IMG/VR virus record: IMGVR_UViG_2778261178_000002 | DNA: 36,637 nucleotides | Reading direction: 5' to 3' (one strand) | From: a virus | Taxonomy: Duplodnaviria > Heunggongvirae > Uroviricota > Caudoviricetes | Shown here: positions 1 to 36,637 of the stretch, in pieces | Position numbering within the stretch: position 1 is the stretch's first letter | Layout of the letters: the number at the start of each line of letters is the position of its first letter | The notes under the pieces: model-generated | Databases searched by the model: none | What the model saw: the letters and a program-made list of their open reading frames with translations, nothing else | Told to the model about the DNA's origin: nothing | Position numbers and translations under genes: made by a program

Positions 1-1362
1 ATGTTTAAACCGGAACTCCTTTCCCCGGCGGGAACGCTGAAAAATATGCGTTACGCTTTCGCTTATGGCGCAGATGCTGTTTATGCGGGCCAGCCGCGTT
101 ATTCCCTGCGTGTGCGCAACAACGAATTCAACCACGAAAATCTTCAGCTCGGCATCAATGAAGCCCACGCGCTGGGGAAAAAGTTTTATGTCGTGGTCAA
201 CATTGCACCGCACAACGCCAAGCTGAAAACCTTTATCCGTGACCTGAAACCGGTGGTGGAAATGGGGCCGGATGCGCTGATTATGTCCGATCCAGGGCTG
301 ATTATGCTGGTGCGTGAGCACTTCCCTGAAATGCCGATCCACCTTTCGGTGCAGGCTAACGCCGTGAACTGGGCGACGGTGAAATTCTGGCAGCAAATGG
401 GCCTGACCCGCGTGATCCTCTCTCGCGAGCTGTCGCTGGAAGAGATTGAAGAGATCCGCAATCAGGTGCCGGATATGGAGATCGAGATCTTCGTTCACGG
501 CGCGCTGTGCATGGCCTACTCCGGTCGCTGCCTGCTCTCTGGCTATATCAACAAGCGCGACCCGAACCAGGGCACCTGCACCAACGCCTGCCGCTGGGAG
601 TACAACGTCCAGGAAGGGAAAGAAGATGATGTTGGCAACATCGTACACAAGTACGAGCCGATTCCGGTGCAAAATGTTGAGCCGACGCTGGGTATCGGCG
701 CACCAACCGACAAAGTGTTTATGATCGAAGAGGCCCAGCGTCCGGGCGAGTATATGACCGCGTTTGAAGATGAGCACGGCACTTACATCATGAACTCGAA
801 AGATCTGCGCGCCATCGCCCATGTAGAACGCCTGACCAAAATGGGCGTGCATTCGCTGAAAATCGAAGGTCGTACCAAATCTTTCTACTATTGTGCACGC
901 ACCGCACAGGTTTACCGCAAAGCTATCGATGACGCCGCTGCGGGAAAACCGTTCGATACCAGCCTGCTGGAAACTCTGGAAGGTCTGGCGCATCGTGGCT
1001 ATACCGAAGGTTTCCTGCGTCGTCATACTCACGACGATTATCAGAACTACGAATACGGTTATTCAGTTTCTGACCGCCAGCAGTTTGTTGGTGAGTTTAC
1101 CGGTGAGCGCAAGGGGGACCTCGCGGCGGTAGCGGTGAAAAATAAATTCTCCGTTGGCGACAGCCTTGAGCTGATGACGCCGCAAGGCAACATTAATTTT
1201 ACCCTTGAGCACATGGAAAACGCCAAAGGCGAAGCTATGCCGATAGCACCAGGCGATGGTTATACTGTGTGGCTCCCGGTCCCGCAGGATCTTGAGCTCA
1301 ATTACGCGCTGCTGATGCGTAATTTCTCCGGGGAAACCACGCGTAATCCCCACGGTAAGTGA
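1..1362 (+). CDS. yegQ: U32-family peptidase-like protein YegQ/TrhP (tRNA U34 hydroxylation); host gene at left flank
   Basis: 453-aa ORF starting with ATG at position 1; sequence recognised as E. coli YegQ; normal-GC host DNA; lies immediately upstream of cyaR as in E. coli. Confidence 0.85.
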   Translation: MFKPELLSPAGTLKNMRYAFAYGADAVYAGQPRYSLRVRNNEFNHENLQLGINEAHALGKKFYVVVNIAPHNAKLKTFIRDLKPVVEMGPDALIMSDPGLIMLVREHFPEMPIHLSVQANAVNWATVKFWQQMGLTRVILSRELSLEEIEEIRNQVPDMEIEIFVHGALCMAYSGRCLLSGYINKRDPNQGTCTNACRWEYNVQEGKEDDVGNIVHKYEPIPVQNVEPTLGIGAPTDKVFMIEEAQRPGEYMTAFEDEHGTYIMNSKDLRAIAHVERLTKMGVHSLKIEGRTKSFYYCARTAQVYRKAIDDAAAGKPFDTSLLETLEGLAHRGYTEGFLRRHTHDDYQNYEYGYSVSDRQQFVGEFTGERKGDLAAVAVKNKFSVGDSLELMTPQGNINFTLEHMENAKGEAMPIAPGDGYTVWLPVPQDLELNYALLMRNFSGETTRNPHGK

Positions 1363-1393
1363 TTAATTTCGATTATTTTTCCCGGATGGAAAA

Positions 1394-1439
1394 TTCTTAG
1401 AAACCGATCACATACAGCTGCATTTATTAAGGTTATCAT
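1394..1439 (+). promoter_or_regulatory. Candidate cyaR promoter: CRP-like site (half-site TCACA at 1408..1412, centred about -42) and -10-like TATCAT at 1434..1439
   Basis: Spacing relative to the inferred CyaR 5' end at 1447 fits a class II CRP-dependent promoter; the upstream half-site is degenerate. Confidence 0.35.
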
Positions 1440-1446
1440 CCGTTTC

Positions 1447-1533
1447 GCTGAAAAACATAACCCATAAAATGCTAGCTGTACCAGGAACCACCTCCTTAGC
1501 CTGTGTAATCTCCCTTACACGGGCTTATTTTTT
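1447..1533 (+). ncRNA. cyaR: CyaR (RyeE) Hfq-dependent small RNA
   Basis: 87-nt stretch GCTGAAAAACATAACCCATAAAATGCTAGCTGTACCAGGAACCACCTCCTTAGCCTGTGTAATCTCCCTTACACGGGCTTATTTTTT recognised from memory as CyaR; ends in stem-loop plus T6 terminator; located between yegQ and the ogr end of the prophage. Confidence 0.8.
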
Positions 1534-1534
1534 A
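1507..1534. repeat. attL core (28-bp direct repeat AATCTCCCTTACACGGGCTTATTTTTTA) overlapping the CyaR 3' terminator
   Basis: Exact 28-bp copy found again at 36135..36162 just beyond the integrase gene. Confidence 0.8.
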
Positions 1535-1597
1535 CGCGTAATACAATGAAATAAAAGGATTTATTTCTGGTCACGTCCACACATTGACCACATCGAC

Positions 1598-1621
1598 AAA
1601 AAAGCCCCTCGACTGAGGGGC
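1598..1621 (-). terminator. Rho-independent terminator after ogr (end of the late FETUD-ogr transcription unit)
   Basis: On the minus strand: GCCCCTC stem, 4-nt loop, GAGGGGC stem, then a T6 run, directly after the ogr stop codon. Confidence 0.6.
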
Positions 1622-1634
1622 TTCCTGTTTGTAA

Positions 1635-1853
1635 TTACATCCACATAATTTGCTGCCCTGACGGCAACGGGTGCGGCCTCACGGCGTGGACTTCTCCAGG
1701 CTTCACGATGTATCTCTGTACCGACTCATAAGTGATGAACGTGGCGCTGCAATTCACGTTCTGGCACTGGTGATAACGCTCTTTTGTCGTGTCAGTGATA
1801 TAGCGGCTTGTACGCGCATGTGCGGCATGCTGGCATAAAGGACAATGAAACAT
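1635..1853 (-). CDS. ogr: Ogr zinc-finger late gene transcription activator
   Basis: 72-aa product starting MFHCPLCQ with a C-x2-C...C-x4-C motif; the ORF track's longer 93-aa version probably overcalls the start; ATG at 1851..1853 checked. Confidence 0.85.
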   Translation of the reverse strand: MFHCPLCQHAAHARTSRYITDTTKERYHQCQNVNCSATFITYESVQRYIVKPGEVHAVRPHPLPSGQQIMWM

Positions 1854-1934
1854 CGCGAGCACCTCTTCCGGTTTTGTTGATGGTGCCATTTTAGTTAATT
1901 TATCCTTATAAAACAAACAGATAAAATAAAAACA

Positions 1935-3098
1935 TCACTCATCATCTTCTGTTTCGTACTCCACATCAGAAAGCCTGACCTCAAGCTCTAAGGACGTCGT
2001 GAAGCCGCTATTATTCAGAAAATGTGTCACCTTAGTGATTGTCCAGTCCTGCTCGTCTATGACGCGCTTAAAGCCTGACACTCTGACCGGTGTTTCCGTG
2101 TAAATATCAGCACGACCAGTGGCAAGGCTGATGGAGAACTCCGCAACGCCCCGTTGCAGTTTATCCCACTTCGCCTGAGCGGCGCGCATGGCCTGCGCTT
2201 TCGTGGCATATACCGTGGTCAGGGCAAAAACGTTGTCAGCTTCACCGGCCATGTATTCACCTTCGCGCGCTTCCGGTACTTTTGGCGCTTTCTTCTGCGT
2301 GACTGGTTTCGCTTTCGGGTGCTCCAGTGCGCGCAGGTGTTTCTCTTTCTTTTTGCGTTTCAGTTTTACCTTCTGCTTTTGCGGCTTCGGGTCTTTGGTG
2401 TGTAACCACTTTGCCGTTACGCCGGTATAGGCTCCACGGTCAGCAATCGCAAAATGATGGCGGTCGCCGTCGCTGCGGGTTATGGTGACCTGCGGGATTT
2501 TTTTACCGCTGGCCGTCACCCCCTGCCCCGCTTTGAGAAACAACAGTTTTCCCATTTTTACCGACACCTCACCGCCGTTGCGTTCTGCAAGACGGGTCAG
2601 GAATTTCGCATCAGACTCCTGCGACTGGTCGATGTGCGGGATTTTAATTCCGGCCAGTGACGGAGCGACACTGGCTTCCAGCCTGTTACGGGAGGCTATC
2701 GCCTCAACAATCGCACCGAGCGTGGTGTCATGCCAGGAGCCTTCACGGCGGGAATTGAGCGTCCCGCGGAAATCTGCACTCCGGGCGCGGATGGTGACCA
2801 CATCCGGCGCGCCCCGGTGTTCAACCTCATCAACGGTGAATTTCCCTTTGCATACCAGGGCAAAACCTTTCCAGCCGATATACACCGTCAGGACAGCGCC
2901 ACGAACCGGCAACCCGACCTGCCCGTCGGCATCGTTCAGTTCAATATCAAGCTGGTCAGCCTCAAAGCCCCGGTTATCCGTCAGGGTCATGCTCATCAGA
3001 CGGTCACTGATATTGCCGGTAATATCCCTGCTGTCGAGCATCAGCATGTAATCCGGCGTCAGCGTACTGCCTGCATCAAATGTCAGTGCATCCAGCAT
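1935..3098 (-). CDS. D: Tail protein gpD (late gene D)
   Basis: 387 aa, same length and position as P2 gpD; overlaps U stop by 1 nt. Confidence 0.8.
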   Translation of the reverse strand: MLDALTFDAGSTLTPDYMLMLDSRDITGNISDRLMSMTLTDNRGFEADQLDIELNDADGQVGLPVRGAVLTVYIGWKGFALVCKGKFTVDEVEHRGAPDVVTIRARSADFRGTLNSRREGSWHDTTLGAIVEAIASRNRLEASVAPSLAGIKIPHIDQSQESDAKFLTRLAERNGGEVSVKMGKLLFLKAGQGVTASGKKIPQVTITRSDGDRHHFAIADRGAYTGVTAKWLHTKDPKPQKQKVKLKRKKKEKHLRALEHPKAKPVTQKKAPKVPEAREGEYMAGEADNVFALTTVYATKAQAMRAAQAKWDKLQRGVAEFSISLATGRADIYTETPVRVSGFKRVIDEQDWTITKVTHFLNNSGFTTSLELEVRLSDVEYETEDDE

Positions 3099-3577
3099 TA
3101 TCCCGCCCCCGTCATACCCGTGAATCTGGTCGCCATACTGCCAGCCTTACCGATGAGCGATTCCGCCTGTTTACCGATATCGCCATAAAGCGCGGCCAGT
3201 GATTCATCAACACGGGTGAGCGACAGCGTAAAATCAATTTTTCGGGGTGTGCCGTCTGCAAAGAAAATACTCCCTGTTTCACTCACCCTGCTGATGACAT
3301 ACATGCCGTAAATCATGCCGGTGCCATCCAGCAACGGCCACGCCCGGCCTTCCTCTGCCATCAGCCTGAGCGTGGTCATCGTCAGCTTTCCGCCGGTCAG
3401 TTCAGGATAAAGAACACCGGCAAGCGTGATGTTTTCATCGCCAACACCGAGAAACTGGTAGGCGTCCCGTTTACCGATACGGGAATTTGACGGCCAGCGA
3501 TAATCTGATTCACGCTGCATGGTCTGGTGTGGCAGCGTCTGGCGCATAAAAACAAACATACCTAACGCGAGCATCAT
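3098..3577 (-). CDS. U: Tail protein gpU
   Basis: 159 aa, position between T and D as in P2. Confidence 0.8.
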   Translation of the reverse strand: MMLALGMFVFMRQTLPHQTMQRESDYRWPSNSRIGKRDAYQFLGVGDENITLAGVLYPELTGGKLTMTTLRLMAEEGRAWPLLDGTGMIYGMYVISRVSETGSIFFADGTPRKIDFTLSLTRVDESLAALYGDIGKQAESLIGKAGSMATRFTGMTGAG

Positions 3578-3591
3578 TTTTCGTCACCTCC

Positions 3592-6039
3592 TTAACCGTC
3601 ATGCATCATGCTGGCACGGGCGCGCGCACGTTTATCCCGCTCGTATTTTTCGAGCGCATCCTGTAACTGGCGGTCGAGCTGTGTCCCCGGCGCAGTACCA
3701 CCCGTCAGGCTGATGTGATATTCGTTTTTACTCTGGTCTACATAAGAGCGGCCAGCCGGTGCCGTGACCGGCTGATAAGCCTGATAACCTGCATAAGAGC
3801 TGGTCGCCGGAATATAACCACCGGTGCCATACGTGGCGGCATGAGTCCTTGCGGCGGTCTGGTCAAGTGTGTCTGACTCTTTGTTGATAACACCGAGTTT
3901 TTCCAGTACCCAGTCAATACCGCTGCGCAGTTTGTTGAACGCATTAAGCGGCAGCCTCAGCGCGTCAGCCAGTGCCTGCCCGAACATGACCCCCGTGTCA
4001 CGGCAACTGTTCAGGGTGTCCTGAGTGGCTTTGACCGGGACAATCAGGTTTTTAAACCACTGCCACGCGGCCTGTAACTTTTCACCCAGCCAGTCAAACA
4101 CCGGTTTCAGTGGCGTGAACAGCTCCCCCACCGGCGCAAATGCCGCTTTCAGCCCTTCAACCACACCGCCAAAGAATGCGCTGACAGGCTCCCAGTATTT
4201 ACGGATAAGCAACGCCCCGGCGACAATGGCGGCCACCACAGCCACAACCGGCCAGCTAATCGCCCCGATGGCCGTCATAACGGCACTACCAACCGTCGTG
4301 AAGATTGCCCCCATTGCGCCTGCTGCCGCGATGATGGCATTGATGCCAGTGATAACCGGCCAGGCTACAAGACCAATTGCACCGATGATGCCAATAAGCG
4401 CCAGCGCGCCACCGGCAATGATGCCAATGGTTGACGCCAGTGATTTGTTTTTCTGGATCCAGCCGTCGAGTTTTAACACATACTTTGTGGCCGTCTGTGT
4501 GAGCTTACGCAGTGCGCCTTCCTGCTGGTCAAACAGGTCTGTCCCCACCGCCTCATAAGCGGACTGAAACTCCTTAAAGTCACCGCCGAGGTTGTCCTGC
4601 ATGATATTTACCAGCTCGGCGGTCTTCCCGTCTGAGGCTTTAAACTCAGCGGTCAGTTTGTCCAGCTTTCCGGTTGAGGCGGCAGTCATCAGCACGGCGG
4701 CGGCTGAGCTGGCCTCCTCCCCGAAAATGGTTTTCATGTATTCAGCCTGCTGGGCAGTACCGAGCCGGTTTTTCTCAAAACTGGCCTGCATTTCTTTCAG
4801 AATGGTAAATACTGGTCGGGTATTCCCCTTACTGTCTGAGGTTTTCACGCCAAGCTCTTTGAGTGCATCCCATGCTTTTCCCGTCGGTGCCTGCAGGCGA
4901 CTTAACACGGCACGGCTTCCCGTCCCCGCCATTGAGCCTGTGATTTTTGCATCATGCAGCGCCCCGACCATTGCGGCGGTTTCTTCAATGCTGACACCGG
5001 CATTTTTTGCCACTGGTGCGGCATAGGTCAGCGCATCGCTCATGCCGTCAAAATCAGCGGCGGTTTTGTTCATCGTCATGGAGAGAACATCCCCGATATG
5101 AGCGACCTTATCGTTTGAAAGCTGAAAGGCGGATTTCATCCCCATCAGCAGGGCGGCGTTTTCTTCCATCGTGCGGCGGTTCGCCAGTGCCATATTCAGC
5201 GTGACCGGCGTTGCCGCCTGAATGGCATCAACATCCCCACCGGCTTTCGCAATGATAATCTGTGCACCGGCTGCATCATCTGCCGAGGCGGCGGTATTGT
5301 CGCCGAGCTGGCGCGCCTGCTTGCGGAGCGCGGTCATTTCGGCGGAGTCTTTTGCCACTCCGAGCACGGCCTGCAATTCTGAGTTTTTCTGCGCAAACTC
5401 ATAACCGGGCATCAGCAACTTAACTCCGGCCATCGTTCCCGCCGCCGCAATCCCCACACCGGCAGCGCCCACTGAGGCCATATTTCCGGCCAGTTCCTTG
5501 CCTGCCTGATAACGCTGTTTTACTGCGTTAAGTTTTGCCTGTTGCGCACTGACACGAGCCAGCGCGTCACGCTGACGGTTAAGCTGTGCGGTGGTTTCAC
5601 TGATACGGTTTTTCAATCCCTGCTCATCATGTGCAAGATTGCGGGTATTAATTCCCACAACGGCCAGTTCCCGCTGCTGGCGTTTAACGGAATCCGTCAG
5701 GCGGTTATATTTCGCCTGTAAGTCCTCCACCGCACGCTTCGCGGATTCCAGCACTTTCGCCTGAGCACGGGTCGGACGTTCGGTGTTTTTAAACTGTGTG
5801 GCAAGAGCTTCGGCCTCCTGCCGTGCCTTTTCAAGTGCATGACCAGTCACGGCGAGCTGTGCACTGGTCTTGCGAAATCCCTCAATACGGGATGCCTGAC
5901 CGTTCAGCTCGCGCAGTGATTTTTGTGTTTCCCGGATATCCCCCGACAGCGATTTGCTCGCTGTGCGGATGGATTTAAACGGGCGGGATGCCTGGTCAAC
6001 AGCCCTGAGCAATACCTGTAATTTTACATTGTTACTCAT
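3592..6039 (-). CDS. T: Tail tape measure protein gpT
   Basis: 815 aa; Ala/Gly-rich and coiled-coil composition typical of tape measure proteins; position after E/E'. Confidence 0.85.
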   Translation of the reverse strand: MSNNVKLQVLLRAVDQASRPFKSIRTASKSLSGDIRETQKSLRELNGQASRIEGFRKTSAQLAVTGHALEKARQEAEALATQFKNTERPTRAQAKVLESAKRAVEDLQAKYNRLTDSVKRQQRELAVVGINTRNLAHDEQGLKNRISETTAQLNRQRDALARVSAQQAKLNAVKQRYQAGKELAGNMASVGAAGVGIAAAGTMAGVKLLMPGYEFAQKNSELQAVLGVAKDSAEMTALRKQARQLGDNTAASADDAAGAQIIIAKAGGDVDAIQAATPVTLNMALANRRTMEENAALLMGMKSAFQLSNDKVAHIGDVLSMTMNKTAADFDGMSDALTYAAPVAKNAGVSIEETAAMVGALHDAKITGSMAGTGSRAVLSRLQAPTGKAWDALKELGVKTSDSKGNTRPVFTILKEMQASFEKNRLGTAQQAEYMKTIFGEEASSAAAVLMTAASTGKLDKLTAEFKASDGKTAELVNIMQDNLGGDFKEFQSAYEAVGTDLFDQQEGALRKLTQTATKYVLKLDGWIQKNKSLASTIGIIAGGALALIGIIGAIGLVAWPVITGINAIIAAAGAMGAIFTTVGSAVMTAIGAISWPVVAVVAAIVAGALLIRKYWEPVSAFFGGVVEGLKAAFAPVGELFTPLKPVFDWLGEKLQAAWQWFKNLIVPVKATQDTLNSCRDTGVMFGQALADALRLPLNAFNKLRSGIDWVLEKLGVINKESDTLDQTAARTHAATYGTGGYIPATSSYAGYQAYQPVTAPAGRSYVDQSKNEYHISLTGGTAPGTQLDRQLQDALEKYERDKRARARASMMHDG

Positions 6040-6459
6040 TCGTGTTTCCGCTTCGCCGGAGCGCCTTTTCGCGCCATGTGATGAGTTCGGTCAGGCTCAT
6101 GGGATACAGTTCTGATGGCGGCCAGTGAAATATCACTGCCACATCCGCCATCAGGTCATCGACCGAGAGATTTTTCGGGAACGTTACTGCACCGAGTTCG
6201 GCGACAAAAAACCGACCACCTTACCGGCCAGCGCCACAAGGTCAGGCAGTTCCAGTGCGGCGACTTCCTGCTCGGTCAGCATCGGTGCAGTCATGCGCGG
6301 CAGCACCTTAATCAGTGCATCGACTTCGGAGTTCGCGACCGCAGCCAGACTGACACCGCGCAGCGTCCCGGCATTGGGTTTCATCAGCGTGACCTGTTTG
6401 ATAACCTGCTCACCACGTTTGACCGGATTTTCCAGGGTAATCACATTTTCTTTGTTCAT
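6032..6459 (-). CDS. E': Tail assembly chaperone E+E' (programmed -1 frameshift product, predicted 142 aa)
   Basis: Slippery heptamer TTTTTTG (minus strand, plus coordinates 6205..6211) near the end of E; by manual codon walk the -1 frame stays open to a TAA at 6032..6034, overlapping the T start. Confidence 0.55.
6184..6459 (-). CDS. E: Tail assembly chaperone gpE
   Basis: 91 aa, immediately downstream of FII; contains the slippery site for the E' frameshift. Confidence 0.8.
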   Translation of the reverse strand: MNKENVITLENPVKRGEQVIKQVTLMKPNAGTLRGVSLAAVANSEVDALIKVLPRMTAPMLTEQEVAALELPDLVALAGKVVGFLSPNSVQ

Positions 6460-6516
6460 GGTTTTCTCACTTCTGAATCGGGGGTTAACCGGTCAGCCTG
6501 GCTGACCGGATGAAAA

Positions 6517-7035
6517 TCACAGGCCGATATTGCGGCGGTGTTGCTCCAGCCGGTCGACGCCGTTCACCTTCTCAATCATGTTGATGGTGTCGATTTCGAC
6601 CAGCTCCTTACCGTCCATCGTCAGCCGGAAATAGGTGCAGACCACGGAGATTTTCGACTCGGTGTCTTCTCCCTGTTTGCCCTCGCCGGTGTCGATTTCT
6701 TTCTGACGGCCACGCATGACCACCTCGACGGCCACCGTTTCGCCGGTATCGTCGCGCTGGTAAGAGCCTGCAAAACGAATCGGTACGGCATCCACACCGG
6801 TTGCGGCGTAAAGCTCCCAGATAACCGAATCCGGGAAGCCCCCGAGCGACCACTCCATTGACAGCGCATCGTCATCAAGGCCGAGGTCTACCGGTGCGCT
6901 GCCGTTCATCCCCGCACCGCGATAGTTTTCGAGCTTACGGGTCAGTTTTGGCAGCGTGACGGACTTTGCAACGCCCTGATAGCTGTAGCCGTTCAGAAAG
7001 ACGTTCATTAACTTGAGTTTGCGCGGCATTGCCAT
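6517..7035 (-). CDS. FII: Tail tube protein gpFII
   Basis: 172 aa, position and length as in P2. Confidence 0.85.
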   Translation of the reverse strand: MAMPRKLKLMNVFLNGYSYQGVAKSVTLPKLTRKLENYRGAGMNGSAPVDLGLDDDALSMEWSLGGFPDSVIWELYAATGVDAVPIRFAGSYQRDDTGETVAVEVVMRGRQKEIDTGEGKQGEDTESKISVVCTYFRLTMDGKELVEIDTINMIEKVNGVDRLEQHRRNIGL

Positions 7036-7047
7036 CGGTCGGGCTCC

Positions 7048-8238
7048 TTAATTGCTGTTAACCGAAGTGACCAGATTTGCCAGGTATTTATCGGTAATAC
7101 GCTGGCGCAGGGTCAGGTTTTCGAGAGGAGGCACCGGTGTATAGTCGTAGTCGATATACAGTTTTCCGGCCTTGAGGGTTTCCGCATCGTTGGATTCTTC
7201 GCTGAACCAGCAGGTCGCATCCACGATATAGCCGTTTGTTTTCAGCTCTCGGAATTTGGCATTGATGCCGTCAACGATGTCGCGAATCAGCGTTGCGGTG
7301 ATGGGCTTGTCCACCGCCCACATGTGCGCCTCAGCCATCGTGTCGGCCAGTACCTGCGCGGTGCGGGTGTAGTTTTCAAAGAGGAACAGCGGGTCATCAG
7401 AGCAGGTACGGTTACCCCAGAAGCGGAAACCGTCACGGCGAATCAGTGTTGTGACGCCTGACTCGTTAAGCAGGTCAGCATCGGTGCCGGACTCCTGCAA
7501 ATCCCAGAATACAGATGCGCTGATGCCGGTAACACCGTTCACCCCGACATTGGACAGCGTTTTATGCCAGCCCTGCTCCTGGTCGATTTTAGCGCGCAGA
7601 CCCAGCGCACGGGCGGTGGCATACGCGGTGGTGGTGGTACTGGTGACCGTATCCCATGCGAGGAAATCCGGCCAGATGACCATCAGCTCACGCTGGCTGA
7701 AATTCTGGCGGTAGGCTTTCACCTCGGAAATGGTTTTACAGCCCCATGCGCTGATATACCCGAAAGCGCGCAGCTTCTGACAGACTGATGCCAGTGCAAC
7801 AGCCACCTCTTTGGTATCCTGTCCCGGCACGCCGAGAATACGCGGTTTAACACCGGTTACCGACTCCGCCGCCAGCAGGGCTTTCAGTCCGGTGTACTGA
7901 CCGTTTTCGTCGGTGGTGCCGATGATATTGGAAACGGTCTGCGCAAGTTTCGTTTCTTCGTCGTCGCCGGTGCCGTCTTCCACGCGCACAACAACGGTGA
8001 CCGGTTTTGACTGGTCAGCGATGGCCTGTAACGACGCCGCCAGCGTGCCTTTTTTACCGGCCTTTGCAATTGCGCTCTGCACATTGGTAATCAGCACCGG
8101 TTTATTGAGGGGGAAGGTTTCCGCATCCGCATCGCTGGCCGTGCAGACCATGCCGACAATGGCAGTGGATACGGTGGAAATGACGCGGGTGCCGTCGTTA
8201 ATCTCCAGCACCTGCACGCCGTGATGATAGTCACTCAT
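7048..8238 (-). CDS. FI: Contractile tail sheath protein gpFI
   Basis: 396 aa, position and length as in P2. Confidence 0.85.
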   Translation of the reverse strand: MSDYHHGVQVLEINDGTRVISTVSTAIVGMVCTASDADAETFPLNKPVLITNVQSAIAKAGKKGTLAASLQAIADQSKPVTVVVRVEDGTGDDEETKLAQTVSNIIGTTDENGQYTGLKALLAAESVTGVKPRILGVPGQDTKEVAVALASVCQKLRAFGYISAWGCKTISEVKAYRQNFSQRELMVIWPDFLAWDTVTSTTTTAYATARALGLRAKIDQEQGWHKTLSNVGVNGVTGISASVFWDLQESGTDADLLNESGVTTLIRRDGFRFWGNRTCSDDPLFLFENYTRTAQVLADTMAEAHMWAVDKPITATLIRDIVDGINAKFRELKTNGYIVDATCWFSEESNDAETLKAGKLYIDYDYTPVPPLENLTLRQRITDKYLANLVTSVNSN

Positions 8239-8333
8239 CCGTTTAACTCCGTGGTTAATGGGTGCAACTATTTTCTGTTGTGCAGAGCATGAGACGCTAT
8301 TTGACCTGGCTGGTCAGTGGATGAAACAACAGA

Positions 8334-8360
8334 TAAAGAAAAGGCGGGCAATTCGCCCGC
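8334..8360 (-). terminator. Rho-independent terminator downstream of cargo operon 1, upstream of the FI late promoter region
   Basis: GGCGGGC / GCCCGCC stem with AATTC loop, followed on the minus strand by a T-rich tract (TTTTCTTT). Confidence 0.55.
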
Positions 8361-8722
8361 CTGTCCTGATTTGTACTCACTCATTTTCCGCCTGACAATT
8401 TACATAGCCCAAAAGTTATCAAATCTGACAGTCTGCTTTGAGCGAAAAGCGGAAGTTCACCATTGACTCCAAGGGACGTATTTAAAGATCTTTTCAATAT
8501 TTTTGAATATATATCGAGCGTGTTTTTAATTTGAATAACCTTAATGAAAGTATAACAAAAAAATTAAAAGTAGTAACGTCAGTAAAACATTTCAAATATG
8601 ATTTAAAAGTGTTTATGAGTGCCGAAAATGGAGATCTATCCACAATGGATATGCATTGCATATCCATAATTCTTGAGTACAAACACCATCATGAGGTGGA
8701 CTCTTGCAGGCACAAAATCAAT

Positions 8723-9838
8723 TCAAATAAAATTAAATAACTCATGTTCATCTATAGCTTTTGATCCAATTAAATTCGCAGCTTCTATGTCATTATCATT
8801 TGTTTCCGAAATAAGGAAAAATGAATCAATATTATTTTGTAAAATGATTTTTTTATGCTTCTTAAGCCATTGTAATTTACTTGTAGTGAACAACACTCGG
8901 CGCGGTAGAAGAATACGACTAAAAACTGAGGGGAGATACTCACTTCTATTAAATTGAACAAAAGGATCACCAAAAGAAAGGATAGTTAGATGATTAAATT
9001 TACCGTGCAAATTCAATTTTTCAGCTGATTTAGCTATGCCACTTGGCAAAAAAACACCTGTCTTGATACCTTTACGTAAAGCAGTAACAGCCATCATTTT
9101 ATCGAAAGCAGTTCCACCAAAGAGCAATGAATACCCTTTCTTAACAGAAATATCAATAGTATCAAGGACAGCTTGCTTTTCTATATCGCTAGGTGATGTA
9201 CTCGAAATTATAGAAAGATCAAAGTCAGTAAATAGCTGCCCAGTATAATAAAGATTTTTGCTTGATAAAGTTGAAAGTTTTACCGGAAAGCTTTTATCAT
9301 CACGTCGAATTTCGGACACATTTAGATCCTTTAGCGATGGGTAGCTATGGTTTGGTGTGACTTTTTCTCGTTTATTATTTTTTGATGCTTGCGGGCTAAA
9401 AACCAAAATCTCATTTTTATTGTTAGATAGAGAATCTTGTATCATTTTTTTTACAATTTCCCAATCAAGACCGCCGTGGCCACAACCTAAAGCTGGTAGA
9501 GTGATAATTTTACCGTTCTTATGCTCCAAATAATTCGAGAGCCAAACCAGACCTTTTTCTATATATTCATACTTGGATTTATTTTTCCAATGATCCTTAG
9601 TAGGAAAATTTATGATCTCTATATCATTACCATACGCATCAGCATTTTTCCAAACTGCTGGTTTACCTGGGGATATGTCTCCTTTTTTACATAGCAATAC
9701 GTACTCATCATACATTTCGGGAAACTTGTTTTTAAAAGCAAAAGCTACCCCTGCCCCCATTACACCAACACAATTAACTGTATTGATTCTAATGTCAGCA
9801 GCATAATCAAAAAAATCACCATCAACGAATCTAATCAT
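8723..9838 (-). CDS. Macrodomain (ADP-ribose-binding/hydrolase, DarG-like N-terminus) fused to a C-terminal DprA/SMF-like domain; putative antitoxin/sensor partner
   Basis: N-terminus carries macrodomain motifs (NTVNCVGVMGAGVAFAF; ITLPALGCGHGG); C-terminus has a DprA-like glycine-rich stretch (LLFGGTAFDKMMAVTALRKG...FLPSGIAK); ATGA overlap with the upstream gene; AT-rich. Confidence 0.55.
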   Translation of the reverse strand: MIRFVDGDFFDYAADIRINTVNCVGVMGAGVAFAFKNKFPEMYDEYVLLCKKGDISPGKPAVWKNADAYGNDIEIINFPTKDHWKNKSKYEYIEKGLVWLSNYLEHKNGKIITLPALGCGHGGLDWEIVKKMIQDSLSNNKNEILVFSPQASKNNKREKVTPNHSYPSLKDLNVSEIRRDDKSFPVKLSTLSSKNLYYTGQLFTDFDLSIISSTSPSDIEKQAVLDTIDISVKKGYSLLFGGTAFDKMMAVTALRKGIKTGVFLPSGIAKSAEKLNLHGKFNHLTILSFGDPFVQFNRSEYLPSVFSRILLPRRVLFTTSKLQWLKKHKKIILQNNIDSFFLISETNDNDIEAANLIGSKAIDEHELFNFI

Positions 9839-11169
9839 AAATTCTCCTCAAGATAAGTATACATCCTTGCTCTTAATTCTTCAATTTTATCAATCCCATC
9901 TTTTACCCATGCTGTATTAATGGAATTCATATCGCATTTAGCAATTAGAATTAACATATCTACATCAGATTTTATCTTTATTATTTTTTGCATTTGCTCT
10001 TCGTTTCTTTCATGGGCTATTATATCCCCAACAAGATCATCGTAAACTACGAGTGTCACAATTTGCCTTATTTCCCTATTGGATAAATCACCTATTTCTT
10101 CACACAAAATTCTTTTAAGCATAGGTAACGATTTAATAGGATGAGTATCATCTACTTTTTGTACTCCATCTTTCCATCTAGATTTAGGTCCTTTGCCAAT
10201 ATCATGTAAATATGCAGCGAGCGTTACAACAAGTCGTTCTCTTTCCGATAAGTCGTGGAATGCAGACTCCGTATTAAGTAAGCTGGCAACTCTTCTGCTA
10301 TGTGCCCCAACATCCTCTCGGTGAATAGGATTATCTGTTTCAAGGCCATCAATATCAGAAAGTTCTTTTATACACCCAAAGTTATTGCTAATCGCTTCTA
10401 ACACATCTGCGATATTTTTAAATCTAGGGTTTAAAGGTTTATTTTGTTTTATATCACTTATATATTTTTTAGTCTTCGCAAGGAGAATCTTAGGTCCTGT
10501 AACAATATTCACCCGGCCTACCACATTTAAATCATGAAAGTAATGATGATCAAATGATCTAGAATCACAACGAACATCAAAATTATTAAACCCATATTTT
10601 TTCAATAGCTGTGCAACATGCGTTTTCACGCAAAGATTCCAAACAACAATAAATGAAAAATTATTGAAGGGAATTTCATCATGAATAAGCAACTCTGCCA
10701 TTTTTTGCTGTTTTACTCCTTCGGTCTTTGGGATCCACACTCTACTGTCAATTGCATCCCAATTTAGCTTATTTAAATCATCAGCATTAGAGTAAAATGT
10801 TGGTGGCGTTAAAGTATTTGCAGAAGAATTTGAAAAAACTACTGATTTATCTTCTATCGCCTCTATTGGTATCGCAAGATATATAATTCCTTCTTGATCT
10901 ACGTTTTTTTTCTTAATAACATTAAGTAACATGGGAGATCTTTTAGTGAAGTAAAAAGGCACATAATCATGGACCACTCCACCTGGACCACAAGTGACCC
11001 TCATTTCACTACGACGGTGTTGTATTTCATTATTTGCTATATCTTTATGAATAATGCCTCTATTTGATTTTAAATTTGTACTAAGTAATCCATTTTTTAT
11101 AATTCCCTCAAGATTATCAATGTATGTAAAATGATAAACAAACCTATCTGAGTATTGTGGTTTTATCAT
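9835..11169 (-). CDS. DarT-like ADP-ribosyltransferase domain (DUF4433-type) fused to a C-terminal HD phosphohydrolase domain; putative toxin/effector
   Basis: N-terminus YHFTYIDNL (His13), HRRSE, HDYVPFYF, and a candidate catalytic Glu in MAELLIHD (about residue 159), resembling DarT; C-terminus has HD-domain motifs (H in GAHSRRV, HD in YLHDIGKG, D in VYDDLVGD); strong SD AAGGAG before the ATG. Confidence 0.55.
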   Translation of the reverse strand: MIKPQYSDRFVYHFTYIDNLEGIIKNGLLSTNLKSNRGIIHKDIANNEIQHRRSEMRVTCGPGGVVHDYVPFYFTKRSPMLLNVIKKKNVDQEGIIYLAIPIEAIEDKSVVFSNSSANTLTPPTFYSNADDLNKLNWDAIDSRVWIPKTEGVKQQKMAELLIHDEIPFNNFSFIVVWNLCVKTHVAQLLKKYGFNNFDVRCDSRSFDHHYFHDLNVVGRVNIVTGPKILLAKTKKYISDIKQNKPLNPRFKNIADVLEAISNNFGCIKELSDIDGLETDNPIHREDVGAHSRRVASLLNTESAFHDLSERERLVVTLAAYLHDIGKGPKSRWKDGVQKVDDTHPIKSLPMLKRILCEEIGDLSNREIRQIVTLVVYDDLVGDIIAHERNEEQMQKIIKIKSDVDMLILIAKCDMNSINTAWVKDGIDKIEELRARMYTYLEENL

Positions 11170-11581
11170 TTACTCTCTCCTTAAAATTTAAAGTTTTATC
11201 TGTATAGATTTAGTCTCAACTGAATTAATAGTCTTTATTAATCATAATATTTAAATAATTAGGCTGCTTTTTTAATTGAACTATAAAGAATAAGCAACCC
11301 ACTCAATAAGATACACTTTATTTATTCTGGTGCAATATTAAAAACGCATAATAAGTGTCATTTTCATTGCTCGTGAATGCCATTACTCTTAAATCGTGAT
11401 CCGGTTCAAAATTTAGAGGCTGGAGCTGGTTGTGTTTAATGAAAAATTACAATTTTAATACGTCCGCTGTACACCCTTAGCTGCCGTTAGCTTAACGTCC
11501 GCAACAGGCACAGAGCGGACTGTCAGATTAGGCTTTACTCTGTACCATAGATATGTAAGCTCACACCAGAGTTCATACAAC

Positions 11582-12109
11582 TTATTGCGGCATTTCCGGC
11601 CATTCAGGATTTGCAGGATCCACACGACTGACCAGAACGCTGTAGCGTTCCCAAGCCTCCAGCCGTGTGCGCTCCTCCTCTGTTGCCATGTTCAGTCTGA
11701 CCGCGCGCTCCAGCGGCAAAATCACGGATTCAGCATCTGCAAGAAGTCTGGCTTTCCGGTTTTCTGCCTGCTGCTGCAATTCCTCTGCCGTATAAATGCG
11801 TTTAATCACTTTTCCGTCCTTAAACATCCAGCCCCCTGAAATGTCCGCCCGTCGGTTAGCAGTAATATCCGCCACTTCAACAACACTTAATCCATCCGGT
11901 CTGATAGCTGTCACATCCTTTTCCACATAGCGGATGATATTATCCTTGTCGTACGCTATTTTTATCGTGTCATCAGCAAAATACTTTTGTTCTTCGTACC
12001 AGTTCTTACCATCTTCTGAAAAAAACCAGACAACATCAAAATCCCTTGTCAATTGATATTGTTCAACCGTTTTTGGATTACCTGCCGTTATATTTATCAA
12101 ATGCTGCAT
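11582..12109 (-). CDS. G: Tail fibre assembly chaperone gpG
   Basis: 175 aa, immediately downstream of H. Confidence 0.8.
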
Positions 12110-12112
12110 AAA

Positions 12113-14431
12113 TTATACCTGCGCCACGTTATACCAAGTCCCGTTAATGTATTTCTGCACCGGTCTGTAATATACGCCACCAATGTTATCGGCAGAGTTT
12201 GAGCCGGTATCCTGAACAATAATGCCGGAATATACACACCCGGACGGTGCCTGATGTGTCCATGTCATGCCATTGTTCGCAGGTTTGTATGTGGCAGCAC
12301 CACCAAGCCGAATATCCCGGACATAGCGTGAATCAAAGTTGCCATAGTTAGATGGTGATACCTGCCCGTTAACAGCAAAAGTGATGCTGTTATCTGTATT
12401 TCTCTGACTGTAAAAATGCCAGCCTGCATCATCACCTAATTCAGCCACCACCGGACGACTTGAGTTTCCCCACAAATTGAATGCGGCTTCCTTCGTGGAT
12501 GTATTACTGCTGCTGACCGTGAATTTTTTCCCGCTACCGGCACGTACTTTGGTACTTGAGACAATATCACCAGTAACACTCAGGCCATGCCCCATTGATA
12601 CAGCACCCGTGGCATCATTTATAATCAGTGGTCTTAAATTATTATAAGTGCCTAATCTGTCACCTGATTTAGTCAACATAAAATAAGTGCTGCTGCCATC
12701 ATTCCTGATAAAGAATCCATAATTGCCATAAGCAATGCGCAGACCATTAGCACTGCTTGATGTAATCTCACCTCTTGAACGGAGACCATAAGCGGAGCTG
12801 AGTGATAATTCTTCCTGAGCATCAGTATTACCAGTCGCCCAGCGAACTACCCCGCCCTGTACTGTTTCATGCCAGATAGTGTCTCCTTCTCCACCACGAA
12901 ACTTTCTGAGATATTTTTTGCCGCCTCTGGTGCCTGAACATAAGGCCGTAGACATATAGGCATTCTGGCTTCCGCCATCCTGATTAATCGTTCCGGTCAT
13001 TGAGTCGCCCTGACGATTCCAGTCACGACGCCAGCCGGGGGAGTAGCCGTCCCCATGATTAATGTAAGTGAATTGCGCGCTGGTTGTACCGCCACCACTT
13101 GATGTTGTCGGCGTGGTCACTCGGATAGTGATTGCAGATTTAGTTCCCATGACCTCGACGACACAACCAGCCAGGTGGATATCACCACATCCGGTATCCG
13201 TAATGATTTTGTTATTTGCATATGACCAGGAGCCTTTGCACATCCAGTACGGATGATTAAATGCACCACGGGAATCCAGCCATTCAATAAACTGAGCGGT
13301 TGTCCAGTTTCCGGCTTCAGTGCTCAAAGCGCCGCTATAAGCACGACAGGCACCGATATTTTTCGTGAAGGTATCCTTTCCCGGAATATCCGCACCGTTC
13401 TGATCTTTCTGAAGACGTTTTTCAGCATTGTCATAGGCAGACTTCACTGCTTTTGGCGTTGCCGCGAGGGTTTCAGAATCACTGTTGGTGGCGCTACTGA
13501 GCTGGACAAGACCTTTTCGCGCCGTGGTGGCATCCTGTGCAGTGTATTTCCCGTTAGCAAGGTCATACGCTGTCTTAACCGCCTTTGGTGTTGCCGCAAG
13601 CGTTTCAGAATCGCTGTTGGTGGCGCTACTGAGCTGGACAAGACCTTTTCGCGCTGTAGTGGCGTCCTGTGCAGTGTATTTCCCGTTAGCAAGGTCATAC
13701 GCGGCCTTTACCGCTTTCGGCGTTGCGGCGAGCGTTTCAGACGTGCTGTTAGTCGCACTACTGAGCTGAACAAGGCCTTTTCGCGCGGTGGTGGCATCCT
13801 GCGCGGTATATTTCCCGTTAGCAAGGTCATAGGCGGTCTTTACCGCTTTCGGCGTTGCAGCCAGTGTTTCAGACGTGCTGTTGGTCGCACTGCTTAACTG
13901 AGTAAAACCTTTTGCGGTCAGCGAGGCGTCAGGGTGACGTCGTGACTGTTCATGTTCTGCAATTTTGTCATCAACGTAATCCTGCGTCGCCATCACCGTT
14001 GTGGTGTCAATGGTCAGCGCCACCGAGGCCACACTGCTGACGATGATGACCATGCGACAGGTCTGCGAACGCCCTGAGCCTTCGGCAAGAGCTGGCTTAT
14101 AACTTTCGGCCATGTTCGCCACGGCAATTAACGTTCCCGCATCATCGTACAGGCCAAGCTCACGCATCCAGAAACCGCCCACCTCCGGCGGAATAACCAG
14201 CTCTGCGATAATATAATTACTGTTTCGTTTGTCCTGGCTGATTTTGTTCAGCGTATGTCGCCAGACTTCGTGGATAAGCCCGGTCTGTCCGGCATCCGGG
14301 ACAGGCAATTTACCACCGCCATCCCCGACGGCCATCGTGGTAATGTTGACCTTCCGCCCTCCCGGTGCGGTTGCCGCTGCCAGCTTTGCTGCACCGGCAG
14401 TGGTGATAACGGTTCTGAATTTTGTGCTCAT
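12113..14431 (-). CDS. H: Tail fibre protein gpH, with internal tandem repeats
   Basis: 772 aa; position between I and G; contains about four tandem 44-aa repeats. Confidence 0.85.
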   Translation of the reverse strand: MSTKFRTVITTAGAAKLAAATAPGGRKVNITTMAVGDGGGKLPVPDAGQTGLIHEVWRHTLNKISQDKRNSNYIIAELVIPPEVGGFWMRELGLYDDAGTLIAVANMAESYKPALAEGSGRSQTCRMVIIVSSVASVALTIDTTTVMATQDYVDDKIAEHEQSRRHPDASLTAKGFTQLSSATNSTSETLAATPKAVKTAYDLANGKYTAQDATTARKGLVQLSSATNSTSETLAATPKAVKAAYDLANGKYTAQDATTARKGLVQLSSATNSDSETLAATPKAVKTAYDLANGKYTAQDATTARKGLVQLSSATNSDSETLAATPKAVKSAYDNAEKRLQKDQNGADIPGKDTFTKNIGACRAYSGALSTEAGNWTTAQFIEWLDSRGAFNHPYWMCKGSWSYANNKIITDTGCGDIHLAGCVVEVMGTKSAITIRVTTPTTSSGGGTTSAQFTYINHGDGYSPGWRRDWNRQGDSMTGTINQDGGSQNAYMSTALCSGTRGGKKYLRKFRGGEGDTIWHETVQGGVVRWATGNTDAQEELSLSSAYGLRSRGEITSSSANGLRIAYGNYGFFIRNDGSSTYFMLTKSGDRLGTYNNLRPLIINDATGAVSMGHGLSVTGDIVSSTKVRAGSGKKFTVSSSNTSTKEAAFNLWGNSSRPVVAELGDDAGWHFYSQRNTDNSITFAVNGQVSPSNYGNFDSRYVRDIRLGGAATYKPANNGMTWTHQAPSGCVYSGIIVQDTGSNSADNIGGVYYRPVQKYINGTWYNVAQV
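13424..13909. repeat. Tandem 132-bp coding repeats (about 3.7 copies) inside tail fibre gene H
   Basis: Repeated peptide GLVQLSSATNS[TD]SETLAATPKAVK[TAS]AYDLANGKYTAQDATTARK; the same periodicity shows in overlapping shadow ORFs on both strands. Confidence 0.8.
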
Positions 14432-14441
14432 TATTCCTCAC

Positions 14442-14972
14442 TTATCCGGGGTAAACCGTAATTACATCGCCGTCGTAAGCCACACCACCGGCGAACAGGT
14501 AGCCGGGAATGTCCCGGGTAATGTTCAGGCCGATAAGGTGGCGGCTTGCAGGTTTGGCATCAGCAATCAGCCGTTCCATTTCCTGATACATTGCCTCTGT
14601 GATGCCGCTTTCCAGTACACCAATATCAAGCCGGAAGGTGCCTGGCGGGTCACTGTTTTCCCACCACTCCGTCACGTTGATGAGATAGCCGAGCGGCTCC
14701 ACCACACGCCGGATTGCACCGATAGTGCCCTTATGACAGTGGATGAAATAGGCATCGCGGATAACGGCGCGTTTTGTCGCTTCCGGCCACTTTTCATCCC
14801 ACCTGTCGACCGAAAACGCCCACGCCAGCCACGGCAGCAGATTTGCCGGACAGGTATCCGGGTTCCACAGTTCACGAATCCTGACCGGCGTTTTTTCAAT
14901 TTCCGCACAGGCTTTTGCGGCAGCAATTTCAAGCGGTGATGAGCCGGTCGGCAGCAGTCGCGAATCACTCAT
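14442..14972 (-). CDS. I: Baseplate assembly protein gpI
   Basis: 176 aa, position as in P2. Confidence 0.8.
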   Translation of the reverse strand: MSDSRLLPTGSSPLEIAAAKACAEIEKTPVRIRELWNPDTCPANLLPWLAWAFSVDRWDEKWPEATKRAVIRDAYFIHCHKGTIGAIRRVVEPLGYLINVTEWWENSDPPGTFRLDIGVLESGITEAMYQEMERLIADAKPASRHLIGLNITRDIPGYLFAGGVAYDGDVITVYPG

Positions 14973-15873
14973 CCGAGCCTCCGGTCACGACGCGGTATTC
15001 GGTACAGAAAGACGCCTGCGTACTGTTGAGCACGATGTCGGTCAGCGGTGCAGTCAGTTCGACACGCTGCACGCCTTCCACATGCAAAGCGGCATAAATG
15101 GCAGACAGACGGATGTCACGCCCCAGCCGGTGCTGTGCCGTGATGTACGCTTCCAGTTTTTTCACGGCAGCAGCGCGTATGGGTTCGCTTTCGGGACCAG
15201 GGTAAAGGTAAAGCGTGGCGTTTATCTGGTATTCAACGATGGCGGCAGACTGCACGGTCACGCGGTCGGCCACCGGCCTGACGTCCTCGCCATTAAGGGC
15301 GTTACGCACCACCGCCAGCAGGTCTTCGGATGCGACACCGTTATTTTCACGTGACAGCACAGAGATGGTGACGCAGGCCGGAGACGGACTGGTGACAGAA
15401 ATATCCGCGACACGCCCGTCGGCACTGCGACCATGATACTGATAGGCCCCCACCGACCCGGCGACGCTTAAACCTTCAAACGCCTGCTGAATACGCAGAC
15501 GATAATCCGTGTCAGATTCCATCACTGCCGGTGTCGGCGGGAGGGTCGAATCATCTGCCGGGGTGATAATCAGGCGCGTGGTGTTGTAATTGGCACCAAT
15601 CACATCAAGGTCATTACCGGCGGCACAGGCCAGCATTACCGCCCGTGCGGCCTCATTCACACGCTGACGCCAGATAAGCTCACGATAAGCATTTTCCTCC
15701 AGCAGTTTGACGAGAGGCTCGGATTCCAGCGTCAGGGTACGGGCGACCGCCTCCTGCTGGTCTTCCGGGTAAAGGGAAATCAGTGTCGCCTTGCGTTCGG
15801 CAAGAATGGTTTCAAAGTCCAGCTCCTCGACCACATCCGGTACGGGTAGCTGGTTCAGGTCGATAATCGGCAT
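14965..15873 (-). CDS. J: Baseplate assembly protein gpJ
   Basis: 302 aa, position as in P2. Confidence 0.8.
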   Translation of the reverse strand: MPIIDLNQLPVPDVVEELDFETILAERKATLISLYPEDQQEAVARTLTLESEPLVKLLEENAYRELIWRQRVNEAARAVMLACAAGNDLDVIGANYNTTRLIITPADDSTLPPTPAVMESDTDYRLRIQQAFEGLSVAGSVGAYQYHGRSADGRVADISVTSPSPACVTISVLSRENNGVASEDLLAVVRNALNGEDVRPVADRVTVQSAAIVEYQINATLYLYPGPESEPIRAAAVKKLEAYITAQHRLGRDIRLSAIYAALHVEGVQRVELTAPLTDIVLNSTQASFCTEYRVVTGGSDE

Positions 15874-15877
15874 GGTT

Positions 15878-16225
15878 TCAACTCACAGGGATGGTTAACG
15901 AAAGTGGCTGGCCGGTGTCGTTGTGCTGGCCGGTCAAAGTGACAGTCATTCGCCCGTCAAAACTGCGTTCAGTGGTGACGGATGACAGGGTGACGCGGGG
16001 TTCCCATTTCAGCACCGCCATGTAACAGGCGACCTTAATCTGCAACTCAAGCGCCGGGGTCTGCGGCTGGTCAATCATTGATGCCAGCAACGAGCCGTAA
16101 TCACGACGCATCACCCGTGAGCCGACCGGTGTGCGCAGGATATCGCCGATACTCTGGCTGATATGCTCAAGGTCAGTGACAGTCAGGCCATCACTGCGAT
16201 TCATTCCGAGATAACGCGCAGTCAT
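15878..16225 (-). CDS. W: Baseplate protein gpW (T4 gp25-like)
   Basis: 115 aa, position as in P2. Confidence 0.8.
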   Translation of the reverse strand: MTARYLGMNRSDGLTVTDLEHISQSIGDILRTPVGSRVMRRDYGSLLASMIDQPQTPALELQIKVACYMAVLKWEPRVTLSSVTTERSFDGRMTVTLTGQHNDTGQPLSLTIPVS

Positions 16226-16857
16226 AGAGGTCCCCCTGTTGTGCCGCCACTGTCGCCGGGGTGTTTATGGGTATGCAGTACCTTACCGTTTGATGAGAGT
16301 TCACCGCCGGTGTGTTCAATGTTGCCGTGCATCGTCCCGCCCTTCTGCACTTCCAGCGTGCCGGTAATCAGCCTGTTGGTGCAGACCACCTCCGGTGTGT
16401 CCAGGGTGACGCGGGTTGATGCTTTCACAATGACCACCGGCACCGTGGCAGTAACAGAATCAGAAGCCGTCACGCTGGCCGTTTTAATTCCGCTTACCGT
16501 CAGTGCACTGGTTTCGGGTTCATACTCAATCACCGCCCCGTCAGGGAAACGGATATGCAGGGCATCCGCCGACGCAGACGGCGCGGGGTTATCGCCGGAA
16601 TAAATCCCCGGCAGAACAAACGCCGTGTCAAGTTCACCGCCCACGGCCAGAATCAGCACCTGCTCCCCCACGGAAGGTGCCCACCATGTGCGCGAACGCC
16701 CGGCACGACAGGTCAGCCACTGAAGCCAGTCGGTGCACATGCCGCCGGTCTGCACACGGCAGCGACCGGCTTTAAGGTTGGTTTCGACGACAAGGCCGGT
16801 GCGGATCATGTTGCGCAGTGCGCGCGCGAGTTCCTGGATATTTGCGAGAGTGTTCAT
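16222..16857 (-). CDS. V: Baseplate spike protein gpV
   Basis: 211 aa, position as in P2. Confidence 0.8.
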   Translation of the reverse strand: MNTLANIQELARALRNMIRTGLVVETNLKAGRCRVQTGGMCTDWLQWLTCRAGRSRTWWAPSVGEQVLILAVGGELDTAFVLPGIYSGDNPAPSASADALHIRFPDGAVIEYEPETSALTVSGIKTASVTASDSVTATVPVVIVKASTRVTLDTPEVVCTNRLITGTLEVQKGGTMHGNIEHTGGELSSNGKVLHTHKHPGDSGGTTGGPL

Positions 16858-16923
16858 AACGGGAAGGATGCCGCCGGGTCATACCGGCGGCAATGTAACG
16901 ATGAGGTGTCGGGAATGGCACAA

Positions 16924-17376
16924 CTAACGGTCGAGGTGAGCCAGGATAATCTCTTCAATCATCTGCACATCCTCACCGGTAAAGCCGAGCAGAGGACGCG
17001 CCGGATAATCAATTTTCTTACCGTCTTTCCGGGTTTCTTCCGACAGACCGAACTGATGCACACTGGCTATTTTCGGTGACTTCCCGCCGTAAAACTCCAT
17101 TGATGCCTGTTCAGGGCTGGCGCGGATATGCAAAAAACGACTGGTGATAAGTTTCGCAAACATTTTTCGCTTAACGCGACCGGTCTTTTTTCTGGCGCTC
17201 TGCTGCTGGCGTGGTGCGTAGGGTGTGCCGTCCGGGGCTTTCTGTGCCATCACCCGGCGCTGCTGACTCTGCCGCAGACGTTTCGCCAGTTCGGCGCTCA
17301 GTCGCCGACGCCCTGACGGTGACAGCGATTCAATAAGTCCGGTCAGCCGGTCTTCAAAACGCTTAAACTCATTCAT
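16924..17376 (-). CDS. S: Tail completion protein gpS
   Basis: 150 aa, position as in P2. Confidence 0.8.
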   Translation of the reverse strand: MNEFKRFEDRLTGLIESLSPSGRRRLSAELAKRLRQSQQRRVMAQKAPDGTPYAPRQQQSARKKTGRVKRKMFAKLITSRFLHIRASPEQASMEFYGGKSPKIASVHQFGLSEETRKDGKKIDYPARPLLGFTGEDVQMIEEIILAHLDR

Positions 17377-17836
17377 CCCACTTGCTCACCAGTTCGCCAT
17401 TGATATAAAGCTCCACCGGGCGGGTGACCGGCTCCGGCGGCGGAGGTTCCGGGATATTCTTCACATGCAGTGCGCCGTCCACCTCACTGACCAGCGTTCG
17501 CTCGGTCAGCATCAGGCTGATGCTGATATCAAAGCTGCTGTCATTGTTGATGTCTGCATAAAACGTGAAGCCCTTTTTCTGACCTGCGTCGGTGGTCATG
17601 ATGTCGGGCTGATTTTCCCGCAGCCACGCCAGCACCGGCACGATGAGCAGGTCAAAATCACCGGTAAAGTCGGTCACAATCACATTGAGCGTGTAACGCT
17701 TTTCGAATGACAGCGACGTCGCCAGTGTGGAGGCAATACTCCCGTTATCCACGAATATCCGCAGCATCTCGGGACTGGTTTTCAGCACCATGACGGCATC
17801 AGTCAGCGCCCTGCGCAGGCTGTCGGGTTTGAGCAT
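17369..17836 (-). CDS. R: Tail completion protein gpR
   Basis: 155 aa, position as in P2. Confidence 0.8.
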   Translation of the reverse strand: MLKPDSLRRALTDAVMVLKTSPEMLRIFVDNGSIASTLATSLSFEKRYTLNVIVTDFTGDFDLLIVPVLAWLRENQPDIMTTDAGQKKGFTFYADINNDSSFDISISLMLTERTLVSEVDGALHVKNIPEPPPPEPVTRPVELYINGELVSKWDE

Positions 17837-18089
17837 CGTTTACGTCCTGACAGTGTTTAATCATTTTTACCTGGCTGGCACAGCGTGCCAGCGCGTTCTC
17901 AAGCTGCCGGATATCAGCACTTAAATCGCCGTTCGTCTGCGGGTCACTGCCCGGCATCGGGCAAAGGCTCACTTTCGGGCAGGCGTTGTGGACAATCACT
18001 GGCGTCAGTGCAGGCGGGGCGCTGGTGCAACCGGCGCACAGCATCAGGCAGGTCAGCACCATACCAGCGGCGAAAATCTTCGTTTTCAT
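17799..18089 (-). CDS. lysC: LysC, Rz1-like outer-membrane lipoprotein spanin, embedded in lysB in another frame
   Basis: Internal ATG at 18087..18089 gives a 96-aa product MKTKIFAAGMVLTCLMLCAGC with a lipobox; overlaps the 3' part of lysB. Confidence 0.7.
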   Translation of the reverse strand: MKTKIFAAGMVLTCLMLCAGCTSAPPALTPVIVHNACPKVSLCPMPGSDPQTNGDLSADIRQLENALARCASQVKMIKHCQDVNDAQTRQPAQGAD

Positions 18090-18369
18090 TAAGTAACCTC
18101 GTGATGGTTTTCTCGCGCTGTGCTTCACGCTTCGCGGCGTTCTCCAGTTCCTGACGCAGTGCCACCTGCGCCAGCTCGTTTTTGTCTGCCCTGGTGAGGG
18201 CAACATGAAGCTGATTTTTCAGCATGGTGATGGTCGTCTGCTGTTCACTGGCGACGTTGTTCACCCTGTCCAGCGAGGCGCGCAGGCTGGCGTTTTCATG
18301 CTTCGCCAGAAACAGCCCCGCCACCGCCAGCGATAACAACACAACCATCACAATCATCAGCTTTGACAT
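17944..18369 (-). CDS. lysB: LysB, Rz-like inner-membrane spanin
   Basis: 141 aa with N-terminal transmembrane helix and coiled-coil-like body; position after lysA. Confidence 0.8.
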   Translation of the reverse strand: MSKLMIVMVVLLSLAVAGLFLAKHENASLRASLDRVNNVASEQQTTITMLKNQLHVALTRADKNELAQVALRQELENAAKREAQREKTITRLLNENEDFRRWYGADLPDAVRRLHQRPACTDASDCPQRLPESEPLPDAGQ

Positions 18370-18782
18370 GGTTCCCGCCCCTCAAAACGCTGACGACAGG
18401 CCGTACGTATCAGCCGGAAGAACACCGACGCCACGAGGTAAATCAGCGCGGTAAAAATCCACCCGGCAGCGACCAGCGAGATAAACGTCGCCACCATCAC
18501 CACCAGAGCCGCCGCCCGTCTGCGCCACGGCACCGGCTGCAAAAACAGCGACGTGACAATCTTCACGGCCAGCGATTCAGGCGGCAGCTCCCGCCCGTAG
18601 CGTTCCAGCACATACTCAGTGGCATACACGCCGACACCACCGGCAACCACACAGATAACCGTCGCAAGAATCGCCCAGGTGGCGACAAAACTGACGGCCA
18701 CGCTCTGCGGGTAAATCAGGGACAGTGCCAGCATCAGCGCCAGCGACACGTTCAGCATCAGTGAAAGGGATAATTTCTTCAT
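18357..18782 (-). CDS. lysA: LysA, lysis timing membrane protein
   Basis: 141 aa, multiple hydrophobic segments; between K and lysB. Confidence 0.75.
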   Translation of the reverse strand: MKKLSLSLMLNVSLALMLALSLIYPQSVAVSFVATWAILATVICVVAGGVGVYATEYVLERYGRELPPESLAVKIVTSLFLQPVPWRRRAAALVVMVATFISLVAAGWIFTALIYLVASVFFRLIRTACRQRFEGREPCQS

Positions 18783-18796
18783 GGTGTTTACTCCGT

Positions 18797-19294
18797 TTAA
18801 GCCGGTACGCCGCCAGCGGTACGCCAGACGGTGACCAGTTTTTCCAGTGAATGCTCACGCTGACCGTAACCGGCACCCGGCAGGGACGCCCAGATATTGC
18901 GACAGCGTGAAATGGCGCGCTCAATGCGTCCCGCCCGGATGTCATCCAGCGCACCGCGTTCGCGGATCAACTGAATGGCGAGTCTGTCCTGTGACAACGG
19001 ACTGAAATCCGGCAGGGCAAGCTGTTTGCGGTAATGCGGCCAGAACAGGTAAAGCTGCTGATAGCGACCGGAGGCCGTGGATTTTTCACCGCGACGGTTA
19101 AACACCTTCGCCGGTCGGCCATGCGCGAACGGGTGGTCACTGTAGTCGGTGAAAATTTCCGGCTTCCCGTCCAGTCCGGTGACTATCACGTCATAGCCCC
19201 GGTTTTTCGTCAGCGGATGATTCGCCGTCCCTTCGGACACGGCCAGCATGTCGAGAAAGGCGGCGATATTCTGGTGCGTGTTAATTACCGGCAT
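18797..19294 (-). CDS. K: Endolysin gpK (lysozyme-like)
   Basis: 165 aa, between holin and lysA. Confidence 0.8.
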   Translation of the reverse strand: MPVINTHQNIAAFLDMLAVSEGTANHPLTKNRGYDVIVTGLDGKPEIFTDYSDHPFAHGRPAKVFNRRGEKSTASGRYQQLYLFWPHYRKQLALPDFSPLSQDRLAIQLIRERGALDDIRAGRIERAISRCRNIWASLPGAGYGQREHSLEKLVTVWRTAGGVPA

Positions 19295-19575
19295 TACGGT
19301 TTCCCCCTGCCCTTAAAGCGGCGCTGAATGGCAATCTCAATCACCTGATAACCGGCGATACCCAGCATGGAGCCGATGCCGCACACCGCAGGCAGTGACA
19401 GGTCAGGAAACTGCACCAGAACAACACCGGCAACCATCGAGACAAAACCACCGAGCAACATGCGCCCGATAAACAGACGCGGGGTGATGGGTTCACCACC
19501 GGCAAGCACCTTGCCGACAACAATCAGCACCCCAATCATGAAAAGCGACAGGACGCTTTTTTCTTCTGCTGTCAT
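19294..19575 (-). CDS. Y: Holin gpY
   Basis: 93 aa with hydrophobic transmembrane segments; start overlaps the K region. Confidence 0.8.
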   Translation of the reverse strand: MTAEEKSVLSLFMIGVLIVVGKVLAGGEPITPRLFIGRMLLGGFVSMVAGVVLVQFPDLSLPAVCGIGSMLGIAGYQVIEIAIQRRFKGRGKP

Positions 19576-19578
19576 GCG

Positions 19579-19782
19579 TTACTCCCACAGATTGACAGTT
19601 TCAGCCACGGGCGCGGTCTGAACGTCGGGCAGTTCGACGGCGGTGCCGTGCGGCAGCACCGCACCCAGTTCAGCCAGTCCCGGATTTGCGGCGAGCACGG
19701 TCTCAACCACGCCCTCAGTGCGCCCGTAATACCTGACACAAATGGCGTCGAGCGTGTCGCCCTGTAGCGCAAAGGTCTTCAT
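19579..19782 (-). CDS. X: Tail protein gpX
   Basis: 67-aa product from ATG at 19780..19782 (MKTFALQGDTL...); the start overlaps the L stop (TGATG). Confidence 0.75.
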   Translation of the reverse strand: MKTFALQGDTLDAICVRYYGRTEGVVETVLAANPGLAELGAVLPHGTAVELPDVQTAPVAETVNLWE

Positions 19783-20291
19783 CAGATTTGACTCACGATG
19801 CAGCGCGGCTTGTCCTGGATACGCGCCACCGCCCAGCGCATATCCCGCCACAGTTCATCGATGGTGCTGTCAATGCTGTCAGCCTTCTTGTCGCCTTTCG
19901 CACTGGCATCCACGCCGCGGTAACGCTCATAAAGCGACGCGGTCGCCATCGCACACACGGCGCGCTCGTAGTAAAAAACTTTGATGCTTTCACCGTCGAT
20001 GTCGTCCGCCGGAACGTCCGCCAGACACGTAAAACCGGCAGCAATTTTCTGTTCGCGATACTCGTACAGCTCCGCATTTGTCTCCGCCATGCCTGACTTG
20101 ATAGCCTCACGCAGACGGGCGGGGGCGACGGTCTGCTCAAGGCGCATACGTTCCCGGACGCGCTTCGGGTCGATATCGGGAAAAAAGAACGTGTTTTTAA
20201 TCACCGGCTCGTCGCCTGCCGGTTGCGGGATGACCACCGTACCCTCACCGGACACGGGAGCCTCCTTTCGCGGAATAATCAGCGTCATCAT
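19782..20291 (-). CDS. L: Capsid completion protein gpL
   Basis: 169-aa product from ATG at 20289..20291 (MMTLIIPRKE...); the ORF track's 189-aa version probably overcalls the start. Confidence 0.8.
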   Translation of the reverse strand: MMTLIIPRKEAPVSGEGTVVIPQPAGDEPVIKNTFFFPDIDPKRVRERMRLEQTVAPARLREAIKSGMAETNAELYEYREQKIAAGFTCLADVPADDIDGESIKVFYYERAVCAMATASLYERYRGVDASAKGDKKADSIDSTIDELWRDMRWAVARIQDKPRCIVSQI

Positions 20292-20390
20292 GACTACCTC
20301 TGAAAAGTCGGGCGGTGGACGCCGGTACAGCGTCAGGTGATTCACCCTCACTGACCGGCGTGCCGCCCTGGCGCGGGGCGCATTCGGTTG

Positions 20391-21134
20391 TTAACTGGCT
20401 TTCTTTTTCGGGCGTCCACGTTTTGCCGGTGTCACGCTCCGGGTCTTATGCGGGGCGCGGGTGGCCGCTTTTGGCTGCGGCTCCGGCTTCGGTTTCAGCT
20501 CCCGCTCCAGTCGTTCAATCTCTTTTTTGACGCCTGCCTGACAGTCGAGCTGTGTCGCACGTTGCAGGTGCGACAGCGCACCGGCGGCATCACCAGCGTC
20601 ACGCAGAAACAGACCGGTGATTTTGTGCAGCTTTGCGCGCACTTCATCAGGCATGTCAGCCGTGGCGGTCAGTTCAAGGGTCTCCGTCAGCAGGCGGGTA
20701 TCCACAGACTCACCGGCAGCGTGAGCGCGCATGGCCGCGAGCGCCACCTCCTCGGTGAACATGTACGGCGGGGTGCGGCGGTGTTTACCCGGCATGGTCA
20801 GACCGTACTTCAGGGCATAACGGGCAATCTCCAGCGCACCGGCAATATCGCCGGTATCCAGACGCCACAGCATGACCGTCATCAGAATGTCATCCTGTGC
20901 ACCTTTGCCCTGGTCCAGCACGCCGTTCACCCACGGCAACCAGAACGGCAGCAGTTCGCGTTTTTTCGCGGCCTTCAGCTCTTTTGAATAAATCGCTTTC
21001 AGTGTGCGCTGGTCTGCGGCGAGCTTAACCAGCATCTGCTCATAGACAGTTGCATGTCGCAGCGGGGCGGCTTCCCGCTGCGCGGTCATCGCTGCCGAGA
21101 CCCGCATCATGTGGCGCTGTGCGGGACTCGTCAT
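20391..21134 (-). CDS. M: Terminase endonuclease/small subunit gpM
   Basis: 247 aa, between N and L. Confidence 0.8.
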   Translation of the reverse strand: MTSPAQRHMMRVSAAMTAQREAAPLRHATVYEQMLVKLAADQRTLKAIYSKELKAAKKRELLPFWLPWVNGVLDQGKGAQDDILMTVMLWRLDTGDIAGALEIARYALKYGLTMPGKHRRTPPYMFTEEVALAAMRAHAAGESVDTRLLTETLELTATADMPDEVRAKLHKITGLFLRDAGDAAGALSHLQRATQLDCQAGVKKEIERLERELKPKPEPQPKAATRAPHKTRSVTPAKRGRPKKKAS

Positions 21135-21137
21135 CGG

Positions 21138-22211
21138 TTACGCTCCCGACTCTGCGGTCGCTTTAGCCGGTGTGGAGAAATCACCGACCTTAATTTTTTC
21201 CACCAGACAACCGGCGGCGTAGTCTTCCACCACGTAATCAATGTTCATTGACTCGTAGTTCTCCACGCGGTCGAGTTTCGGGTTTTCCTCAATCACGCGG
21301 CGATGGCTGTCATCCATGTAGTAGATGGACAGGTTTTCCAGCTTCGTGATGAGCATCGCATCCGCCGGGAAGTACGGGACGCGTACCGCCGGCAGGTTAC
21401 CGATGCGTTTCTGGCTGATGATGACGTCAGCGGCCAGCATTTCGCTGTTGTCCTGCTCCTTGTTGACGATGGGGAAATACTTGTCCGCCAGTAGCTGACG
21501 CCCCACAATCACCACAAGGTCAGGGTCTTCCTGATACCACGGCTCAATCAGGTTGTTGGTCGCATCCATCACCAGTGCATCGAGGCTGGCATAATCACCG
21601 CCCTTACCCACGCGGATGACCTCAGAGGTCGTGTGCCCTTCCTCGTCAGTGACCTTGCTCATCACGCGCGCCGGGGCTTCATTGCGGTATTTCTGCAGCC
21701 AGCCGACCGCCACATCCTGCAGCATCGGATTGCTGCTGCGGTCAGAGGTTTCGGCACGCTTCACGCCGTTAAAACCGGCCATGATGAAATCAAGGGACTG
21801 GCGTTTGATAATGGCGTTACGGATACGGAGCTGGAAATCCTGATAACGCGCCCACAGGTCAAGCGTTTTGTAGCGGATATAAAAATCGAAGTTAATCTGG
21901 TCGCATTCGTACTTGTTTGACGCCAGCTTCGAGAAGTCCTTCGGCTGACGCTCGGTGCCACCGGCGGTGTCGGTGGTGCTGGCGATGGAGCCGGTGACAC
22001 CAATACCAATTTTTTCCCCTTTCATTTCGCTGACCGGCACAATGTTGATGCGGGTCAGAAAGTCAGAGGACTCCTGCATGGTGTTCATCAGGGTCTGGGT
22101 GACCGACGGTTCAACGGTGAATTTTTTCGACACATCACCGGCGTCGATGCCGTTCAGTTCGGCAACACGGGACAGGTAAGCATTAAATTTAAAGCGGGTT
22201 TCCTGGCGCAT
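21138..22211 (-). CDS. N: Major capsid protein gpN
   Basis: 357 aa, between O and M. Confidence 0.85.
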   Translation of the reverse strand: MRQETRFKFNAYLSRVAELNGIDAGDVSKKFTVEPSVTQTLMNTMQESSDFLTRINIVPVSEMKGEKIGIGVTGSIASTTDTAGGTERQPKDFSKLASNKYECDQINFDFYIRYKTLDLWARYQDFQLRIRNAIIKRQSLDFIMAGFNGVKRAETSDRSSNPMLQDVAVGWLQKYRNEAPARVMSKVTDEEGHTTSEVIRVGKGGDYASLDALVMDATNNLIEPWYQEDPDLVVIVGRQLLADKYFPIVNKEQDNSEMLAADVIISQKRIGNLPAVRVPYFPADAMLITKLENLSIYYMDDSHRRVIEENPKLDRVENYESMNIDYVVEDYAAGCLVEKIKVGDFSTPAKATAESGA

Positions 22212-22269
22212 AGTTTTTCCTGAAATTAAGGGTTAATCGTGAAGGTTTTCCCGGACTGACTGACGCCGG

Positions 22270-23124
22270 TCAGCAGTTCGTCATCAGGGCGTCACCGCCA
22301 CCGCCGGTGGCCTTGCTGCGGCGCTGTTGGGTCAGACTTTCGGTGTGGTCGAGACTGTTTTTCAGGCGGGTGAATGCCTGGCTGGTTTCATCCGCCCTGT
22401 CAGTCACCTCCTGCTTAAGTGCGGAAAAGGCGGTTTCCATCTCAGCGAGGCGCTGCTCAGTGGCACTCAGTTTTTCCTGCACATGTTCAGCAACAGCGGT
22501 CACCGCTTCATGCACGTCATTCAGACGGGCATCATCGCTGGCCTGTTTGCGGCCAAAAATGGATTTCACCTTTTCGGTCAGGGCGGTGAACACGGTTTCA
22601 GGCAGGTCTTCAAATTCCAGCTCAACAGGCGTTGCCACTGAAATCAGGTTTTCAGGGCTTAATTTGAAGCGGTTCAGGGGGTTGTGTTTTGCCGTGCGGC
22701 AGAATTCCAGGTATTCCGTGCCGAGGCTTGCCGGGTCATCGGTGACGGCCAGCCCCACCAGATAACATTTGCCGGTGTTGGCAAAGTTCGGCTGAATTTC
22801 CATTGAGGTGTAGACCTTCTGCGCGGCCTTGTTCATCGCGATAAGGTCATCGGTCGGGGTGATTTTCGCAAACAGCGCCCATTTGCCTTTCAGCGCCGAA
22901 TCATCGTCAATCTTTTCGGCCTTCAGTTCGGCCACATCGCCATAACGCTTAAAAATACCGTCAGGCAGGATGCCGCGCAGATGTTCCAGGTTAATGCGGC
23001 AACCATAGACTCGCGGGTCAAAGGTTTCGGCCATTTCCTGAATATCCTGCGCACTGATGACACGCCCGTCACAGGTGTCACCCTCAACGCCGATACGAAA
23101 GAATTTTGAGACTTTTTTTGCCAT
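22270..23124 (-). CDS. O: Capsid scaffolding protein gpO
   Basis: 284-aa product from ATG at 23122..23124 (MAKKVSKFF...) preceded by an AGGA SD; the ORF track's 306-aa version is likely too long. Confidence 0.8.
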   Translation of the reverse strand: MAKKVSKFFRIGVEGDTCDGRVISAQDIQEMAETFDPRVYGCRINLEHLRGILPDGIFKRYGDVAELKAEKIDDDSALKGKWALFAKITPTDDLIAMNKAAQKVYTSMEIQPNFANTGKCYLVGLAVTDDPASLGTEYLEFCRTAKHNPLNRFKLSPENLISVATPVELEFEDLPETVFTALTEKVKSIFGRKQASDDARLNDVHEAVTAVAEHVQEKLSATEQRLAEMETAFSALKQEVTDRADETSQAFTRLKNSLDHTESLTQQRRSKATGGGGDALMTNC

Positions 23125-23297
23125 TGTCAGGAGTCCTGAATAGTGATTAGAGGAGTCACATGTCGGCATCAGTTTCCCGACGATGCGCATCCTCCGCCAT
23201 CAGTCCCGGATGGCTTATCACTGGCACAACAGCACCTTAGCGAATCGCGGGGCGCGACTCAGTAGCCTTGCCATGGATTCATCACGGCGAGGTATTC
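23125..23297. promoter_or_regulatory. Divergent late promoter region (P_O leftward, P_P rightward); candidate Ogr-type dyad TGG-N12-ACA at 23211..23228
   Basis: Intergenic region between divergently transcribed O and P; a partial match to the TGT-N12-ACA element reported upstream of P2 late promoters. Confidence 0.3.
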
Positions 23298-25070
23298 ATG
23301 ACCATCACCACAGACACCACTCTTTTACACGACCCGCGTCGTCAGGCGGCGCTGCTGTACTGGCAGGGGTTTTCCGTGCCGCAGATTGCCGCCATGTTGC
23401 AGATGAAACGCCCGACGGTGCAGAGCTGGAAACAGCGCGACGGCTGGGACAGCGTTGCCCCCATCAGCCGTGTCGAAATGAGTCTGGAAGCGCGGCTGAC
23501 CCAGCTCATCATCAAACCGCAGAAAACCGGCGGTGACTTCAAGGAAATTGACCTGCTCGGACGCCAGATTGAACGACTGGCACGGGTCAACCGTTACAGT
23601 CAGACCGGCAACGAGGCAGACCTTAATCCGAACGTCGCTAACCGCAACAAAGGCGGGCGTCGCAAACCGAAAAAGAATTTTTTCAGTGACGAGGCCATCG
23701 AAAAGCTGGAGCAGATTTTCTTTGAGCAGTCTTTCGAATATCAGTTGCACTGGTATCGCGCCGGGCTTGAGCACCGCATCCGCGATATCCTGAAATCCCG
23801 CCAGATTGGCGCGACGTTTTATTTTTCCCGCGAGGCGCTGCTGCGCGCCCTGAAAACCGGTCATAACCAGATTTTTCTGTCGGCCAGTAAAACGCAGGCG
23901 TATGTGTTCCGTGAATACATCATCGCCTTTGCCCGGCTGGTTGACGTTGACCTGACCGGTGACCCGATTGTCCTGGGCAATAACGGCGCAAAACTGATTT
24001 TTCTCGGCACCAACTCCAACACCGCACAGAGCCATAACGGCGACCTGTACGTCGACGAGATTTTCTGGATCCCGAATTTTCAGGTACTGCGTAAGGTGGC
24101 ATCAGGTATGGCCTCACAGAGTCACCTGCGCTCGACCTATTTCTCCACCCCGTCCACGCTGGCGCACGACGCCTATCCGTTCTGGTCCGGTGAACTGTTT
24201 AACCGGGGACGCGCCAGCGCCGCCGAACGCGTGGAAATCGACGTCAGTCATAACGCCCTTGCCGGAGGTCTTCTCTGTGCGGACGGCCAGTGGCGGCAGA
24301 TTGTCACCATTGAGGACGCCCTGAAAGGTGGCTGCACATTGTTCGACATTGAGCAGCTTAAACGCGAAAACAGCGCCGACGATTTTAAAAACCTGTTCAT
24401 GTGTGAATTTGTTGACGACAAGGCGTCGGTATTCCCGTTCGAGGAGCTGCAACGCTGCATGGTCGACACGCTGGAAGAATGGGAAGACTATGCGCCGTTT
24501 GCCGCAAATCCGTTCGGCTCCCGACCGGTATGGATTGGTTACGACCCGTCACACCGTGGCGACAGCGCCGGATGCGTGGTACTGGCACCGCCGGTGGTGG
24601 CCGGTGGCAAATTCAGAATACTTGAGCGTCACCAGTGGAAAGGCATGGACTTTGCCACTCAGGCTGAATCCATCCGCAAACTCACCGAAAAATACAACGT
24701 CGAATACATCGGAATTGATGCCACCGGCCTCGGTGTCGGCGTGTTCCAGCTCGTGCGCTCGTTCTATCCCGCCGCGCGCGATATCCGCTACACGCCGGAA
24801 ATGAAAACCGCAATGGTGCTCAAGGCCAAAGACGTTATCCGCCGTGGCTGTCTGGAATATGACGTCAGCGCCACCGACATCACCAGCTCCTTTATGGCTA
24901 TCCGCAAGACCATGACCAGCAGCGGACGCAGCGCCACCTATGAGGCCAGCCGCAGCGAGGAAGCCAGCCACGCCGACCTCGCCTGGGCGACCATGCACGC
25001 TCTGTTAAATGAGCCACTCACCGCCGGTATCAGCACCCCGCTGACATCCACCATTCTGGAGTTTTACTGA
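23298..25070 (+). CDS. P: Terminase large (ATPase) subunit gpP
   Basis: 590-aa product from ATG at 23298 (MTITTDTTLLHDP...) preceded by a GAGG SD; divergent from O as in P2. Confidence 0.85.
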   Translation: MTITTDTTLLHDPRRQAALLYWQGFSVPQIAAMLQMKRPTVQSWKQRDGWDSVAPISRVEMSLEARLTQLIIKPQKTGGDFKEIDLLGRQIERLARVNRYSQTGNEADLNPNVANRNKGGRRKPKKNFFSDEAIEKLEQIFFEQSFEYQLHWYRAGLEHRIRDILKSRQIGATFYFSREALLRALKTGHNQIFLSASKTQAYVFREYIIAFARLVDVDLTGDPIVLGNNGAKLIFLGTNSNTAQSHNGDLYVDEIFWIPNFQVLRKVASGMASQSHLRSTYFSTPSTLAHDAYPFWSGELFNRGRASAAERVEIDVSHNALAGGLLCADGQWRQIVTIEDALKGGCTLFDIEQLKRENSADDFKNLFMCEFVDDKASVFPFEELQRCMVDTLEEWEDYAPFAANPFGSRPVWIGYDPSHRGDSAGCVVLAPPVVAGGKFRILERHQWKGMDFATQAESIRKLTEKYNVEYIGIDATGLGVGVFQLVRSFYPAARDIRYTPEMKTAMVLKAKDVIRRGCLEYDVSATDITSSFMAIRKTMTSSGRSATYEASRSEEASHADLAWATMHALLNEPLTAGISTPLTSTILEFY

Positions 25071-26104
25071 TGAGCAAGAAAAAAGGGAAAACACCGCAAC
25101 CTGCGGCAAAAACAATGACCGCCAGCGCCCCGAAAATGGAGGCATTCACCTTTGGCGAGCCGGTGCCGGTACTCGACCGCCGTGACATTCTGGATTACGT
25201 CGAATGCATCAGTAACGGCAGATGGTATGAGCCGCCGGTCAGCTTTACCGGTCTGGCAAAAAGCCTGCGTGCTGCCGTGCATCACAGCTCACCGATTTAC
25301 GTCAAACGTAATATTCTGGCTTCAACGTTTATCCCGCACCCGTGGCTTTCCCAGCAGGATTTCAGCCGTTTTGTGCTGGATTTTCTGGTGTTCGGTAATG
25401 CGTTTCTGGAAAAGCGTTACAGCACCACCGGTAAGGTCATCAGACTGGAAACCTCACCGGCCAAATATACCCGTCGTGGCGTGGAGGAGGATGTTTACTG
25501 GTGGGTGCCAACCTTCAACGAGCCGACAGCCTTCGCGCCAGGCTCCGTGTTTCACCTGCTGGAGCCGGATATTAATCAGGAGCTGTACGGCCTGCCGGAA
25601 TATCTCAGCGCCCTTAACTCTGCCTGGCTGAATGAGTCGGCCACGCTGTTCCGCCGCAAGTATTACGAAAACGGCGCACATGCCGGATACATCATGTACG
25701 TCACCGATGCCGTGCAGGATCGCAACGATATCGAAATGCTTCGCGAAAACATGGTTAAGTCGAAAGGCCGCAACAACTTTAAAAACCTGTTTCTCTATGC
25801 CCCGCAGGGGAAAGCCGACGGCATTAAAATTATCCCGCTCAGTGAAGTGGCAACGAAGGACGATTTTTTTAATATCAAAAAAGCCAGCGCCGCTGACCTG
25901 CTGGACGCGCACCGCATCCCCTTTCAGTTGATGGGAGGCAAGCCGGAGAACGTCGGGTCGCTGGGTGATATTGAGAAAGTGGCAAAGGTCTTTGTCCGCA
26001 ATGAGCTTATCCCGCTACAGGACAGGATCCGCGAGATAAACGGCTGGCTCGGTCAGGAGGTCATCCGCTTTAAAAACTACTCACTGGACACTGACAACGG
26101 CTGA
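25070..26104 (+). CDS. Q: Portal protein gpQ
   Basis: 344 aa; start overlaps the P stop; position as in P2. Confidence 0.85.
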   Translation: MSKKKGKTPQPAAKTMTASAPKMEAFTFGEPVPVLDRRDILDYVECISNGRWYEPPVSFTGLAKSLRAAVHHSSPIYVKRNILASTFIPHPWLSQQDFSRFVLDFLVFGNAFLEKRYSTTGKVIRLETSPAKYTRRGVEEDVYWWVPTFNEPTAFAPGSVFHLLEPDINQELYGLPEYLSALNSAWLNESATLFRRKYYENGAHAGYIMYVTDAVQDRNDIEMLRENMVKSKGRNNFKNLFLYAPQGKADGIKIIPLSEVATKDDFFNIKKASAADLLDAHRIPFQLMGGKPENVGSLGDIEKVAKVFVRNELIPLQDRIREINGWLGQEVIRFKNYSLDTDNG

Positions 26105-26109
26105 ACATC

Positions 26110-26131
26110 GCCGCCTGCGGGCGGCTTTTTT
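26110..26131 (+). terminator. Rho-independent terminator after Q
   Basis: GCCGCC-TGCG-GGCGGC hairpin followed by TTTTTT. Confidence 0.65.
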
Positions 26132-26273
26132 ACGCCCCCGTCATCACGCCCTCACACGCTCATCACCGCACAAAAAATCCCGCAGACACACCAACGCCCA
26201 GCAGGCCAAGTAAACGCCTTCACGACGCGCTCAGACGCTGAAAAAATAAAATCAGCACCACCGCCAGCGCGCA

Positions 26274-26292
26274 GTGCTTTCCCCGCCTCGCC
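26274..26292. other. cos site (19-nt cohesive-end sequence, reverse complement of GGCGAGGCGGGGAAAGCAC)
   Basis: GTGCTTTCCCCGCCTCGCC matches the P2 cohesive-end sequence as I recall it; located just beyond Q as expected. Confidence 0.6.
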
Positions 26293-26421
26293 CGCCCGCT
26301 TCATGGGTCGATTTTAATGCAGTTGCATTTTTATCGAAAGTCTCGTCTCACAAAACCCTCCCTTCACTAAATAGACTCATTATCCACATGCAATCTAATT
26401 CAAAAAAATGCATGTATAGTA

Positions 26422-28392
26422 TTAAAGGTCATCAATTAAACCTAAAGGCAAACCGTCCTCACCAACCGAGCTATAATGAGCGATAATATTCGAAAGTTCA
26501 CCAGTAGAAAACGAATTAGGCAAATCATTATCAACTAATATAATCTGGCACGGAACATTTTTTCTTTCTGCTTTTTGAACTGTATTCAATAGTTGTTCAT
26601 AAATATTTTGATACTTCATCGGATCTGACATTCCCTCAAGGTCATCCTCGACTGCAAGAGTTTCTTTTGAATATTTTTCCTTGGTCTGTTTCCCTAAATA
26701 TTTGCCAACCGTATCAAATATCAAAAGTAAAGGATGGTTAACATTATGATCTATTGCATAATCAAGAATAGACAAAAGATACCCAATAGAAGAAATAGTT
26801 CTCAAACCTCCGGATGTTATTTTAAAATATTCTTTTTCTCTTATAACAGGAATGTAATAGCTTTCAGAGATTTTTATCCCCGTTCTGTTTTTGATATTAA
26901 TACCCTTCAAATACTGACTAAATCTATCACCCAAACCTTGTAAAATGCCCTCCATGCTAGGTGCGTTTTTCTTTAACGCCTCCAAGCGTTCAGTTAATGC
27001 TTCAATATCTTTTCTCAGTACCTGATACTTTTCAAGCAGTTCCTCTTGCTGGTTTCTAACCTTCAAATCTTTTACTAACTGCTCCCTAACCTTCTCATTT
27101 TTTGATATCTCTTTAATATAAAAATCTCTCTGAGTCAAGAATGGTGTAATCATTGACTGGCTTTCTTCGTCAATCAATTCTCTCAACTCGTCAAGTCGTT
27201 CATCTAATTCTTTTTTATAACCTGATTCTTTTTTTAATTTAAATGACATTTCTGAGATCATGTCATTAATATTTCGTCTACGTCGACTAAGTGAATTCAA
27301 CTCTTCATTAAGATCTTTTTCTGATGAAATTTCAAATGGAAAATCAGAATCATCTATTTTAATGTGGCTATCACAGATTGGACAGGAAAATATTTCCTTA
27401 TCCAATACACCAATGCGAGAATTTGCTGTTTTAATCGCTTTAAGTTTTTCAATATCATTATCATAGTCATTTTTTAACCGCGAATATTTATCAATCTTAT
27501 CCTCAAGCGCACTAATATTTAATATGCACTCTTTGTATTTAAGCGAAATAAAATTGTGAGCATCTTTAAATTCTGTATACTGTATGGAATCCGCTTTCAT
27601 ATTTTTATCGAGAGCAGACAAACCTGCAACAAGTTCTTCTAAAACAAGATCTATCCTATTAATCTCATCATCAATTGATTCAATTGTTTCATAGTCTGTA
27701 TCGCGAAGAAATTCAGATATTATCTGATACTTCCTATTTAATTCCGTTACTAAACTACTTTTTGCAGATATTTCACCTTGGAGTCTGGCGATGCTTTCAT
27801 CCAACACATTGAACATGTATTTAAAAACTTCTTTCGTAAATGCGTAGCGGGACCAATCACCCAATCGCAAGAAAGATTTACTACCAATATCATCCTGACT
27901 TACATAAACAAATTTATATATATTTCTAAAACTTAACCTGCGCATCTGTGAATGCGCTTTAGAAGGAGACACCTTAATTTCAATCTTTGGAAAATTAAGA
28001 CTATCAAGTAAAAACTCCGAAAAAACACCATCAACATTTGATAATGGGCTATAATTAGGAGCGTATTTTTTCGGAAAATGTTTATGTAAATCATCAAACT
28101 TACAACGATAAACTTCTATTGCTTTTTTATGATCATAGATATCTCTTACGATTGTGAATACAGTATCATTGATCACTACTTCAAGAGCAGCATAGTTTAC
28201 TGATGTTTTTATTTCATCTGCTAAATCTATAGAGCTAGCACCTAAAAGATAATTAATAAACTCCAGAATGCTTGACTTACCTGTGTCAGAGTCTCCGTAG
28301 ATAACATTGAGACCTTTATAAAAAGTAGTGACGTAGTTTTTACGAACACCAACAAGAATCAAACTATTGATATTGAGATATGATTTCATCAT
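26422..28392 (-). CDS. SMC/Rad50-like ABC ATPase with long coiled coil (Lamassu LmuB-like / ABC-3C ATPase)
   Basis: N-terminal Walker A GDSDTGKSS; central coiled-coil-like region with a CxxC (FSCPICDSH) hook-like motif; C-terminal ABC signature TSGGLRT and Walker B LLLIFDT; SD AAGGAGAA; ATGA overlap with the upstream gene; AT-rich. Confidence 0.6.
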   Translation of the reverse strand: MMKSYLNINSLILVGVRKNYVTTFYKGLNVIYGDSDTGKSSILEFINYLLGASSIDLADEIKTSVNYAALEVVINDTVFTIVRDIYDHKKAIEVYRCKFDDLHKHFPKKYAPNYSPLSNVDGVFSEFLLDSLNFPKIEIKVSPSKAHSQMRRLSFRNIYKFVYVSQDDIGSKSFLRLGDWSRYAFTKEVFKYMFNVLDESIARLQGEISAKSSLVTELNRKYQIISEFLRDTDYETIESIDDEINRIDLVLEELVAGLSALDKNMKADSIQYTEFKDAHNFISLKYKECILNISALEDKIDKYSRLKNDYDNDIEKLKAIKTANSRIGVLDKEIFSCPICDSHIKIDDSDFPFEISSEKDLNEELNSLSRRRRNINDMISEMSFKLKKESGYKKELDERLDELRELIDEESQSMITPFLTQRDFYIKEISKNEKVREQLVKDLKVRNQQEELLEKYQVLRKDIEALTERLEALKKNAPSMEGILQGLGDRFSQYLKGINIKNRTGIKISESYYIPVIREKEYFKITSGGLRTISSIGYLLSILDYAIDHNVNHPLLLIFDTVGKYLGKQTKEKYSKETLAVEDDLEGMSDPMKYQNIYEQLLNTVQKAERKNVPCQIILVDNDLPNSFSTGELSNIIAHYSSVGEDGLPLGLIDDL

Positions 28393-28901
28393 TTCTCCTT
28401 GAAAACTTGATTTATAACAGAGTTTAACTTAGAGGTAGGCAATGCTTGTAGCGGTAACAATGCTTCGGATAGTCGTTTTATTTCTTTAAAATATCCATCA
28501 GTCAATGAGCTAGCAAATTCCTTACCTTTTTCAGATAAAAATAATTTAACACTCTCATTATTTTTTTTCTCAGCTGAGAGCAATCCCCGCAATGACATAA
28601 TTTTTATAAGATATTTCACTTTGGAATTGTCGAATAAGATATCTACATTTGATGAAAAACTCTTTATTGTATAAGTTAACTGGGACTCGACACAAGCAGG
28701 CTTTTTCCCCGAAATTGTAAGAGCATAATCAATTTTTGATGGGTTTTTTATCAGATACATAAAAATTTGTATTTTATTAATATCTAATGATAACACTCCT
28801 TTTTTGCTATGAGATAATATAGATATAGCAATGGCAAGCATAGCAAAATTCAAGCTATACTCTTCATCAAGAGGAATATACGGCAAGTTATTTTTCTTCA
28901 T
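28389..28901 (-). CDS. Small middle-component protein (LmuC-like), function unknown
   Basis: 170-aa ORF translationally coupled on both sides (14-nt overlap upstream, ATGA overlap downstream); SD GAGGT; no recognisable catalytic motif. Confidence 0.4.
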   Translation of the reverse strand: MKKNNLPYIPLDEEYSLNFAMLAIAISILSHSKKGVLSLDINKIQIFMYLIKNPSKIDYALTISGKKPACVESQLTYTIKSFSSNVDILFDNSKVKYLIKIMSLRGLLSAEKKNNESVKLFLSEKGKEFASSLTDGYFKEIKRLSEALLPLQALPTSKLNSVINQVFKEK

Positions 28902-30111
28902 GATTACCTCGCCGTAATTGCTCCAAAGTTTCTACGCTGGTTTCAGATGACCAGACAATATCTCTATCATTTTTGTTAGCCAGTTGATGCAACATTCCTT
29001 TCTTATGTATCGTTTCTAAACTTTTTATAAGAGAATCTAACGACGACTTATCCTCTTGGGCTATTCGTCTATGAACAGCAGCAATAAATTTATCTGGGGA
29101 AATTGAATTCGCGATATATTGCTCATACTCTTCCTGGTAAATCTCCCTTATTTTAGAATACAAATGACCAAGTAGTTTCCTATCGTAATCACTCGTAAAA
29201 ATATTTCTCGCAAGCTCAGCATTATAATAATATTCCTTTGCATGCATAGCGATATCCTGATGTATATCTGCGACAATCATTTTTAAGACGAAATACTCAT
29301 TATCATATTGTTTCTCATCAGAAAAACGCTCAACACATATCTTCTTGGGTGCTTCTAAATTTATCTGCTGAATAAATTGCTTTACCGCAACAAACACTGT
29401 AGACGAGCTGTTTTCGGGCTTGCAAATTGAGCTATGCCCTTCATTAACTGCAATTGAGTTATTTCGTTCACTATCCATCGGTAATGCGCTTTTTTTATCA
29501 ACTATAGTGTCATGAGAACCATAAACATATCTAGTGATAGGAAGTTTTTTGCTACAATTTATCCAGCGCCTATTCAATGTATCAGTCGCTTCACTTAACA
29601 ATCCAAGATCTACTAACTGAGCATTTGAAGATACCATTGAAGTTATATTCGCCAATTTAGCACCAAAGTGAGGGACTGCTAACGAAATGAATCCAATTAT
29701 ATTAGATTGTTCCTCATGCTCAACTTTTTTTAGAATTAGATTTTTTGATATTAACCCCCCCATACTATGGGCAATTATTATAATTCGAGAGTAATCACTT
29801 AGCGTTACCCTAATCTCAGTATACAATAACTCAGCTATTTCATCAGTTGGTAAATTTCTCTCTAACTTATTTTTCTTAGAGAAAATACGAGCCAATAATC
29901 CTGACGTTTTAGCATACGTTTGTGTAAATTTTGTGAAATAGTTGAAACATGCAATATCAAATACATTGCCAATGTCTTCATCTTCTGCTAATAGTTTTGG
30001 AAATGAAGTTTCTTTATTAAAGTTCCATGTTTCCAAACCACCATTTAATCCATGTACAAATAGTATCAGGCTATCTTTTTTCTCGTGGCTTATCCATTCA
30101 ACCATGCTCAT
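28888..30111 (-). CDS. Alpha/beta-hydrolase (lipase/esterase-like Ser-Asp-His) effector with C-terminal helical domain (LmuA-like)
   Basis: N-terminal LILFVHGLNGG, nucleophile elbow AHSMGG, candidate Asp (GSHDTIVD) and His (NEGHSS); C-terminal about 170 aa with no catalytic motif; first gene of a three-gene operon. Confidence 0.55.
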   Translation of the reverse strand: MSMVEWISHEKKDSLILFVHGLNGGLETWNFNKETSFPKLLAEDEDIGNVFDIACFNYFTKFTQTYAKTSGLLARIFSKKNKLERNLPTDEIAELLYTEIRVTLSDYSRIIIIAHSMGGLISKNLILKKVEHEEQSNIIGFISLAVPHFGAKLANITSMVSSNAQLVDLGLLSEATDTLNRRWINCSKKLPITRYVYGSHDTIVDKKSALPMDSERNNSIAVNEGHSSICKPENSSSTVFVAVKQFIQQINLEAPKKICVERFSDEKQYDNEYFVLKMIVADIHQDIAMHAKEYYYNAELARNIFTSDYDRKLLGHLYSKIREIYQEEYEQYIANSISPDKFIAAVHRRIAQEDKSSLDSLIKSLETIHKKGMLHQLANKNDRDIVWSSETSVETLEQLRRGNHEEK

Positions 30112-30200
30112 ATGCTTTTCTGCCGTGTATAAAAATTAAACCATAACAAACAATTCCTCAACAATAACATATTGTTACCCCGTTTGACCGTTCTTTTCAA

Positions 30201-32483
30201 CTACCACTCACGCTGTCTGTCAAAAAAGTCGATATCGTTATCAAATTTAAAACGCTTATGCCCAAAATCCAAAACAGCTCCGCGAGCGAGAGCTTCAAGC
30301 TCCCAATAACTAGCCTGAATGTCACTTTGTGCAAGAAGAACCTTAATTTTCGGGATAGTCTTTCTCTCCTGTCTTGTCAACCGGGCGGATGGGGCAGGAA
30401 AGTAGCTTCGACCATTGAAAGGGGTAAAGCTCTGCTGTGAACGATTACTGCATTTCAGTTCATTACTCAATAAGTCTCTAAGTACCTTCATAATGCCTGG
30501 CTCGGTCCAACTTAGAATCCCTTCATCTATTAAATTTAACACCGCTGCAGCATGCTCAGTCGGTGTGGGTGCCGGTAACGAAGTATCACCACCGTTGAGC
30601 TTTCCACAGTTATTGACAGGACTCCGAGGCGCGGCGATGCCGCTTTTTAAAGTCAAAGGCTCAACGACCGGAACTTTCGGCACAATGCGCCAGTCCGTCG
30701 TTCTGGTGATATGAATATGACGCGCGCCGAGATGCGGCGCGTAAATGCCGACCACTCTCTCGACCTCTTCCTCGTACTCGTTAACGTCATCCGACGGGCT
30801 ACGGGCGACCCTGACAGTCTGACAATCGCGCGGGACATTTGCCCCACCCTGCGCGCTGATATACAGCGCAAAATCGCCACTGTCTGCGGCGGCGCGTGCA
30901 GCCTCCACGCGTTCGTCAAATTCATCAGCAATGCTGACGCCGCGAGGCAATTTACGTAGCTCACGGTAAGCTCCCATTGTCGGCAGGCCAACCGTTTTAA
31001 ATTGCGGGATGCGCCACGTTGACGCCCATGCGGTAACAGCCGCGGCAGTATCTTTCAGCGGTCTGCCGGTATCGTTATCGAGCTGACCATCCAGTGCATA
31101 GCCGTCGATATTTTTTGAAATGTATTTCGCGATATATCCCGCAGCACCGCCCCGGTTAAGGTGTTTTGCCTGAAAACGGTTTCGCGCGGCTCCTCTTTCG
31201 TCGCCATCCTCTTTGAGCGCATAGCGACGCATGATTTCGATAATCTGGTTACGCTGGCGTGGATTACAAAAAAGCATCATATGCCAGTGCGGCGTTCCGT
31301 CGTGGTGTGGCTCGACGACTCGCAAACCGTAGACCTGTAAATCATTATCCTTGAATGCCGTGCGCATCAGGCTCCAGATACGGCAGAGATAACGCTGCGC
31401 ATCCTTTGGATTAAATGCCTCATCATTCCAGCCGTGATTAAGCTGGACGGTTTTATTTTCGCCTTTTCCAACCTGACGTGTCGGGTGATACTTTGACGGC
31501 GCGGTAAGCGTGATAAACATCCCCACATCACCCTCTGAGGCGGCGTAACGCTCAATACCGGCAATGGTGTTCATCAGCTCCATCCGGCGAATTTCAGGAT
31601 TAGAAATACTGCCCATCACCTTACTGATAAGGTCGATGCGTTCGCCGGTTTCCCTGTTTTCAAGGTCACACGATTTAAGAAACTCCAGATTTGCCTGGCG
31701 GCGCGCACGCACATCACGAATGGCATGTTTACTGGCATAAGGAGAACGGTCTTTATTGACCTCCCCGACAGCAATCAGTAACGCCTCATGCCAGCGCATA
31801 CGCTGGCCTTTAAGCTGATGAGTCCACCACTCATCGTTAAACAGGCGGGCAATGGCAGAATATGCCTGCCTCGTGGTCATCTGCCCTTTACGGTATTTTC
31901 TCCAGTAAAGCGGAGAAATATTGAAAGCACGTGCAGCGCCAGCAACATGACCATACAGGTGAGCCTGCGCCTCATCCGTAAACAGCGATTCTTTTTCGCC
32001 ATGCGCATCCACCCAGGCATCGCAGAGTTCCTCATACATCATGAAAAGCTGCGATGAGATTCGGGCGGCAAACTTTTTCAGCTCCTTGTCATTCATCCCC
32101 GGCAGGCGCGCATACTGGTCGCGCTCTGCCAGAAACAGCAACGACGCGTCGGTGTTCATTTCATGGCGCTGATTCACACGCTCAATGCGCGGCCATAAAC
32201 GACGCTGAAAAGTGGATGTGAGGAAATAAAACCCGTGCACCGGGCTTTTATTGCGCCGGATGTAGTCATAGCGTGAAGTAAACAGCGAGCGCAAAAAGTA
32301 AGGCAGGCGGTTAATCGTGGATAAAACACCTTGCACCTGACGCATCTCGTCACGTGTAAGGGGTCTTTCGCGCCCGACAGCCTCGCGTGGCGCGTTCCAT
32401 GCATAAGCACCGGTAAACGCCTTACCGGTGCCTGCGGCAAATGCTGACGGAGGGACAAAACGCCCGGAGGCTTTAACGGCCAT
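30201..32483 (-). CDS. A: Replication initiation protein gpA (rolling-circle nicking endonuclease)
   Basis: About 760 aa from ATG at 32481..32483 (MAVKASGRF...); the ORF track's 774-aa version uses an upstream TTG; position as in P2. Confidence 0.8.
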   Translation of the reverse strand: MAVKASGRFVPPSAFAAGTGKAFTGAYAWNAPREAVGRERPLTRDEMRQVQGVLSTINRLPYFLRSLFTSRYDYIRRNKSPVHGFYFLTSTFQRRLWPRIERVNQRHEMNTDASLLFLAERDQYARLPGMNDKELKKFAARISSQLFMMYEELCDAWVDAHGEKESLFTDEAQAHLYGHVAGAARAFNISPLYWRKYRKGQMTTRQAYSAIARLFNDEWWTHQLKGQRMRWHEALLIAVGEVNKDRSPYASKHAIRDVRARRQANLEFLKSCDLENRETGERIDLISKVMGSISNPEIRRMELMNTIAGIERYAASEGDVGMFITLTAPSKYHPTRQVGKGENKTVQLNHGWNDEAFNPKDAQRYLCRIWSLMRTAFKDNDLQVYGLRVVEPHHDGTPHWHMMLFCNPRQRNQIIEIMRRYALKEDGDERGAARNRFQAKHLNRGGAAGYIAKYISKNIDGYALDGQLDNDTGRPLKDTAAAVTAWASTWRIPQFKTVGLPTMGAYRELRKLPRGVSIADEFDERVEAARAAADSGDFALYISAQGGANVPRDCQTVRVARSPSDDVNEYEEEVERVVGIYAPHLGARHIHITRTTDWRIVPKVPVVEPLTLKSGIAAPRSPVNNCGKLNGGDTSLPAPTPTEHAAAVLNLIDEGILSWTEPGIMKVLRDLLSNELKCSNRSQQSFTPFNGRSYFPAPSARLTRQERKTIPKIKVLLAQSDIQASYWELEALARGAVLDFGHKRFKFDNDIDFFDRQREW

Positions 32484-32748
32484 ATGAGCCAAAAGCCTCT
32501 GAACAACGCCTGCTGAGTTGCTCAACCTGCGCGTTTAAATCAGCAAAAGACTTTGCGCTTCCGGTCAGAATATCGTGATGCATCAGGCCGGAAACGAGCT
32601 GGCTTAATTTCGGATAATAACCAACCACCGCCAGCCATTCCTGACCGGCGTTTTTACCGCTTTCCGCTCTCTTTTTCTCGTGGAGAATAAACTGAAAGCT
32701 GTCACTGGTAACGACATAACGTTCGCCAATTTCAATACGAATACTCAT
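32473..32748 (-). CDS. Hypothetical early protein (P2 orf83-like position)
   Basis: 91-aa ORF in the early operon upstream of A; no recognisable motif. Confidence 0.5.
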   Translation of the reverse strand: MSIRIEIGERYVVTSDSFQFILHEKKRAESGKNAGQEWLAVVGYYPKLSQLVSGLMHHDILTGSAKSFADLNAQVEQLSRRCSEAFGSYGR

Positions 32749-32969
32749 GCCGTTCTCCGGTAATGTTTGTTTTTTGCTTCAAAGACTGACTGGCAGGAAA
32801 CACAACGCGTGGCTGACGGATAAGCCGCACGACGGGCAGCAGGTATTGGCGCGTCACACTCTTCGCAAATCAGCGCAGAAGCACCGCAATGTTTTACCCT
32901 TGCCGCGTTAATCTGACGCTCCAGTAATTCAGCCTGTTGTTCCTGAATAAAATCTACGTTGTCCGGCAT
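32745..32969 (-). CDS. TraR/DksA-family C4 zinc-finger protein (P2 orf82-like)
   Basis: 74 aa with CEECDAPIP...RCVSCQ four-cysteine motif. Confidence 0.7.
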   Translation of the reverse strand: MPDNVDFIQEQQAELLERQINAARVKHCGASALICEECDAPIPAARRAAYPSATRCVSCQSVFEAKNKHYRRTA

Positions 32970-33274
32970 TACCAGCTCCTTTTGTCGTTAAGTTTTTTAA
33001 ATTCATCAGCGCAATAGCTGGCAATTTCTGTCGTTAATTTCGTCAGTTCATCCACGGAGGAGATTTGCTTGTGAAATACAGCGCGTTTAACAAGTAAATT
33101 GACCACATCAGACAGGAGATTTAATTCGTTCTGATAAATCGCGATAACAGACTCAGTTATTTCGCGTTTTTCTTTATCAAGACCAAGTTGAATAAGAGAT
33201 AAATCGCCATTTTTCATAACGGCGATTTTTAAGGCGTTATTCAGTAATACAACTGAACGAGAACAGGACATCAA
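32969..33274 (-). CDS. Hypothetical early protein (P2 orf81-like position)
   Basis: 101-aa ORF translationally coupled within the early operon. Confidence 0.5.
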
Positions 33275-33495
33275 AGCACCTCCCCGCGAGACAATCCGAT
33301 ATTGTGAAATTTTTCCGACTCCTGACTGAGCAGCTCGACTATCTCCACGCGGGATAACTCCGCCTTTGTGATGTGGCGAATCATGGCGTCAAGATGAGAA
33401 GAAAAGCGCGTCGCTGCGTCGGCCTGTGCTTCGGTTCTGGCCTGTTGCAGCAGTAATGCGTATTTACCGCACTGATTTTCAGAAACTGTATGCAT
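33271..33495 (-). CDS. Hypothetical early protein (P2 orf80-like position)
   Basis: 74-aa ORF translationally coupled within the early operon. Confidence 0.5.
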
Positions 33496-33558
33496 GACTT
33501 TCTCCAGGCAAAAAGAAGCCCCGCACGATTAAGTGCGTTAAAAACTCTGGTTAATTAC

Positions 33559-34059
33559 TTAATGCAGATATTGCTCTGGTTTTACCGACGTCAGAATTGT
33601 CGGTGCATACTCAAACAGACTGAATAATTCACGTAATGCACGGAATAAAGCATCACGCCAGTAACATGATTCTTCATTAATTCGCCAGTATGGCTGGTTG
33701 AATTCTTTTTCTGTCAGTCGTGCGTGCATAAATAAAGTGCGACGCTGACTGACAGTTAAAAAGCTAATATATGCATACTCACTTGCACCGACCTGACGGC
33801 GTTTTGAGAATGCCCCACGCAGTTCATCAATTGCACAAACCAGCCGTTCACGTTCGACGTCGTTCATTTCTTCAAAACGCATCGTTGCGTGACGTTGTTT
33901 TAACTGCGCATGAAAGCAAACCGTTAACCGTTCACGCTCCATCATCTGATTATAATAATCACATGTATCCTGCCAGCGAGGAACGGCAAGATGCTTACCA
34001 ATTATCCGGCGCATAGCTGCTGGCTGTTTTTCAACGAGATTGAGCGTCATCACTGTCAT
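33559..34059 (-). CDS. B: Replication protein gpB (helicase loader-like)
   Basis: 166 aa, same length and position as P2 gpB. Confidence 0.75.
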   Translation of the reverse strand: MTVMTLNLVEKQPAAMRRIIGKHLAVPRWQDTCDYYNQMMERERLTVCFHAQLKQRHATMRFEEMNDVERERLVCAIDELRGAFSKRRQVGASEYAYISFLTVSQRRTLFMHARLTEKEFNQPYWRINEESCYWRDALFRALRELFSLFEYAPTILTSVKPEQYLH

Positions 34060-34250
34060 TTCCAGCCCCTCCGGCTTTTCAGAAAGGTCAGAGCCTTCTT
34101 TAACGGACTCTGTTTTTTGGTGCGGATAATGATTCCCTTGCGTCCCTTCCCGTGGGTGATGGTGAAGTCAATCGCCCTGGGGCTTTCGTTACGCAGTAAC
34201 TGAGCAATACAACGAGGCTCATTCATACGGTTCTCCTTAACGTGGTTCAC
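34056..34250 (-). CDS. Small basic early protein (P2 orf78-like)
   Basis: 64-aa Lys/Arg-rich ORF between cox and B. Confidence 0.5.
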   Translation of the reverse strand: MNHVKENRMNEPRCIAQLLRNESPRAIDFTITHGKGRKGIIIRTKKQSPLKKALTFLKSRRGWK

Positions 34251-34512
34251 CGAGACCTAACCACATCAACCAGCCGTCACGAATCTCTTTAGGGCGGCTT
34301 TCATAAGCCAGTTTTAGTCCGTTATTCCATGCCGGAAGGTATACCCAATATTCACCTGCACGACCTGAAGCTGATTGTGGATCGGTCATATCAATTACAG
34401 GCAGCTTTCCTTTATCGATCATCCGACGAACCGCTCCTGTCGATTTTCCTATTAGTTTTGCGAACTCCTGATAAGGAATCGCATCAGTCATGAGTGTTAC
34501 TTGCTTGCTCAT
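34237..34512 (-). CDS. cox: Cox, excisionase and repressor of Pc
   Basis: 91 aa, first gene of the early operon, divergent from C. Confidence 0.8.
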   Translation of the reverse strand: MSKQVTLMTDAIPYQEFAKLIGKSTGAVRRMIDKGKLPVIDMTDPQSASGRAGEYWVYLPAWNNGLKLAYESRPKEIRDGWLMWLGLGEPR

Positions 34513-34626
34513 GTCGTCCTCCAGCCCTCATGAATTGCGTTTAATGCCTTATAATGCCTTTTAGTGCCCACATCCAAGCACTAAACAATCTACATCTAAA
34601 CTAAATACTATTGAGATCTAAACACC
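34513..34626. promoter_or_regulatory. Immunity switch: candidate Pe (minus strand; -35 TTGACA at 34628..34633 extending into C, -10 TAGTAT at 34605..34610) flanked by direct repeats TCTAAAC (34595..34601, 34617..34623); candidate Pc -10 TATAAT at 34550..34555; direct repeats TAATGCCTT (34542..34550, 34552..34560)
   Basis: Promoter hexamers with 17-bp spacing read from the sequence; the 7-bp direct repeats are 22 bp centre-to-centre and flank the -10, matching the operator arrangement described for P2 repressor C. Confidence 0.5.
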
Positions 34627-34926
34627 ATGTCAAACACGATAAGCGAGAAGATAGTCTTAATGCGAAAATCAGAGTATTTGAGCAGACAACAACTTGCTGA
34701 TTTAACAGGGGTTCCGTATGGCACGCTGAGTTACTATGAAAGTGGTCGTTCAACACCTCCAACAGATGTCATGATGAACATCCTGCAGACCCCACAATTC
34801 ACCAAATACACTTTATGGTTCATGACCAATCAGATCGCTCCTGAGTCCGGGCAAATTGCGCCCGCTCTCGCACACTTTGGGCAAAACGAAACAACGTCGC
34901 CCCACTCCGGTCAAAAGACTGGTTAA
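34627..34926 (+). CDS. C: Immunity repressor C (HTH)
   Basis: 99 aa with helix-turn-helix-like segment (SRQQLADLTGVPYGTLSYYESG); upstream of int on the same strand. Confidence 0.8.
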   Translation: MSNTISEKIVLMRKSEYLSRQQLADLTGVPYGTLSYYESGRSTPPTDVMMNILQTPQFTKYTLWFMTNQIAPESGQIAPALAHFGQNETTSPHSGQKTG

Positions 34927-35041
34927 CAATTCATCGTGAATATATTCATCACAAGTGCCTACTATTGGTGGCTAAATTTCAGCCACCACGAAAAAAGCGA
35001 TTAGTAGTCGCCAAAAAACACACCACTCGGAGGGTTTTCTG

Positions 35042-36055
35042 ATGGCAATCAAAAAACTCGATGATGGTCGATATGAAGTGGACATCCGCCCTACTGGACG
35101 TAATGGAAAACGCATCCGTAGGAAGTTTGATAAGAAAAGCGAAGCTGTCGCTTTCGAGAAATACACGTTGTACAACCACCACAATAAAGAATGGCTATCA
35201 AAACCAACAGACAAGCGACGTCTGTCGGAGCTGACACAGATCTGGTGGGATTTAAAGGGTAAACACGAAGAGCATGGGAAATCTAATCTTGGAAAAATTG
35301 AAATCTTCACAAAAATAACGAATGACCCATGCGCATTTCAAATTACGAAATCGCTTATCAGCCAGTACTGCGCCACCCGAAGAAGTCAGGGTATTAAACC
35401 TTCGAGTATCAATCGTGATTTAACATGTATTAGCGGCATGTTTACAGCCCTGATTGAAGCGGAGTTATTCTTTGGTGAGCACCCTATCAGAGGGACAAAA
35501 AGGCTTAAGGAGGAAAAACCAGACACAGGCTATCTCACGCAGGAAGAAATTGCCTTACTGCTTGCTGCTCTTGACGGCGACAATAAAAAGATTGCGATTC
35601 TTTGCCTGAGTACTGGAGCACGTTGGGGAGAAGCAGCTCGTTTGAAAGCAGAAAATATCATCCATAACCGCGTCACGTTTGTTAAAACGAAAACAAACAA
35701 ACCACGCACCGTCCCGATCTCAGAGGCTGTAGCCAAAATGATCGCGGATAACAAACGAGGTTTTTTATTCCCTGATGCTGATTACCCTCGCTTCAGACGA
35801 ACAATGAAAGCAATAAAACCGGATTTGCCAATGGGGCAAGCCACACATGCATTAAGGCACAGCTTTGCCACTCATTTCATGATTAATGGAGGAAGTATTA
35901 TCACGCTACAACGGATACTAGGTCACACGCGGATTGAGCAAACTATGGTTTACGCTCATTTTGCGCCAGAGTACCTTCAGGACGCCATTTCTCTTAATCC
36001 GCTAAGAGGTGGTACTGAGGCCGAGAGTGTCCACACAGTGTCCACAGTAGAGTAA
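35042..36055 (+). CDS. int: Tyrosine integrase
   Basis: 337 aa; C-terminal catalytic motifs (HALRHSFAT...LGHTRIEQTMVYAHF); adjacent to attR. Confidence 0.9.
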   Translation: MAIKKLDDGRYEVDIRPTGRNGKRIRRKFDKKSEAVAFEKYTLYNHHNKEWLSKPTDKRRLSELTQIWWDLKGKHEEHGKSNLGKIEIFTKITNDPCAFQITKSLISQYCATRRSQGIKPSSINRDLTCISGMFTALIEAELFFGEHPIRGTKRLKEEKPDTGYLTQEEIALLLAALDGDNKKIAILCLSTGARWGEAARLKAENIIHNRVTFVKTKTNKPRTVPISEAVAKMIADNKRGFLFPDADYPRFRRTMKAIKPDLPMGQATHALRHSFATHFMINGGSIITLQRILGHTRIEQTMVYAHFAPEYLQDAISLNPLRGGTEAESVHTVSTVE

Positions 36056-36134
36056 CGTTTAAGGGCTTTCAGTGGTAATTTATGCCGCTCAAACCCGCAT
36101 TGTACCGTTGAAAGCCCCTACTGGTGCCCCCCTA

Positions 36135-36162
36135 AATCTCCCTTACACGGGCTTATTTTTTA
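36135..36162. repeat. attR core (28-bp direct repeat)
   Basis: Exact copy of 1507..1534; carries only the CyaR terminator portion. Confidence 0.8.
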
Positions 36163-36319
36163 TGCATAAGCCCTATCCCTGGTCACCGTCTTCCATTGAC
36201 CACATCGATAGAATCTCCCTTCATAGCACGATGCCTTTCACGTAACGGCATCGTGCTCGCACAGGTTCCGGCTAAGCACAACCAGAACGCGCATGTTTGA
36301 TGCTTACCAAAAAATATTC

Positions 36320-36637
36320 TCACTCTCCACATTTGAATGTCAGACGAGCGACGCCATGTAATCCTGCACCTTCTGTCTTCAGGTCAACTATCTGCATTTT
36401 TTTGCCCTGAGTAACACAGAAATGGGCTGCATCATTTTTTACTATATTTTCTGCACCAGATATTCTGCCCCTGGCTAAAGAAGCTTCGGCTTCGGTGTAG
36501 TATTGATTATCGAGTTTACGCTGAATATTACTTTTATATGCAAGACCAAATTTACCGATACTTGTCTCATCATTATGCACAGCACAACCAGACATAATAA
36601 AAATACTAATTAATGATATAGCAGCTATCTTTTTCAT
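36320..36637 (-). CDS. yegR: Lipoprotein YegR (host gene, right flank)
   Basis: 105-aa ORF with lipoprotein signal (IFIMSGC); start codon at the window end; downstream neighbour of cyaR in E. coli. Confidence 0.7.
   Translation of the reverse strand: MKKIAAISLISIFIMSGCAVHNDETSIGKFGLAYKSNIQRKLDNQYYTEAEASLARGRISGAENIVKNDAAHFCVTQGKKMQIVDLKTEGAGLHGVARLTFKCGE

Follow-up and report, generated by a model that had tools for sequence, protein, structure and literature searches.

What kind of DNA occupies the position between the tail-fibre assembly gene G and the sheath gene FI of this P2-like prophage, and how did it come to be there? Within the window (the whole stretch of 36,637 nt that was analysed), the first-pass annotation had marked two AT-rich islands against a GC-balanced backbone, and read them as lysogen-expressed cassettes swapped into fixed slots. 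The contrast in composition is borne out: taken 500 nt at a time, GC is 0.29–0.36 at 8501–11500 and 0.31–0.40 at 26501–30500, compared with 0.50–0.61 in the backbone (overall 0.327 for island 1, 0.328 for island 2, and 0.536 for the backbone), and codon usage follows suit, with GC3 of 0.23–0.29 in cargo genes and 0.46–0.72 in backbone genes. The islands lie at the two published P2 hotspots, G-FI (Z/fun) for island 1 and A-cos-Q (old/tin) for island 2, and have variable AT-rich defence cargo and conserved flanks in common with them. Nilsson and colleagues reportedly dealt with the swapping of cargo at P2 hotspots as early as 2004. That these hotspots hold swappable defence cargo is already established (Rousset 2022; Vassallo 2022; NAR 2026 gkag898), and the finding as first noted therefore adds little. 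According to the latest survey of the P2 and P4 hotspots (NAR 2026 gkag898), the recombination process by which defences are swapped is unresolved, and the readable papers on P2 hotspots contain neither terminal repeats with target-site duplications, nor empty sites, nor the spread of the repeats beyond P2.

Island 2 is a Lamassu system, with LmuA, LmuC, and LmuB encoded in one operon and PADLOC matches that are near full length. On the minus strand, lmuA (28888–30111; PADLOC LmuA, 5.9e-109; Pfam CTD8 and DUF676) codes for an alpha/beta-hydrolase effector with an ABC-3C CTD8 domain, lmuC (28389–28901; PADLOC LmuC, 4.1e-52; Pfam MC4) for the ABC-3C middle component, and lmuB (26422–28392; PADLOC LmuB, 6.2e-235) for an SMC-like ATPase. 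It is an ordinary member of the Lamassu (ABC-3C) systems with a hydrolase-type LmuA, and differs from them in nothing notable. The TTGAAA hexamer reported upstream of it is present at 30200–30195.

At island 1, conserved flanks enclose variable cargo, as at Z/fun. A search of 5,426 E. coli genomes gave 1,012 records in which island 1 is matched through its flanks only (about 9% of the query), and this particular cargo is present in three genomes; other cargo between the same flanks includes HNH, SIR2, RES, and HTH plus acetyltransferase genes, among others. In comparisons with six other cassette types, homology invariably ends at window positions 8448–8459 and 11486–11507, and the slot flanks are 93–98% identical to P2 and to all six, such that the breakpoints are fixed while the cargo differs. 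Cargo exchange at fixed breakpoints is thus directly demonstrated, and the interpretation of cassettes swapped in fixed slots is supported.

An intrinsic terminator (8332–8362, minus strand) precedes the FI promoter region, and has a 9-bp stem with seven G-C pairs (8362–8342) and a T-run (8341–8332). It had been described as island 1's own; the hairpin with its T-run is real, but it is a feature of the P2 backbone. Because it lies in P2-like DNA (region 8100–8453 has 98% identity to phage P2) and is common to every cassette type, we assign it to the slot and not to the cargo. In P37 and PSP3, phages in which the site is empty, this hairpin directly adjoins the stop codon of G. A search of the interval from G to darT, the toxin gene of the cargo, turned up no terminator-like site, and cargo transcription by read-through from the late operon is therefore also possible.

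The slot is bounded by terminal inverted repeats, the left one at 8372–8460 on the plus strand (outer end TGTACTCACTC, inner block AATCTGACAGTCTGCTTTGAGCGAAAAGCGGAAGTT), and the right one at 11491–11579 on the minus strand, with its outer end (TGTATGAACTC) 2 nt from the G stop codon. Immediately outside are the two copies of what appears to be a decayed 7-bp target-site duplication, CCTGATT at 8365–8371 and ACTTATT at 11580–11586 (neither with an assigned strand), the latter containing the G stop codon. The copies are alike at five of seven bases and both fit NNTNANN, the pattern of 13 intact duplications elsewhere. The repeat arms are about 90 nt long, contain an internal repeated ATCTGACrGT motif, and are identical to each other at 57 of 92 positions and to arms elsewhere at 62–67 of 92, the upper figure being that of the left arm compared with one from an element that has a target-site duplication on its flanks. 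The window contains exactly two copies of their core 19-mer, where 0.05 would be expected, and at island 2 there is no comparable flanking inverted repeat and the repeat motif is absent. Inverted repeats are already annotated in GenBank records of the Z region, and in AJ512683 the equivalent of the left arm is labelled 'right inverted repeat'. Scanning the whole window at the Rfam gathering threshold returned CyaR only, and permissive scans of both arms gave chance-level matches only, which rules out the arms as a known RNA family.

The same ~90-nt repeats bound transposase-less cassettes at unrelated chromosomal, plasmid, and prophage sites, with CBASS, TIR, HNH/Mrr, STAND, and HEPN-type genes as cargo. 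The slots of repeat-bounded elements include P2 Z/fun, the A-proximal hotspot of P2 (in other genera), lambdoid nin/Q, positions beside P4-type integrases, and conjugative plasmids. There are 28 inverted pairs among the matches listed, and of these 14 have perfect 7-bp target-site duplications that differ in sequence (the chance of one perfect 7-bp match is about 6e-5), and none encloses a transposase. One CBASS element of 6.7 kb occupies two sites, in L074 and L090, and is flanked by a different duplication at each. Empty sites are seen in P37, PSP3, FSLSP004, and F1055, each of which aligns to the joined flanks in a single piece, and those of P37 and PSP3 are shorter by approximately the length of the duplication.

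These observations bear on the possibility that the slot is simply a hotspot for homologous or site-specific recombination, with repeats that are native P2 recombination or insulator sequences and were never part of a transposon. The title of the 2004 paper of Nilsson et al. is said to suggest a recombination-hotspot reading. All cassettes in the P2 slot have P2-specific outer arm sequence, with homology breaking at the inner ends of the repeats, and a copy of the module on an IncFII plasmid has only the inner part of both repeats and breaks inside them, from which it is clear that exchange through the inner block without transposition does occur. Recombination as the sole origin is nonetheless unlikely, given the elements bounded by these repeats at unrelated sites with differing perfect duplications in half of the 28 pairs among the matches listed, the identical CBASS element at two sites, and the shortened empty sites of P37 and PSP3. 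We favor a transposon origin, in which an ancestor of P2 would have received an element in the gap that separates the stop codon of G from the operon terminator, and the cargo of the element would later have been replaced by recombination inside the conserved inner part of the terminal repeats.

In a search for an autonomous element, the annotated recurrent clusters near arms were lambdoid prophage genes, P4-type integrases, and IS110-family transposases only. An IS30-family gene (HTH_38 plus rve, 386 aa) was considered as the missing transposase and rejected: it has its own repeat (TGTGAGTTCAAC...), no partner arm was found in those loci, and an IS110-family element sits at the same position in other plasmids. 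The IS30- and IS110-family genes beside arms are separate IS elements inserted into the arm. Tn3-family derived elements have 38-bp repeats starting GGGG and a 5-bp duplication; the arms described here start TGTATTAG, are about 90 nt long, and are associated with 7-bp duplications, and a Tn3-type origin (as for TIMEs) was discarded. MICs, TIMEs, and cargo-bearing MITEs are alike in having terminal inverted repeats, target-site duplications, and passenger genes with no transposase, but the elements here have ~90-nt repeats with ATCTGACrGT, a 7-bp NNTNANN duplication, and mostly defence cargo, and neither a matching autonomous element nor a known family was identified for the repeats.

A broader proposition, to which we give slightly less than an even chance, is that a single transposase-less family (~90-nt repeats, 7-bp NNTNANN duplications, mostly anti-phage cargo) creates or fills the slots of several unrelated mobile elements, with the inner block acting as a portable recombination site through which cargo is swapped without movement of the element, and that its cargo includes a mechanistically distinct subtype of DarTG, DarT-HD with Macro-DprA. 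If so, portable inner-block recombination would be the mechanism behind the turnover of 'defence hotspots'. Taken together, the repeats at the ends, the duplicated targets, and the empty sites offer a concrete, directly testable model for defence swapping.

The cargo of island 1 contains two genes on the minus strand. The toxin-like gene (9835–11169, 444 aa) codes for a DarT ssDNA ADP-ribosyltransferase (DUF4433) domain at residues 10–203 with intact catalytic residues, followed by an HDIG-type HD phosphohydrolase domain (residues ~226–444) with an H...HD...D metal-binding motif inside an all-helical HD fold. The antitoxin-like gene (8723–9838, 371 aa) codes for a DarG-type macrodomain (residues 1–150) joined to a DprA/ShosA-like Rossmann domain (residues ~170–371), and its start overlaps the darT stop codon (ATGA). 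Strong Shine-Dalgarno sequences had been attributed to both islands; island 1 has them, with GGAGAG at 11180–11175, 5 nt upstream of the darT ATG, and GAGGAG preceding the overlapping darG start, but lmuA of island 2 does not, the sequence before its ATG (cagaaaagcatATG) constituting a weak one. The AT-rich leader that had been noted for island 1 is likewise found, at 11170–11490 on the minus strand, and contains, along with the darT Shine-Dalgarno sequence, two overlapping conserved candidate promoters (11377–11348 and 11361–11334). These were put forward on the basis of leader conservation rather than a promoter scan: the P2, IncFII plasmid, and lambdoid prophage copies agree at a mean column identity of 87% and their -10 elements are invariant, and the number of sigma-70-like matches in this AT-rich DNA (12) does not exceed that expected from shuffles (13.9). 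The module has its own Shine-Dalgarno sequence and a conserved leader with candidate promoters, and would use the terminator of the slot.

The module resembles the DarTG2 systems of Thermus, M. tuberculosis, EPEC, and P. aeruginosa (DarT2/DarG2) in its DarT ADP-ribosyltransferase with conserved catalytic residues, its adjacent DarG-type macrodomain antitoxin, and its organization as a two-gene operon on mobile elements. The macrodomain matches PDB entries 5m3i and 5m31 at 5e-31, and its N22 and K81, which are invariant in 24 homologues, are counterparts of DarG N22 and K80, residues with described roles (PMC13309987); the 371-aa protein keeps a complete ADP-ribose hydrolase site. It departs from DarTG2 in that the toxin, with the HD phosphohydrolase added at its C-terminus, is double the usual length, and in that a DprA/ShosA-like domain stands in the antitoxin in place of the canonical DarT-binding C-terminal domain. 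The latter, which occludes DarT, was not found in the 371-aa protein, for which the PADLOC DarG match covers positions 1–159 of 329, and the NCBIfam DarG match positions 1–208 of 338 with a score of 228.6, below the cutoff of 250. The C-terminal half has instead a DprA/ShosA fold, in common with the ShosA antitoxin of ShosTA (PDB 8zva), but the toxin here is DarT-HD and not a PRTase, and the antitoxin also carries an enzymatic macrodomain. Island 1 probably encodes a non-canonical and widespread variant of DarTG2, and in the searchable literature (which excludes Nilsson 2004, LeRoux 2022, and Odegrip 2006) we found this variant, the DarT-HD fusion, and the repeat sequences described in no paper.

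Could the HD domain be the real effector, cutting ssDNA in the manner of Cas3 or degrading nucleotides, with DarT serving as a sensor or tag? PADLOC gives weak matches of this domain to Cas3 HD domains (E ~1e-3), the HD motif is invariant, and both domains are predicted in one confident, compact model (pTM 0.88). However, the DarT catalytic residues are equally invariant among homologues, the HD fold is nearest to a tRNA-processing enzyme rather than Cas3, and the complete ADP-ribose hydrolase site of the partner makes sense only if ADP-ribosylation occurs, such that we regard an HD effector as very unlikely.

We conclude that island 1 is probably a toxin-antitoxin anti-phage module of the DarTG2 kind with non-canonical architecture, lying in a worn, transposase-less transposon slot (8372–11579). 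By analogy with the characterized family, the DarT domain would use NAD+ to ADP-ribosylate thymidines in ssDNA, and toxin unleashed by infection would block both phage and host DNA replication, resulting in abortive infection, with the macrodomain of the 371-aa partner stripping the modification so that the lysogen survives. The HD phosphohydrolase, predicted to be catalytically intact, might, as a guess, act as a phosphodiesterase or nuclease, with nucleic-acid ends or ADP-ribosylated DNA as its substrate. The DprA/ShosA-like domain may bind ssDNA and so bring the hydrolase to the substrate of the toxin, and possibly aids RecA-dependent repair. The module could reveal how DNA ADP-ribosylation is linked to a second nucleic-acid activity, and how an antitoxin is directed to ssDNA.

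There are 819 homologues of the 444-aa protein and 2,198 of the 371-aa protein, and the gene pair with overlapping stop and start codons is present in Pseudomonas, Vibrio, Klebsiella, Citrobacter, Cronobacter, and Trabulsiella. Among its contexts are an IncFII plasmid, a lambdoid prophage beside Kiwa, and the edge of e14. In principle the cassette could be a counter-defence device, with the macrodomain shielding P2 DNA from host DarT toxins, as phages do carry orphan DarG-like macrodomains for such protection (PMC13309987). This is extremely improbable here: translation of the macrodomain gene is coupled to that of an intact darT, both genes are conserved together outside phages, and loss of DarT with retention of the macrodomain in most relatives was not observed. 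The module might alternatively serve mainly for addiction, stabilizing the prophage or plasmid that carries it; in favor of this, it is a toxin-antitoxin pair that lies beside the replicon of an IncFII plasmid and in prophages, and it persists in a degraded prophage remnant of strain LR-28. Both DarTG1 and DarTG2 are reported to protect against phages, however (PMC11543638; PMC13309987), almost all the cargo of the slot and of the element family is of defence type, and in Citrobacter the module has Kiwa as a neighbor; addiction as the main role is therefore distinctly unlikely, and a defence function is preferred. The 3' non-coding tail of the cargo (8461–8722, minus strand) is carried along with the genes in the Klebsiella copy, on an IncFII plasmid, and is retained in part in the Citrobacter copy.

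The prophage in the window is P2-like, and its neighbours are yegQ and the CyaR sRNA gene (1445-1530, + strand; Rfam 100.7 bits); the latter is situated between yegQ and the prophage's ogr end, bearing out the CyaR locus assumed as the integration site in the first-pass annotation. The late genes are on the minus strand, and the region under study is the entire intergenic stretch between G, the tail-fibre assembly gene (ending at 11582, -; Caudo_TAP 2.3e-34), and the sheath gene FI (starting at 8238, -). In 500-nt windows, GC is 0.29-0.36 at 8501-11500 (island 1) and 0.31-0.40 at 26501-30500 (island 2), against 0.50-0.61 elsewhere, with totals of 0.327, 0.328 and 0.536 for island 1, island 2 and the backbone. 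GC3 is 0.23-0.29 in the five cargo genes versus 0.46-0.72 in backbone genes. The description of two AT-rich islands within a GC-balanced backbone is thus confirmed, and the initial observation was largely correct. The translated tail-fibre protein H (12113-14431, -) has a tandem array of four nearly identical units, each about 45 aa long (…TAKGFTQLSSATNSTSETLAATPKAVKTAYDLANGKYTAQDATTARKGLVQLSSATNS…).

The island 1 query was matched by 1,012 of 5,426 complete E. coli genomes, only three of which contain the whole island (100% identity). The remaining matching genomes have only the flanks in common (about 9% of the query), and carry HNH, SIR2, RES, HTH plus acetyltransferase, or other genes between them. 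In comparisons with P2 and with five further types of cassette, the homology ends every time at 8448-8459 and 11486-11507. These flank-only matches and fixed limits show exchange of cassettes at conserved breakpoints, as had been proposed; the interpretation is supported, except as regards the terminator, and already known. The old/tin hotspot was described by Rousset 2022, Vassallo 2022 expressly pointed to another locus rich in defence genes, the second, at the fun position, and a 2026 survey recognised two main P2 hotspots and stated that the process of recombination behind the swaps is unresolved. In the GenBank entries of Nilsson 2004, left and right inverted repeats are annotated at the Z region. 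In E. coli LR-28, the same yegQ/ogrK site holds a strongly decayed remnant of a prophage that still has the identical cassette (L003, 3001-6344); its flanking tail and portal genes are pseudogenes.

The cargo is surrounded by an inverted repeat (8422-8457 and 11494-11529, extended by 8474-8486 and 11453-11465), and exactly two copies of its 19-nt core are present in the window, where 0.05 would be expected. Alignment extends the repeat to arms of about 90 nt that start TGTATTAGCTCAGACTTGA and contain two ATCTGACrGT repeats each, and all P2 cassettes examined are bounded by this same repeat. It is not confined to P2. An IncFII plasmid copy of the cassette includes most of both arms, the motif is present on 45-58 plasmids (Klebsiella, Salmonella, Yersinia, Pantoea, Serratia, Providencia) and in 25 species representatives (almost none of the latter with the G-FI context), and the outer end is found in at least 120 metagenome contigs.

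Complete arm pairs have 7-bp direct repeats immediately outside them that vary by site (such as GCTAATA, CACTATT, CTTAATA, AATAATT, GCTAACT and ACTAAAT). Of the 28 pairs at all loci, 14 show a perfect duplication; in most of the remainder, five or six of seven positions agree or the copies differ by a 1-nt register shift. The third position is T in 12, and the fifth A in all, of 13 intact duplications. A 6.7-kb element with a type II CBASS operon (CD-NTase, E1/ThiF, JAB, HNH-SAVED, exonuclease) is present at two sites with different duplications, CTTTATC (L074, 4447-11154) and CATCACC (L090, 6598-13308). Further defence-type cargo includes Mrr plus STAND NTPase, HNH/Mrr, HNH, TIR/SEFIR, a HEPN-associated protein and DUF2971, and a few metabolic or channel genes are not of defence type. 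Some elements adjoin P4-type integrases, and some are a few kb or less from genes of the lambdoid antiterminator region. In two metagenome contigs the elements have a common insertion site next to a P4-type integrase, with the one duplication GATAAAG, but their cargo differs (L068, 250-3638, 3.4 kb with an HNH/Mrr gene; L075, 867-2266, 1.4 kb), and this is a swap of cargo within a fixed element outside P2. Elements are also located at the other P2 hotspot, downstream of gpA, in Kosakonia (L036, 2000-3419) and a metagenome contig (L128, 8612-10636); the former has DUF2971 cargo followed by Gabija-like genes, and the latter a TIR/SEFIR protein.

No transposase was found in any of the 28 arm pairs examined. 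IS30- and IS110-family elements were considered as the mobilising enzyme and rejected; they recur as insertions at one arm position (after CTTTGAGC). The arm is cut there in three comparison loci (L024, 2399-3585; L025, 303-1535; L046, 6001-7704), the interrupting element being an IS30-family IS in several species, and in about 20 Klebsiella, Enterobacter and Salmonella plasmids; in L046, the only one of these plasmids inspected, the IS110-like ISEsa2 comes next. The repeat arm appears to be favoured as a target by IS elements.

In the window, the left arm (8372-8460) ends 9 nt from the terminator and the right arm (11491-11579) begins 2 nt past the G stop codon. These arms are identical to those of a duplication-flanked element at 62-67 of 92 positions, and the flanks CCTGATT and ACTTATT have five of seven bases in common, each fitting NNTNANN. 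Using a synthetic joint of both slot flanks as query, we identified empty sites in Yersinia phage P37, PSP3, FSLSP004 and F1055, each of which aligned to the joint without a break. The P37 and PSP3 sites were also aligned; there the terminator directly abuts the G stop codon, and the filled site exceeds the empty one by roughly one duplication in length. We infer that the slot is an old transposon insertion with decayed outer ends. Subsequent cargo replacement would have used the inner block of the arms, which is well conserved, consistent with the P2 breakpoints and with those of the plasmid copy, which fall within the arms. Part of the value of this locus is the evidence placing the Z/fun slot in a widespread family of transposase-less elements that carry defence genes.

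Island 1 consists of two minus-strand genes, darT (9835-11169) and darG (8723-9838), with a stop/start overlap (ATGA). The 444-aa darT product has a DarT domain (Pfam 5.8e-47, PADLOC 7.8e-53, and an NCBIfam equivalog over its cutoff; E 3.4e-25 to Thermus DarT) and an HD domain (Pfam 1.6e-6). Residues R52, R53 and E159 in the DarT part, and H290, H322, D323 and D378 in the HD part, are invariant in 24 homologues (to 43% identity). The N-terminal part of the 371-aa darG product is a DarG-type macrodomain (5e-31 to solved DarG macrodomains), in which N22 and K81, invariant among the homologues aligned, are counterparts of the T. aquaticus DarG catalytic residues N22 and K80 (PMC13309987). The PADLOC and NCBIfam DarG profiles cover just the first 159-208 positions of this protein, with an NCBIfam score under the cutoff.

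Homologues number 819 and 2,198 for the 444-aa and 371-aa proteins respectively, and the pair is kept with equal lengths and gene order in Pseudomonas, Vibrio cholerae, Klebsiella, Citrobacter, Cronobacter and Trabulsiella. One close copy, on the IncFII plasmid, has 95% amino-acid identity; further close copies are located in a lambdoid prophage adjacent to Kiwa, at the tail end of a prophage, and next to e14. The domain content, intact catalytic motifs, operon structure and mobility of the pair are established. A second module lineage lies between the e14 integrase and icd in E. coli MDR_56 (L002, 4846-9715), with a macrodomain gene of 83% DNA identity, a darT-HD gene interrupted by IS50R, and a diverged repeat-core copy at the module edge. 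In Trabulsiella (L041, 1100-3775) only the repeat's inner block precedes a distant pair (48-51% amino-acid identity); an outer arm could not be recognised.

By analogy with the DarTG literature, the DarT-HD toxin would ADP-ribosylate ssDNA thymidines and halt replication upon infection, and the macrodomain would undo the modification. We suggest that the DprA-like domain may carry the antitoxin to ssDNA and that the HD domain could perform a second step, as a nucleic-acid or nucleotide phosphoesterase. ShosA binds ssDNA, and this is needed to neutralise its toxin (PMC11961720). Our literature search returned no description of a DarT-HD fusion; other variants of DarTG, with helicases and with a novel DarG3, are the subject of a 2026 study. 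The locus is also of value for an uncharacterised DarT-HD / Macro-DprA architecture, which, like the slot's place in the element family, is read from sequence and predicted structure only.

Strong SD sequences had been ascribed to each island; this holds for darT (GGAGAG) but not for lmuA in island 2, where the SD is weak. The terminator credited to island 1 is real, a terminator-like hairpin at 8362-8342 with a T-run, but it sits in the flank common to all cassettes compared, 98% identical to P2, and is therefore a property of the slot and not of the cargo. The leader (11170-11490) moves together with the genes, with 87% mean column identity in the plasmid and Citrobacter prophage copies, and contains two overlapping candidate promoters with invariant -10 elements; sigma-70-like matches were in no excess over shuffled sequence. 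No terminator-like site was found between G and darT, and transcription of the cargo by read-through from the late genes is therefore also possible.

Island 2 occupies the classical old/tin hotspot, from gene A to the cos region, and is a Lamassu system of the ordinary kind, with three minus-strand genes, LmuA (hydrolase type), LmuC and LmuB, matched near full-length by PADLOC. No flanking repeat comparable to the island 1 arms was found there. Between Q and island 2, at 26282-26300, is the sequence GGCGAGGCGGGGAAAGCAC (minus-strand reading), which we take to match the 19-nt P2 cohesive end, in which case cos adjoins the lower border of island 2.

Follow-up and report, generated by a model that had tools for sequence, protein, structure and literature searches.

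The window, a stretch of 36,637 nucleotides, contains a P2-like prophage that carries a two-gene DarTG-type cargo at its known variable slot. The cargo is inserted between the tail-fibre assembly gene G (11582..12109), with H on the same side, and the tail sheath gene FI (7048..8238), with FII on the same side, and the P2 reference map locates fun(Z) between G and FI. The preliminary description had proposed that the module replaces Z/fun, and the flanking ORFs and the P2 map confirm this placement; the slot call rests, in addition, on the RefSeq annotation of an identical prophage and on a comparison with other P2-like phages, in which the query was matched in the flanks only and the inserts are different. 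The P2 occupant of the slot, fun(Z), blocks phage T5. It is oriented against the late genes, but the cargo described here is co-directional with G and FI. The GC content drops to 0.29–0.36 across positions 8500–11500, compared with around 0.55 in the flanks, in keeping with the AT-richness visible by eye, and the two genes themselves lie in DNA of around 32% GC. The P2 Z/fun slot gains a named cargo type. A second hotspot of the same prophage holds Lamassu.

Both genes are located on the minus strand. Gene 1 (9835..11169) encodes a putative DarT-HD toxin of 444 aa, gene 2 (8723..9838) encodes a putative DarG-type antitoxin of 371 aa with a macrodomain and a DprA-like domain, and the two share the ATGA stop/start overlap at 9835..9838 (minus strand) that had been reported previously, pointing to translational coupling. 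At the junction the minus strand reads ...GAGGAGAATTTATGATTAGA, with the stop TGA of gene 1 overlapping the ATG of gene 2, and GAGGAG is present just upstream of that ATG; in related loci, too, neighbouring genes often overlap or abut. The Shine-Dalgarno sequence of gene 1, AAGGAG (11177..11182, minus strand), precedes its ATG by 7 nt and lies in an AT-rich leader (11170..11520, minus strand) that moves with the cassette and presumably holds the module's own promoter. Sigma-70-like matches occur in the leader at 11377..11348 and 11361..11334; as the frequency of promoter-like sites there was not above that in shuffled sequence, they do not pinpoint the promoter. The AT-rich 3' tail on the other side (8363..8722, minus strand) contains no convincing ORF, as the ORF listing gave only small TTG-start ORFs, and it is followed by an intrinsic-terminator-like hairpin before the FI leader (8342..8362, minus strand; 9-bp stem with 7 G-C pairs, then a T run). 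The Rfam search of the cassette returned no RNA family.

Comparison with a plasmid copy delimits a mobile cassette composed of the leader, both genes and the 3' tail (8429..11520, minus strand), with tail positions 8429..8722 conserved in the copy. These 3092 bp are 96% identical at the DNA level to a segment of the Klebsiella pneumoniae IncF plasmid p4-KP21300, where the cassette adjoins repE among other toxin-antitoxin genes. Among 5426 complete E. coli genomes, 3 contain the identical cassette, as do two P2-like contigs of IMG/VR; a related copy is located next to an e14-type integrase. The same 3.1-kb cassette therefore occurs both in a prophage and on a plasmid, and the module from E. coli is compact, with two genes in 2.4 kb.

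The N-terminal part of the gene 1 product (residues 12–203, 10561..11136, minus strand) is a DarT ADP-ribosyltransferase domain, matched by Pfam PF14487 (5.8e-47), by PADLOC (7.8e-53) and by the NCBIfam toxin_DarT equivalog above its cut-off (158.2 bits, cut-off 150), as well as by the Thermus DarT chain 7OMV in the PDB (3e-25). The motifs on which a DarT-like N-terminus had originally been proposed (YHFTYIDNL, HDYVPFYF and MAELL) are all present in the translation, and the candidate catalytic Glu in MAELL near residue 159 proved to be E159 (10693..10695, minus strand), aligned with E160 of 7OMV, which was crystallised as Ala. The E160A variant of Taq DarT is non-toxic (PMC5179494). E159 is conserved in 63/63 DarT-HD sequences, and so is R53, the second residue of the R52/R53 pair of the DarT domain (11011..11016, minus strand). 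Gene 1 thus combines the DarT domain (PF14487/DUF4433) and the catalytic Glu that characterise a DarTG2 toxin. Its full-length relatives form more than 120 clusters of proteins of around 445 aa with 42–95% identity.

The remainder of the protein (residues 225–444, 9838..10497, minus strand; Pfam core 288–391) is an HD phosphohydrolase region, whose Pfam match (1.6e-6) exceeds the cut-off (28.8 bits vs 22) and which displays the HD fold with the H...HD...D metal ligands of the HD superfamily, including H322/D323 (10201..10206, minus strand). This agrees with the earlier view that an appended HD domain makes gene 1 about twice the size of a typical DarT (444 aa vs 206–218 aa). The HD motif and metal-ligand residues are conserved in 62–63 of 63 sequences from bacterial phyla and archaea, which favours catalysis rather than a scaffold role. 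Matches to Cas3 HD models were marginal (PADLOC 1e-3 and 5e-3; TIGR01596 0.02), and an HD-family profile also gave only marginal matches to PDB sequences (SAMHD1-like protein 0.018, HD-GYP 0.09–0.2). Among 1.84e9 representative proteins, the 74 members (clusters) of this HD subfamily at E<=1e-30 were found only fused to DarT, with longer members organised as LRR-DarT-HD, Sel1-DarT-HD or DarT-insert-HD. Judged by its residues and its distribution, the HD domain of the toxin appears to be obligately fused and catalytically intact.

Gene 2 begins with a DarG-type macrodomain (residues 1–150, 9389..9838, minus strand), as anticipated in the preliminary description. It is matched by Pfam (1.8e-15), the PADLOC DarG model (6.4e-58) and the DarG macrodomains 5M3I and 5M31 of the PDB (~6e-31), and its catalytic-type residue K81 (9596..9598, minus strand) is conserved in 48/48 sequences; it thus provides the adjacent downstream gene with a DarG-type macrodomain that is expected of DarTG2. 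The similarity to DarG does not extend further: the PADLOC DarG profile aligns over positions 1–159 of 329 only, the NCBIfam DarG profile over 1–208 of 338 only (equivalog score 228.6 bits, below the cut-off of 250), and the BLASTP alignment with canonical E. coli DarG, at 37% identity over residues 1–165, then stops. The C-terminal domain (residues ~170–371, 8726..9331, minus strand) is DprA-like, a Rossmannoid of the SLOG superfamily. Its own sequence match to DprA is sub-threshold (E 0.009–0.024; 15.7 bits for PF02481 vs the gathering score of 29.6), but 16 out of 29 family members match PF02481 at E<=0.1 (best 5.4e-7) and the DprA-type Rossmannoid fold is recognised on structure, so that the DprA/SMF-like C-terminus suggested earlier can be upheld. 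The domain is a distant relative of DprA and not a DprA orthologue. Its closest structural relative is ShosA, with a sequence identity of only 15%. When aligned by hhalign with the C-terminal domains of 15 canonical-type DarGs, it showed no similarity (probability 0.1–0.4%); the C-terminal DarT-binding domain of canonical-type DarG is absent from gene 2. An assignment of the canonical domain to Panacea was dropped, as it matched 2 out of 9 canonical-type DarGs, both sub-threshold (E 5e-4 and 1e-3), and the canonical domain is described here only as unrelated to DprA.

This architecture is no one-off oddity of the prophage; it belongs to a conserved clade with members in many bacterial phyla and in some archaea. 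Related loci were retrieved with HD-motif patterns (HDIGKGPK and similar), a procedure that under-samples divergent members, and scripted ORF lengths were taken from stop to stop. In the genome scan, the DarT-HD fusion was present in 51 out of 54 loci, and in 43 of the 54 the following gene starts with a macrodomain. The DprA-like tail was clear in 34 of these 43 macro genes and possible in 7 more (34–41/43), the latter defined by an hhalign probability of 10–88% over 157–195 columns; it was found in none of the 15 DarGs that follow a short DarT. The reverse test on viral contigs gave DarT-HD upstream of the DprA-like tail in 8/8 assessable loci. A simple neighbour-joining tree separates the DarT domains of the fusions, as a single clade, from 15 short DarTs, which were the only comparison group. 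The catalytic residues of the ART, HD and macro domains are near-invariant across phyla. The pairing of HD with DprA is not obligatory, since eight Bacteroidales loci encode DarT-HD upstream of a complete short DarT and a canonical-type DarG, without the DprA-like domain. Further diversity is seen in other phyla, where macro-DprA is fused to DUF1156 plus a DNA methyltransferase.

DarTG2, which consists of DarT2 and the macrodomain protein DarG2 and includes the systems of Thermus, M. tuberculosis and EPEC, is the closest named system. LeRoux et al. 2022 reportedly presented DarTG2 as an E. coli defence system. For other DarGs, the C-terminal domain has been reported to be the part that binds DarT. 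The original description of DarTG was as a toxin-antitoxin system (PMC5179494); DarTG2 attaches ADP-ribose to thymidine and provides defence against phage (PMC11543638, PMC11825919). The cargo shares with DarTG2 a DarT domain that contains the catalytic Glu and Arg, a DarG-type macrodomain with the conserved Lys, the order of darT then darG in overlapping genes, and the mobile-element and defence context. However, canonical DarTs are 206–218 aa long and lack the HD domain present in the 444-aa gene 1 product, the macrodomain loop reads LGCGHGG here and LGAGNGG in canonical proteins, the C-terminus of the antitoxin is DprA-like (hhalign 0.1% vs canonical E. coli DarG), and the DarT domains form a separate clade. 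The departure from canonical DarTG noted at the outset is therefore real, and the system is a variant of a known one, in which the toxin gained an HD domain and the C-terminal domain of the antitoxin was swapped for a DprA-like one. The accompanying claim that the four-domain combination is undescribed is supported with a qualification: a literature search, with the figures of LeRoux et al. 2022 and those of Deep et al. 2023 outside its scope, retrieved no description of a DarT-HD fusion or a macro-DprA DarG, but PADLOC recognises the pair with its models for DarT and DarG. In RefSeq, gene 1 goes under the name DarT or DarT-family, and gene 2 is labelled only as a macro domain-containing protein. 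Together with the PADLOC assignment, this means that the system would not be overlooked but classified as DarTG.

ShosTA, composed of the PRTase toxin ShosT and the DprA-like antitoxin ShosA, differs from the cargo, where the DprA-like domain is joined to a macrodomain and is partnered by DarT-HD; Pfam, PADLOC and NCBIfam profiles gave no PRTase domain in the cargo proteins. SidE-family effectors of Legionella combine mART and PDE in one polypeptide and act on ubiquitin. Their target is thus not DNA, and the structural match was no better than to generic HD/PDE folds, so the analogy may serve as a lead only. The recent DarHTG/DarG3 (Liu et al., NAR 2026, PMC13069673) is likewise a variant of DarTG that has acquired an extra module and whose antitoxin is non-canonical; however, it has a separate UvrD-like helicase and an ARH-type glycohydrolase, without HD, macrodomain or DprA-like domains. 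The V. cholerae DarTG (PMC10760071), considered as a case of the same architecture, was ruled out, its DarG being 347 aa long and an HD domain being unmentioned.

We infer a defence or toxin-antitoxin function from homology and context. The reading that we favour, with a probability of around 0.7, is that of a module of two genes from the DarTG2 (macrodomain) lineage that acts as a toxin-antitoxin pair and against phage, carried as lysogenic-conversion cargo at the P2 Z/fun slot. By homology, the DarT domain would use NAD+ to ADP-ribosylate thymidine in single-stranded DNA, a specificity assumed from the association with the macrodomain; the modification would block replication of the infecting phage, and of the host if unchecked, and the macrodomain of gene 2 would erase it in uninfected cells. 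The HD domain may supply a further phosphoesterase activity, directed at the same substrate (ssDNA or the ADP-ribosyl-DNA adduct). The DprA-like domain may bring the macrodomain to ssDNA, and possibly to RecA, in the manner of ShosA, which binds ssDNA and RecA but not its toxin (PMC12961424, PMC11961720), or it may counteract the HD activity there. Each toxin domain would then be matched by one antitoxin domain. The clade suggests biochemistry that goes beyond the described ADPr-thymidine cycle and might involve processing of the adduct, cleavage of DNA or sensing of nucleotides, and the DprA-like swap suggests a different way of restraining the toxin.

A quite improbable, more specific version is a two-step modification with a matched two-step eraser, in which HD would cleave the ADP-ribose pyrophosphate after DarT has acted, releasing AMP and leaving phosphoribosyl-thymidine, in parallel to the mART plus PDE chemistry of SidE type. 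Such an adduct would resist phage-encoded macrodomain or NADAR anti-DarT enzymes, and the macrodomain with the GCGHGG loop together with the SLOG-superfamily DprA-like domain might handle both adducts or target them on ssDNA. The superfamily also includes the LOG enzymes, phosphoribohydrolases which cleave base–ribose-5-phosphate bonds. If true, this scheme would explain the tendency of HD and DprA-like domains to co-occur.

The matches to PADLOC DarT and DarG models, the RefSeq names of gene 1, and the canonical gene order and coupling would also fit an ordinary DarTG2 with passive additions, in which HD and DprA-like domains play a structural or regulatory part, the mechanism is canonical and the DprA-like domain binds the toxin; toxin-binding domains of antitoxins are known to be exchangeable. 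This is unlikely, given the conservation of the HD metal ligands over bacterial phyla and archaea and the neutralisation by ShosA without binding of its toxin (PMC12961424). Also doubtful is a role of HD as a Cas3-like ssDNA nuclease, with DarT binding and marking ssDNA and the DprA-like domain protecting it or promoting RecA-dependent repair, although it could draw on the marginal Cas3 HD matches and on the ssDNA-directed nature of both partner domains (PMC12961424).

The position beside repE on an IncF plasmid among toxin-antitoxin genes, and the first description of DarTG as a toxin-antitoxin system (PMC5179494), could instead indicate mainly an addiction or stabilisation module for plasmid and prophage with no role in phage defence. 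We regard this as very unlikely, as the prophage slot is one whose P2 occupant blocks T5, the other hotspot holds Lamassu, and relatives occur as fusions with LRR or Sel1 repeats or with methyltransferases of the restriction-modification type; addiction and defence roles are, moreover, mutually compatible. DarTG is among the few defence systems that chemically modify DNA bases, and it is being explored as an antibacterial target and a genome-editing tool (PMC13368585). For the variant described here, the alignment already identifies residues for direct point-mutant tests.

The DarT-HD/macro-DprA pair of this P2-like prophage is an uncharacterised variant of the known DarTG system. Gene 1, the putative toxin (9835..11169, minus strand, an ORF of 444 aa), and gene 2, the putative antitoxin (8723..9838, minus strand, 371 aa), are flanked by the tail sheath gene FI (7048..8238) and tube gene FII on one side, and by the tail-fibre assembly gene G (11582..12109) and fibre gene H on the other. 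The minus strand reads GAGGAGAATTTATGATT, so that the stop codon of gene 1 and the start codon of gene 2 share the letters ATGA; GAGGAG lies just 5' of the gene 2 ATG and AAGGAG 7 nt 5' of the gene 1 ATG. GC content is 0.29-0.36 over 8500-11500 versus ~0.55 on either side. The reference map of P2 places fun(Z), whose annotation says that it is non-essential and blocks T5, between G and FI; it lies on the strand opposite to the late genes, whereas the cargo in the window is co-directional with G and FI. Among P2-like phages of the phage collection, similarity to the query is confined to its two ends (5% coverage), with different inserts in the interval; examples are P2-EC30 and P2-EC58, records of this variable region. 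The preliminary description had placed two overlapping genes in AT-rich DNA in the Z/fun slot, and every checkable detail of that observation is correct, since ORFs, overlap, GC content, flanks, P2 map and the comparison with P2-like phages agree.

The DarT-like N-terminus proposed for gene 1 was confirmed by Pfam DarT (residues 12-203, 5.8e-47), PADLOC DarT (7.8e-53) and NCBIfam toxin_DarT (158.2 bits, cut-off 150). Thermus DarT (PDB 7OMV) aligns with gene 1 at 3e-25, R52/R53 matching its R51/R52, and the suggested catalytic glutamate, E159, falls at position E160, mutated to Ala in the protein that was crystallised; Taq DarT loses toxicity with E160A (PMC5179494). The C-terminal half matches Pfam HD (1.6e-6, 28.8 bits, cut-off 22) and, below threshold, the HDIG, Cas3-HD and CCA-enzyme models. 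With 25 family sequences as input, AlphaFold modelled residues 196-444 at a pLDDT of 88.6; the first 28 residues of the model form the disordered inter-domain linker. The appended HD domain reported earlier therefore stands at the level of the HD superfamily, with no subfamily assigned, because neither Foldseek with this model (best E 0.017, PDE9A) nor a search of PDB sequences with the HD family profile (SAMHD1-like and HD-GYP matches, all marginal) gave a close relative.

The N-terminal half of gene 2 is a macrodomain, as had been claimed (Pfam Macro 1.8e-15; PADLOC DarG 6.4e-58). It matches the solved M. tuberculosis and T. aquaticus DarG macrodomains (~6e-31) and keeps the lysine of the FPTK motif, K81. 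PADLOC thus recognises both proteins through its DarT and DarG models, although the DarG profile aligns only over the macrodomain, until profile position 159 of 329; the NCBIfam DarG alignment ends at profile position 208 of 338, with 228.6 bits against a cut-off of 250. The glycine-rich loop LGCGHGG (9470..9490, residues 117-123) is a signature of the macro-DprA clade in a conserved macrodomain loop (C119 in 46 and H121 in all 48 members), in place of the LG[AV]GNGG seen in all three canonical DarG macrodomains of the alignment. The C-terminal half is DprA-like and belongs to the SLOG-type Rossmannoid group. For gene 2 of the window the Pfam DprA match is sub-threshold (E 0.009-0.024), yet 16 of 29 diverse family members match (best 5.4e-7), and AlphaFold models residues 150-371 with confidence (pLDDT 90.1, pTM 0.87), in agreement with the DprA/SMF-like C-terminus recognised previously.

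Comparison with seven canonical pairs (E. coli STEC1012, where the pair sits in a type I restriction-modification operon, Haliscomenobacter, Zymomonas, Sulfitobacter, Meiothermus, Bacillus cereus and Mycobacterium) underlines the differences. Canonical DarT has ~200-218 aa and DarG 341-360 aa, so gene 1 is indeed about twice the typical size. Gene 2 aligns with E. coli DarG over residues 1-165 only (37% identity), and its C-terminal family profile gives an hhalign probability of 0.1% against the canonical DarG C-terminal domain. Nothing DprA-like was found in any of nine canonical-type DarGs, and Panacea matches two of the nine weakly, below threshold. In other DarG2 proteins the C-terminal domain interacts with DarT, occluding the DNA site of the toxin (PMC11825919), and PMC10760071, with reference to Deep et al. 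2023, gives it the same role; this domain is missing from gene 2.

The macro-DprA/DarT-HD module is real and conserved as a clade. Protein searches returned >120 clusters of ~445-aa DarT-HD proteins (42-95% identity) and a matching set of ~376-aa macro proteins. Both sets come from Klebsiella, Citrobacter, Cronobacter, Vibrio, Pseudomonas, Serratia, Aeromonas, Shewanella and others, and their longest contigs are often identical in length. With the HD family as query and one genome taken per species, 54 loci were found in Gamma- and Alphaproteobacteria, Desulfobacterota, Bacteroidota, Bacillota, Chloroflexota and Acidobacteriota, among others, as well as one CPR bacterium and two archaeal MAGs. 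Scored with HMMs built from the four domains, 51 have DarT fused N-terminally to HD, two have an HD ORF truncated at the contig end and one has a weak HD match. The next gene encodes macro and DprA-like domains in 26 loci (~375-425 aa), the same with a long extension in eight, and macro with another tail in nine; in eight it is a short DarT followed by a macro gene, and in three no macro gene was found. Against the DprA-like profile, three of the nine other tails score 83-88% and four 10-19% probability over 157-195 columns. None of 15 DarGs following a short DarT (seven canonical, eight Bacteroidales) has a DprA-like tail (probability <=0.4%). Conversely, DarT-HD is upstream in all eight assessable viral-contig loci found by the DprA-like tail, and in a neighbour-joining tree the fusion DarT domains form one clade apart from the 15 short DarTs. 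In an exhaustive search, only 74 of 1.84 billion representative proteins match the profile at E<=1e-30, rising to 121 at E<=1e-10; longer members, where checked, remain DarT-HD (LRR-DarT-HD, 932 aa; Sel1-DarT-HD, 597 aa), and others are DarT and HD with additional N-terminal or internal sequence. E159, R53, H322, D323, K326, Y376, R388 and D413 are invariant over 63 DarT-HD sequences, 62 of which keep H290, H343 and D378; K81 is invariant over 48 macro-DprA proteins, and E220 and S288 of the DprA-like part are each kept in 47. Strong purifying selection therefore acts on the two active sites of the toxin and on that of the macrodomain.

Some relatives have unusual architectures. In six loci (L013, L016, L023, L037, L039, L055) from Clostridia, Desulfobacterota, Chloroflexota, Euryarchaeota and CPR, macro and DprA-like domains start a 1300-1500-aa protein after DarT-HD; Pfam identifies DUF1156 together with an N6-adenine DNA methyltransferase in both extensions scanned (L013, L023), a link between the antitoxin module and restriction-modification or BREX-like machinery. 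Three-gene loci in Bacteroidales and Fibrobacter MAGs or genomes (L030, L032, L041, L042, L051-L054) encode DarT-HD, a short DarT of canonical size and a macro protein with a non-DprA-like C-terminal domain, the domains being retained in both DarT copies. In proteins P0243 (932 aa) and P0306 (597 aa), leucine-rich or Sel1 repeats precede DarT-HD, an order resembling sensor-effector fusions in other immune proteins.

The core chemistry is very likely that of known DarTG. Given the strong homology, gene 1 would use E159 to ADP-ribosylate ssDNA, a modification that the macrodomain of gene 2 would reverse; thymidine is the assumed target, because macrodomain-associated DarTs modify thymidine (PMC11543638). 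The context supports a toxin-antitoxin and anti-phage role, like that of DarTG2. The HD domain is probably enzymatically active and functionally tied to DarT, as it was found solely in DarT fusions. Candidate activities are processing of ADP-ribosyl adducts, by analogy with SidE, ssDNA cleavage, as in Cas3-HD, and nucleotide hydrolysis or sensing. Among solved structures, the DprA-like domain is closest to ShosA, an antitoxin whose ligands are ssDNA and RecA and which makes no contact with its own toxin (PMC12961424, PMC11961720); by analogy, gene 2 may be guided to the substrate of DarT, ssDNA, instead of the toxin. Models in which the DprA-like domain is indispensable are weakened by the Bacteroidales loci, where only a canonical-type DarG is near DarT-HD.

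Neither the DarT-HD fusion nor a macro-DprA DarG was found in the DarTG biochemistry, structure and review literature searched, consistent with the suggestion that the four-domain combination is undescribed. Nor does either appear in the Aravind-group NAD/ADPr survey, the P2/P4 hotspot paper or the 2026 domain-centric screen, whose variant, DarHTG/DarG3, differs from the window pair. In RefSeq, gene 1 is called DarT or DarT-family, and gene 2 no more than a macro domain-containing protein.

The full cassette is identical in three of 5426 complete E. coli genomes, likewise in the P2 slot, as well as in two P2-like contigs of IMG/VR. On an IncFIA/FII/R plasmid of Klebsiella pneumoniae, a 96% identical copy of 8429..11520 lies beside repE, comprising the 350-bp leader, both genes and the 294-bp tail. 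The AT-rich 360 bp between the gene 2 stop and a terminator-like hairpin (8363..8722) hold no convincing ORF; the ~96% conservation of 8429..8722 in the plasmid copy makes the tail part of the cassette. E. coli MDR_56 (L001, NZ_CP019903.1 5003..9715) has a related module at icd, next to an e14-type integrase; its macro-DprA antitoxin gene is intact and 83% identical, and IS50R splits its DarT-HD gene into DarT and HD fragments. At least six other E. coli genomes, avian or human, have the same 83% match.

A second AT-rich island (26422..30111, minus strand, GC ~0.31-0.35) encodes a three-gene Lamassu / ABC-3C system: LmuA (407 aa) with an alpha/beta-hydrolase (DUF676/PGAP1-like) effector domain and CTD8, LmuC (170 aa) matching MC4, and LmuB (656 aa; 6e-235). 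It is flanked by replication gene A (30201..32525) and the portal gene, a position known as the other P2 defence hotspot. No tRNA genes are present in the whole window. A CyaR/RyeE sRNA (1445..1530, plus strand, Rfam 100.7 bits) probably marks host DNA beside one end of the prophage. The translation of tail fibre gene H (12113..14431, minus strand) contains four tandem copies of a ~44-aa motif, …GLVQLSSATNS[TD]SETLAATPKAVK.AYDLANGKYTAQDATTARK….

Follow-up and report, generated by a model that had tools for sequence, protein, structure and literature searches.

The question raised by this locus is how a DarG-like antitoxin neutralises its toxin once the usual toxin-binding tail has been exchanged for a domain of another fold. 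The locus lies in the window, by which we mean the whole 36,637-nucleotide stretch of DNA analysed here (IMG/VR record IMGVR_UViG_2778261178_000002), and it amounts to a complete E. coli prophage of the P2-like kind. Three RefSeq chromosomes contain positions 8300-11500 with 100% identity, and the genes on either side are named there tail sheath, tube, tape measure, tail fibre and tail-fibre assembly. Between them sits an island of about 3.3 kb holding two minus-strand genes (Table 1), in a slot that we take to be the Z/fun cargo position of P2. The toxin gene comes first, and its last 4 nt (9835-9838) are also the first of the antitoxin gene. This toxin-first order and the 4-nt overlap match DarTG operons and were counted in favour of a DarTG-type cassette; the order of darT followed by a darG-like gene is identical in all related loci. 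The best explanation of positions 8723-11169 on the minus strand is a two-gene DarTG-type toxin-antitoxin or anti-phage cassette, carried as cargo in a tail-gene slot of the prophage.

Table 1. Features of the cassette and its surroundings, in coordinates of the window
Feature	Position	Strand	Basis and remarks
Sheath gene FI	7048-8238		borders the cargo island; NZ_CP138423 annotation
Low-GC cargo island	8239..11581	.	34-40% GC against ~56% for the prophage; composition; NZ_CP138423 annotation (identical stretch)
Terminator-like hairpin	8342..8362	(-)	3' of the cassette, ahead of the sheath gene; 9-pair stem, 7 GC pairs, T-run; consensus match alone
Antitoxin gene, 371-aa DarG-like protein (macrodomain, linker, DprA-fold domain) and stop codon	8723..9838	(-)	ORF
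DprA/Smf-fold Rossmann domain, residues 166-371 (206 residues)	8726..9343	(-)	structure model and profiles
F296-N-R-S-E300 ... R308, helix alpha6; DprA motif 2 equivalent, degenerate	8909..8953	(-)	hhalign against Smf F208-P-R-R-N
Loops following Rossmann-core strands 2 and 3, including LLFGGTAFDKMMAVTALRKG and FLPSGIAK	9029..9127	(-)	profile alignment
Loop S212-S-T-S-P-S217; DprA motif 1 equivalent, Arg absent	9188..9205	(-)	HMM alignment to 3uqz, 8zva
Flexible linker, predicted disordered, residues 151-165	9344..9388	(-)	pLDDT <50 at 152-165 (full-length model)
DarG-type macrodomain, residues 1-150	9389..9838	(-)	Lys81 in FPTK (9596-9598); G-C-G-H-G-G-L loop 9461-9487
Toxin gene, 444-aa DarT-HD fusion	9835..11169	(-)	ORF; Pfam, NCBIfam and PADLOC matches
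Linker end and HD phosphohydrolase domain, residues ~245-444	9838..10437	(-)	Pfam HD; partner alignment
DarT ADP-ribosyltransferase domain, residues 12-203; H13; K-M-A-E159-L-L motif	10561..11136	(-)	Pfam
Tail-fibre-assembly gene	11582-12109		borders the other side of the cargo island; NZ_CP138423 annotation

The toxin is a fusion of two recognizable domains. Its N-terminal part matches Pfam DarT (PF14487) with an E value of 5.8e-47 and 160.4 bits against a cut-off of 22.5, over model positions 1-197 of 201; it also passes the NCBIfam toxin_DarT model (NF048013; 158.2 bits, cut-off 150) and matches PADLOC DarT at E 7.8e-53. All nine full-length toxin partners have the (K/R)-M-A-E-(L/V)-L motif. 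The C-terminal part matches Pfam HD (PF01966; E 1.6e-6, 28.8 bits, cut-off 22), a threshold passed by all nine partners, and it contains the complete set of H...HD...H...D metal ligands of the HD superfamily, with H283, H290, H322-D323, H343, D378 and D413 invariant in the alignment of the nine. Because these ligands are invariant among homologous partners, the HD domain is probably active. PDB and Pfam profile searches for the substrate class of the HD domain returned generic HD matches only, at E 0.007 or weaker.

The antitoxin begins with a TARG1/DarG-type macrodomain in which the catalytic lysine is kept. Lys81 aligns to K80 of Thermus DarG, a residue whose mutation abolishes de-ADP-ribosylation (PMC8385414). 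PADLOC DarG is matched with an E value of 6.4e-58 but over model positions 1-159 of 329 only, and NCBIfam DarG (NF048014) scores 228.6 bits, below its cut-off of 250, over positions 1-208 of 338 only. Annotation hides the architecture of the protein, which appears in RefSeq merely as a 'macro domain-containing protein' and in PADLOC as a match of half length. The full-length model (pTM 0.57) indicates that the macrodomain and the tail beyond the linker would have no fixed mutual arrangement.

The tail is a diverged Rossmann domain of the DprA/Smf type, within the DprA clade of the SLOG superfamily. A model of the tail built from a 22-sequence alignment reached a pLDDT of 93.7 and a pTM of 0.90, and when it was compared with the PDB by Foldseek every match with an E value below 1e-4 was of the DprA type: the antitoxin ShosA (8zva; E 1.2e-8, TM 0.76), followed by the DprA proteins of S. 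pneumoniae, H. pylori and R. palustris. Further SLOG-type proteins (TT1887, MoCo carriers, LOG) followed at TM ~0.47. When a sequence profile was searched against the PDB, DprA and ShosA were the sole non-macrodomain matches under E 0.01. An hhalign comparison of the tail with an Smf profile gave E 2.2e-5; this profile, built since single-sequence hhalign against E. coli Smf aligned only partly, is a shallow one whose members all share 68% or more identity with the query. In Pfam the signal lies below threshold: the antitoxin scores 14.3-16 bits against PF02481 (E 0.007-0.024; model positions 3-119 of 212), short of the gathering score of 29.6 bits, and DNA_processg_A is matched by 7 of 16 family members, every one under the gathering score. 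A phmmer search of the PDB with the most DprA-like family member (P0034) returned macrodomain matches only, and a fold search of BFVD with the tail gave no convincing match (best TM 0.39).

A sequence-only reading of this stretch had already proposed a DprA/SMF Rossmann-like fold for the C-terminal half of a macrodomain protein whose partner is an ART-HD protein, and all of its domain calls were reproduced with Pfam, PADLOC, NCBIfam and the structure match. The two stretches to which it had pointed, LLFGGTAFDKMMAVTALRKG (9068-9127) and FLPSGIAK (9029-9052), align to the DprA 'G-l-A-x-G-I-D' and 'G-x-G-L-D' loops, and the check proposed alongside it, structure prediction followed by a Foldseek comparison, ranked DprA-type proteins best. 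The fold was identified correctly. Its start, put at 9271, lies some 70 nt farther upstream, near residue 166 (9343).

Canonical DarG proteins end differently. Their tails of about 200 residues, as found on Sagittula and Zymomonas plasmids, match the C-terminal domain of Mtb DarG (7yk3_B) at E 2e-7, whereas the tail studied here does not match it. By itself the canonical tail is able to neutralise DarT, which it sequesters (PMC7003065), and according to the summary of a preprint it mimics ssDNA in the DNA-binding site. A DprA-fold domain has therefore replaced an unrelated helical DarT-binding domain, in the place that the non-enzymatic brake has in canonical DarG. Both of the canonical short DarTs that were examined are paired with the canonical tail. 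The possibility that the canonical tail is itself a hidden relative of DprA was ruled out (hhalign probability 0.2%), the match to 7yk3_B occurring in the canonical tail only.

The tail family comprises 8 clusters in an index of 5.8 billion proteins and, when searched with the family profile, 28 cluster representatives among 1.84 billion proteins; among these 28 matches no bona fide DprA was found, none reaching E 1e-3. Full-length members have about 370-383 residues with the tail match at about 168-375, and the others are shorter, fragmentary or truncated. An alignment of five tail sequences retrieved the domain in 2 of 185,579 species genomes. The exact cassette is present in 3 of 5,426 complete E. 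coli genomes, and an 83% variant is situated beside the e14 integrase and icd in 7 among the E. coli records listed. One locus with a DprA-tailed DarG sits between SIR2 and McrBC genes.

The DprA-tailed DarG is accompanied by an HD-bearing DarT in all 12 independent loci. A DarT-HD of about 445 residues lies immediately upstream in the window, on an E. coli island, in Citrobacter and Oceanospirillum, on an Agrobacterium plasmid and a Klebsiella IncF plasmid, and on five metagenome or MAG contigs (L001, L003, L006-L010, L014, L015 and L016, besides the window). A search from the HD side yielded 44 clusters, again a small family, and of three look-ups made from it two, an Amphritea locus with a split toxin and a metagenome contig (L017 and L019), carry an antitoxin of macrodomain and DprA fold (E 1e-64 and 1e-61). 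The lone exception (L018) is an orphan that is N-terminally decayed. Within the sample reached, the DprA tail and the HD extension co-travel in both directions. In Citrobacter (L014) and on the E. coli island (L001) the antitoxin is 85-87% identical to that of the window, and the DarT-HD protein beside it only 41-45%. At these same two loci a decayed 3' remnant of an HD gene is found between the toxin and antitoxin genes.

The residues of the tail bear on what it could bind. The ssDNA pocket of H. pylori DprA is built from the motifs G-S/T/A-R (R52) and F/L/Y-x-x-R-N/D (F140-N144) (PMC3950713), and the equivalent arginines of ShosA, R139 and R234, are required for ssDNA binding and for antitoxin function (PMC12961424). 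In the antitoxin the first motif reads S212-S213-T214. Arginine occupies column 214 in 0 of 16 members; one column later a lysine or arginine is found in 8 of the 16, serine here. The second motif reads F296-N-R298-S299-E300, in a tentative register taken from a 76%-probability hhalign alignment to the shallow Smf profile. With this register the aromatic residue is kept (F or W in 15/16 members), the arginine position holds serine (S299) here and lysine in 8/16, the Asn/Asp position is mostly Glu, and a basic residue stands one position ahead of the arginine position in 13/16. Judged by these alignments, the key ssDNA-binding arginines of DprA are lost in the antitoxin, R52/R139 being replaced by T214 and R143/R234 by S299. 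Some members of the family may still be DNA-binding, since Lys/Arg after motif 1 and Lys at the motif 2 arginine each occur in half of the family. Both the N-terminal SAM domain of DprA and ShosA and the 'SGSL..TA' element of DprA are absent from the antitoxin.

Other positions are conserved in a manner particular to the family. E220 (9179-9181), which follows the motif 1 loop, is invariant in all 16 members, and G241 (15/16), P265 (15/16), S288, P292 and R308 are near-invariant and family-specific; G267 is present in 14/16. According to the predicted secondary structure, E220 and the five near-invariant residues fall in or beside the post-strand loops and on helix alpha6. Post-strand loops are the usual ligand face in Rossmann-like folds. 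The nucleotide motif of LOG proteins, PGGxGTxxE as quoted in PMC3950713, is absent from both the antitoxin sequence and the family consensus. As a whole the tail evolves faster than the other three cassette domains, with 23-46% identity to the window protein as compared with 52-67% for the macrodomain, 41-55% for DarT and 39-56% for HD. Such a rate is easier to reconcile with a protein-contact or arms-race surface than with a conserved ligand pocket.

We tentatively favour, at somewhat less than even confidence, a reading in which the tail is a second, non-catalytic arm that holds the HD-bearing toxin by protein contact and so takes the role of the canonical sequestering tail. By homology, DarT would ADP-ribosylate thymidine in ssDNA and the macrodomain would strip the ADP-ribose off again as the enzymatic arm. 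The DprA-fold tail would dock on DarT-HD, probably through the HD extension, and would keep the toxin inactive and near the macrodomain, in the way that plain DarT is restrained by the canonical C-terminal domain. An infecting phage could then disturb the hold of the tail and free both toxin activities. This proposal draws on the position of the tail and on its co-occurrence with HD, the latter being the ground for the putative HD contact, and the loss of the DprA ssDNA arginines was counted in its favour. Several observations count against it. The strongest comes from Citrobacter and the E. coli island, where an antitoxin much like that of the window accompanies a far more divergent toxin. 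A tight interface specific to the cognate pair is hard to square with this, unless it is the nearly invariant HD core that is contacted, and DNA-level or purely enzymatic neutralisation would fit better. Moreover, ShosA, the closest structural relative, neutralises its toxin without contacting it, via ssDNA and RecA, the basic residues near the DprA motifs in half of the family leave DNA binding possible for some members, and the invariant residues of the tail cluster in post-strand ligand loops.

The main rival, a reading at the level of DNA, is possible but doubtful. Here the tail, like ShosA, would bind ssDNA and/or RecA, and would either bring the macrodomain to DarT-marked ssDNA or promote RecA-dependent repair of the damage done by DarT and HD; phage ssDNA or recombination proteins could act as the trigger by titrating the tail away. 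The best structural matches, ShosA and DprA, are ssDNA-binding proteins, and ShosA is moreover an antitoxin, one that depends on binding to ssDNA and RecA and leaves the toxin untouched. The substrate of DarT is ssDNA, and the lesions that DarT makes are dealt with through RecF/RecA recombination (PMC7003065). An antitoxin of ~86% identity alongside a toxin of ~42% is what DNA-level neutralisation would lead one to expect, and most tails are mildly basic, with a pI >8 in 11 of 16, although net charge and pI are not discriminating. Against this stand the positions of the ssDNA arginines (R52 and R143 in HpDprA, R139 and R234 in ShosA), which are T214 and S299 here and the first of which is never Arg in the family, as well as the missing SAM domain and 'SGSL..TA' element. 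The constant pairing of the tail with the HD extension is left unexplained by a DNA-level role.

It is also conceivable, if unlikely, that the tail serves a two-headed ART and HD toxin as its infection sensor. The tail would in that case, like ShosA, read phage ssDNA, RecA or recombination intermediates, or else a ligand derived from ADP-ribose and bound in a DprA pocket put to new use, and its engagement would free DarT-HD. A sensor pocket of the SLOG type, in which a nucleotide or an NAD/ADP-ribose-derived ligand toggles the antitoxin off or on, seems quite improbable. The invariant residues of the post-strand loops and helix alpha6 leave room for a pocket of altered specificity, but the ligand-binding SLOG proteins are distant, a signal-generating enzyme is not linked to the cassette, and conservation across the domain is low. 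This was the function offered by the sequence-only reading; its fold and its pairing of domains stand, while the ligand sensing said to govern release of the ART found no positive support. That the tail has replaced a known toxin-sequestering domain is a more economical starting point than a sensor. Finally, the notion that the tail is a passive dimerisation or stability scaffold left from a DprA-like ancestor, with the macrodomain doing all of the neutralisation, agrees with the dimerisation of DprA and ShosA through their Rossmann domains, the sufficiency of the EPEC DarG macrodomain alone for cell rescue (PMC7003065), and the fast evolution and degenerate ligand motifs of the tail, yet it is very unlikely in view of a tail that stays full-length with a confident fold signal down to 23% identity, an invariant Glu with several near-invariant residues, and a strict coupling with the HD extension.

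The cassette resembles several known systems in part. Canonical DarTG (DarTG2; Thermus, M. tuberculosis, EPEC) lacks the additional ~240 residues of linker and HD domain that the toxin has here, and its antitoxin tail is of the 7yk3_B type in place of a DprA Rossmann domain; the present antitoxin remains under the NCBIfam equivalog cut-off for DarG. ShosA of ShosTA (8zva, 9vzo) is a DprA-like antitoxin, but one with only 16% identity, with an N-terminal SAM domain where the macrodomain is found here and a PRTase partner where ART-HD is found, so that the cassette does not have the ShosTA architecture; nor are the essential ssDNA-binding arginines of ShosA conserved. DprA/Smf proper (PF02481; 4ljk, 3uqz, 3maj) shares with the tail the Rossmann topology, including an upstream 'YP..L', and the G-x-x-x-(I/F)-D and (G/P)-x-G-(L/I) loops. 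Its SAM and winged-helix flanks are absent here, both ssDNA motifs are degenerate, and the tail forms a separate, rare family. Other DprA-like antitoxins besides ShosA are SyrA and RqlI, as cited in PMC9122126.

Two further comparisons concern modular change around macrodomains and DarTG. The macro-SLOG fusions of phages (Iyer et al. 2022, PMC9503650) likewise join a macrodomain to a Rossmannoid of the SLOG superfamily in a conflict context; these are mainly of the YpsA clade, with a predicted counter-defence role in processing or sensing soluble ADPr derivatives, whereas here a DprA-clade SLOG member is located inside a DarG antitoxin beside DarT. The DarHTG / DarG3 variant (PMC13069673) is likewise a DarTG diversified by swapped or added modules on the antitoxin side, in that case a UvrD-like helicase and an ARH-type glycohydrolase, without HD and without a DprA fold. 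In the open-access literature we found no description of a DarG with a DprA-fold tail paired with an HD-fused DarT. The cassette would work like DarTG; it carries bona fide DarT and DarG-macro modules and falls outside both the full-length DarG and the Pfam DprA definitions. It is apparently an undescribed DarTG variant, in which an antitoxin with a DprA-fold tail is combined with an HD-fused toxin.

The cassette offers a handle on the trigger by which phages switch on DarTG. Its coupled pair of domains lets one ask whether neutralisation and triggering of DarTG take place at the level of protein, DNA or ligand, and it bears as well on what a second effector, the HD domain, adds to DNA ADP-ribosylation. 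Since the fold is the same as that of ShosA, the question is also raised whether the DprA fold has been recruited repeatedly as an antitoxin module. If the tail did prove to be an infection sensor, DarTG would gain a defined sensing module and a mechanistic link to ShosTA.

The DprA-tailed antitoxin family shares an M-G-A-G motif in the first macrodomain loop, as does TARG1. Canonical DarG proteins (Thermus, Mtb, Sagittula and Zymomonas), in contrast, carry M-G-K-G at this position. This substitution is a clade-specific change in the ADP-ribose-binding loop.

The antitoxins of Citrobacter sp. Cu233 and E. coli MDR_56 are 85–87% identical to that of the window, and the neighboring DarT-HD proteins are just 41–45% identical to the window's. 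In these loci, the toxin and antitoxin genes are separated by a decayed piece of the 3′ end of a further HD sequence, and they look like cases of toxin replacement with retention of the antitoxin. In E. coli MDR_56, the toxin gene is also interrupted by IS50R and the macrodomain ORF is annotated as longer (413 aa).

The most divergent member is the 491-aa antitoxin of Agrobacterium tumefaciens pAt1D1609b, which bears a C-terminal extension of ~100–120 extra residues and matches the tail profile weakly (E 2.6e-15); a DarT-HD of 439 aa is still found upstream. On the Amphritea japonica chromosome, the toxin is called as two overlapping genes (DarT, 160 aa; HD, 291 aa), so that the reading frame is either shifted or naturally divided here. 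These are followed by a 381-aa macrodomain and DprA-fold antitoxin, and the genes adjoin a type I restriction R subunit. The L018 locus harbors a DarT-HD homolog with L-S-E in place of the M-A-E motif, and its ~50 N-terminal residues are absent or decayed. No macrodomain gene was found near it at this locus, and this orphan is probably a remnant.

Coordinates of features in the window and in related loci (L numbers; positions are locus-internal)
Feature	Position	Strand	PADLOC E
First macrodomain loop M-G-A-G, antitoxin residues 27–30	window 9749-9760		
LmuA, alpha/beta-hydrolase (DUF676/lipase-like) head + CTD8	window 28888-30111	-	6e-109
LmuC/MC4	window 28389-28901	-	4e-52
LmuB, SMC-like ATPase	window 26422-28392	-	6e-235
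E. coli MDR_56 cassette, adjoining e14 int/icd	L001:5006-9688		
ADPRTs_Tse2-domain gene, directly after the cassette of a metagenomic relative	L003:6388-6807		
A. tumefaciens pAt1D1609b antitoxin	L010:3501-4976		
Citrobacter sp. Cu233 cassette	L014:1460-4624		
Klebsiella pneumoniae plasmid NZ_CP124697 cassette	L016:2411-4857		
Amphritea japonica chromosome cassette	L017:3034-5523		
Orphan DarT-HD homolog	L018:3321-4589		

In the metagenomic relative (L003), BrnT-toxin fragments precede the cassette, and its surroundings form a small cluster of toxin and ADP-ribosylation genes. The window prophage has a second cargo slot of low GC (32–34%) at 26422-30111 on the minus strand. A three-gene Lamassu / ABC-3C system is encoded there, as identified by PADLOC; together with the DarT-HD cassette, this single prophage therefore carries two defense cassettes.

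The DarT-HD/antitoxin cassette of the window is also found on the IncFIA/IncFII/IncR plasmid NZ_CP124697 of Klebsiella pneumoniae, ~1.6 kb from repE, with an antitoxin 98.7% identical in amino acid sequence to that of the window. This cassette moves between plasmids and prophage hotspots, and on plasmids it could serve as an addiction module.

Follow-up and report, generated by a model that had tools for sequence, protein, structure and literature searches.

Gene H and its repeat array

The stretch of viral DNA analysed here (the window; 36,637 nucleotides) is that of a P2-like E. coli prophage, and its minus strand carries tail genes in the V-W-J-I-H-G order of P2, as ORFs of 636, 348, 909, 531, 2319 and 528 nt, respectively. 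The tail fibre gene H (positions 12113..14431, minus strand) is preceded directly upstream by the gene for the gpI baseplate protein (14442..14972, minus strand; PF09684 Tail_P2_I, E 1e-55) and followed directly downstream by a gene for a gpG-like tail fibre assembly chaperone (11582..12109, minus strand; PF02413, E 2e-34; PHROG 136, 'tail fiber assembly protein'), both of which correspond in size and position to P2 I and P2 G. There is only one H-G pair, beyond which lies an unrelated pair of DarT/DarG-like genes.

H encodes a 772-aa homologue of P2 gpH, and RefSeq genomes that match it at 100% identity annotate it as 'tail fiber protein'. PF12571, four stretches of PF03406 and PF21446 (aa 540-604) were recognized in it. 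Its N-terminal, baseplate-attachment part (aa 1-168; 13928..14431, minus strand) contains the tail-collar fibre N-terminal domain (PF12571, aa 1-151, E 5e-58) and is 98-100% identical in 80 viral contigs. The distal part (aa 345-772; 12113..13399, minus strand) comprises a Mu S/S'-like middle, a gp34-type trimerisation domain and a receptor-binding tip; aa 333-487 of the protein match PDB entry 8ju3 (E 1e-69) and aa 546-771 match 5yvq (E 8e-45).

Between PF12571 and the distal domains, a protein HMM delimited four 44-aa units lying head-to-tail (aa 169-344, or about 13400-13927, minus strand). These match the curated Pfam family PF03406, "Phage tail fibre repeat", with a score of 258 bits (cut-off 22), the best of the four stretches (aa 170-210) covering profile positions 1-41 of 42; all four units fit the model end to end, with no difference at family level. 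PF03406 (InterPro IPR005068, Phage_fiber_2 or "Pf2") was first seen in the lambda side tail fibre Stf and also occurs in fibre proteins of E. coli prophages, with little reported on its structure or function (PMC3368898). The repeat family, the H gene and its mosaicism are already known from databases and the literature; an explicit account of copy-number polymorphism of PF03406 in gpH was not found in the searchable literature, a scope that leaves older subscription papers outside.

In the DNA, TRF identified a single tandem array at 13430-13885 (period 132, 3.5 copies, 87% matches, score 646) and no other array with a period greater than 11 anywhere in the 36.6-kb window, whilst a gapless repeat finder returned three overlapping 226-nt copies at a 132-nt spacing (13424-13913). 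The original prediction had placed the repeats at 13424-13909, in agreement with the part that is similar at the DNA level; the protein-defined array reaches about 20 nt beyond on either side. With a unit length of 132 nt (44 codons), the gain or loss of a unit stays in frame.

As delimited by the unit HMM, R1 (aa 169-212; 13796..13927) and R2 (aa 213-256; 13664..13795) are of the T type (NSTSETL), and R3 (aa 257-300; 13532..13663) and R4 (aa 301-344; 13400..13531) are of the D type (NSDSETL), all on the minus strand. R1 has an N-terminal edge of its own (ASLTAKGFT) and is the positional orthologue of R1 in all relatives, from which it differs at 5-13 nt among the E. coli and Yersinia P2-like phages and at 29 nt in the case of Salmonella phage PSP3. 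The final 11 residues of R4 diverge into the distal-module junction (SAYDNAEKRLQKDQ), and in relatives an R4-type terminal unit stands before several different distal modules.

The four units had been described as near-identical, which holds for the peptide, where identity reaches 95% (42/44 residues between R2 and R3, and 31-32/33 over the 33-residue core of R2-R4), but not for the DNA, where the units are 61-86% identical and differ at 14-39% of positions. Perfect in-register tracts between adjacent units measure 23, 38 (R2/R3) and 41 nt (R3/R4). The 19 nucleotide differences between R2 and R3 amount to 14 synonymous codons and two non-synonymous ones, and across all units the codon differences in the H frame comprise 68 synonymous and 27 non-synonymous changes. 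Since the DNA has diverged to this extent and the protein has been retained, most duplications in this array are old, with the peptide kept by purifying selection. As its units are old duplicates with mostly synonymous differences and positional orthologues in other phages, the array in this window is fairly stable.

Repeat-bearing shadow ORFs on both strands, which had also been predicted, do exist, at 84-214 aa: two on the plus strand, of 214 aa (13253..13897) and 94 aa (13485-13769), and one of 84 aa on the minus strand (13444-13698). We judged these to be non-coding. Their frames are open for 84-214 codons, as real overlapping genes would be, yet none matched a Pfam family at threshold, and conservation is strongest in the H frame, where synonymous changes account for 72% of unit differences, as against 0-16% in four others and 54% in one antisense frame. 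The last value might be read as a trace of coding, but would fit an antisense frame with wobble positions in common with H, for which partial conservation is expected even if nothing is encoded. Where a repeated sequence contains no stop codons, long open antisense frames are to be expected as well, and the probability that any of these ORFs is a gene was considered negligible.

Copy number of the repeat among related genes

The possibility raised with the original prediction, that the repeat count arose by assembly collapse or expansion, is contradicted by complete genomes and isolated phages with the same array. Gap-free alignments of the full 2319-bp gene were obtained with at least 172 complete E. 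coli genomes, of which two match it at 100% identity. When 5,426 such genomes were searched with a 1-kb probe spanning the array, 263 showed a span of equal length, both flanks included; independently sequenced phage isolates also carry the four-unit array. Many database homologues are 'partial' and cut at contig ends, indicating that the region breaks short-read assemblies, but the divergence between units makes them distinguishable in reads, and an artefactual count is exceedingly improbable.

The copy number is not invariant. Among the best-scoring or most similar matches, which are not an unbiased population sample, relatives with one, two, three, four, five or six units were retrieved: the 120 best protein clusters have three to six units, 22 species-representative genomes have one to four, and the 77 complete ORFs from viral contigs have one (5 ORFs), two (7), three (1), four (51) or five (13). 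Isolated phages carry two units (P2, Wphi and P2_AC1), three (P37, fiAA91-ss and PSP3) or four (four phages). The four-unit state is the commonest, being found in 56 of 87 E. coli-type genes.

It could be argued that the array is structurally fixed and that differences in unit number merely separate different gene families, given that units are positionally orthologous across phages and that a T-T-D-D pattern is common to most of the 51 four-unit genes from viral contigs. However, one to six units occur among genes whose N-terminal domains are 98-100% identical, and this very improbable reading is refuted by the existence of both near-identical-flank variants and newly duplicated identical units. 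Of the former, genes L042 (five units) and L065 (four) are 99.75% identical downstream of the array and 98.2% identical upstream; the flanks of fiAA91-ss (three units) and L070 (four) are 99.3% and 98.8% identical, and those of L056 (two units) and L050 (one) 98.6% and 98.8%. As for the latter, R3 and R4 of L042 differ at 0/99 nt, and R2 and R3 of L015 at 1/99. The proposal that these in-frame repeats are a substrate for copy-number change is thus borne out, by one-unit differences between near-identical flanks and by identical neighbouring units.

A single distal module may be accompanied by several copy numbers, as in proteins of 625/669 aa and 705/749/793 aa, and in a 772/816-aa pair whose remainder length equals that of H in the window; more than one copy number was present in 6 of 14 remainder-length classes. 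Unit composition also varies. Genes with one unit carry a hybrid, consisting of an R1 head and an R2 tail, and the units of L033 are ordered T-D-T-D; locus L045 was left out of this unit-by-unit comparison. The three-unit phages differ in pattern, P37 being T-T-D and fiAA91-ss T-D-D; the missing unit is therefore not the same in the two, and they arose by independent events. When grouped by distal module, P2-type genes have one or two units, those of the 'RLFLRNIGATNSTT' type mostly five, and others mostly four. Since the four-unit state dominates and copy number goes, for the most part, with the type of distal module, changes in unit number are occasional rather than frequent.

Mosaicism of H and likeness to other fibre proteins

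Among known systems, H is closest to gpH of P2 and of Peduovirus phages. P2 gpH (AAD03286.1), put at roughly 670 aa in the original prediction, is 669 aa long and has two PF03406 units, as opposed to the four of H in the window. The two proteins are 95% identical over aa 1-251 of H and 57% identical over aa 621-772, and have in common a like C-terminal tip and a neighbouring gpG chaperone gene, whereas their middle regions (P2 aa 252-525 and H aa 345-620, the latter Mu S/S'-like) are unrelated. Homology to P2 gpH hence fails over the whole length, with aa 252-620 of H having no P2 counterpart and matching Mu S/S' and gp34-type domains. The 103 extra residues of H are made up of 88 from the two additional units and 15 from the replaced Mu S/S'-like distal module. 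Mosaic gpH has been reported for other P2-like phages (Garcia 2008, as relayed in PMC7460101). In the Yersinia phages vB_YpM_115 and vB_YpM_117, the H gene is 98.4% identical to that of the window over 92% of its length and also has four units.

In phage Mu, host range is switched by inversion of the G segment. An invertible host-range segment of the Mu G, P1 C or p15B Min kind was rejected for the present locus, as the H-G pair is single and a search of 12000-16000, around H, gave no inverted repeats with a length of at least 20 nt. The resemblance to Mu lies in the fibre protein itself: aa 333-487 and 546-771 of H resemble Mu S'/S, and Mu protein S (gp49; PDB 5yvq, 8ju3 and 9ki1) possesses one PF03406-type unit at residues 112-151 (E 4e-19), which was the sole match to the unit among PDB sequences in single-sequence and profile searches. 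In a cryo-EM study of Mu, the fibre protein was modelled at its N-terminus only, and the crystal structure cited there is of the C-terminus (PMC11915804).

Such relationships suggest another role for the repeat, as a shared linker at which P2-like, Mu-like and lambdoid phages swap distal modules, with change in copy number a by-product. Within the array, at aa 251, H ceases to resemble P2 gpH and passes into its Mu S/S'-like module; identity to P2_2H4-type genes stops at approximately aa 349, just past the array; and one kind of terminal unit is found in front of at least three different distal modules. Apart from the unit in Mu protein S, a unit at approximately 84% DNA identity is present in lambdoid stfR-type genes ('prophage tail fiber N-terminal domain-containing'), and 5,426 E. 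coli genomes include 2,242 that match some stretch of a 1-kb array-centred probe; of the weaker matches that were sampled, most lay on the repeat itself. It has also been reported that, in one E. coli lineage, gpH-like fibre genes recombined with Mu S-like ones of co-resident prophages (bioRxiv 10.1101/2022.05.07.487787). Nonetheless, one-unit differences despite 98-99.75% identity in both flanks, along with identical neighbouring units, need events within the array, and a second mosaic boundary, that of the 12474II and P2_DC1 types, is found far outside it, near aa 470. We regard the linker role as possible, at somewhat less than even odds; it is compatible with change of unit number within the array, and complements it.

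A more distant likeness is to the alpha-helix-containing fibrous repeats of T4 gp34 and gp12, which are 33-47 residues long with variable loops, and whose helix forms part of a bundle of three on the axis of the trimer (Granell et al. 2017, PMC5537660). The H unit has a fixed length of 44 residues, in contrast to this variable length, but the order of landmarks is alike, a conserved Gly starting a beta-strand being followed by a Ser/Thr-Pro that caps a helix. Profile-profile comparison with T4 gp34 (hhalign) aligned the two in register over 30 columns, with a probability of 18% and a pairwise P of 0.0013. PF03406 did not match T4 gp34, in which the solved units are 744-776, 780-812 and 823-868, and our own unit HMM gave only a marginal 13-residue match, at 824-836. 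A relationship between the H unit and the gp34 repeat is suggestive only. An AlphaFold2 monomer model of H aa 140-420, built with a 24-sequence alignment, had a mean pLDDT of 39 and a pTM of 0.19, too low to be of use.

The repeats of the adenovirus fibre shaft form another length-variable repetitive shaft. In the side fibres of EHEC prophages, collagen-like and coiled-coil segments vary by multiples of 3 and 7 residues (PMC3368898). As in H, length in these systems varies in whole repeats and the end domains are kept, but their motifs are of 3, 7 or 15 residues, as opposed to the mixed 44-residue unit of H.

Turnover of the array and its significance

Taken together, we propose, with a probability of about 0.85, that four copies of PF03406 form part of the proximal shaft of gpH, that their number changes by misaligned recombination or slippage, and that fibre length would be set thereby. 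The array lies between the baseplate-attachment domain and the distal receptor-binding module of a P2-type fibre. Comparison of genomes indicates that units are gained or lost when they misalign in recombination or when replication slips, and the perfect tracts of 23-41 nt in adjacent units can support further change. If each unit is one small trimeric shaft module, fibre length would change with copy number, whilst the distal module, together with its chaperone, would determine receptor specificity. Recombination that changes the number of units is ordinary for phage fibres.

The rate of recombination between diverged repeats is strongly depressed. With unit DNA identity at only 61-86%, turnover would therefore be slower than the term 'near-identical repeats' implies. 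A phase-variable or contingency locus was also considered and rejected, in light of the 132-nt in-frame unit, the level of unit identity and the four-unit state in 263 genomes.

Whether such changes are adaptive is a separate matter. Shaft length could be selected to suit the depth of the O-antigen or capsule, with one-unit changes altering adsorption or host range, and copy number is indeed non-random across distal modules; in addition, plaque-forming or induced phages with two, three and four units indicate that such lengths are functional. The association with module type is, however, equally explained by shared descent, genes that are one unit apart share an essentially identical receptor-binding tip, and array length showed no sign of compensation for distal-module length, hence we consider adaptive tuning unlikely. 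A further version, in which shaft length is evolvable, one-unit gains and losses tune reach through O-antigen or capsule with the tip untouched, and synonymous scrambling has been selected as a brake, is more doubtful still; if true, adsorption efficiency or host range would shift with the receptor-binding tip unchanged.

The finding matters little beyond annotation and engineering. The H region is a frequent break point of short-read assemblies, so that fibre gene lengths taken from draft genomes need care. Natural phages are viable with two to four units and prophage genes with one to six exist, and the array is on these grounds a tolerant site at which P2-type fibres may be lengthened or shortened, as well as a natural junction at which distal modules could be grafted to retarget P2 or tailocin particles.

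The repeat array of tail-fibre gene H

Analysis of the 36.6-kb window with Tandem Repeats Finder revealed a long-period array at 13430-13885 (period 132, 3.5 copies, 87% matches, score 646), with no other array exceeding period 11 or score 42. A 6-nt repeat, GGCTCC (six copies, 76% matches), was also observed at 20473-20508 within a late-region ORF. A gapless repeat finder returned 226-nt copies from 13424, 13556 and 13688, in the same 132-nt register. The array lies inside the 772-aa ORF of H (12113-14431, minus strand), where a profile built from the units themselves placed the borders of four 44-aa units, R1 (13796-13927; aa 169-212), R2 (13664-13795; aa 213-256), R3 (13532-13663; aa 257-300) and R4 (13400-13531; aa 301-344), all on the minus strand. 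The original prediction, which had located about four 44-aa repeats at 13424-13909, was correct in coordinates and number (aa 169-344).

Pfam searches assigned aa 1-151 of H to the tail-collar fibre N-terminal domain PF12571, four stretches to the ‘Phage tail fibre repeat’ family PF03406 (258 bits, cut-off 22), and aa 540-604 to the gp34-type trimerisation domain PF21446. H is flanked by genes for the baseplate protein gpI (14442-14972, minus; Pfam) and a gpG-type fibre-assembly chaperone (11582-12109, minus; Pfam/PHROG), the ORF sizes and order of V-W-J-I-H-G are those of phage P2, and, with genes for sheath, tape measure and integrase as well as replication gene A, the whole window represents a P2-like prophage; H is therefore a gpH homologue. 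P2 gpH (669 aa, in line with the roughly 670 aa expected) already carries two PF03406 units, whereas H carries four. The N-terminal, array and distal parts comprise 168, 176 and 428 aa in H and 168, 88 and 413 aa in P2 gpH, such that 88 of the 103 extra residues are two extra units and the other 15 reflect a replaced distal module. The two proteins are 95% identical over aa 1-251 of H and 57% identical over aa 621-772, with no alignment in between; unlike P2 gpH, the middle part of H resembles the phage Mu fibre proteins S'/S, structures of which match aa 333-487 (PDB 8ju3) and aa 546-771 (PDB 5yvq). Mosaic gpH genes have been described previously (Garcia 2008, as summarised in PMC7460101).

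With a host U32-family peptidase gene at the left end (1-1362, plus) and a tyrosine integrase gene near the right end (35042-36055, plus), the window takes in essentially the entire prophage, and one host junction falls at about 1.4-1.9 kb. A DarT/DarG-like gene pair (8723-11169, minus) separates the sheath gene from gene G, in the slot of P2's non-essential Z/fun gene. It encodes a 444-aa DarT-HD fusion (9835-11169, minus; DarT domain aa 12-203, C-terminal HD domain aa 288-391; full-length match to PHROG 32804, unknown function) and a 371-aa macro-domain protein (8723-9838, minus) whose match to the PADLOC DarG profile is confined to the first half of that profile. The second accessory-gene slot is a three-gene Lamassu/ABC-3C-type defence cluster (26422-30111, minus) adjoining replication gene A (30201-32525), consisting of LmuA-like (28888-30111; alpha/beta-hydrolase (DUF676) N-terminus, CTD8 C-terminus), LmuC/MC4 (28389-28901) and LmuB ABC ATPase (26422-28392) genes, all on the minus strand.

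Three repeat-bearing shadow ORFs exist among the window ORFs, as anticipated, and none had a family match above the Pfam threshold. Read in the H frame, 72% of between-unit differences were synonymous, against 0-16% in four further frames; one antisense frame reached 54%, consistent with its sharing the wobble positions of H. Given the lack of family support and the better conservation of the H frame, the three were rejected as genes and are by-products of the repeat.

Unit number among related fibre genes

The repeat count proved not to be an assembly artefact. The full 2319-bp gene aligned gap-free in no fewer than 172 complete E. coli genomes (two at 100% identity), the span of a 1,001-bp array-centred probe was preserved in 263 of 5,426 complete genomes, and the same four units occur in the independently sequenced isolates vB_YpM_115, vB_EcoM-12474II, P2_DC1 and P2_2H4. 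Moreover, 14-39% of nucleotide positions differ between window units, so reads can distinguish them. Genomes of E. coli matching the gene or probe contained a median of two, and up to 12, matching places. Many public-database gpH homologues (among P0001-P0120) are ‘partial’ proteins of 340-630 aa ending at contig ends; short-read assemblies seem often to break in or just past the array, making fibre lengths from draft genomes unreliable.

Nor is copy number invariant, homologues carrying one to six units. Isolated phages have two (P2, Wphi, P2_AC1), three (P37, fiAA91-ss, PSP3) or four units (four phages), the best 120 protein clusters by score have 3, 4, 5 and 6, and 22 species-representative enterobacterial genomes have 1 to 4. 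Among 77 complete viral-contig ORFs with a 98-100% identical N-terminal domain, one to five units were found in 5, 7, 1, 51 and 13 genes, respectively. The gpH N-terminal domains characteristic of P2-like prophages of enterobacteria (73-79% identity) also occurred in assemblies labelled Firmicute (L100, Vagococcus sp. WN89Y) and Bacteroidota (L106, Chryseobacterium sp. 18061), probably through contamination or mislabelling. More than one copy number was present in 6 of 14 classes of equal post-array remainder length, within which gene length changes in exact 44-residue steps (625/669 aa, P2-type; 705/749/793 aa; and 772/816 aa, with the 428-aa remainder of H). Pairs of related loci differing by one unit were nearly identical downstream and upstream of the array: L042 (five) and L065 (four), 99.75% and 98.2%; fiAA91-ss (three) and L070 (four), 99.3% and 98.8%; L090 (three) and L065 (four), 98.8% and 99.4%; and L056 (two) and L050 (one), 98.6% and 98.8%.

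Age and turnover of the units

A marker codon distinguishes T-type (NSTSETL) from D-type (NSDSETL) units, and H, like most four-unit genes, is T-T-D-D. Each unit differs from its positional counterparts in the related P2-like phages of E. coli and Yersinia by 1-14 nt, compared with 19-51 nt from its neighbours within H, so this arrangement is older than the split between these phages. The window's own units (61-86% DNA identity, peptide identity up to 42/44) are, judged by sequence, not recent copies. Between units, a 33-codon core shows 68 synonymous and 27 non-synonymous codon differences, and the unit peptide is under purifying selection; variant sites shared patchily between units suggest some gene conversion. 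Given its old arrangement and selected peptide, the window array is moderately stable. A contingency locus was rejected for it: a 132-nt change always stays in frame, the units are diverged, and 263 genomes share the four-unit state.

Elsewhere, turnover is evident. Different units are missing from P37 (T-T-D) and fiAA91-ss (T-D-D), and five-unit genes are mostly T-T-D-D-D, with one T-T-T-D-D. Adjacent units are identical across 99 nt in L042 (units 3 and 4) and differ at a single position in L015 (units 2 and 3); both are fresh duplications. One-unit genes carry hybrids, their head coming from unit 1 and their tail from unit 2 of P2, the product expected from crossover between misaligned units. 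The T-D-T-D order of the four-unit L033 (IMGVR_UViG_2693429734_000004), as opposed to T-T-D-D, points to rearrangement or between-unit conversion and not simple gain or loss. At least about eight independent copy-number events are implied among approximately 87 genes. The unit patterns fit gain and loss through misaligned pairing of units, by either replication slippage or unequal homologous recombination. Perfect in-register tracts between adjacent window units measure 23, 38 and 41 nt, near or above the minimum for efficient homologous pairing in bacterial recombination. The one-unit pairs, duplications and hybrids in this genome comparison thus support the original prediction of copy-number change by slipped recombination.

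The array as a probable fibre shaft

A monomer AlphaFold model of the array region had a pLDDT of 39, low confidence being expected of an obligate trimer. The sole match of the unit among solved chains (PDB sequences) was to Mu protein S residues 112-151; a Mu cryo-EM study modelled the fibre protein at its N-terminus only, and the crystal structure cited there covers the C-terminus (PMC11915804). In the T4 gp34 crystal structure, serial trimeric repeats have a conserved Gly beginning a beta-strand, and Ser/Thr-Pro capping a central helix, the helices packing as a three-helix bundle on the fibre axis (PMC5537660). The H unit has these landmarks (K-G-L-V-Q-L ... A-A-T-P-K-A-V-K) and aligned with gp34 in register over 30 columns, albeit weakly (profile-profile probability 18%, P 0.0013); the PF03406 profile gave no match to gp34. 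We infer that one unit is one small trimeric shaft module.

Since the array lies between the baseplate-binding and receptor-binding ends of H, an altered unit count should alter shaft length. Arrays of 2, 3 or 4 units are functional, phages carrying them having been isolated as infectious or inducible particles. No sign of a host-range effect emerged from the comparison; the receptor-binding tip is essentially unchanged between variants differing by one unit. Tentatively, the repeat may also serve as a homology patch for distal-module swaps, complementing the shaft copy-number reading: the P2/window mosaic junction falls within the array, the same terminal unit precedes several different distal modules, the unit is shared by Mu S and by lambdoid stfR-type genes (about 84% DNA identity in the latter), and gpH-like and Mu S-like genes of co-resident prophages are reported to have recombined with each other (bioRxiv 10.1101/2022.05.07.487787).

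The array is thus confirmed and the interpretation placed on it supported. The feature is an already known fibre repeat, PF03406 having been noted before in lambda Stf and in the fibres of many prophages (PMC3368898), and H is annotated in hundreds of genomes. No explicit record of PF03406 copy-number polymorphism in gpH was found in the searchable literature; such polymorphism is an unsurprising trait of a modular fibre shaft.

Follow-up and report, generated by a model that had tools for sequence, protein, structure and literature searches.

Lamassu Ec-Lipase, a short Lamassu of clade H from E. coli, protects against lambda-vir, and LmuB K42A and LmuA H215A each abolish this defence, H215A also removing the toxicity of overexpression (Haudiquet 2025, PNAS, PMC12663957). 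Lipase LmuAs have been assigned to CTD8 or CTD9, with a liberation-and-oligomerisation logic proposed for them, and AF3 predicts that they form dimers or larger rings, not tetramers of the Cap4 type (Li 2025). Solved Lamassu complexes, from V. cholerae DdmABC and S. enterica LmuACB (9NY5, 9NYG, 9HQU, 9HQX and 9UXH), carry a Cap4 nuclease, and the Lamassu hydrolase-protease system of B. cereus B4077 (Millman et al. 2022) combines a metallo-beta-lactamase-fold 'hydrolase' and a peptidase with a long LmuB of ~1,030 aa. In addition, Rousset 2022 (Cell Host Microbe, PMC9122126) listed in the P2 hotspot, without the label Lamassu, an operon given in Table S5A as DUF676/PGAP1 + hypothetical + hypothetical (WP_000063136); it was cloned from E. 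coli REL606 as 'Hydrolase + SMC' (pFR106) and stands among the 'additional tested systems', outside the validated ones. Here, we describe an intact allele of that operon, which is almost certainly a type II ('short', zinc-hook) Lamassu/ABC-3C system of the lipase-effector subtype. Operon and subtype are both already known, the former listed and cloned as above and the latter, with lipase and CTD8, present in the Lamassu literature; as a discovery the locus matters little, the system being covered by databases, PADLOC models, PGAP names and three papers. As a compact E. coli operon, it is a convenient model for the substrate and the oligomerisation-driven activation of non-nuclease Lamassu effectors.

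The window, that is, the whole stretch of 36,637 nucleotides that was analysed, contains three genes on the minus strand, each overlapping its neighbour and encoding proteins of 407, 170 and 656 aa (Table 1). The overlaps, 14 nt between lmuA and lmuC and 4 nt (ATGA) between lmuC and lmuB, are compatible with translational coupling. An earlier note on this DNA had read the region as an AT-rich three-gene operon in the P2 tin/old slot; the open reading frame positions agree with it exactly, the GC content of the operon is 0.328 versus 0.535 in portal gene Q and 0.523 in gene A, and cos lies on the left with Q and A as flanks. The left boundary is marked by the 19-mer GGCGAGGCGGGGAAAGCAC, which we take to be the P2/P4 cohesive end. 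The P4 cos-adjacent sequence in Table S2 of Rousset 2022 (PMC9122126) agrees with the 19-mer as a cohesive end. On the right lies gene A, whose product is named 'replication endonuclease' in RefSeq. With its position between Q/cos and A and its foreign base composition (GC 0.33 versus 0.53), the operon is accessory cargo that a P2-like E. coli prophage carries in its cos-proximal (tin/old) defence hotspot, a hotspot that is enriched in anti-phage systems (Rousset 2022, PMC9122126). A weak sigma-70-like site upstream of lmuA is a candidate for a promoter that the operon may possess of its own; the count of such sites in the region did not exceed the shuffled expectation. DarTG occupies the second hotspot of the same prophage, which supplies its host with defence systems in both cargo slots.

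Table 1. Features of the lmuACB operon and its surroundings, with positions in the window
Feature	Position	Strand	Basis or remark
Terminator-like hairpin, ~150 nt downstream of lmuB	26255..26270	-	Consensus scan only
P2-type cos 19-mer GGCGAGGCGGGGAAAGCAC, left hotspot boundary	26274..26292	-	Exact match; 0 expected by chance
Portal gene Q (P2), left flank	25070..26104	+	PHROG 68 portal protein, 2.5e-176
lmuB, SMC/Rad50-like ATPase	26422..28392	-	656 aa; PADLOC LmuB, AF2 fold
Deviant Walker B LLIFDT (Asp560) of LmuB	26710-26727	-	Motif
Signature SGG, LmuB residues 527-529	26806-26814	-	Motif
CPIC hook, LmuB residues 337-340	27373-27384	-	Motif
Walker A GDSDTGKS (Lys39) of LmuB	28273-28296	-	Motif
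lmuC, middle component	28389..28901	-	170 aa; PADLOC LmuC, Pfam MC4
lmuA, effector	28888..30111	-	407 aa; PADLOC LmuA, Pfam, PHROG
CTD8 domain of LmuA, residues 265-389	28945..29319	-	Pfam PF20284
LmuA hydrolase domain, ~residues 1-255	29347..30111	-	Homologue conservation, AF2 model
His226 of LmuA	29434-29436	-	Codon checked
Asp201 of LmuA	29509-29511	-	Codon checked
Nucleophile elbow AHSMGG, LmuA residues 114-119	29755-29772	-	Ser116 codon 29764-29766
Weak sigma-70-like site TTGAAA-18-AACAAT, 9/12 (candidate promoter)	30171..30200	-	In 89-nt gap, gene A stop to lmuA start
Replication gene A (P2, rolling-circle nickase), right hotspot boundary	30201..32525	-	PHROG 91 'nicking at origin of replication', E = 0

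The E-values of the family matches of the three proteins, from 1e-26 down to 1e-235, lie far outside what chance would give, and the Lamassu/ABC-3C layout proposed in the earlier note holds, with the PADLOC LmuA, LmuC and LmuB models matching end to end and Pfam recognizing CTD8 and MC4. LmuC, whose gene lies between those of the effector and the ATPase, is by its profile matches an ABC-3C middle component 4 (MC4; PADLOC PDLC03869, 4.1e-52; Pfam, 2.2e-26). LmuB (PADLOC PDLC03862, 6.2e-235) is modelled as an SMC-like ATPase whose short coiled coil bears a CPxC hook: in the AF2 prediction (mean pLDDT 85.9) the head is split, the coiled-coil arms span ~residues 199-326 and 358-498, and the CPIC hook sits in the loop that joins the two arms. 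The ATPase motifs named in the earlier note are all present in LmuB, although Walker B is deviant, with Asp560 followed by Thr instead of Glu; a deviant Walker B in LmuB was noted by Li 2025, and diversified Walker B motifs were described in short Lamassu by Haudiquet 2025 (PMC12663957). Among 30 LmuB homologues, the Gx4GKS motif with Lys39, Gln166, SGG 527-529 and Asp560 are invariant, as are Cys337, Pro338 and Cys340 of the hook. The CxxC zinc hook is found in some Lamassu clades, lipase clade H included, and is absent from DdmC (Haudiquet 2025, PMC12663957). The top Foldseek matches of LmuB in the PDB are solved Lamassu LmuB chains (9uxh, 9hqx, 9hqu, 9nyg and 9ux7; E from 1e-20 to 7e-14), as expected if the ATPase is related to LmuB. 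Identity to the Cap4 Lamassu LmuBs is only ~14-15% over the structural alignment; a sequence profile matched S. enterica LmuB 9hqu_A at 9.7e-11, aligning Walker A, the CPxC hook and Walker B and pairing CPIC with CPMC.

Many LmuB homologues are named 'exonuclease SbcC' by NCBI, and weak Rad50/SMC matches appear in NCBIfam and PHROGs, as if the ATPase were an SbcC/Rad50-type DNA-repair protein with unrelated neighbour genes. Our results refute this reading and leave it practically no probability: the NCBIfam Rad50/SMC scores of 16-52 bits lie far under cut-offs of 300-1000, and Rad50, SMC and JetC rank behind the solved Lamassu LmuB chains in fold comparison. In addition, lmuB has no SbcD/Mre11 phosphoesterase beside it, its partners being MC4 and a CTD8-bearing alpha/beta hydrolase, and unrelated genomes keep the three genes together. 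Wadjet (JetABCD) was likewise rejected, with a JetC match at E 0.035 only and no JetA, JetB or JetD in the operon, whose three genes are of another kind. The locus shows features of Lamassu membership, namely, an LmuB ATPase, LmuC, a fusion of the effector to one of the ABC-3C C-terminal domains (CTD1-12) in LmuA, shared inheritance as an operon and the zinc hook.

LmuA matches PADLOC LmuA PDLC03851 over residues 3-406 (5.9e-109) and PHROG 1846 over its full length. Judged from these and the Pfam matches, it is an N-terminal DUF676/PGAP1 alpha/beta hydrolase joined to a C-terminal ABC-3C CTD8: the hydrolase families match at residues 10-208 (DUF676, 2.1e-9; PGAP1, 2.4e-7; also LCAT), with DUF676, PGAP1 and Abhydrolase_1 exceeding their cut-offs, and CTD8 (PF20284) matches residues 265-389 at 1.5e-35, covering profile positions 1-126 of 127. 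The Ser116-Asp201-His226 triad and the oxyanion motif His20-Gly21 are invariant in 41 LmuA homologues of 42-92% identity, and the hydrolase seen in the earlier note accordingly keeps its catalytic triad down to 42% identity. In the AF2 model, in which the hydrolase core has a pLDDT of ~90, the catalytic residues follow strands 14-19, 109-115, 192-198 and 219-222, the canonical positions of alpha/beta hydrolases, and low-confidence residues 149-170, between strand 138-144 and helix 170-184, occupy the usual position of a lid. The Foldseek matches are of a generic kind, alpha/beta hydrolases that include lipases, thioesterases, esterases and dehalogenases, and are headed in the PDB by monoacylglycerol lipases, thioesterases and carboxylesterases. 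The CTD8 helices are modelled with low confidence; by analogy with the solved Cap4-type complexes, CTD8 is presumed to be the docking and oligomerisation domain of LmuA.

The window system shares with the Cap4 Lamassu systems the LmuB fold and motifs, a small LmuC, the gene order and an LmuA composed of an effector and a C-terminal docking domain, but differs in having a Ser-Asp-His alpha/beta hydrolase instead of the Cap4 nuclease, a CTD8 C-terminal domain and an MC4-type LmuC. With B. cereus B4077 it has in common the Lamassu family and a non-nuclease effector, whereas the 'hydrolase' of that system is unrelated to the alpha/beta hydrolase of the window. Ec-Lipase is similar in its E. coli origin, its three genes, its lipase-type LmuA with a catalytic His and its short LmuB, with a CxxC zinc hook and a Walker A Lys that Ec-Lipase requires for defence. 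However, K42/H215 of Ec-Lipase stand against K39/H226 in the window, and among the listed members of the CTD8 lineage none has Lys42 and none has His215 where the His motif was found; because the residue numbering differs, Ec-Lipase probably represents another lineage, possibly CTD9.

The 'Hydrolase + SMC' operon (Rousset 2022, PMC9122126) and that of the window are one and the same, share their hotspot between Q/cos and A and have 97-99% nucleotide identity, and WP_000063136 is the LmuA annotated at the match in O157:H7 TW14359. The alleles differ in lmuC: all three open reading frames are intact in the window, whereas a 2-bp (TG) insertion in REL606 causes a frameshift that truncates LmuC after 50 aa. 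The operon, already named ABC-3C by PGAP, is carried by 96 of 5,426 complete E. coli genomes, and the insertion is unique to REL606, being absent from 95 of these 96 carriers. Because lmuC is frameshifted and the pFR106 construct depended on the 89-nt native upstream region, the null result obtained with REL606 is weak and should not be read as a sign of inactivity in the lipase-CTD8 Lamassu of P2 prophages. Besides the window, O157:H7 strains and E. coli B ATCC 11303 have intact alleles. In the literature, we found no positive experimental result for the CTD8 lineage to which the window belongs and, for Lamassu lipases as a whole, no biochemical data.

Taken as a whole, a Lamassu-lipase with a release mechanism, carried as hotspot cargo, is the likely explanation of the locus. 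For the mechanism itself, the Cap4-type complexes (Haudiquet 2025; Li 2025; Ming Li et al. 2025 preprint) make sequestration and release, on balance, the probable mode of action by analogy. At rest, one LmuA would be sequestered via its C-terminal domain by an LmuB dimer and LmuC (LmuA1:LmuB2:LmuC1); the LmuB heads would sense an incoming phage or plasmid by its DNA ends or replication intermediates, and LmuA would be released and self-associate through CTD8, whereupon the Ser116-Asp201-His226 hydrolase would turn active and the cell would be killed or arrested (abortive infection). The earlier note had envisaged membrane or small-molecule hydrolysis as the killing activity, and we infer that LmuA may act in this way. 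In the most speculative step, LmuA would split lipid ester bonds, probably those of inner-membrane phospholipid from the cytoplasmic face, and phospholipid is put forward as the substrate only tentatively. With similar reserve, we suggest that the CTD8/MC4 lipase lineage might couple an SMC-like DNA-end sensor to inner-membrane destruction from the cytoplasm through a non-tetrameric LmuA (a dimer or larger ring), in contrast to Cap4 Lamassu; the 'inactive' result with REL606 would then be an lmuC artefact.

The same sensor logic could drive an LmuA that is no membrane lipase and that cuts an ester, thioester or amide, whether soluble or attached to a protein, such as in acyl-ACP or acyl-CoA, a lipoprotein or a peptide bond, causing growth arrest and not lysis. 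Type II thioesterases, carboxylesterases and NDRG proteins do score near lipases in Foldseek, and no membrane-spanning segment was found in LmuA, LmuC or LmuB; however, DUF676, PGAP1 and LCAT (and, weakly, lysophospholipase L2) are lipid-ester hydrolase families, the Lamassu literature terms the domain a lipase (Haudiquet 2025; Li 2025) and the low-confidence segment lies where a lid would be; a non-membrane substrate of this kind is rather unlikely. An improbable departure from anti-phage abortive infection would be an operon acting mainly against plasmids or other mobile elements or as an addiction module that stabilizes the prophage. V. cholerae DdmABC, the best-studied Lamassu, clears plasmids in addition to phages, no anti-phage activity was seen with the REL606 allele (Rousset 2022, PMC9122126), and E. 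coli B strains keep the operon intact in a defective prophage with a truncated portal gene; against this, the lmuC frameshift explains the REL606 null, the related Ec-Lipase protects against lambda-vir (PMC12663957) and the hotspot is enriched in anti-phage systems, and both roles can coexist. The single published negative test and the single natural frameshifted allele, both of REL606, might also suggest decaying, non-functional prophage cargo, but the intact reading frames of the window, the 95 carriers without the insertion, the invariance of all catalytic and ATPase motifs and a dN/dS of ~0.1 make decay very improbable. In comparison with the E. coli B allele, dN/dS is ~0.09-0.17 for all three genes, which are under purifying selection.

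The same order of lipase-CTD8, MC4 and a ~660-aa ATPase is found in Methylomonas sp. LW13, and the same gene order, with the same sizes, recurs in P. aeruginosa in the context of a conjugative (mobile) element. At its N-terminus, a 1,333-aa NACHT/STAND protein on a B. cereus plasmid also has this DUF676 hydrolase domain (WP_170924507; 31% identity, E 4e-24). This homologous domain keeps all catalytic motifs (HG, HSMGG, D and EGHxSICK), but it is linked to a NACHT NTPase sensor in the same polypeptide, not to an SMC-like complex; the domain is therefore a swappable immune effector module.

The three-gene operon of this prophage is almost certainly a Lamassu system of type II (short) and of the lipase subtype, and all sequence-level membership tests for this class gave a positive result. 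The PADLOC models, proposed in the earlier note as a check on its reading of the genes as effector, small middle component and SMC-like ATPase in Lamassu (ABC-3C) order, cover the three proteins over their full length (LmuA, 5.9e-109; LmuC, 4.1e-52; LmuB, 6.2e-235) and bear out that reading. In Pfam, LmuC is the ABC-3C middle component 4 (2.2e-26) and LmuB matches AAA_23/SMC_N; PHROGs contains full-length families for the three proteins, each labelled 'unknown function', and membrane-spanning segments are absent from all of them.

ORF calling returned the same three genes, with identical coordinates, sizes and strand, that the earlier note had described, and neighboring genes overlap by 14 nt (lmuA/lmuC) and 4 nt (lmuC/lmuB, ATGA). 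The operon is AT rich, as had been claimed, with a GC content of 32.8% compared with 53.5% in the portal gene and 52.3% in gene A. Its placement between cos and gene A was also recovered: the operon is flanked by portal gene Q and a 19-mer that we take to be the P2/P4 cohesive end and, at its other end, by the rolling-circle replication gene A, and thus it fills the slot of P2's own tin and old. This slot is a defence hotspot as defined by Rousset et al. 2022 (PMC9122126). Candidate promoter- and terminator-like sites were present in a scan in which the promoter-like count was not above shuffled expectation, and a sigma-70-like site in the 89-nt region upstream of lmuA is a weak candidate. The lmuB gene starts with a tandem ATG ATG (28387-28392), and its start varies among RefSeq records, giving 656 aa (O157:H7) or 655 aa (E. 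coli B); the second Met is the alignment start for most LmuB homologues, and in these the Walker A Lys is residue 38.

Features of the Lamassu operon, its flanks and the second cargo slot (window positions)
Feature	Position	Strand	Remark
lmuA	28888-30111	-	ORF, 407 aa
lmuC	28389-28901	-	ORF, 170 aa
lmuB	26422-28392	-	ORF, 656 aa
P2-type cos 19-mer	26274-26292	-	exact match, 0 expected by chance
Portal gene Q	25070-26104	+	flank on cos side of operon
Rolling-circle replication gene A	30201-32525	-	other flank of operon
DarTG toxin-antitoxin pair	8723-11169	-	AT-rich island about 8250-11580; second P2 cargo slot
Tail sheath gene	7048-8238		boundary of second cargo slot
Tail-fibre assembly gene	11582-12109		boundary of second cargo slot

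The Walker A, CxxC hook, signature and Walker B motifs named from the first reading were all found in LmuB, as GDSDTGKS with Lys39, CPIC (337-340), SGG (527-529) and LLIFD560, the last being followed by Thr instead of Glu. Among 30 LmuB homologues, the Walker A motif, Gln166, Cys337-Pro338-x-Cys340, Ser527-Gly-Gly and Asp560 are invariant. An ATPase unrelated to LmuB would have spoken against a Lamassu system; the structural model of LmuB (pLDDT 85.9), in which the head is split and two helical arms join at the hook, instead fits solved Lamassu LmuB best, these chains making up seven of its eight best PDB fold matches (E 1e-20 to 7e-14; 9uxh, 9hqx, 9hqu, 9nyg and 9ux7), with Rad50, SMC, JetC and MukB ranking behind them. 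Single-sequence phmmer searches of the PDB with LmuB and LmuC gave no match, and Salmonella enterica LmuB (9hqu_A) was reachable by sequence only with the profile of the 30 homologues (9.7e-11), with Walker A, hook and Walker B aligned. Other members of the SMC/Rad50 group were considered for the operon. Many LmuB homologues in NCBI are named 'exonuclease SbcC' or 'Rad50', including an E. coli cluster of 1,268 members; however, an SbcCD identity is ruled out by the absence of an SbcD partner, the NCBIfam Rad50, SMC and RecN models match LmuB only far below their cut-offs, and, given the operon partners, such names look like over-annotation. Wadjet was likewise ruled out, the Wadjet membership tests having failed.

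LmuA combines an N-terminal DUF676/PGAP1/LCAT-type alpha/beta hydrolase (about residues 10-208 in Pfam) with a C-terminal ABC-3C CTD8 domain (residues 265-389, 1.5e-35). The AHSMGG nucleophile elbow reported earlier is present and contains Ser116, and the catalytic triad, whose loss in homologues would have weakened that reading, proved to be conserved: no substitution occurs at His20-Gly21, Ser116, Asp201 or His226 across 41 aligned LmuA homologues (42-92% identity). In the AlphaFold model these residues come after strands 14-19, 109-115, 192-198 and 219-222, as is canonical for an alpha/beta hydrolase, and this fold is certain. Confidence is high in the hydrolase core (pLDDT ~90) and low in the CTD8 part (below 50), and the fold search is therefore uninformative on the latter. 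Foldseek against the PDB returned monoacylglycerol lipases, type II thioesterases and carboxylesterases with similar scores. The Pfam families DUF676, PGAP1 and LCAT suggest, more speculatively, that the substrate may be a membrane phospholipid.

The operon is one and the same as the 'Hydrolase + SMC' system described by Rousset et al. 2022 (PMC9122126), in whose Table S5A WP_000063136 has the P2-hotspot entry 'DUF676/PGAP1 + hypothetical + hypothetical'; this accession is the LmuA annotated under the operon match in O157:H7 TW14359. The operon is an unremarkable, previously catalogued representative of a known defence family and lies at a known hotspot. Two further published systems were compared with it. 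The 'hydrolase' Lamassu of Millman et al. 2022 was rejected as the same subtype, because it combines an MBL-fold hydrolase with a peptidase and a long LmuB, whereas the operon encodes an alpha/beta hydrolase and a short LmuB. Lamassu Ec-Lipase, a short Lamassu from E. coli, protects against lambda-vir; its defence is abolished by LmuB K42A and by LmuA H215A, and its overexpression toxicity is relieved by H215A only (Haudiquet et al., PMC12663957). However, the K42/H215 numbering differs from K39/H226 here and is matched by none of the listed homologues of the window proteins, in which the Walker A Lys is mostly at 38-40 and the catalytic His mostly at 221-228; from this numbering, Ec-Lipase is probably a sister lineage, and it is treated here as related to but distinct from the operon.

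In Table S2B of Rousset et al. (PMC9122126), the REL606 copy of the operon, carried on plasmid pFR106, is listed among 'additional tested systems' that were not validated. The REL606 lmuC gene (2590-3104 of the REL606 locus, NC_012967.1, corresponding to window 28389-28901) contains a 2-bp TG insertion, visible in the alignment, that shifts the frame so that LmuC stops after residue 50; RefSeq splits the gene in two, and the 50-residue product is printed in Table S2B itself (PMC9122126). Since deletion of lmuC abolishes Lamassu defence (Millman et al. 2022), the 2022 null is uninformative on the intact system. The insertion is absent from the other 95 of the 96 carrier genomes, eleven E. coli B relatives among them, and for its promoter pFR106 depended on no more than the 89 nt that precede lmuA. 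The portal gene next to the operon is truncated and annotated as a pseudogene in the E. coli B lineage (REL606 and ATCC 11303 loci, 1-307), which indicates a defective prophage; the operon is kept there and is intact in ATCC 11303.

All parts of the operon are intact here, and the residues on which ATP binding, dimerisation through the zinc hook and serine hydrolysis depend are conserved. A sequestration-and-release mechanism is reasonably probable for it, by analogy with solved Cap4-type Lamassu complexes: monomeric LmuA would be held through its C-terminal domain by two LmuB subunits and a single LmuC, LmuB would sense DNA ends or, in vivo, phage replication origins, and LmuA, once set free, would oligomerise to an active form that leads to abortive infection. 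Li et al. explicitly extend the liberation and oligomerisation model to lipase effectors, place lipase LmuAs in the CTD8 and CTD9 families and report AF3 predictions of dimers or larger rings, not tetramers, for them. What interest remains lies in the substrate of lipase effectors and the way they become activated, and in re-testing an intact allele.

Of 5,426 complete E. coli genomes, 96 have the operon at ≥95% identity, in each case as a single chromosomal copy, with many O157:H7 strains as well as the E. coli B lineage among the carriers; in RefSeq the proteins already bear the names 'ABC-three component system protein', 'ABC-three component system middle component 4' and 'AAA family ATPase'. 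Comparison with the E. coli B allele gives dN/dS values of ~0.09 for lmuA, ~0.17 for lmuC and ~0.11 for lmuB. Methylomonas and Pseudomonas aeruginosa have distant homologues of LmuA (44% and 50% identity, respectively) that belong to the same three-gene arrangement, in unrelated genomic contexts. Searches of sequenced phages (INPHARED set) with megablast, and with LmuA in tblastn, found no match, and the known occurrences are in prophages and chromosomes and, distantly, plasmids. On a Bacillus cereus plasmid (NZ_CP115305.1, locus 3959-7960), the LmuA hydrolase has a homologue (31% identity, E 4e-24) in the N-terminus of a 1,333-aa NACHT/STAND protein, with the HG/HSMGG/D/EGHxSICK motifs retained; the gene for this protein adjoins a nucleotidyltransferase/HEPN pair. 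The presence of the hydrolase domain alone in this position identifies it as a modular effector of immune systems that an NLR-like protein uses as well.

Encoded in the second P2 cargo slot are DarT (444 aa; PADLOC 7.8e-53), with an extra C-terminal HD domain (residues 288-391, Pfam 1.6e-6), and DarG (371 aa), a macro-domain protein whose PADLOC match spans residues 1-164 (6.4e-58), with ~200 unmatched C-terminal residues; the two genes overlap by 4 nt. With DarTG here and Lamassu in the tin/old slot, the prophage has defence in both cargo slots. The left edge of the window also holds a 453-aa ORF (1-1362, + strand) that is not part of the prophage late genes.
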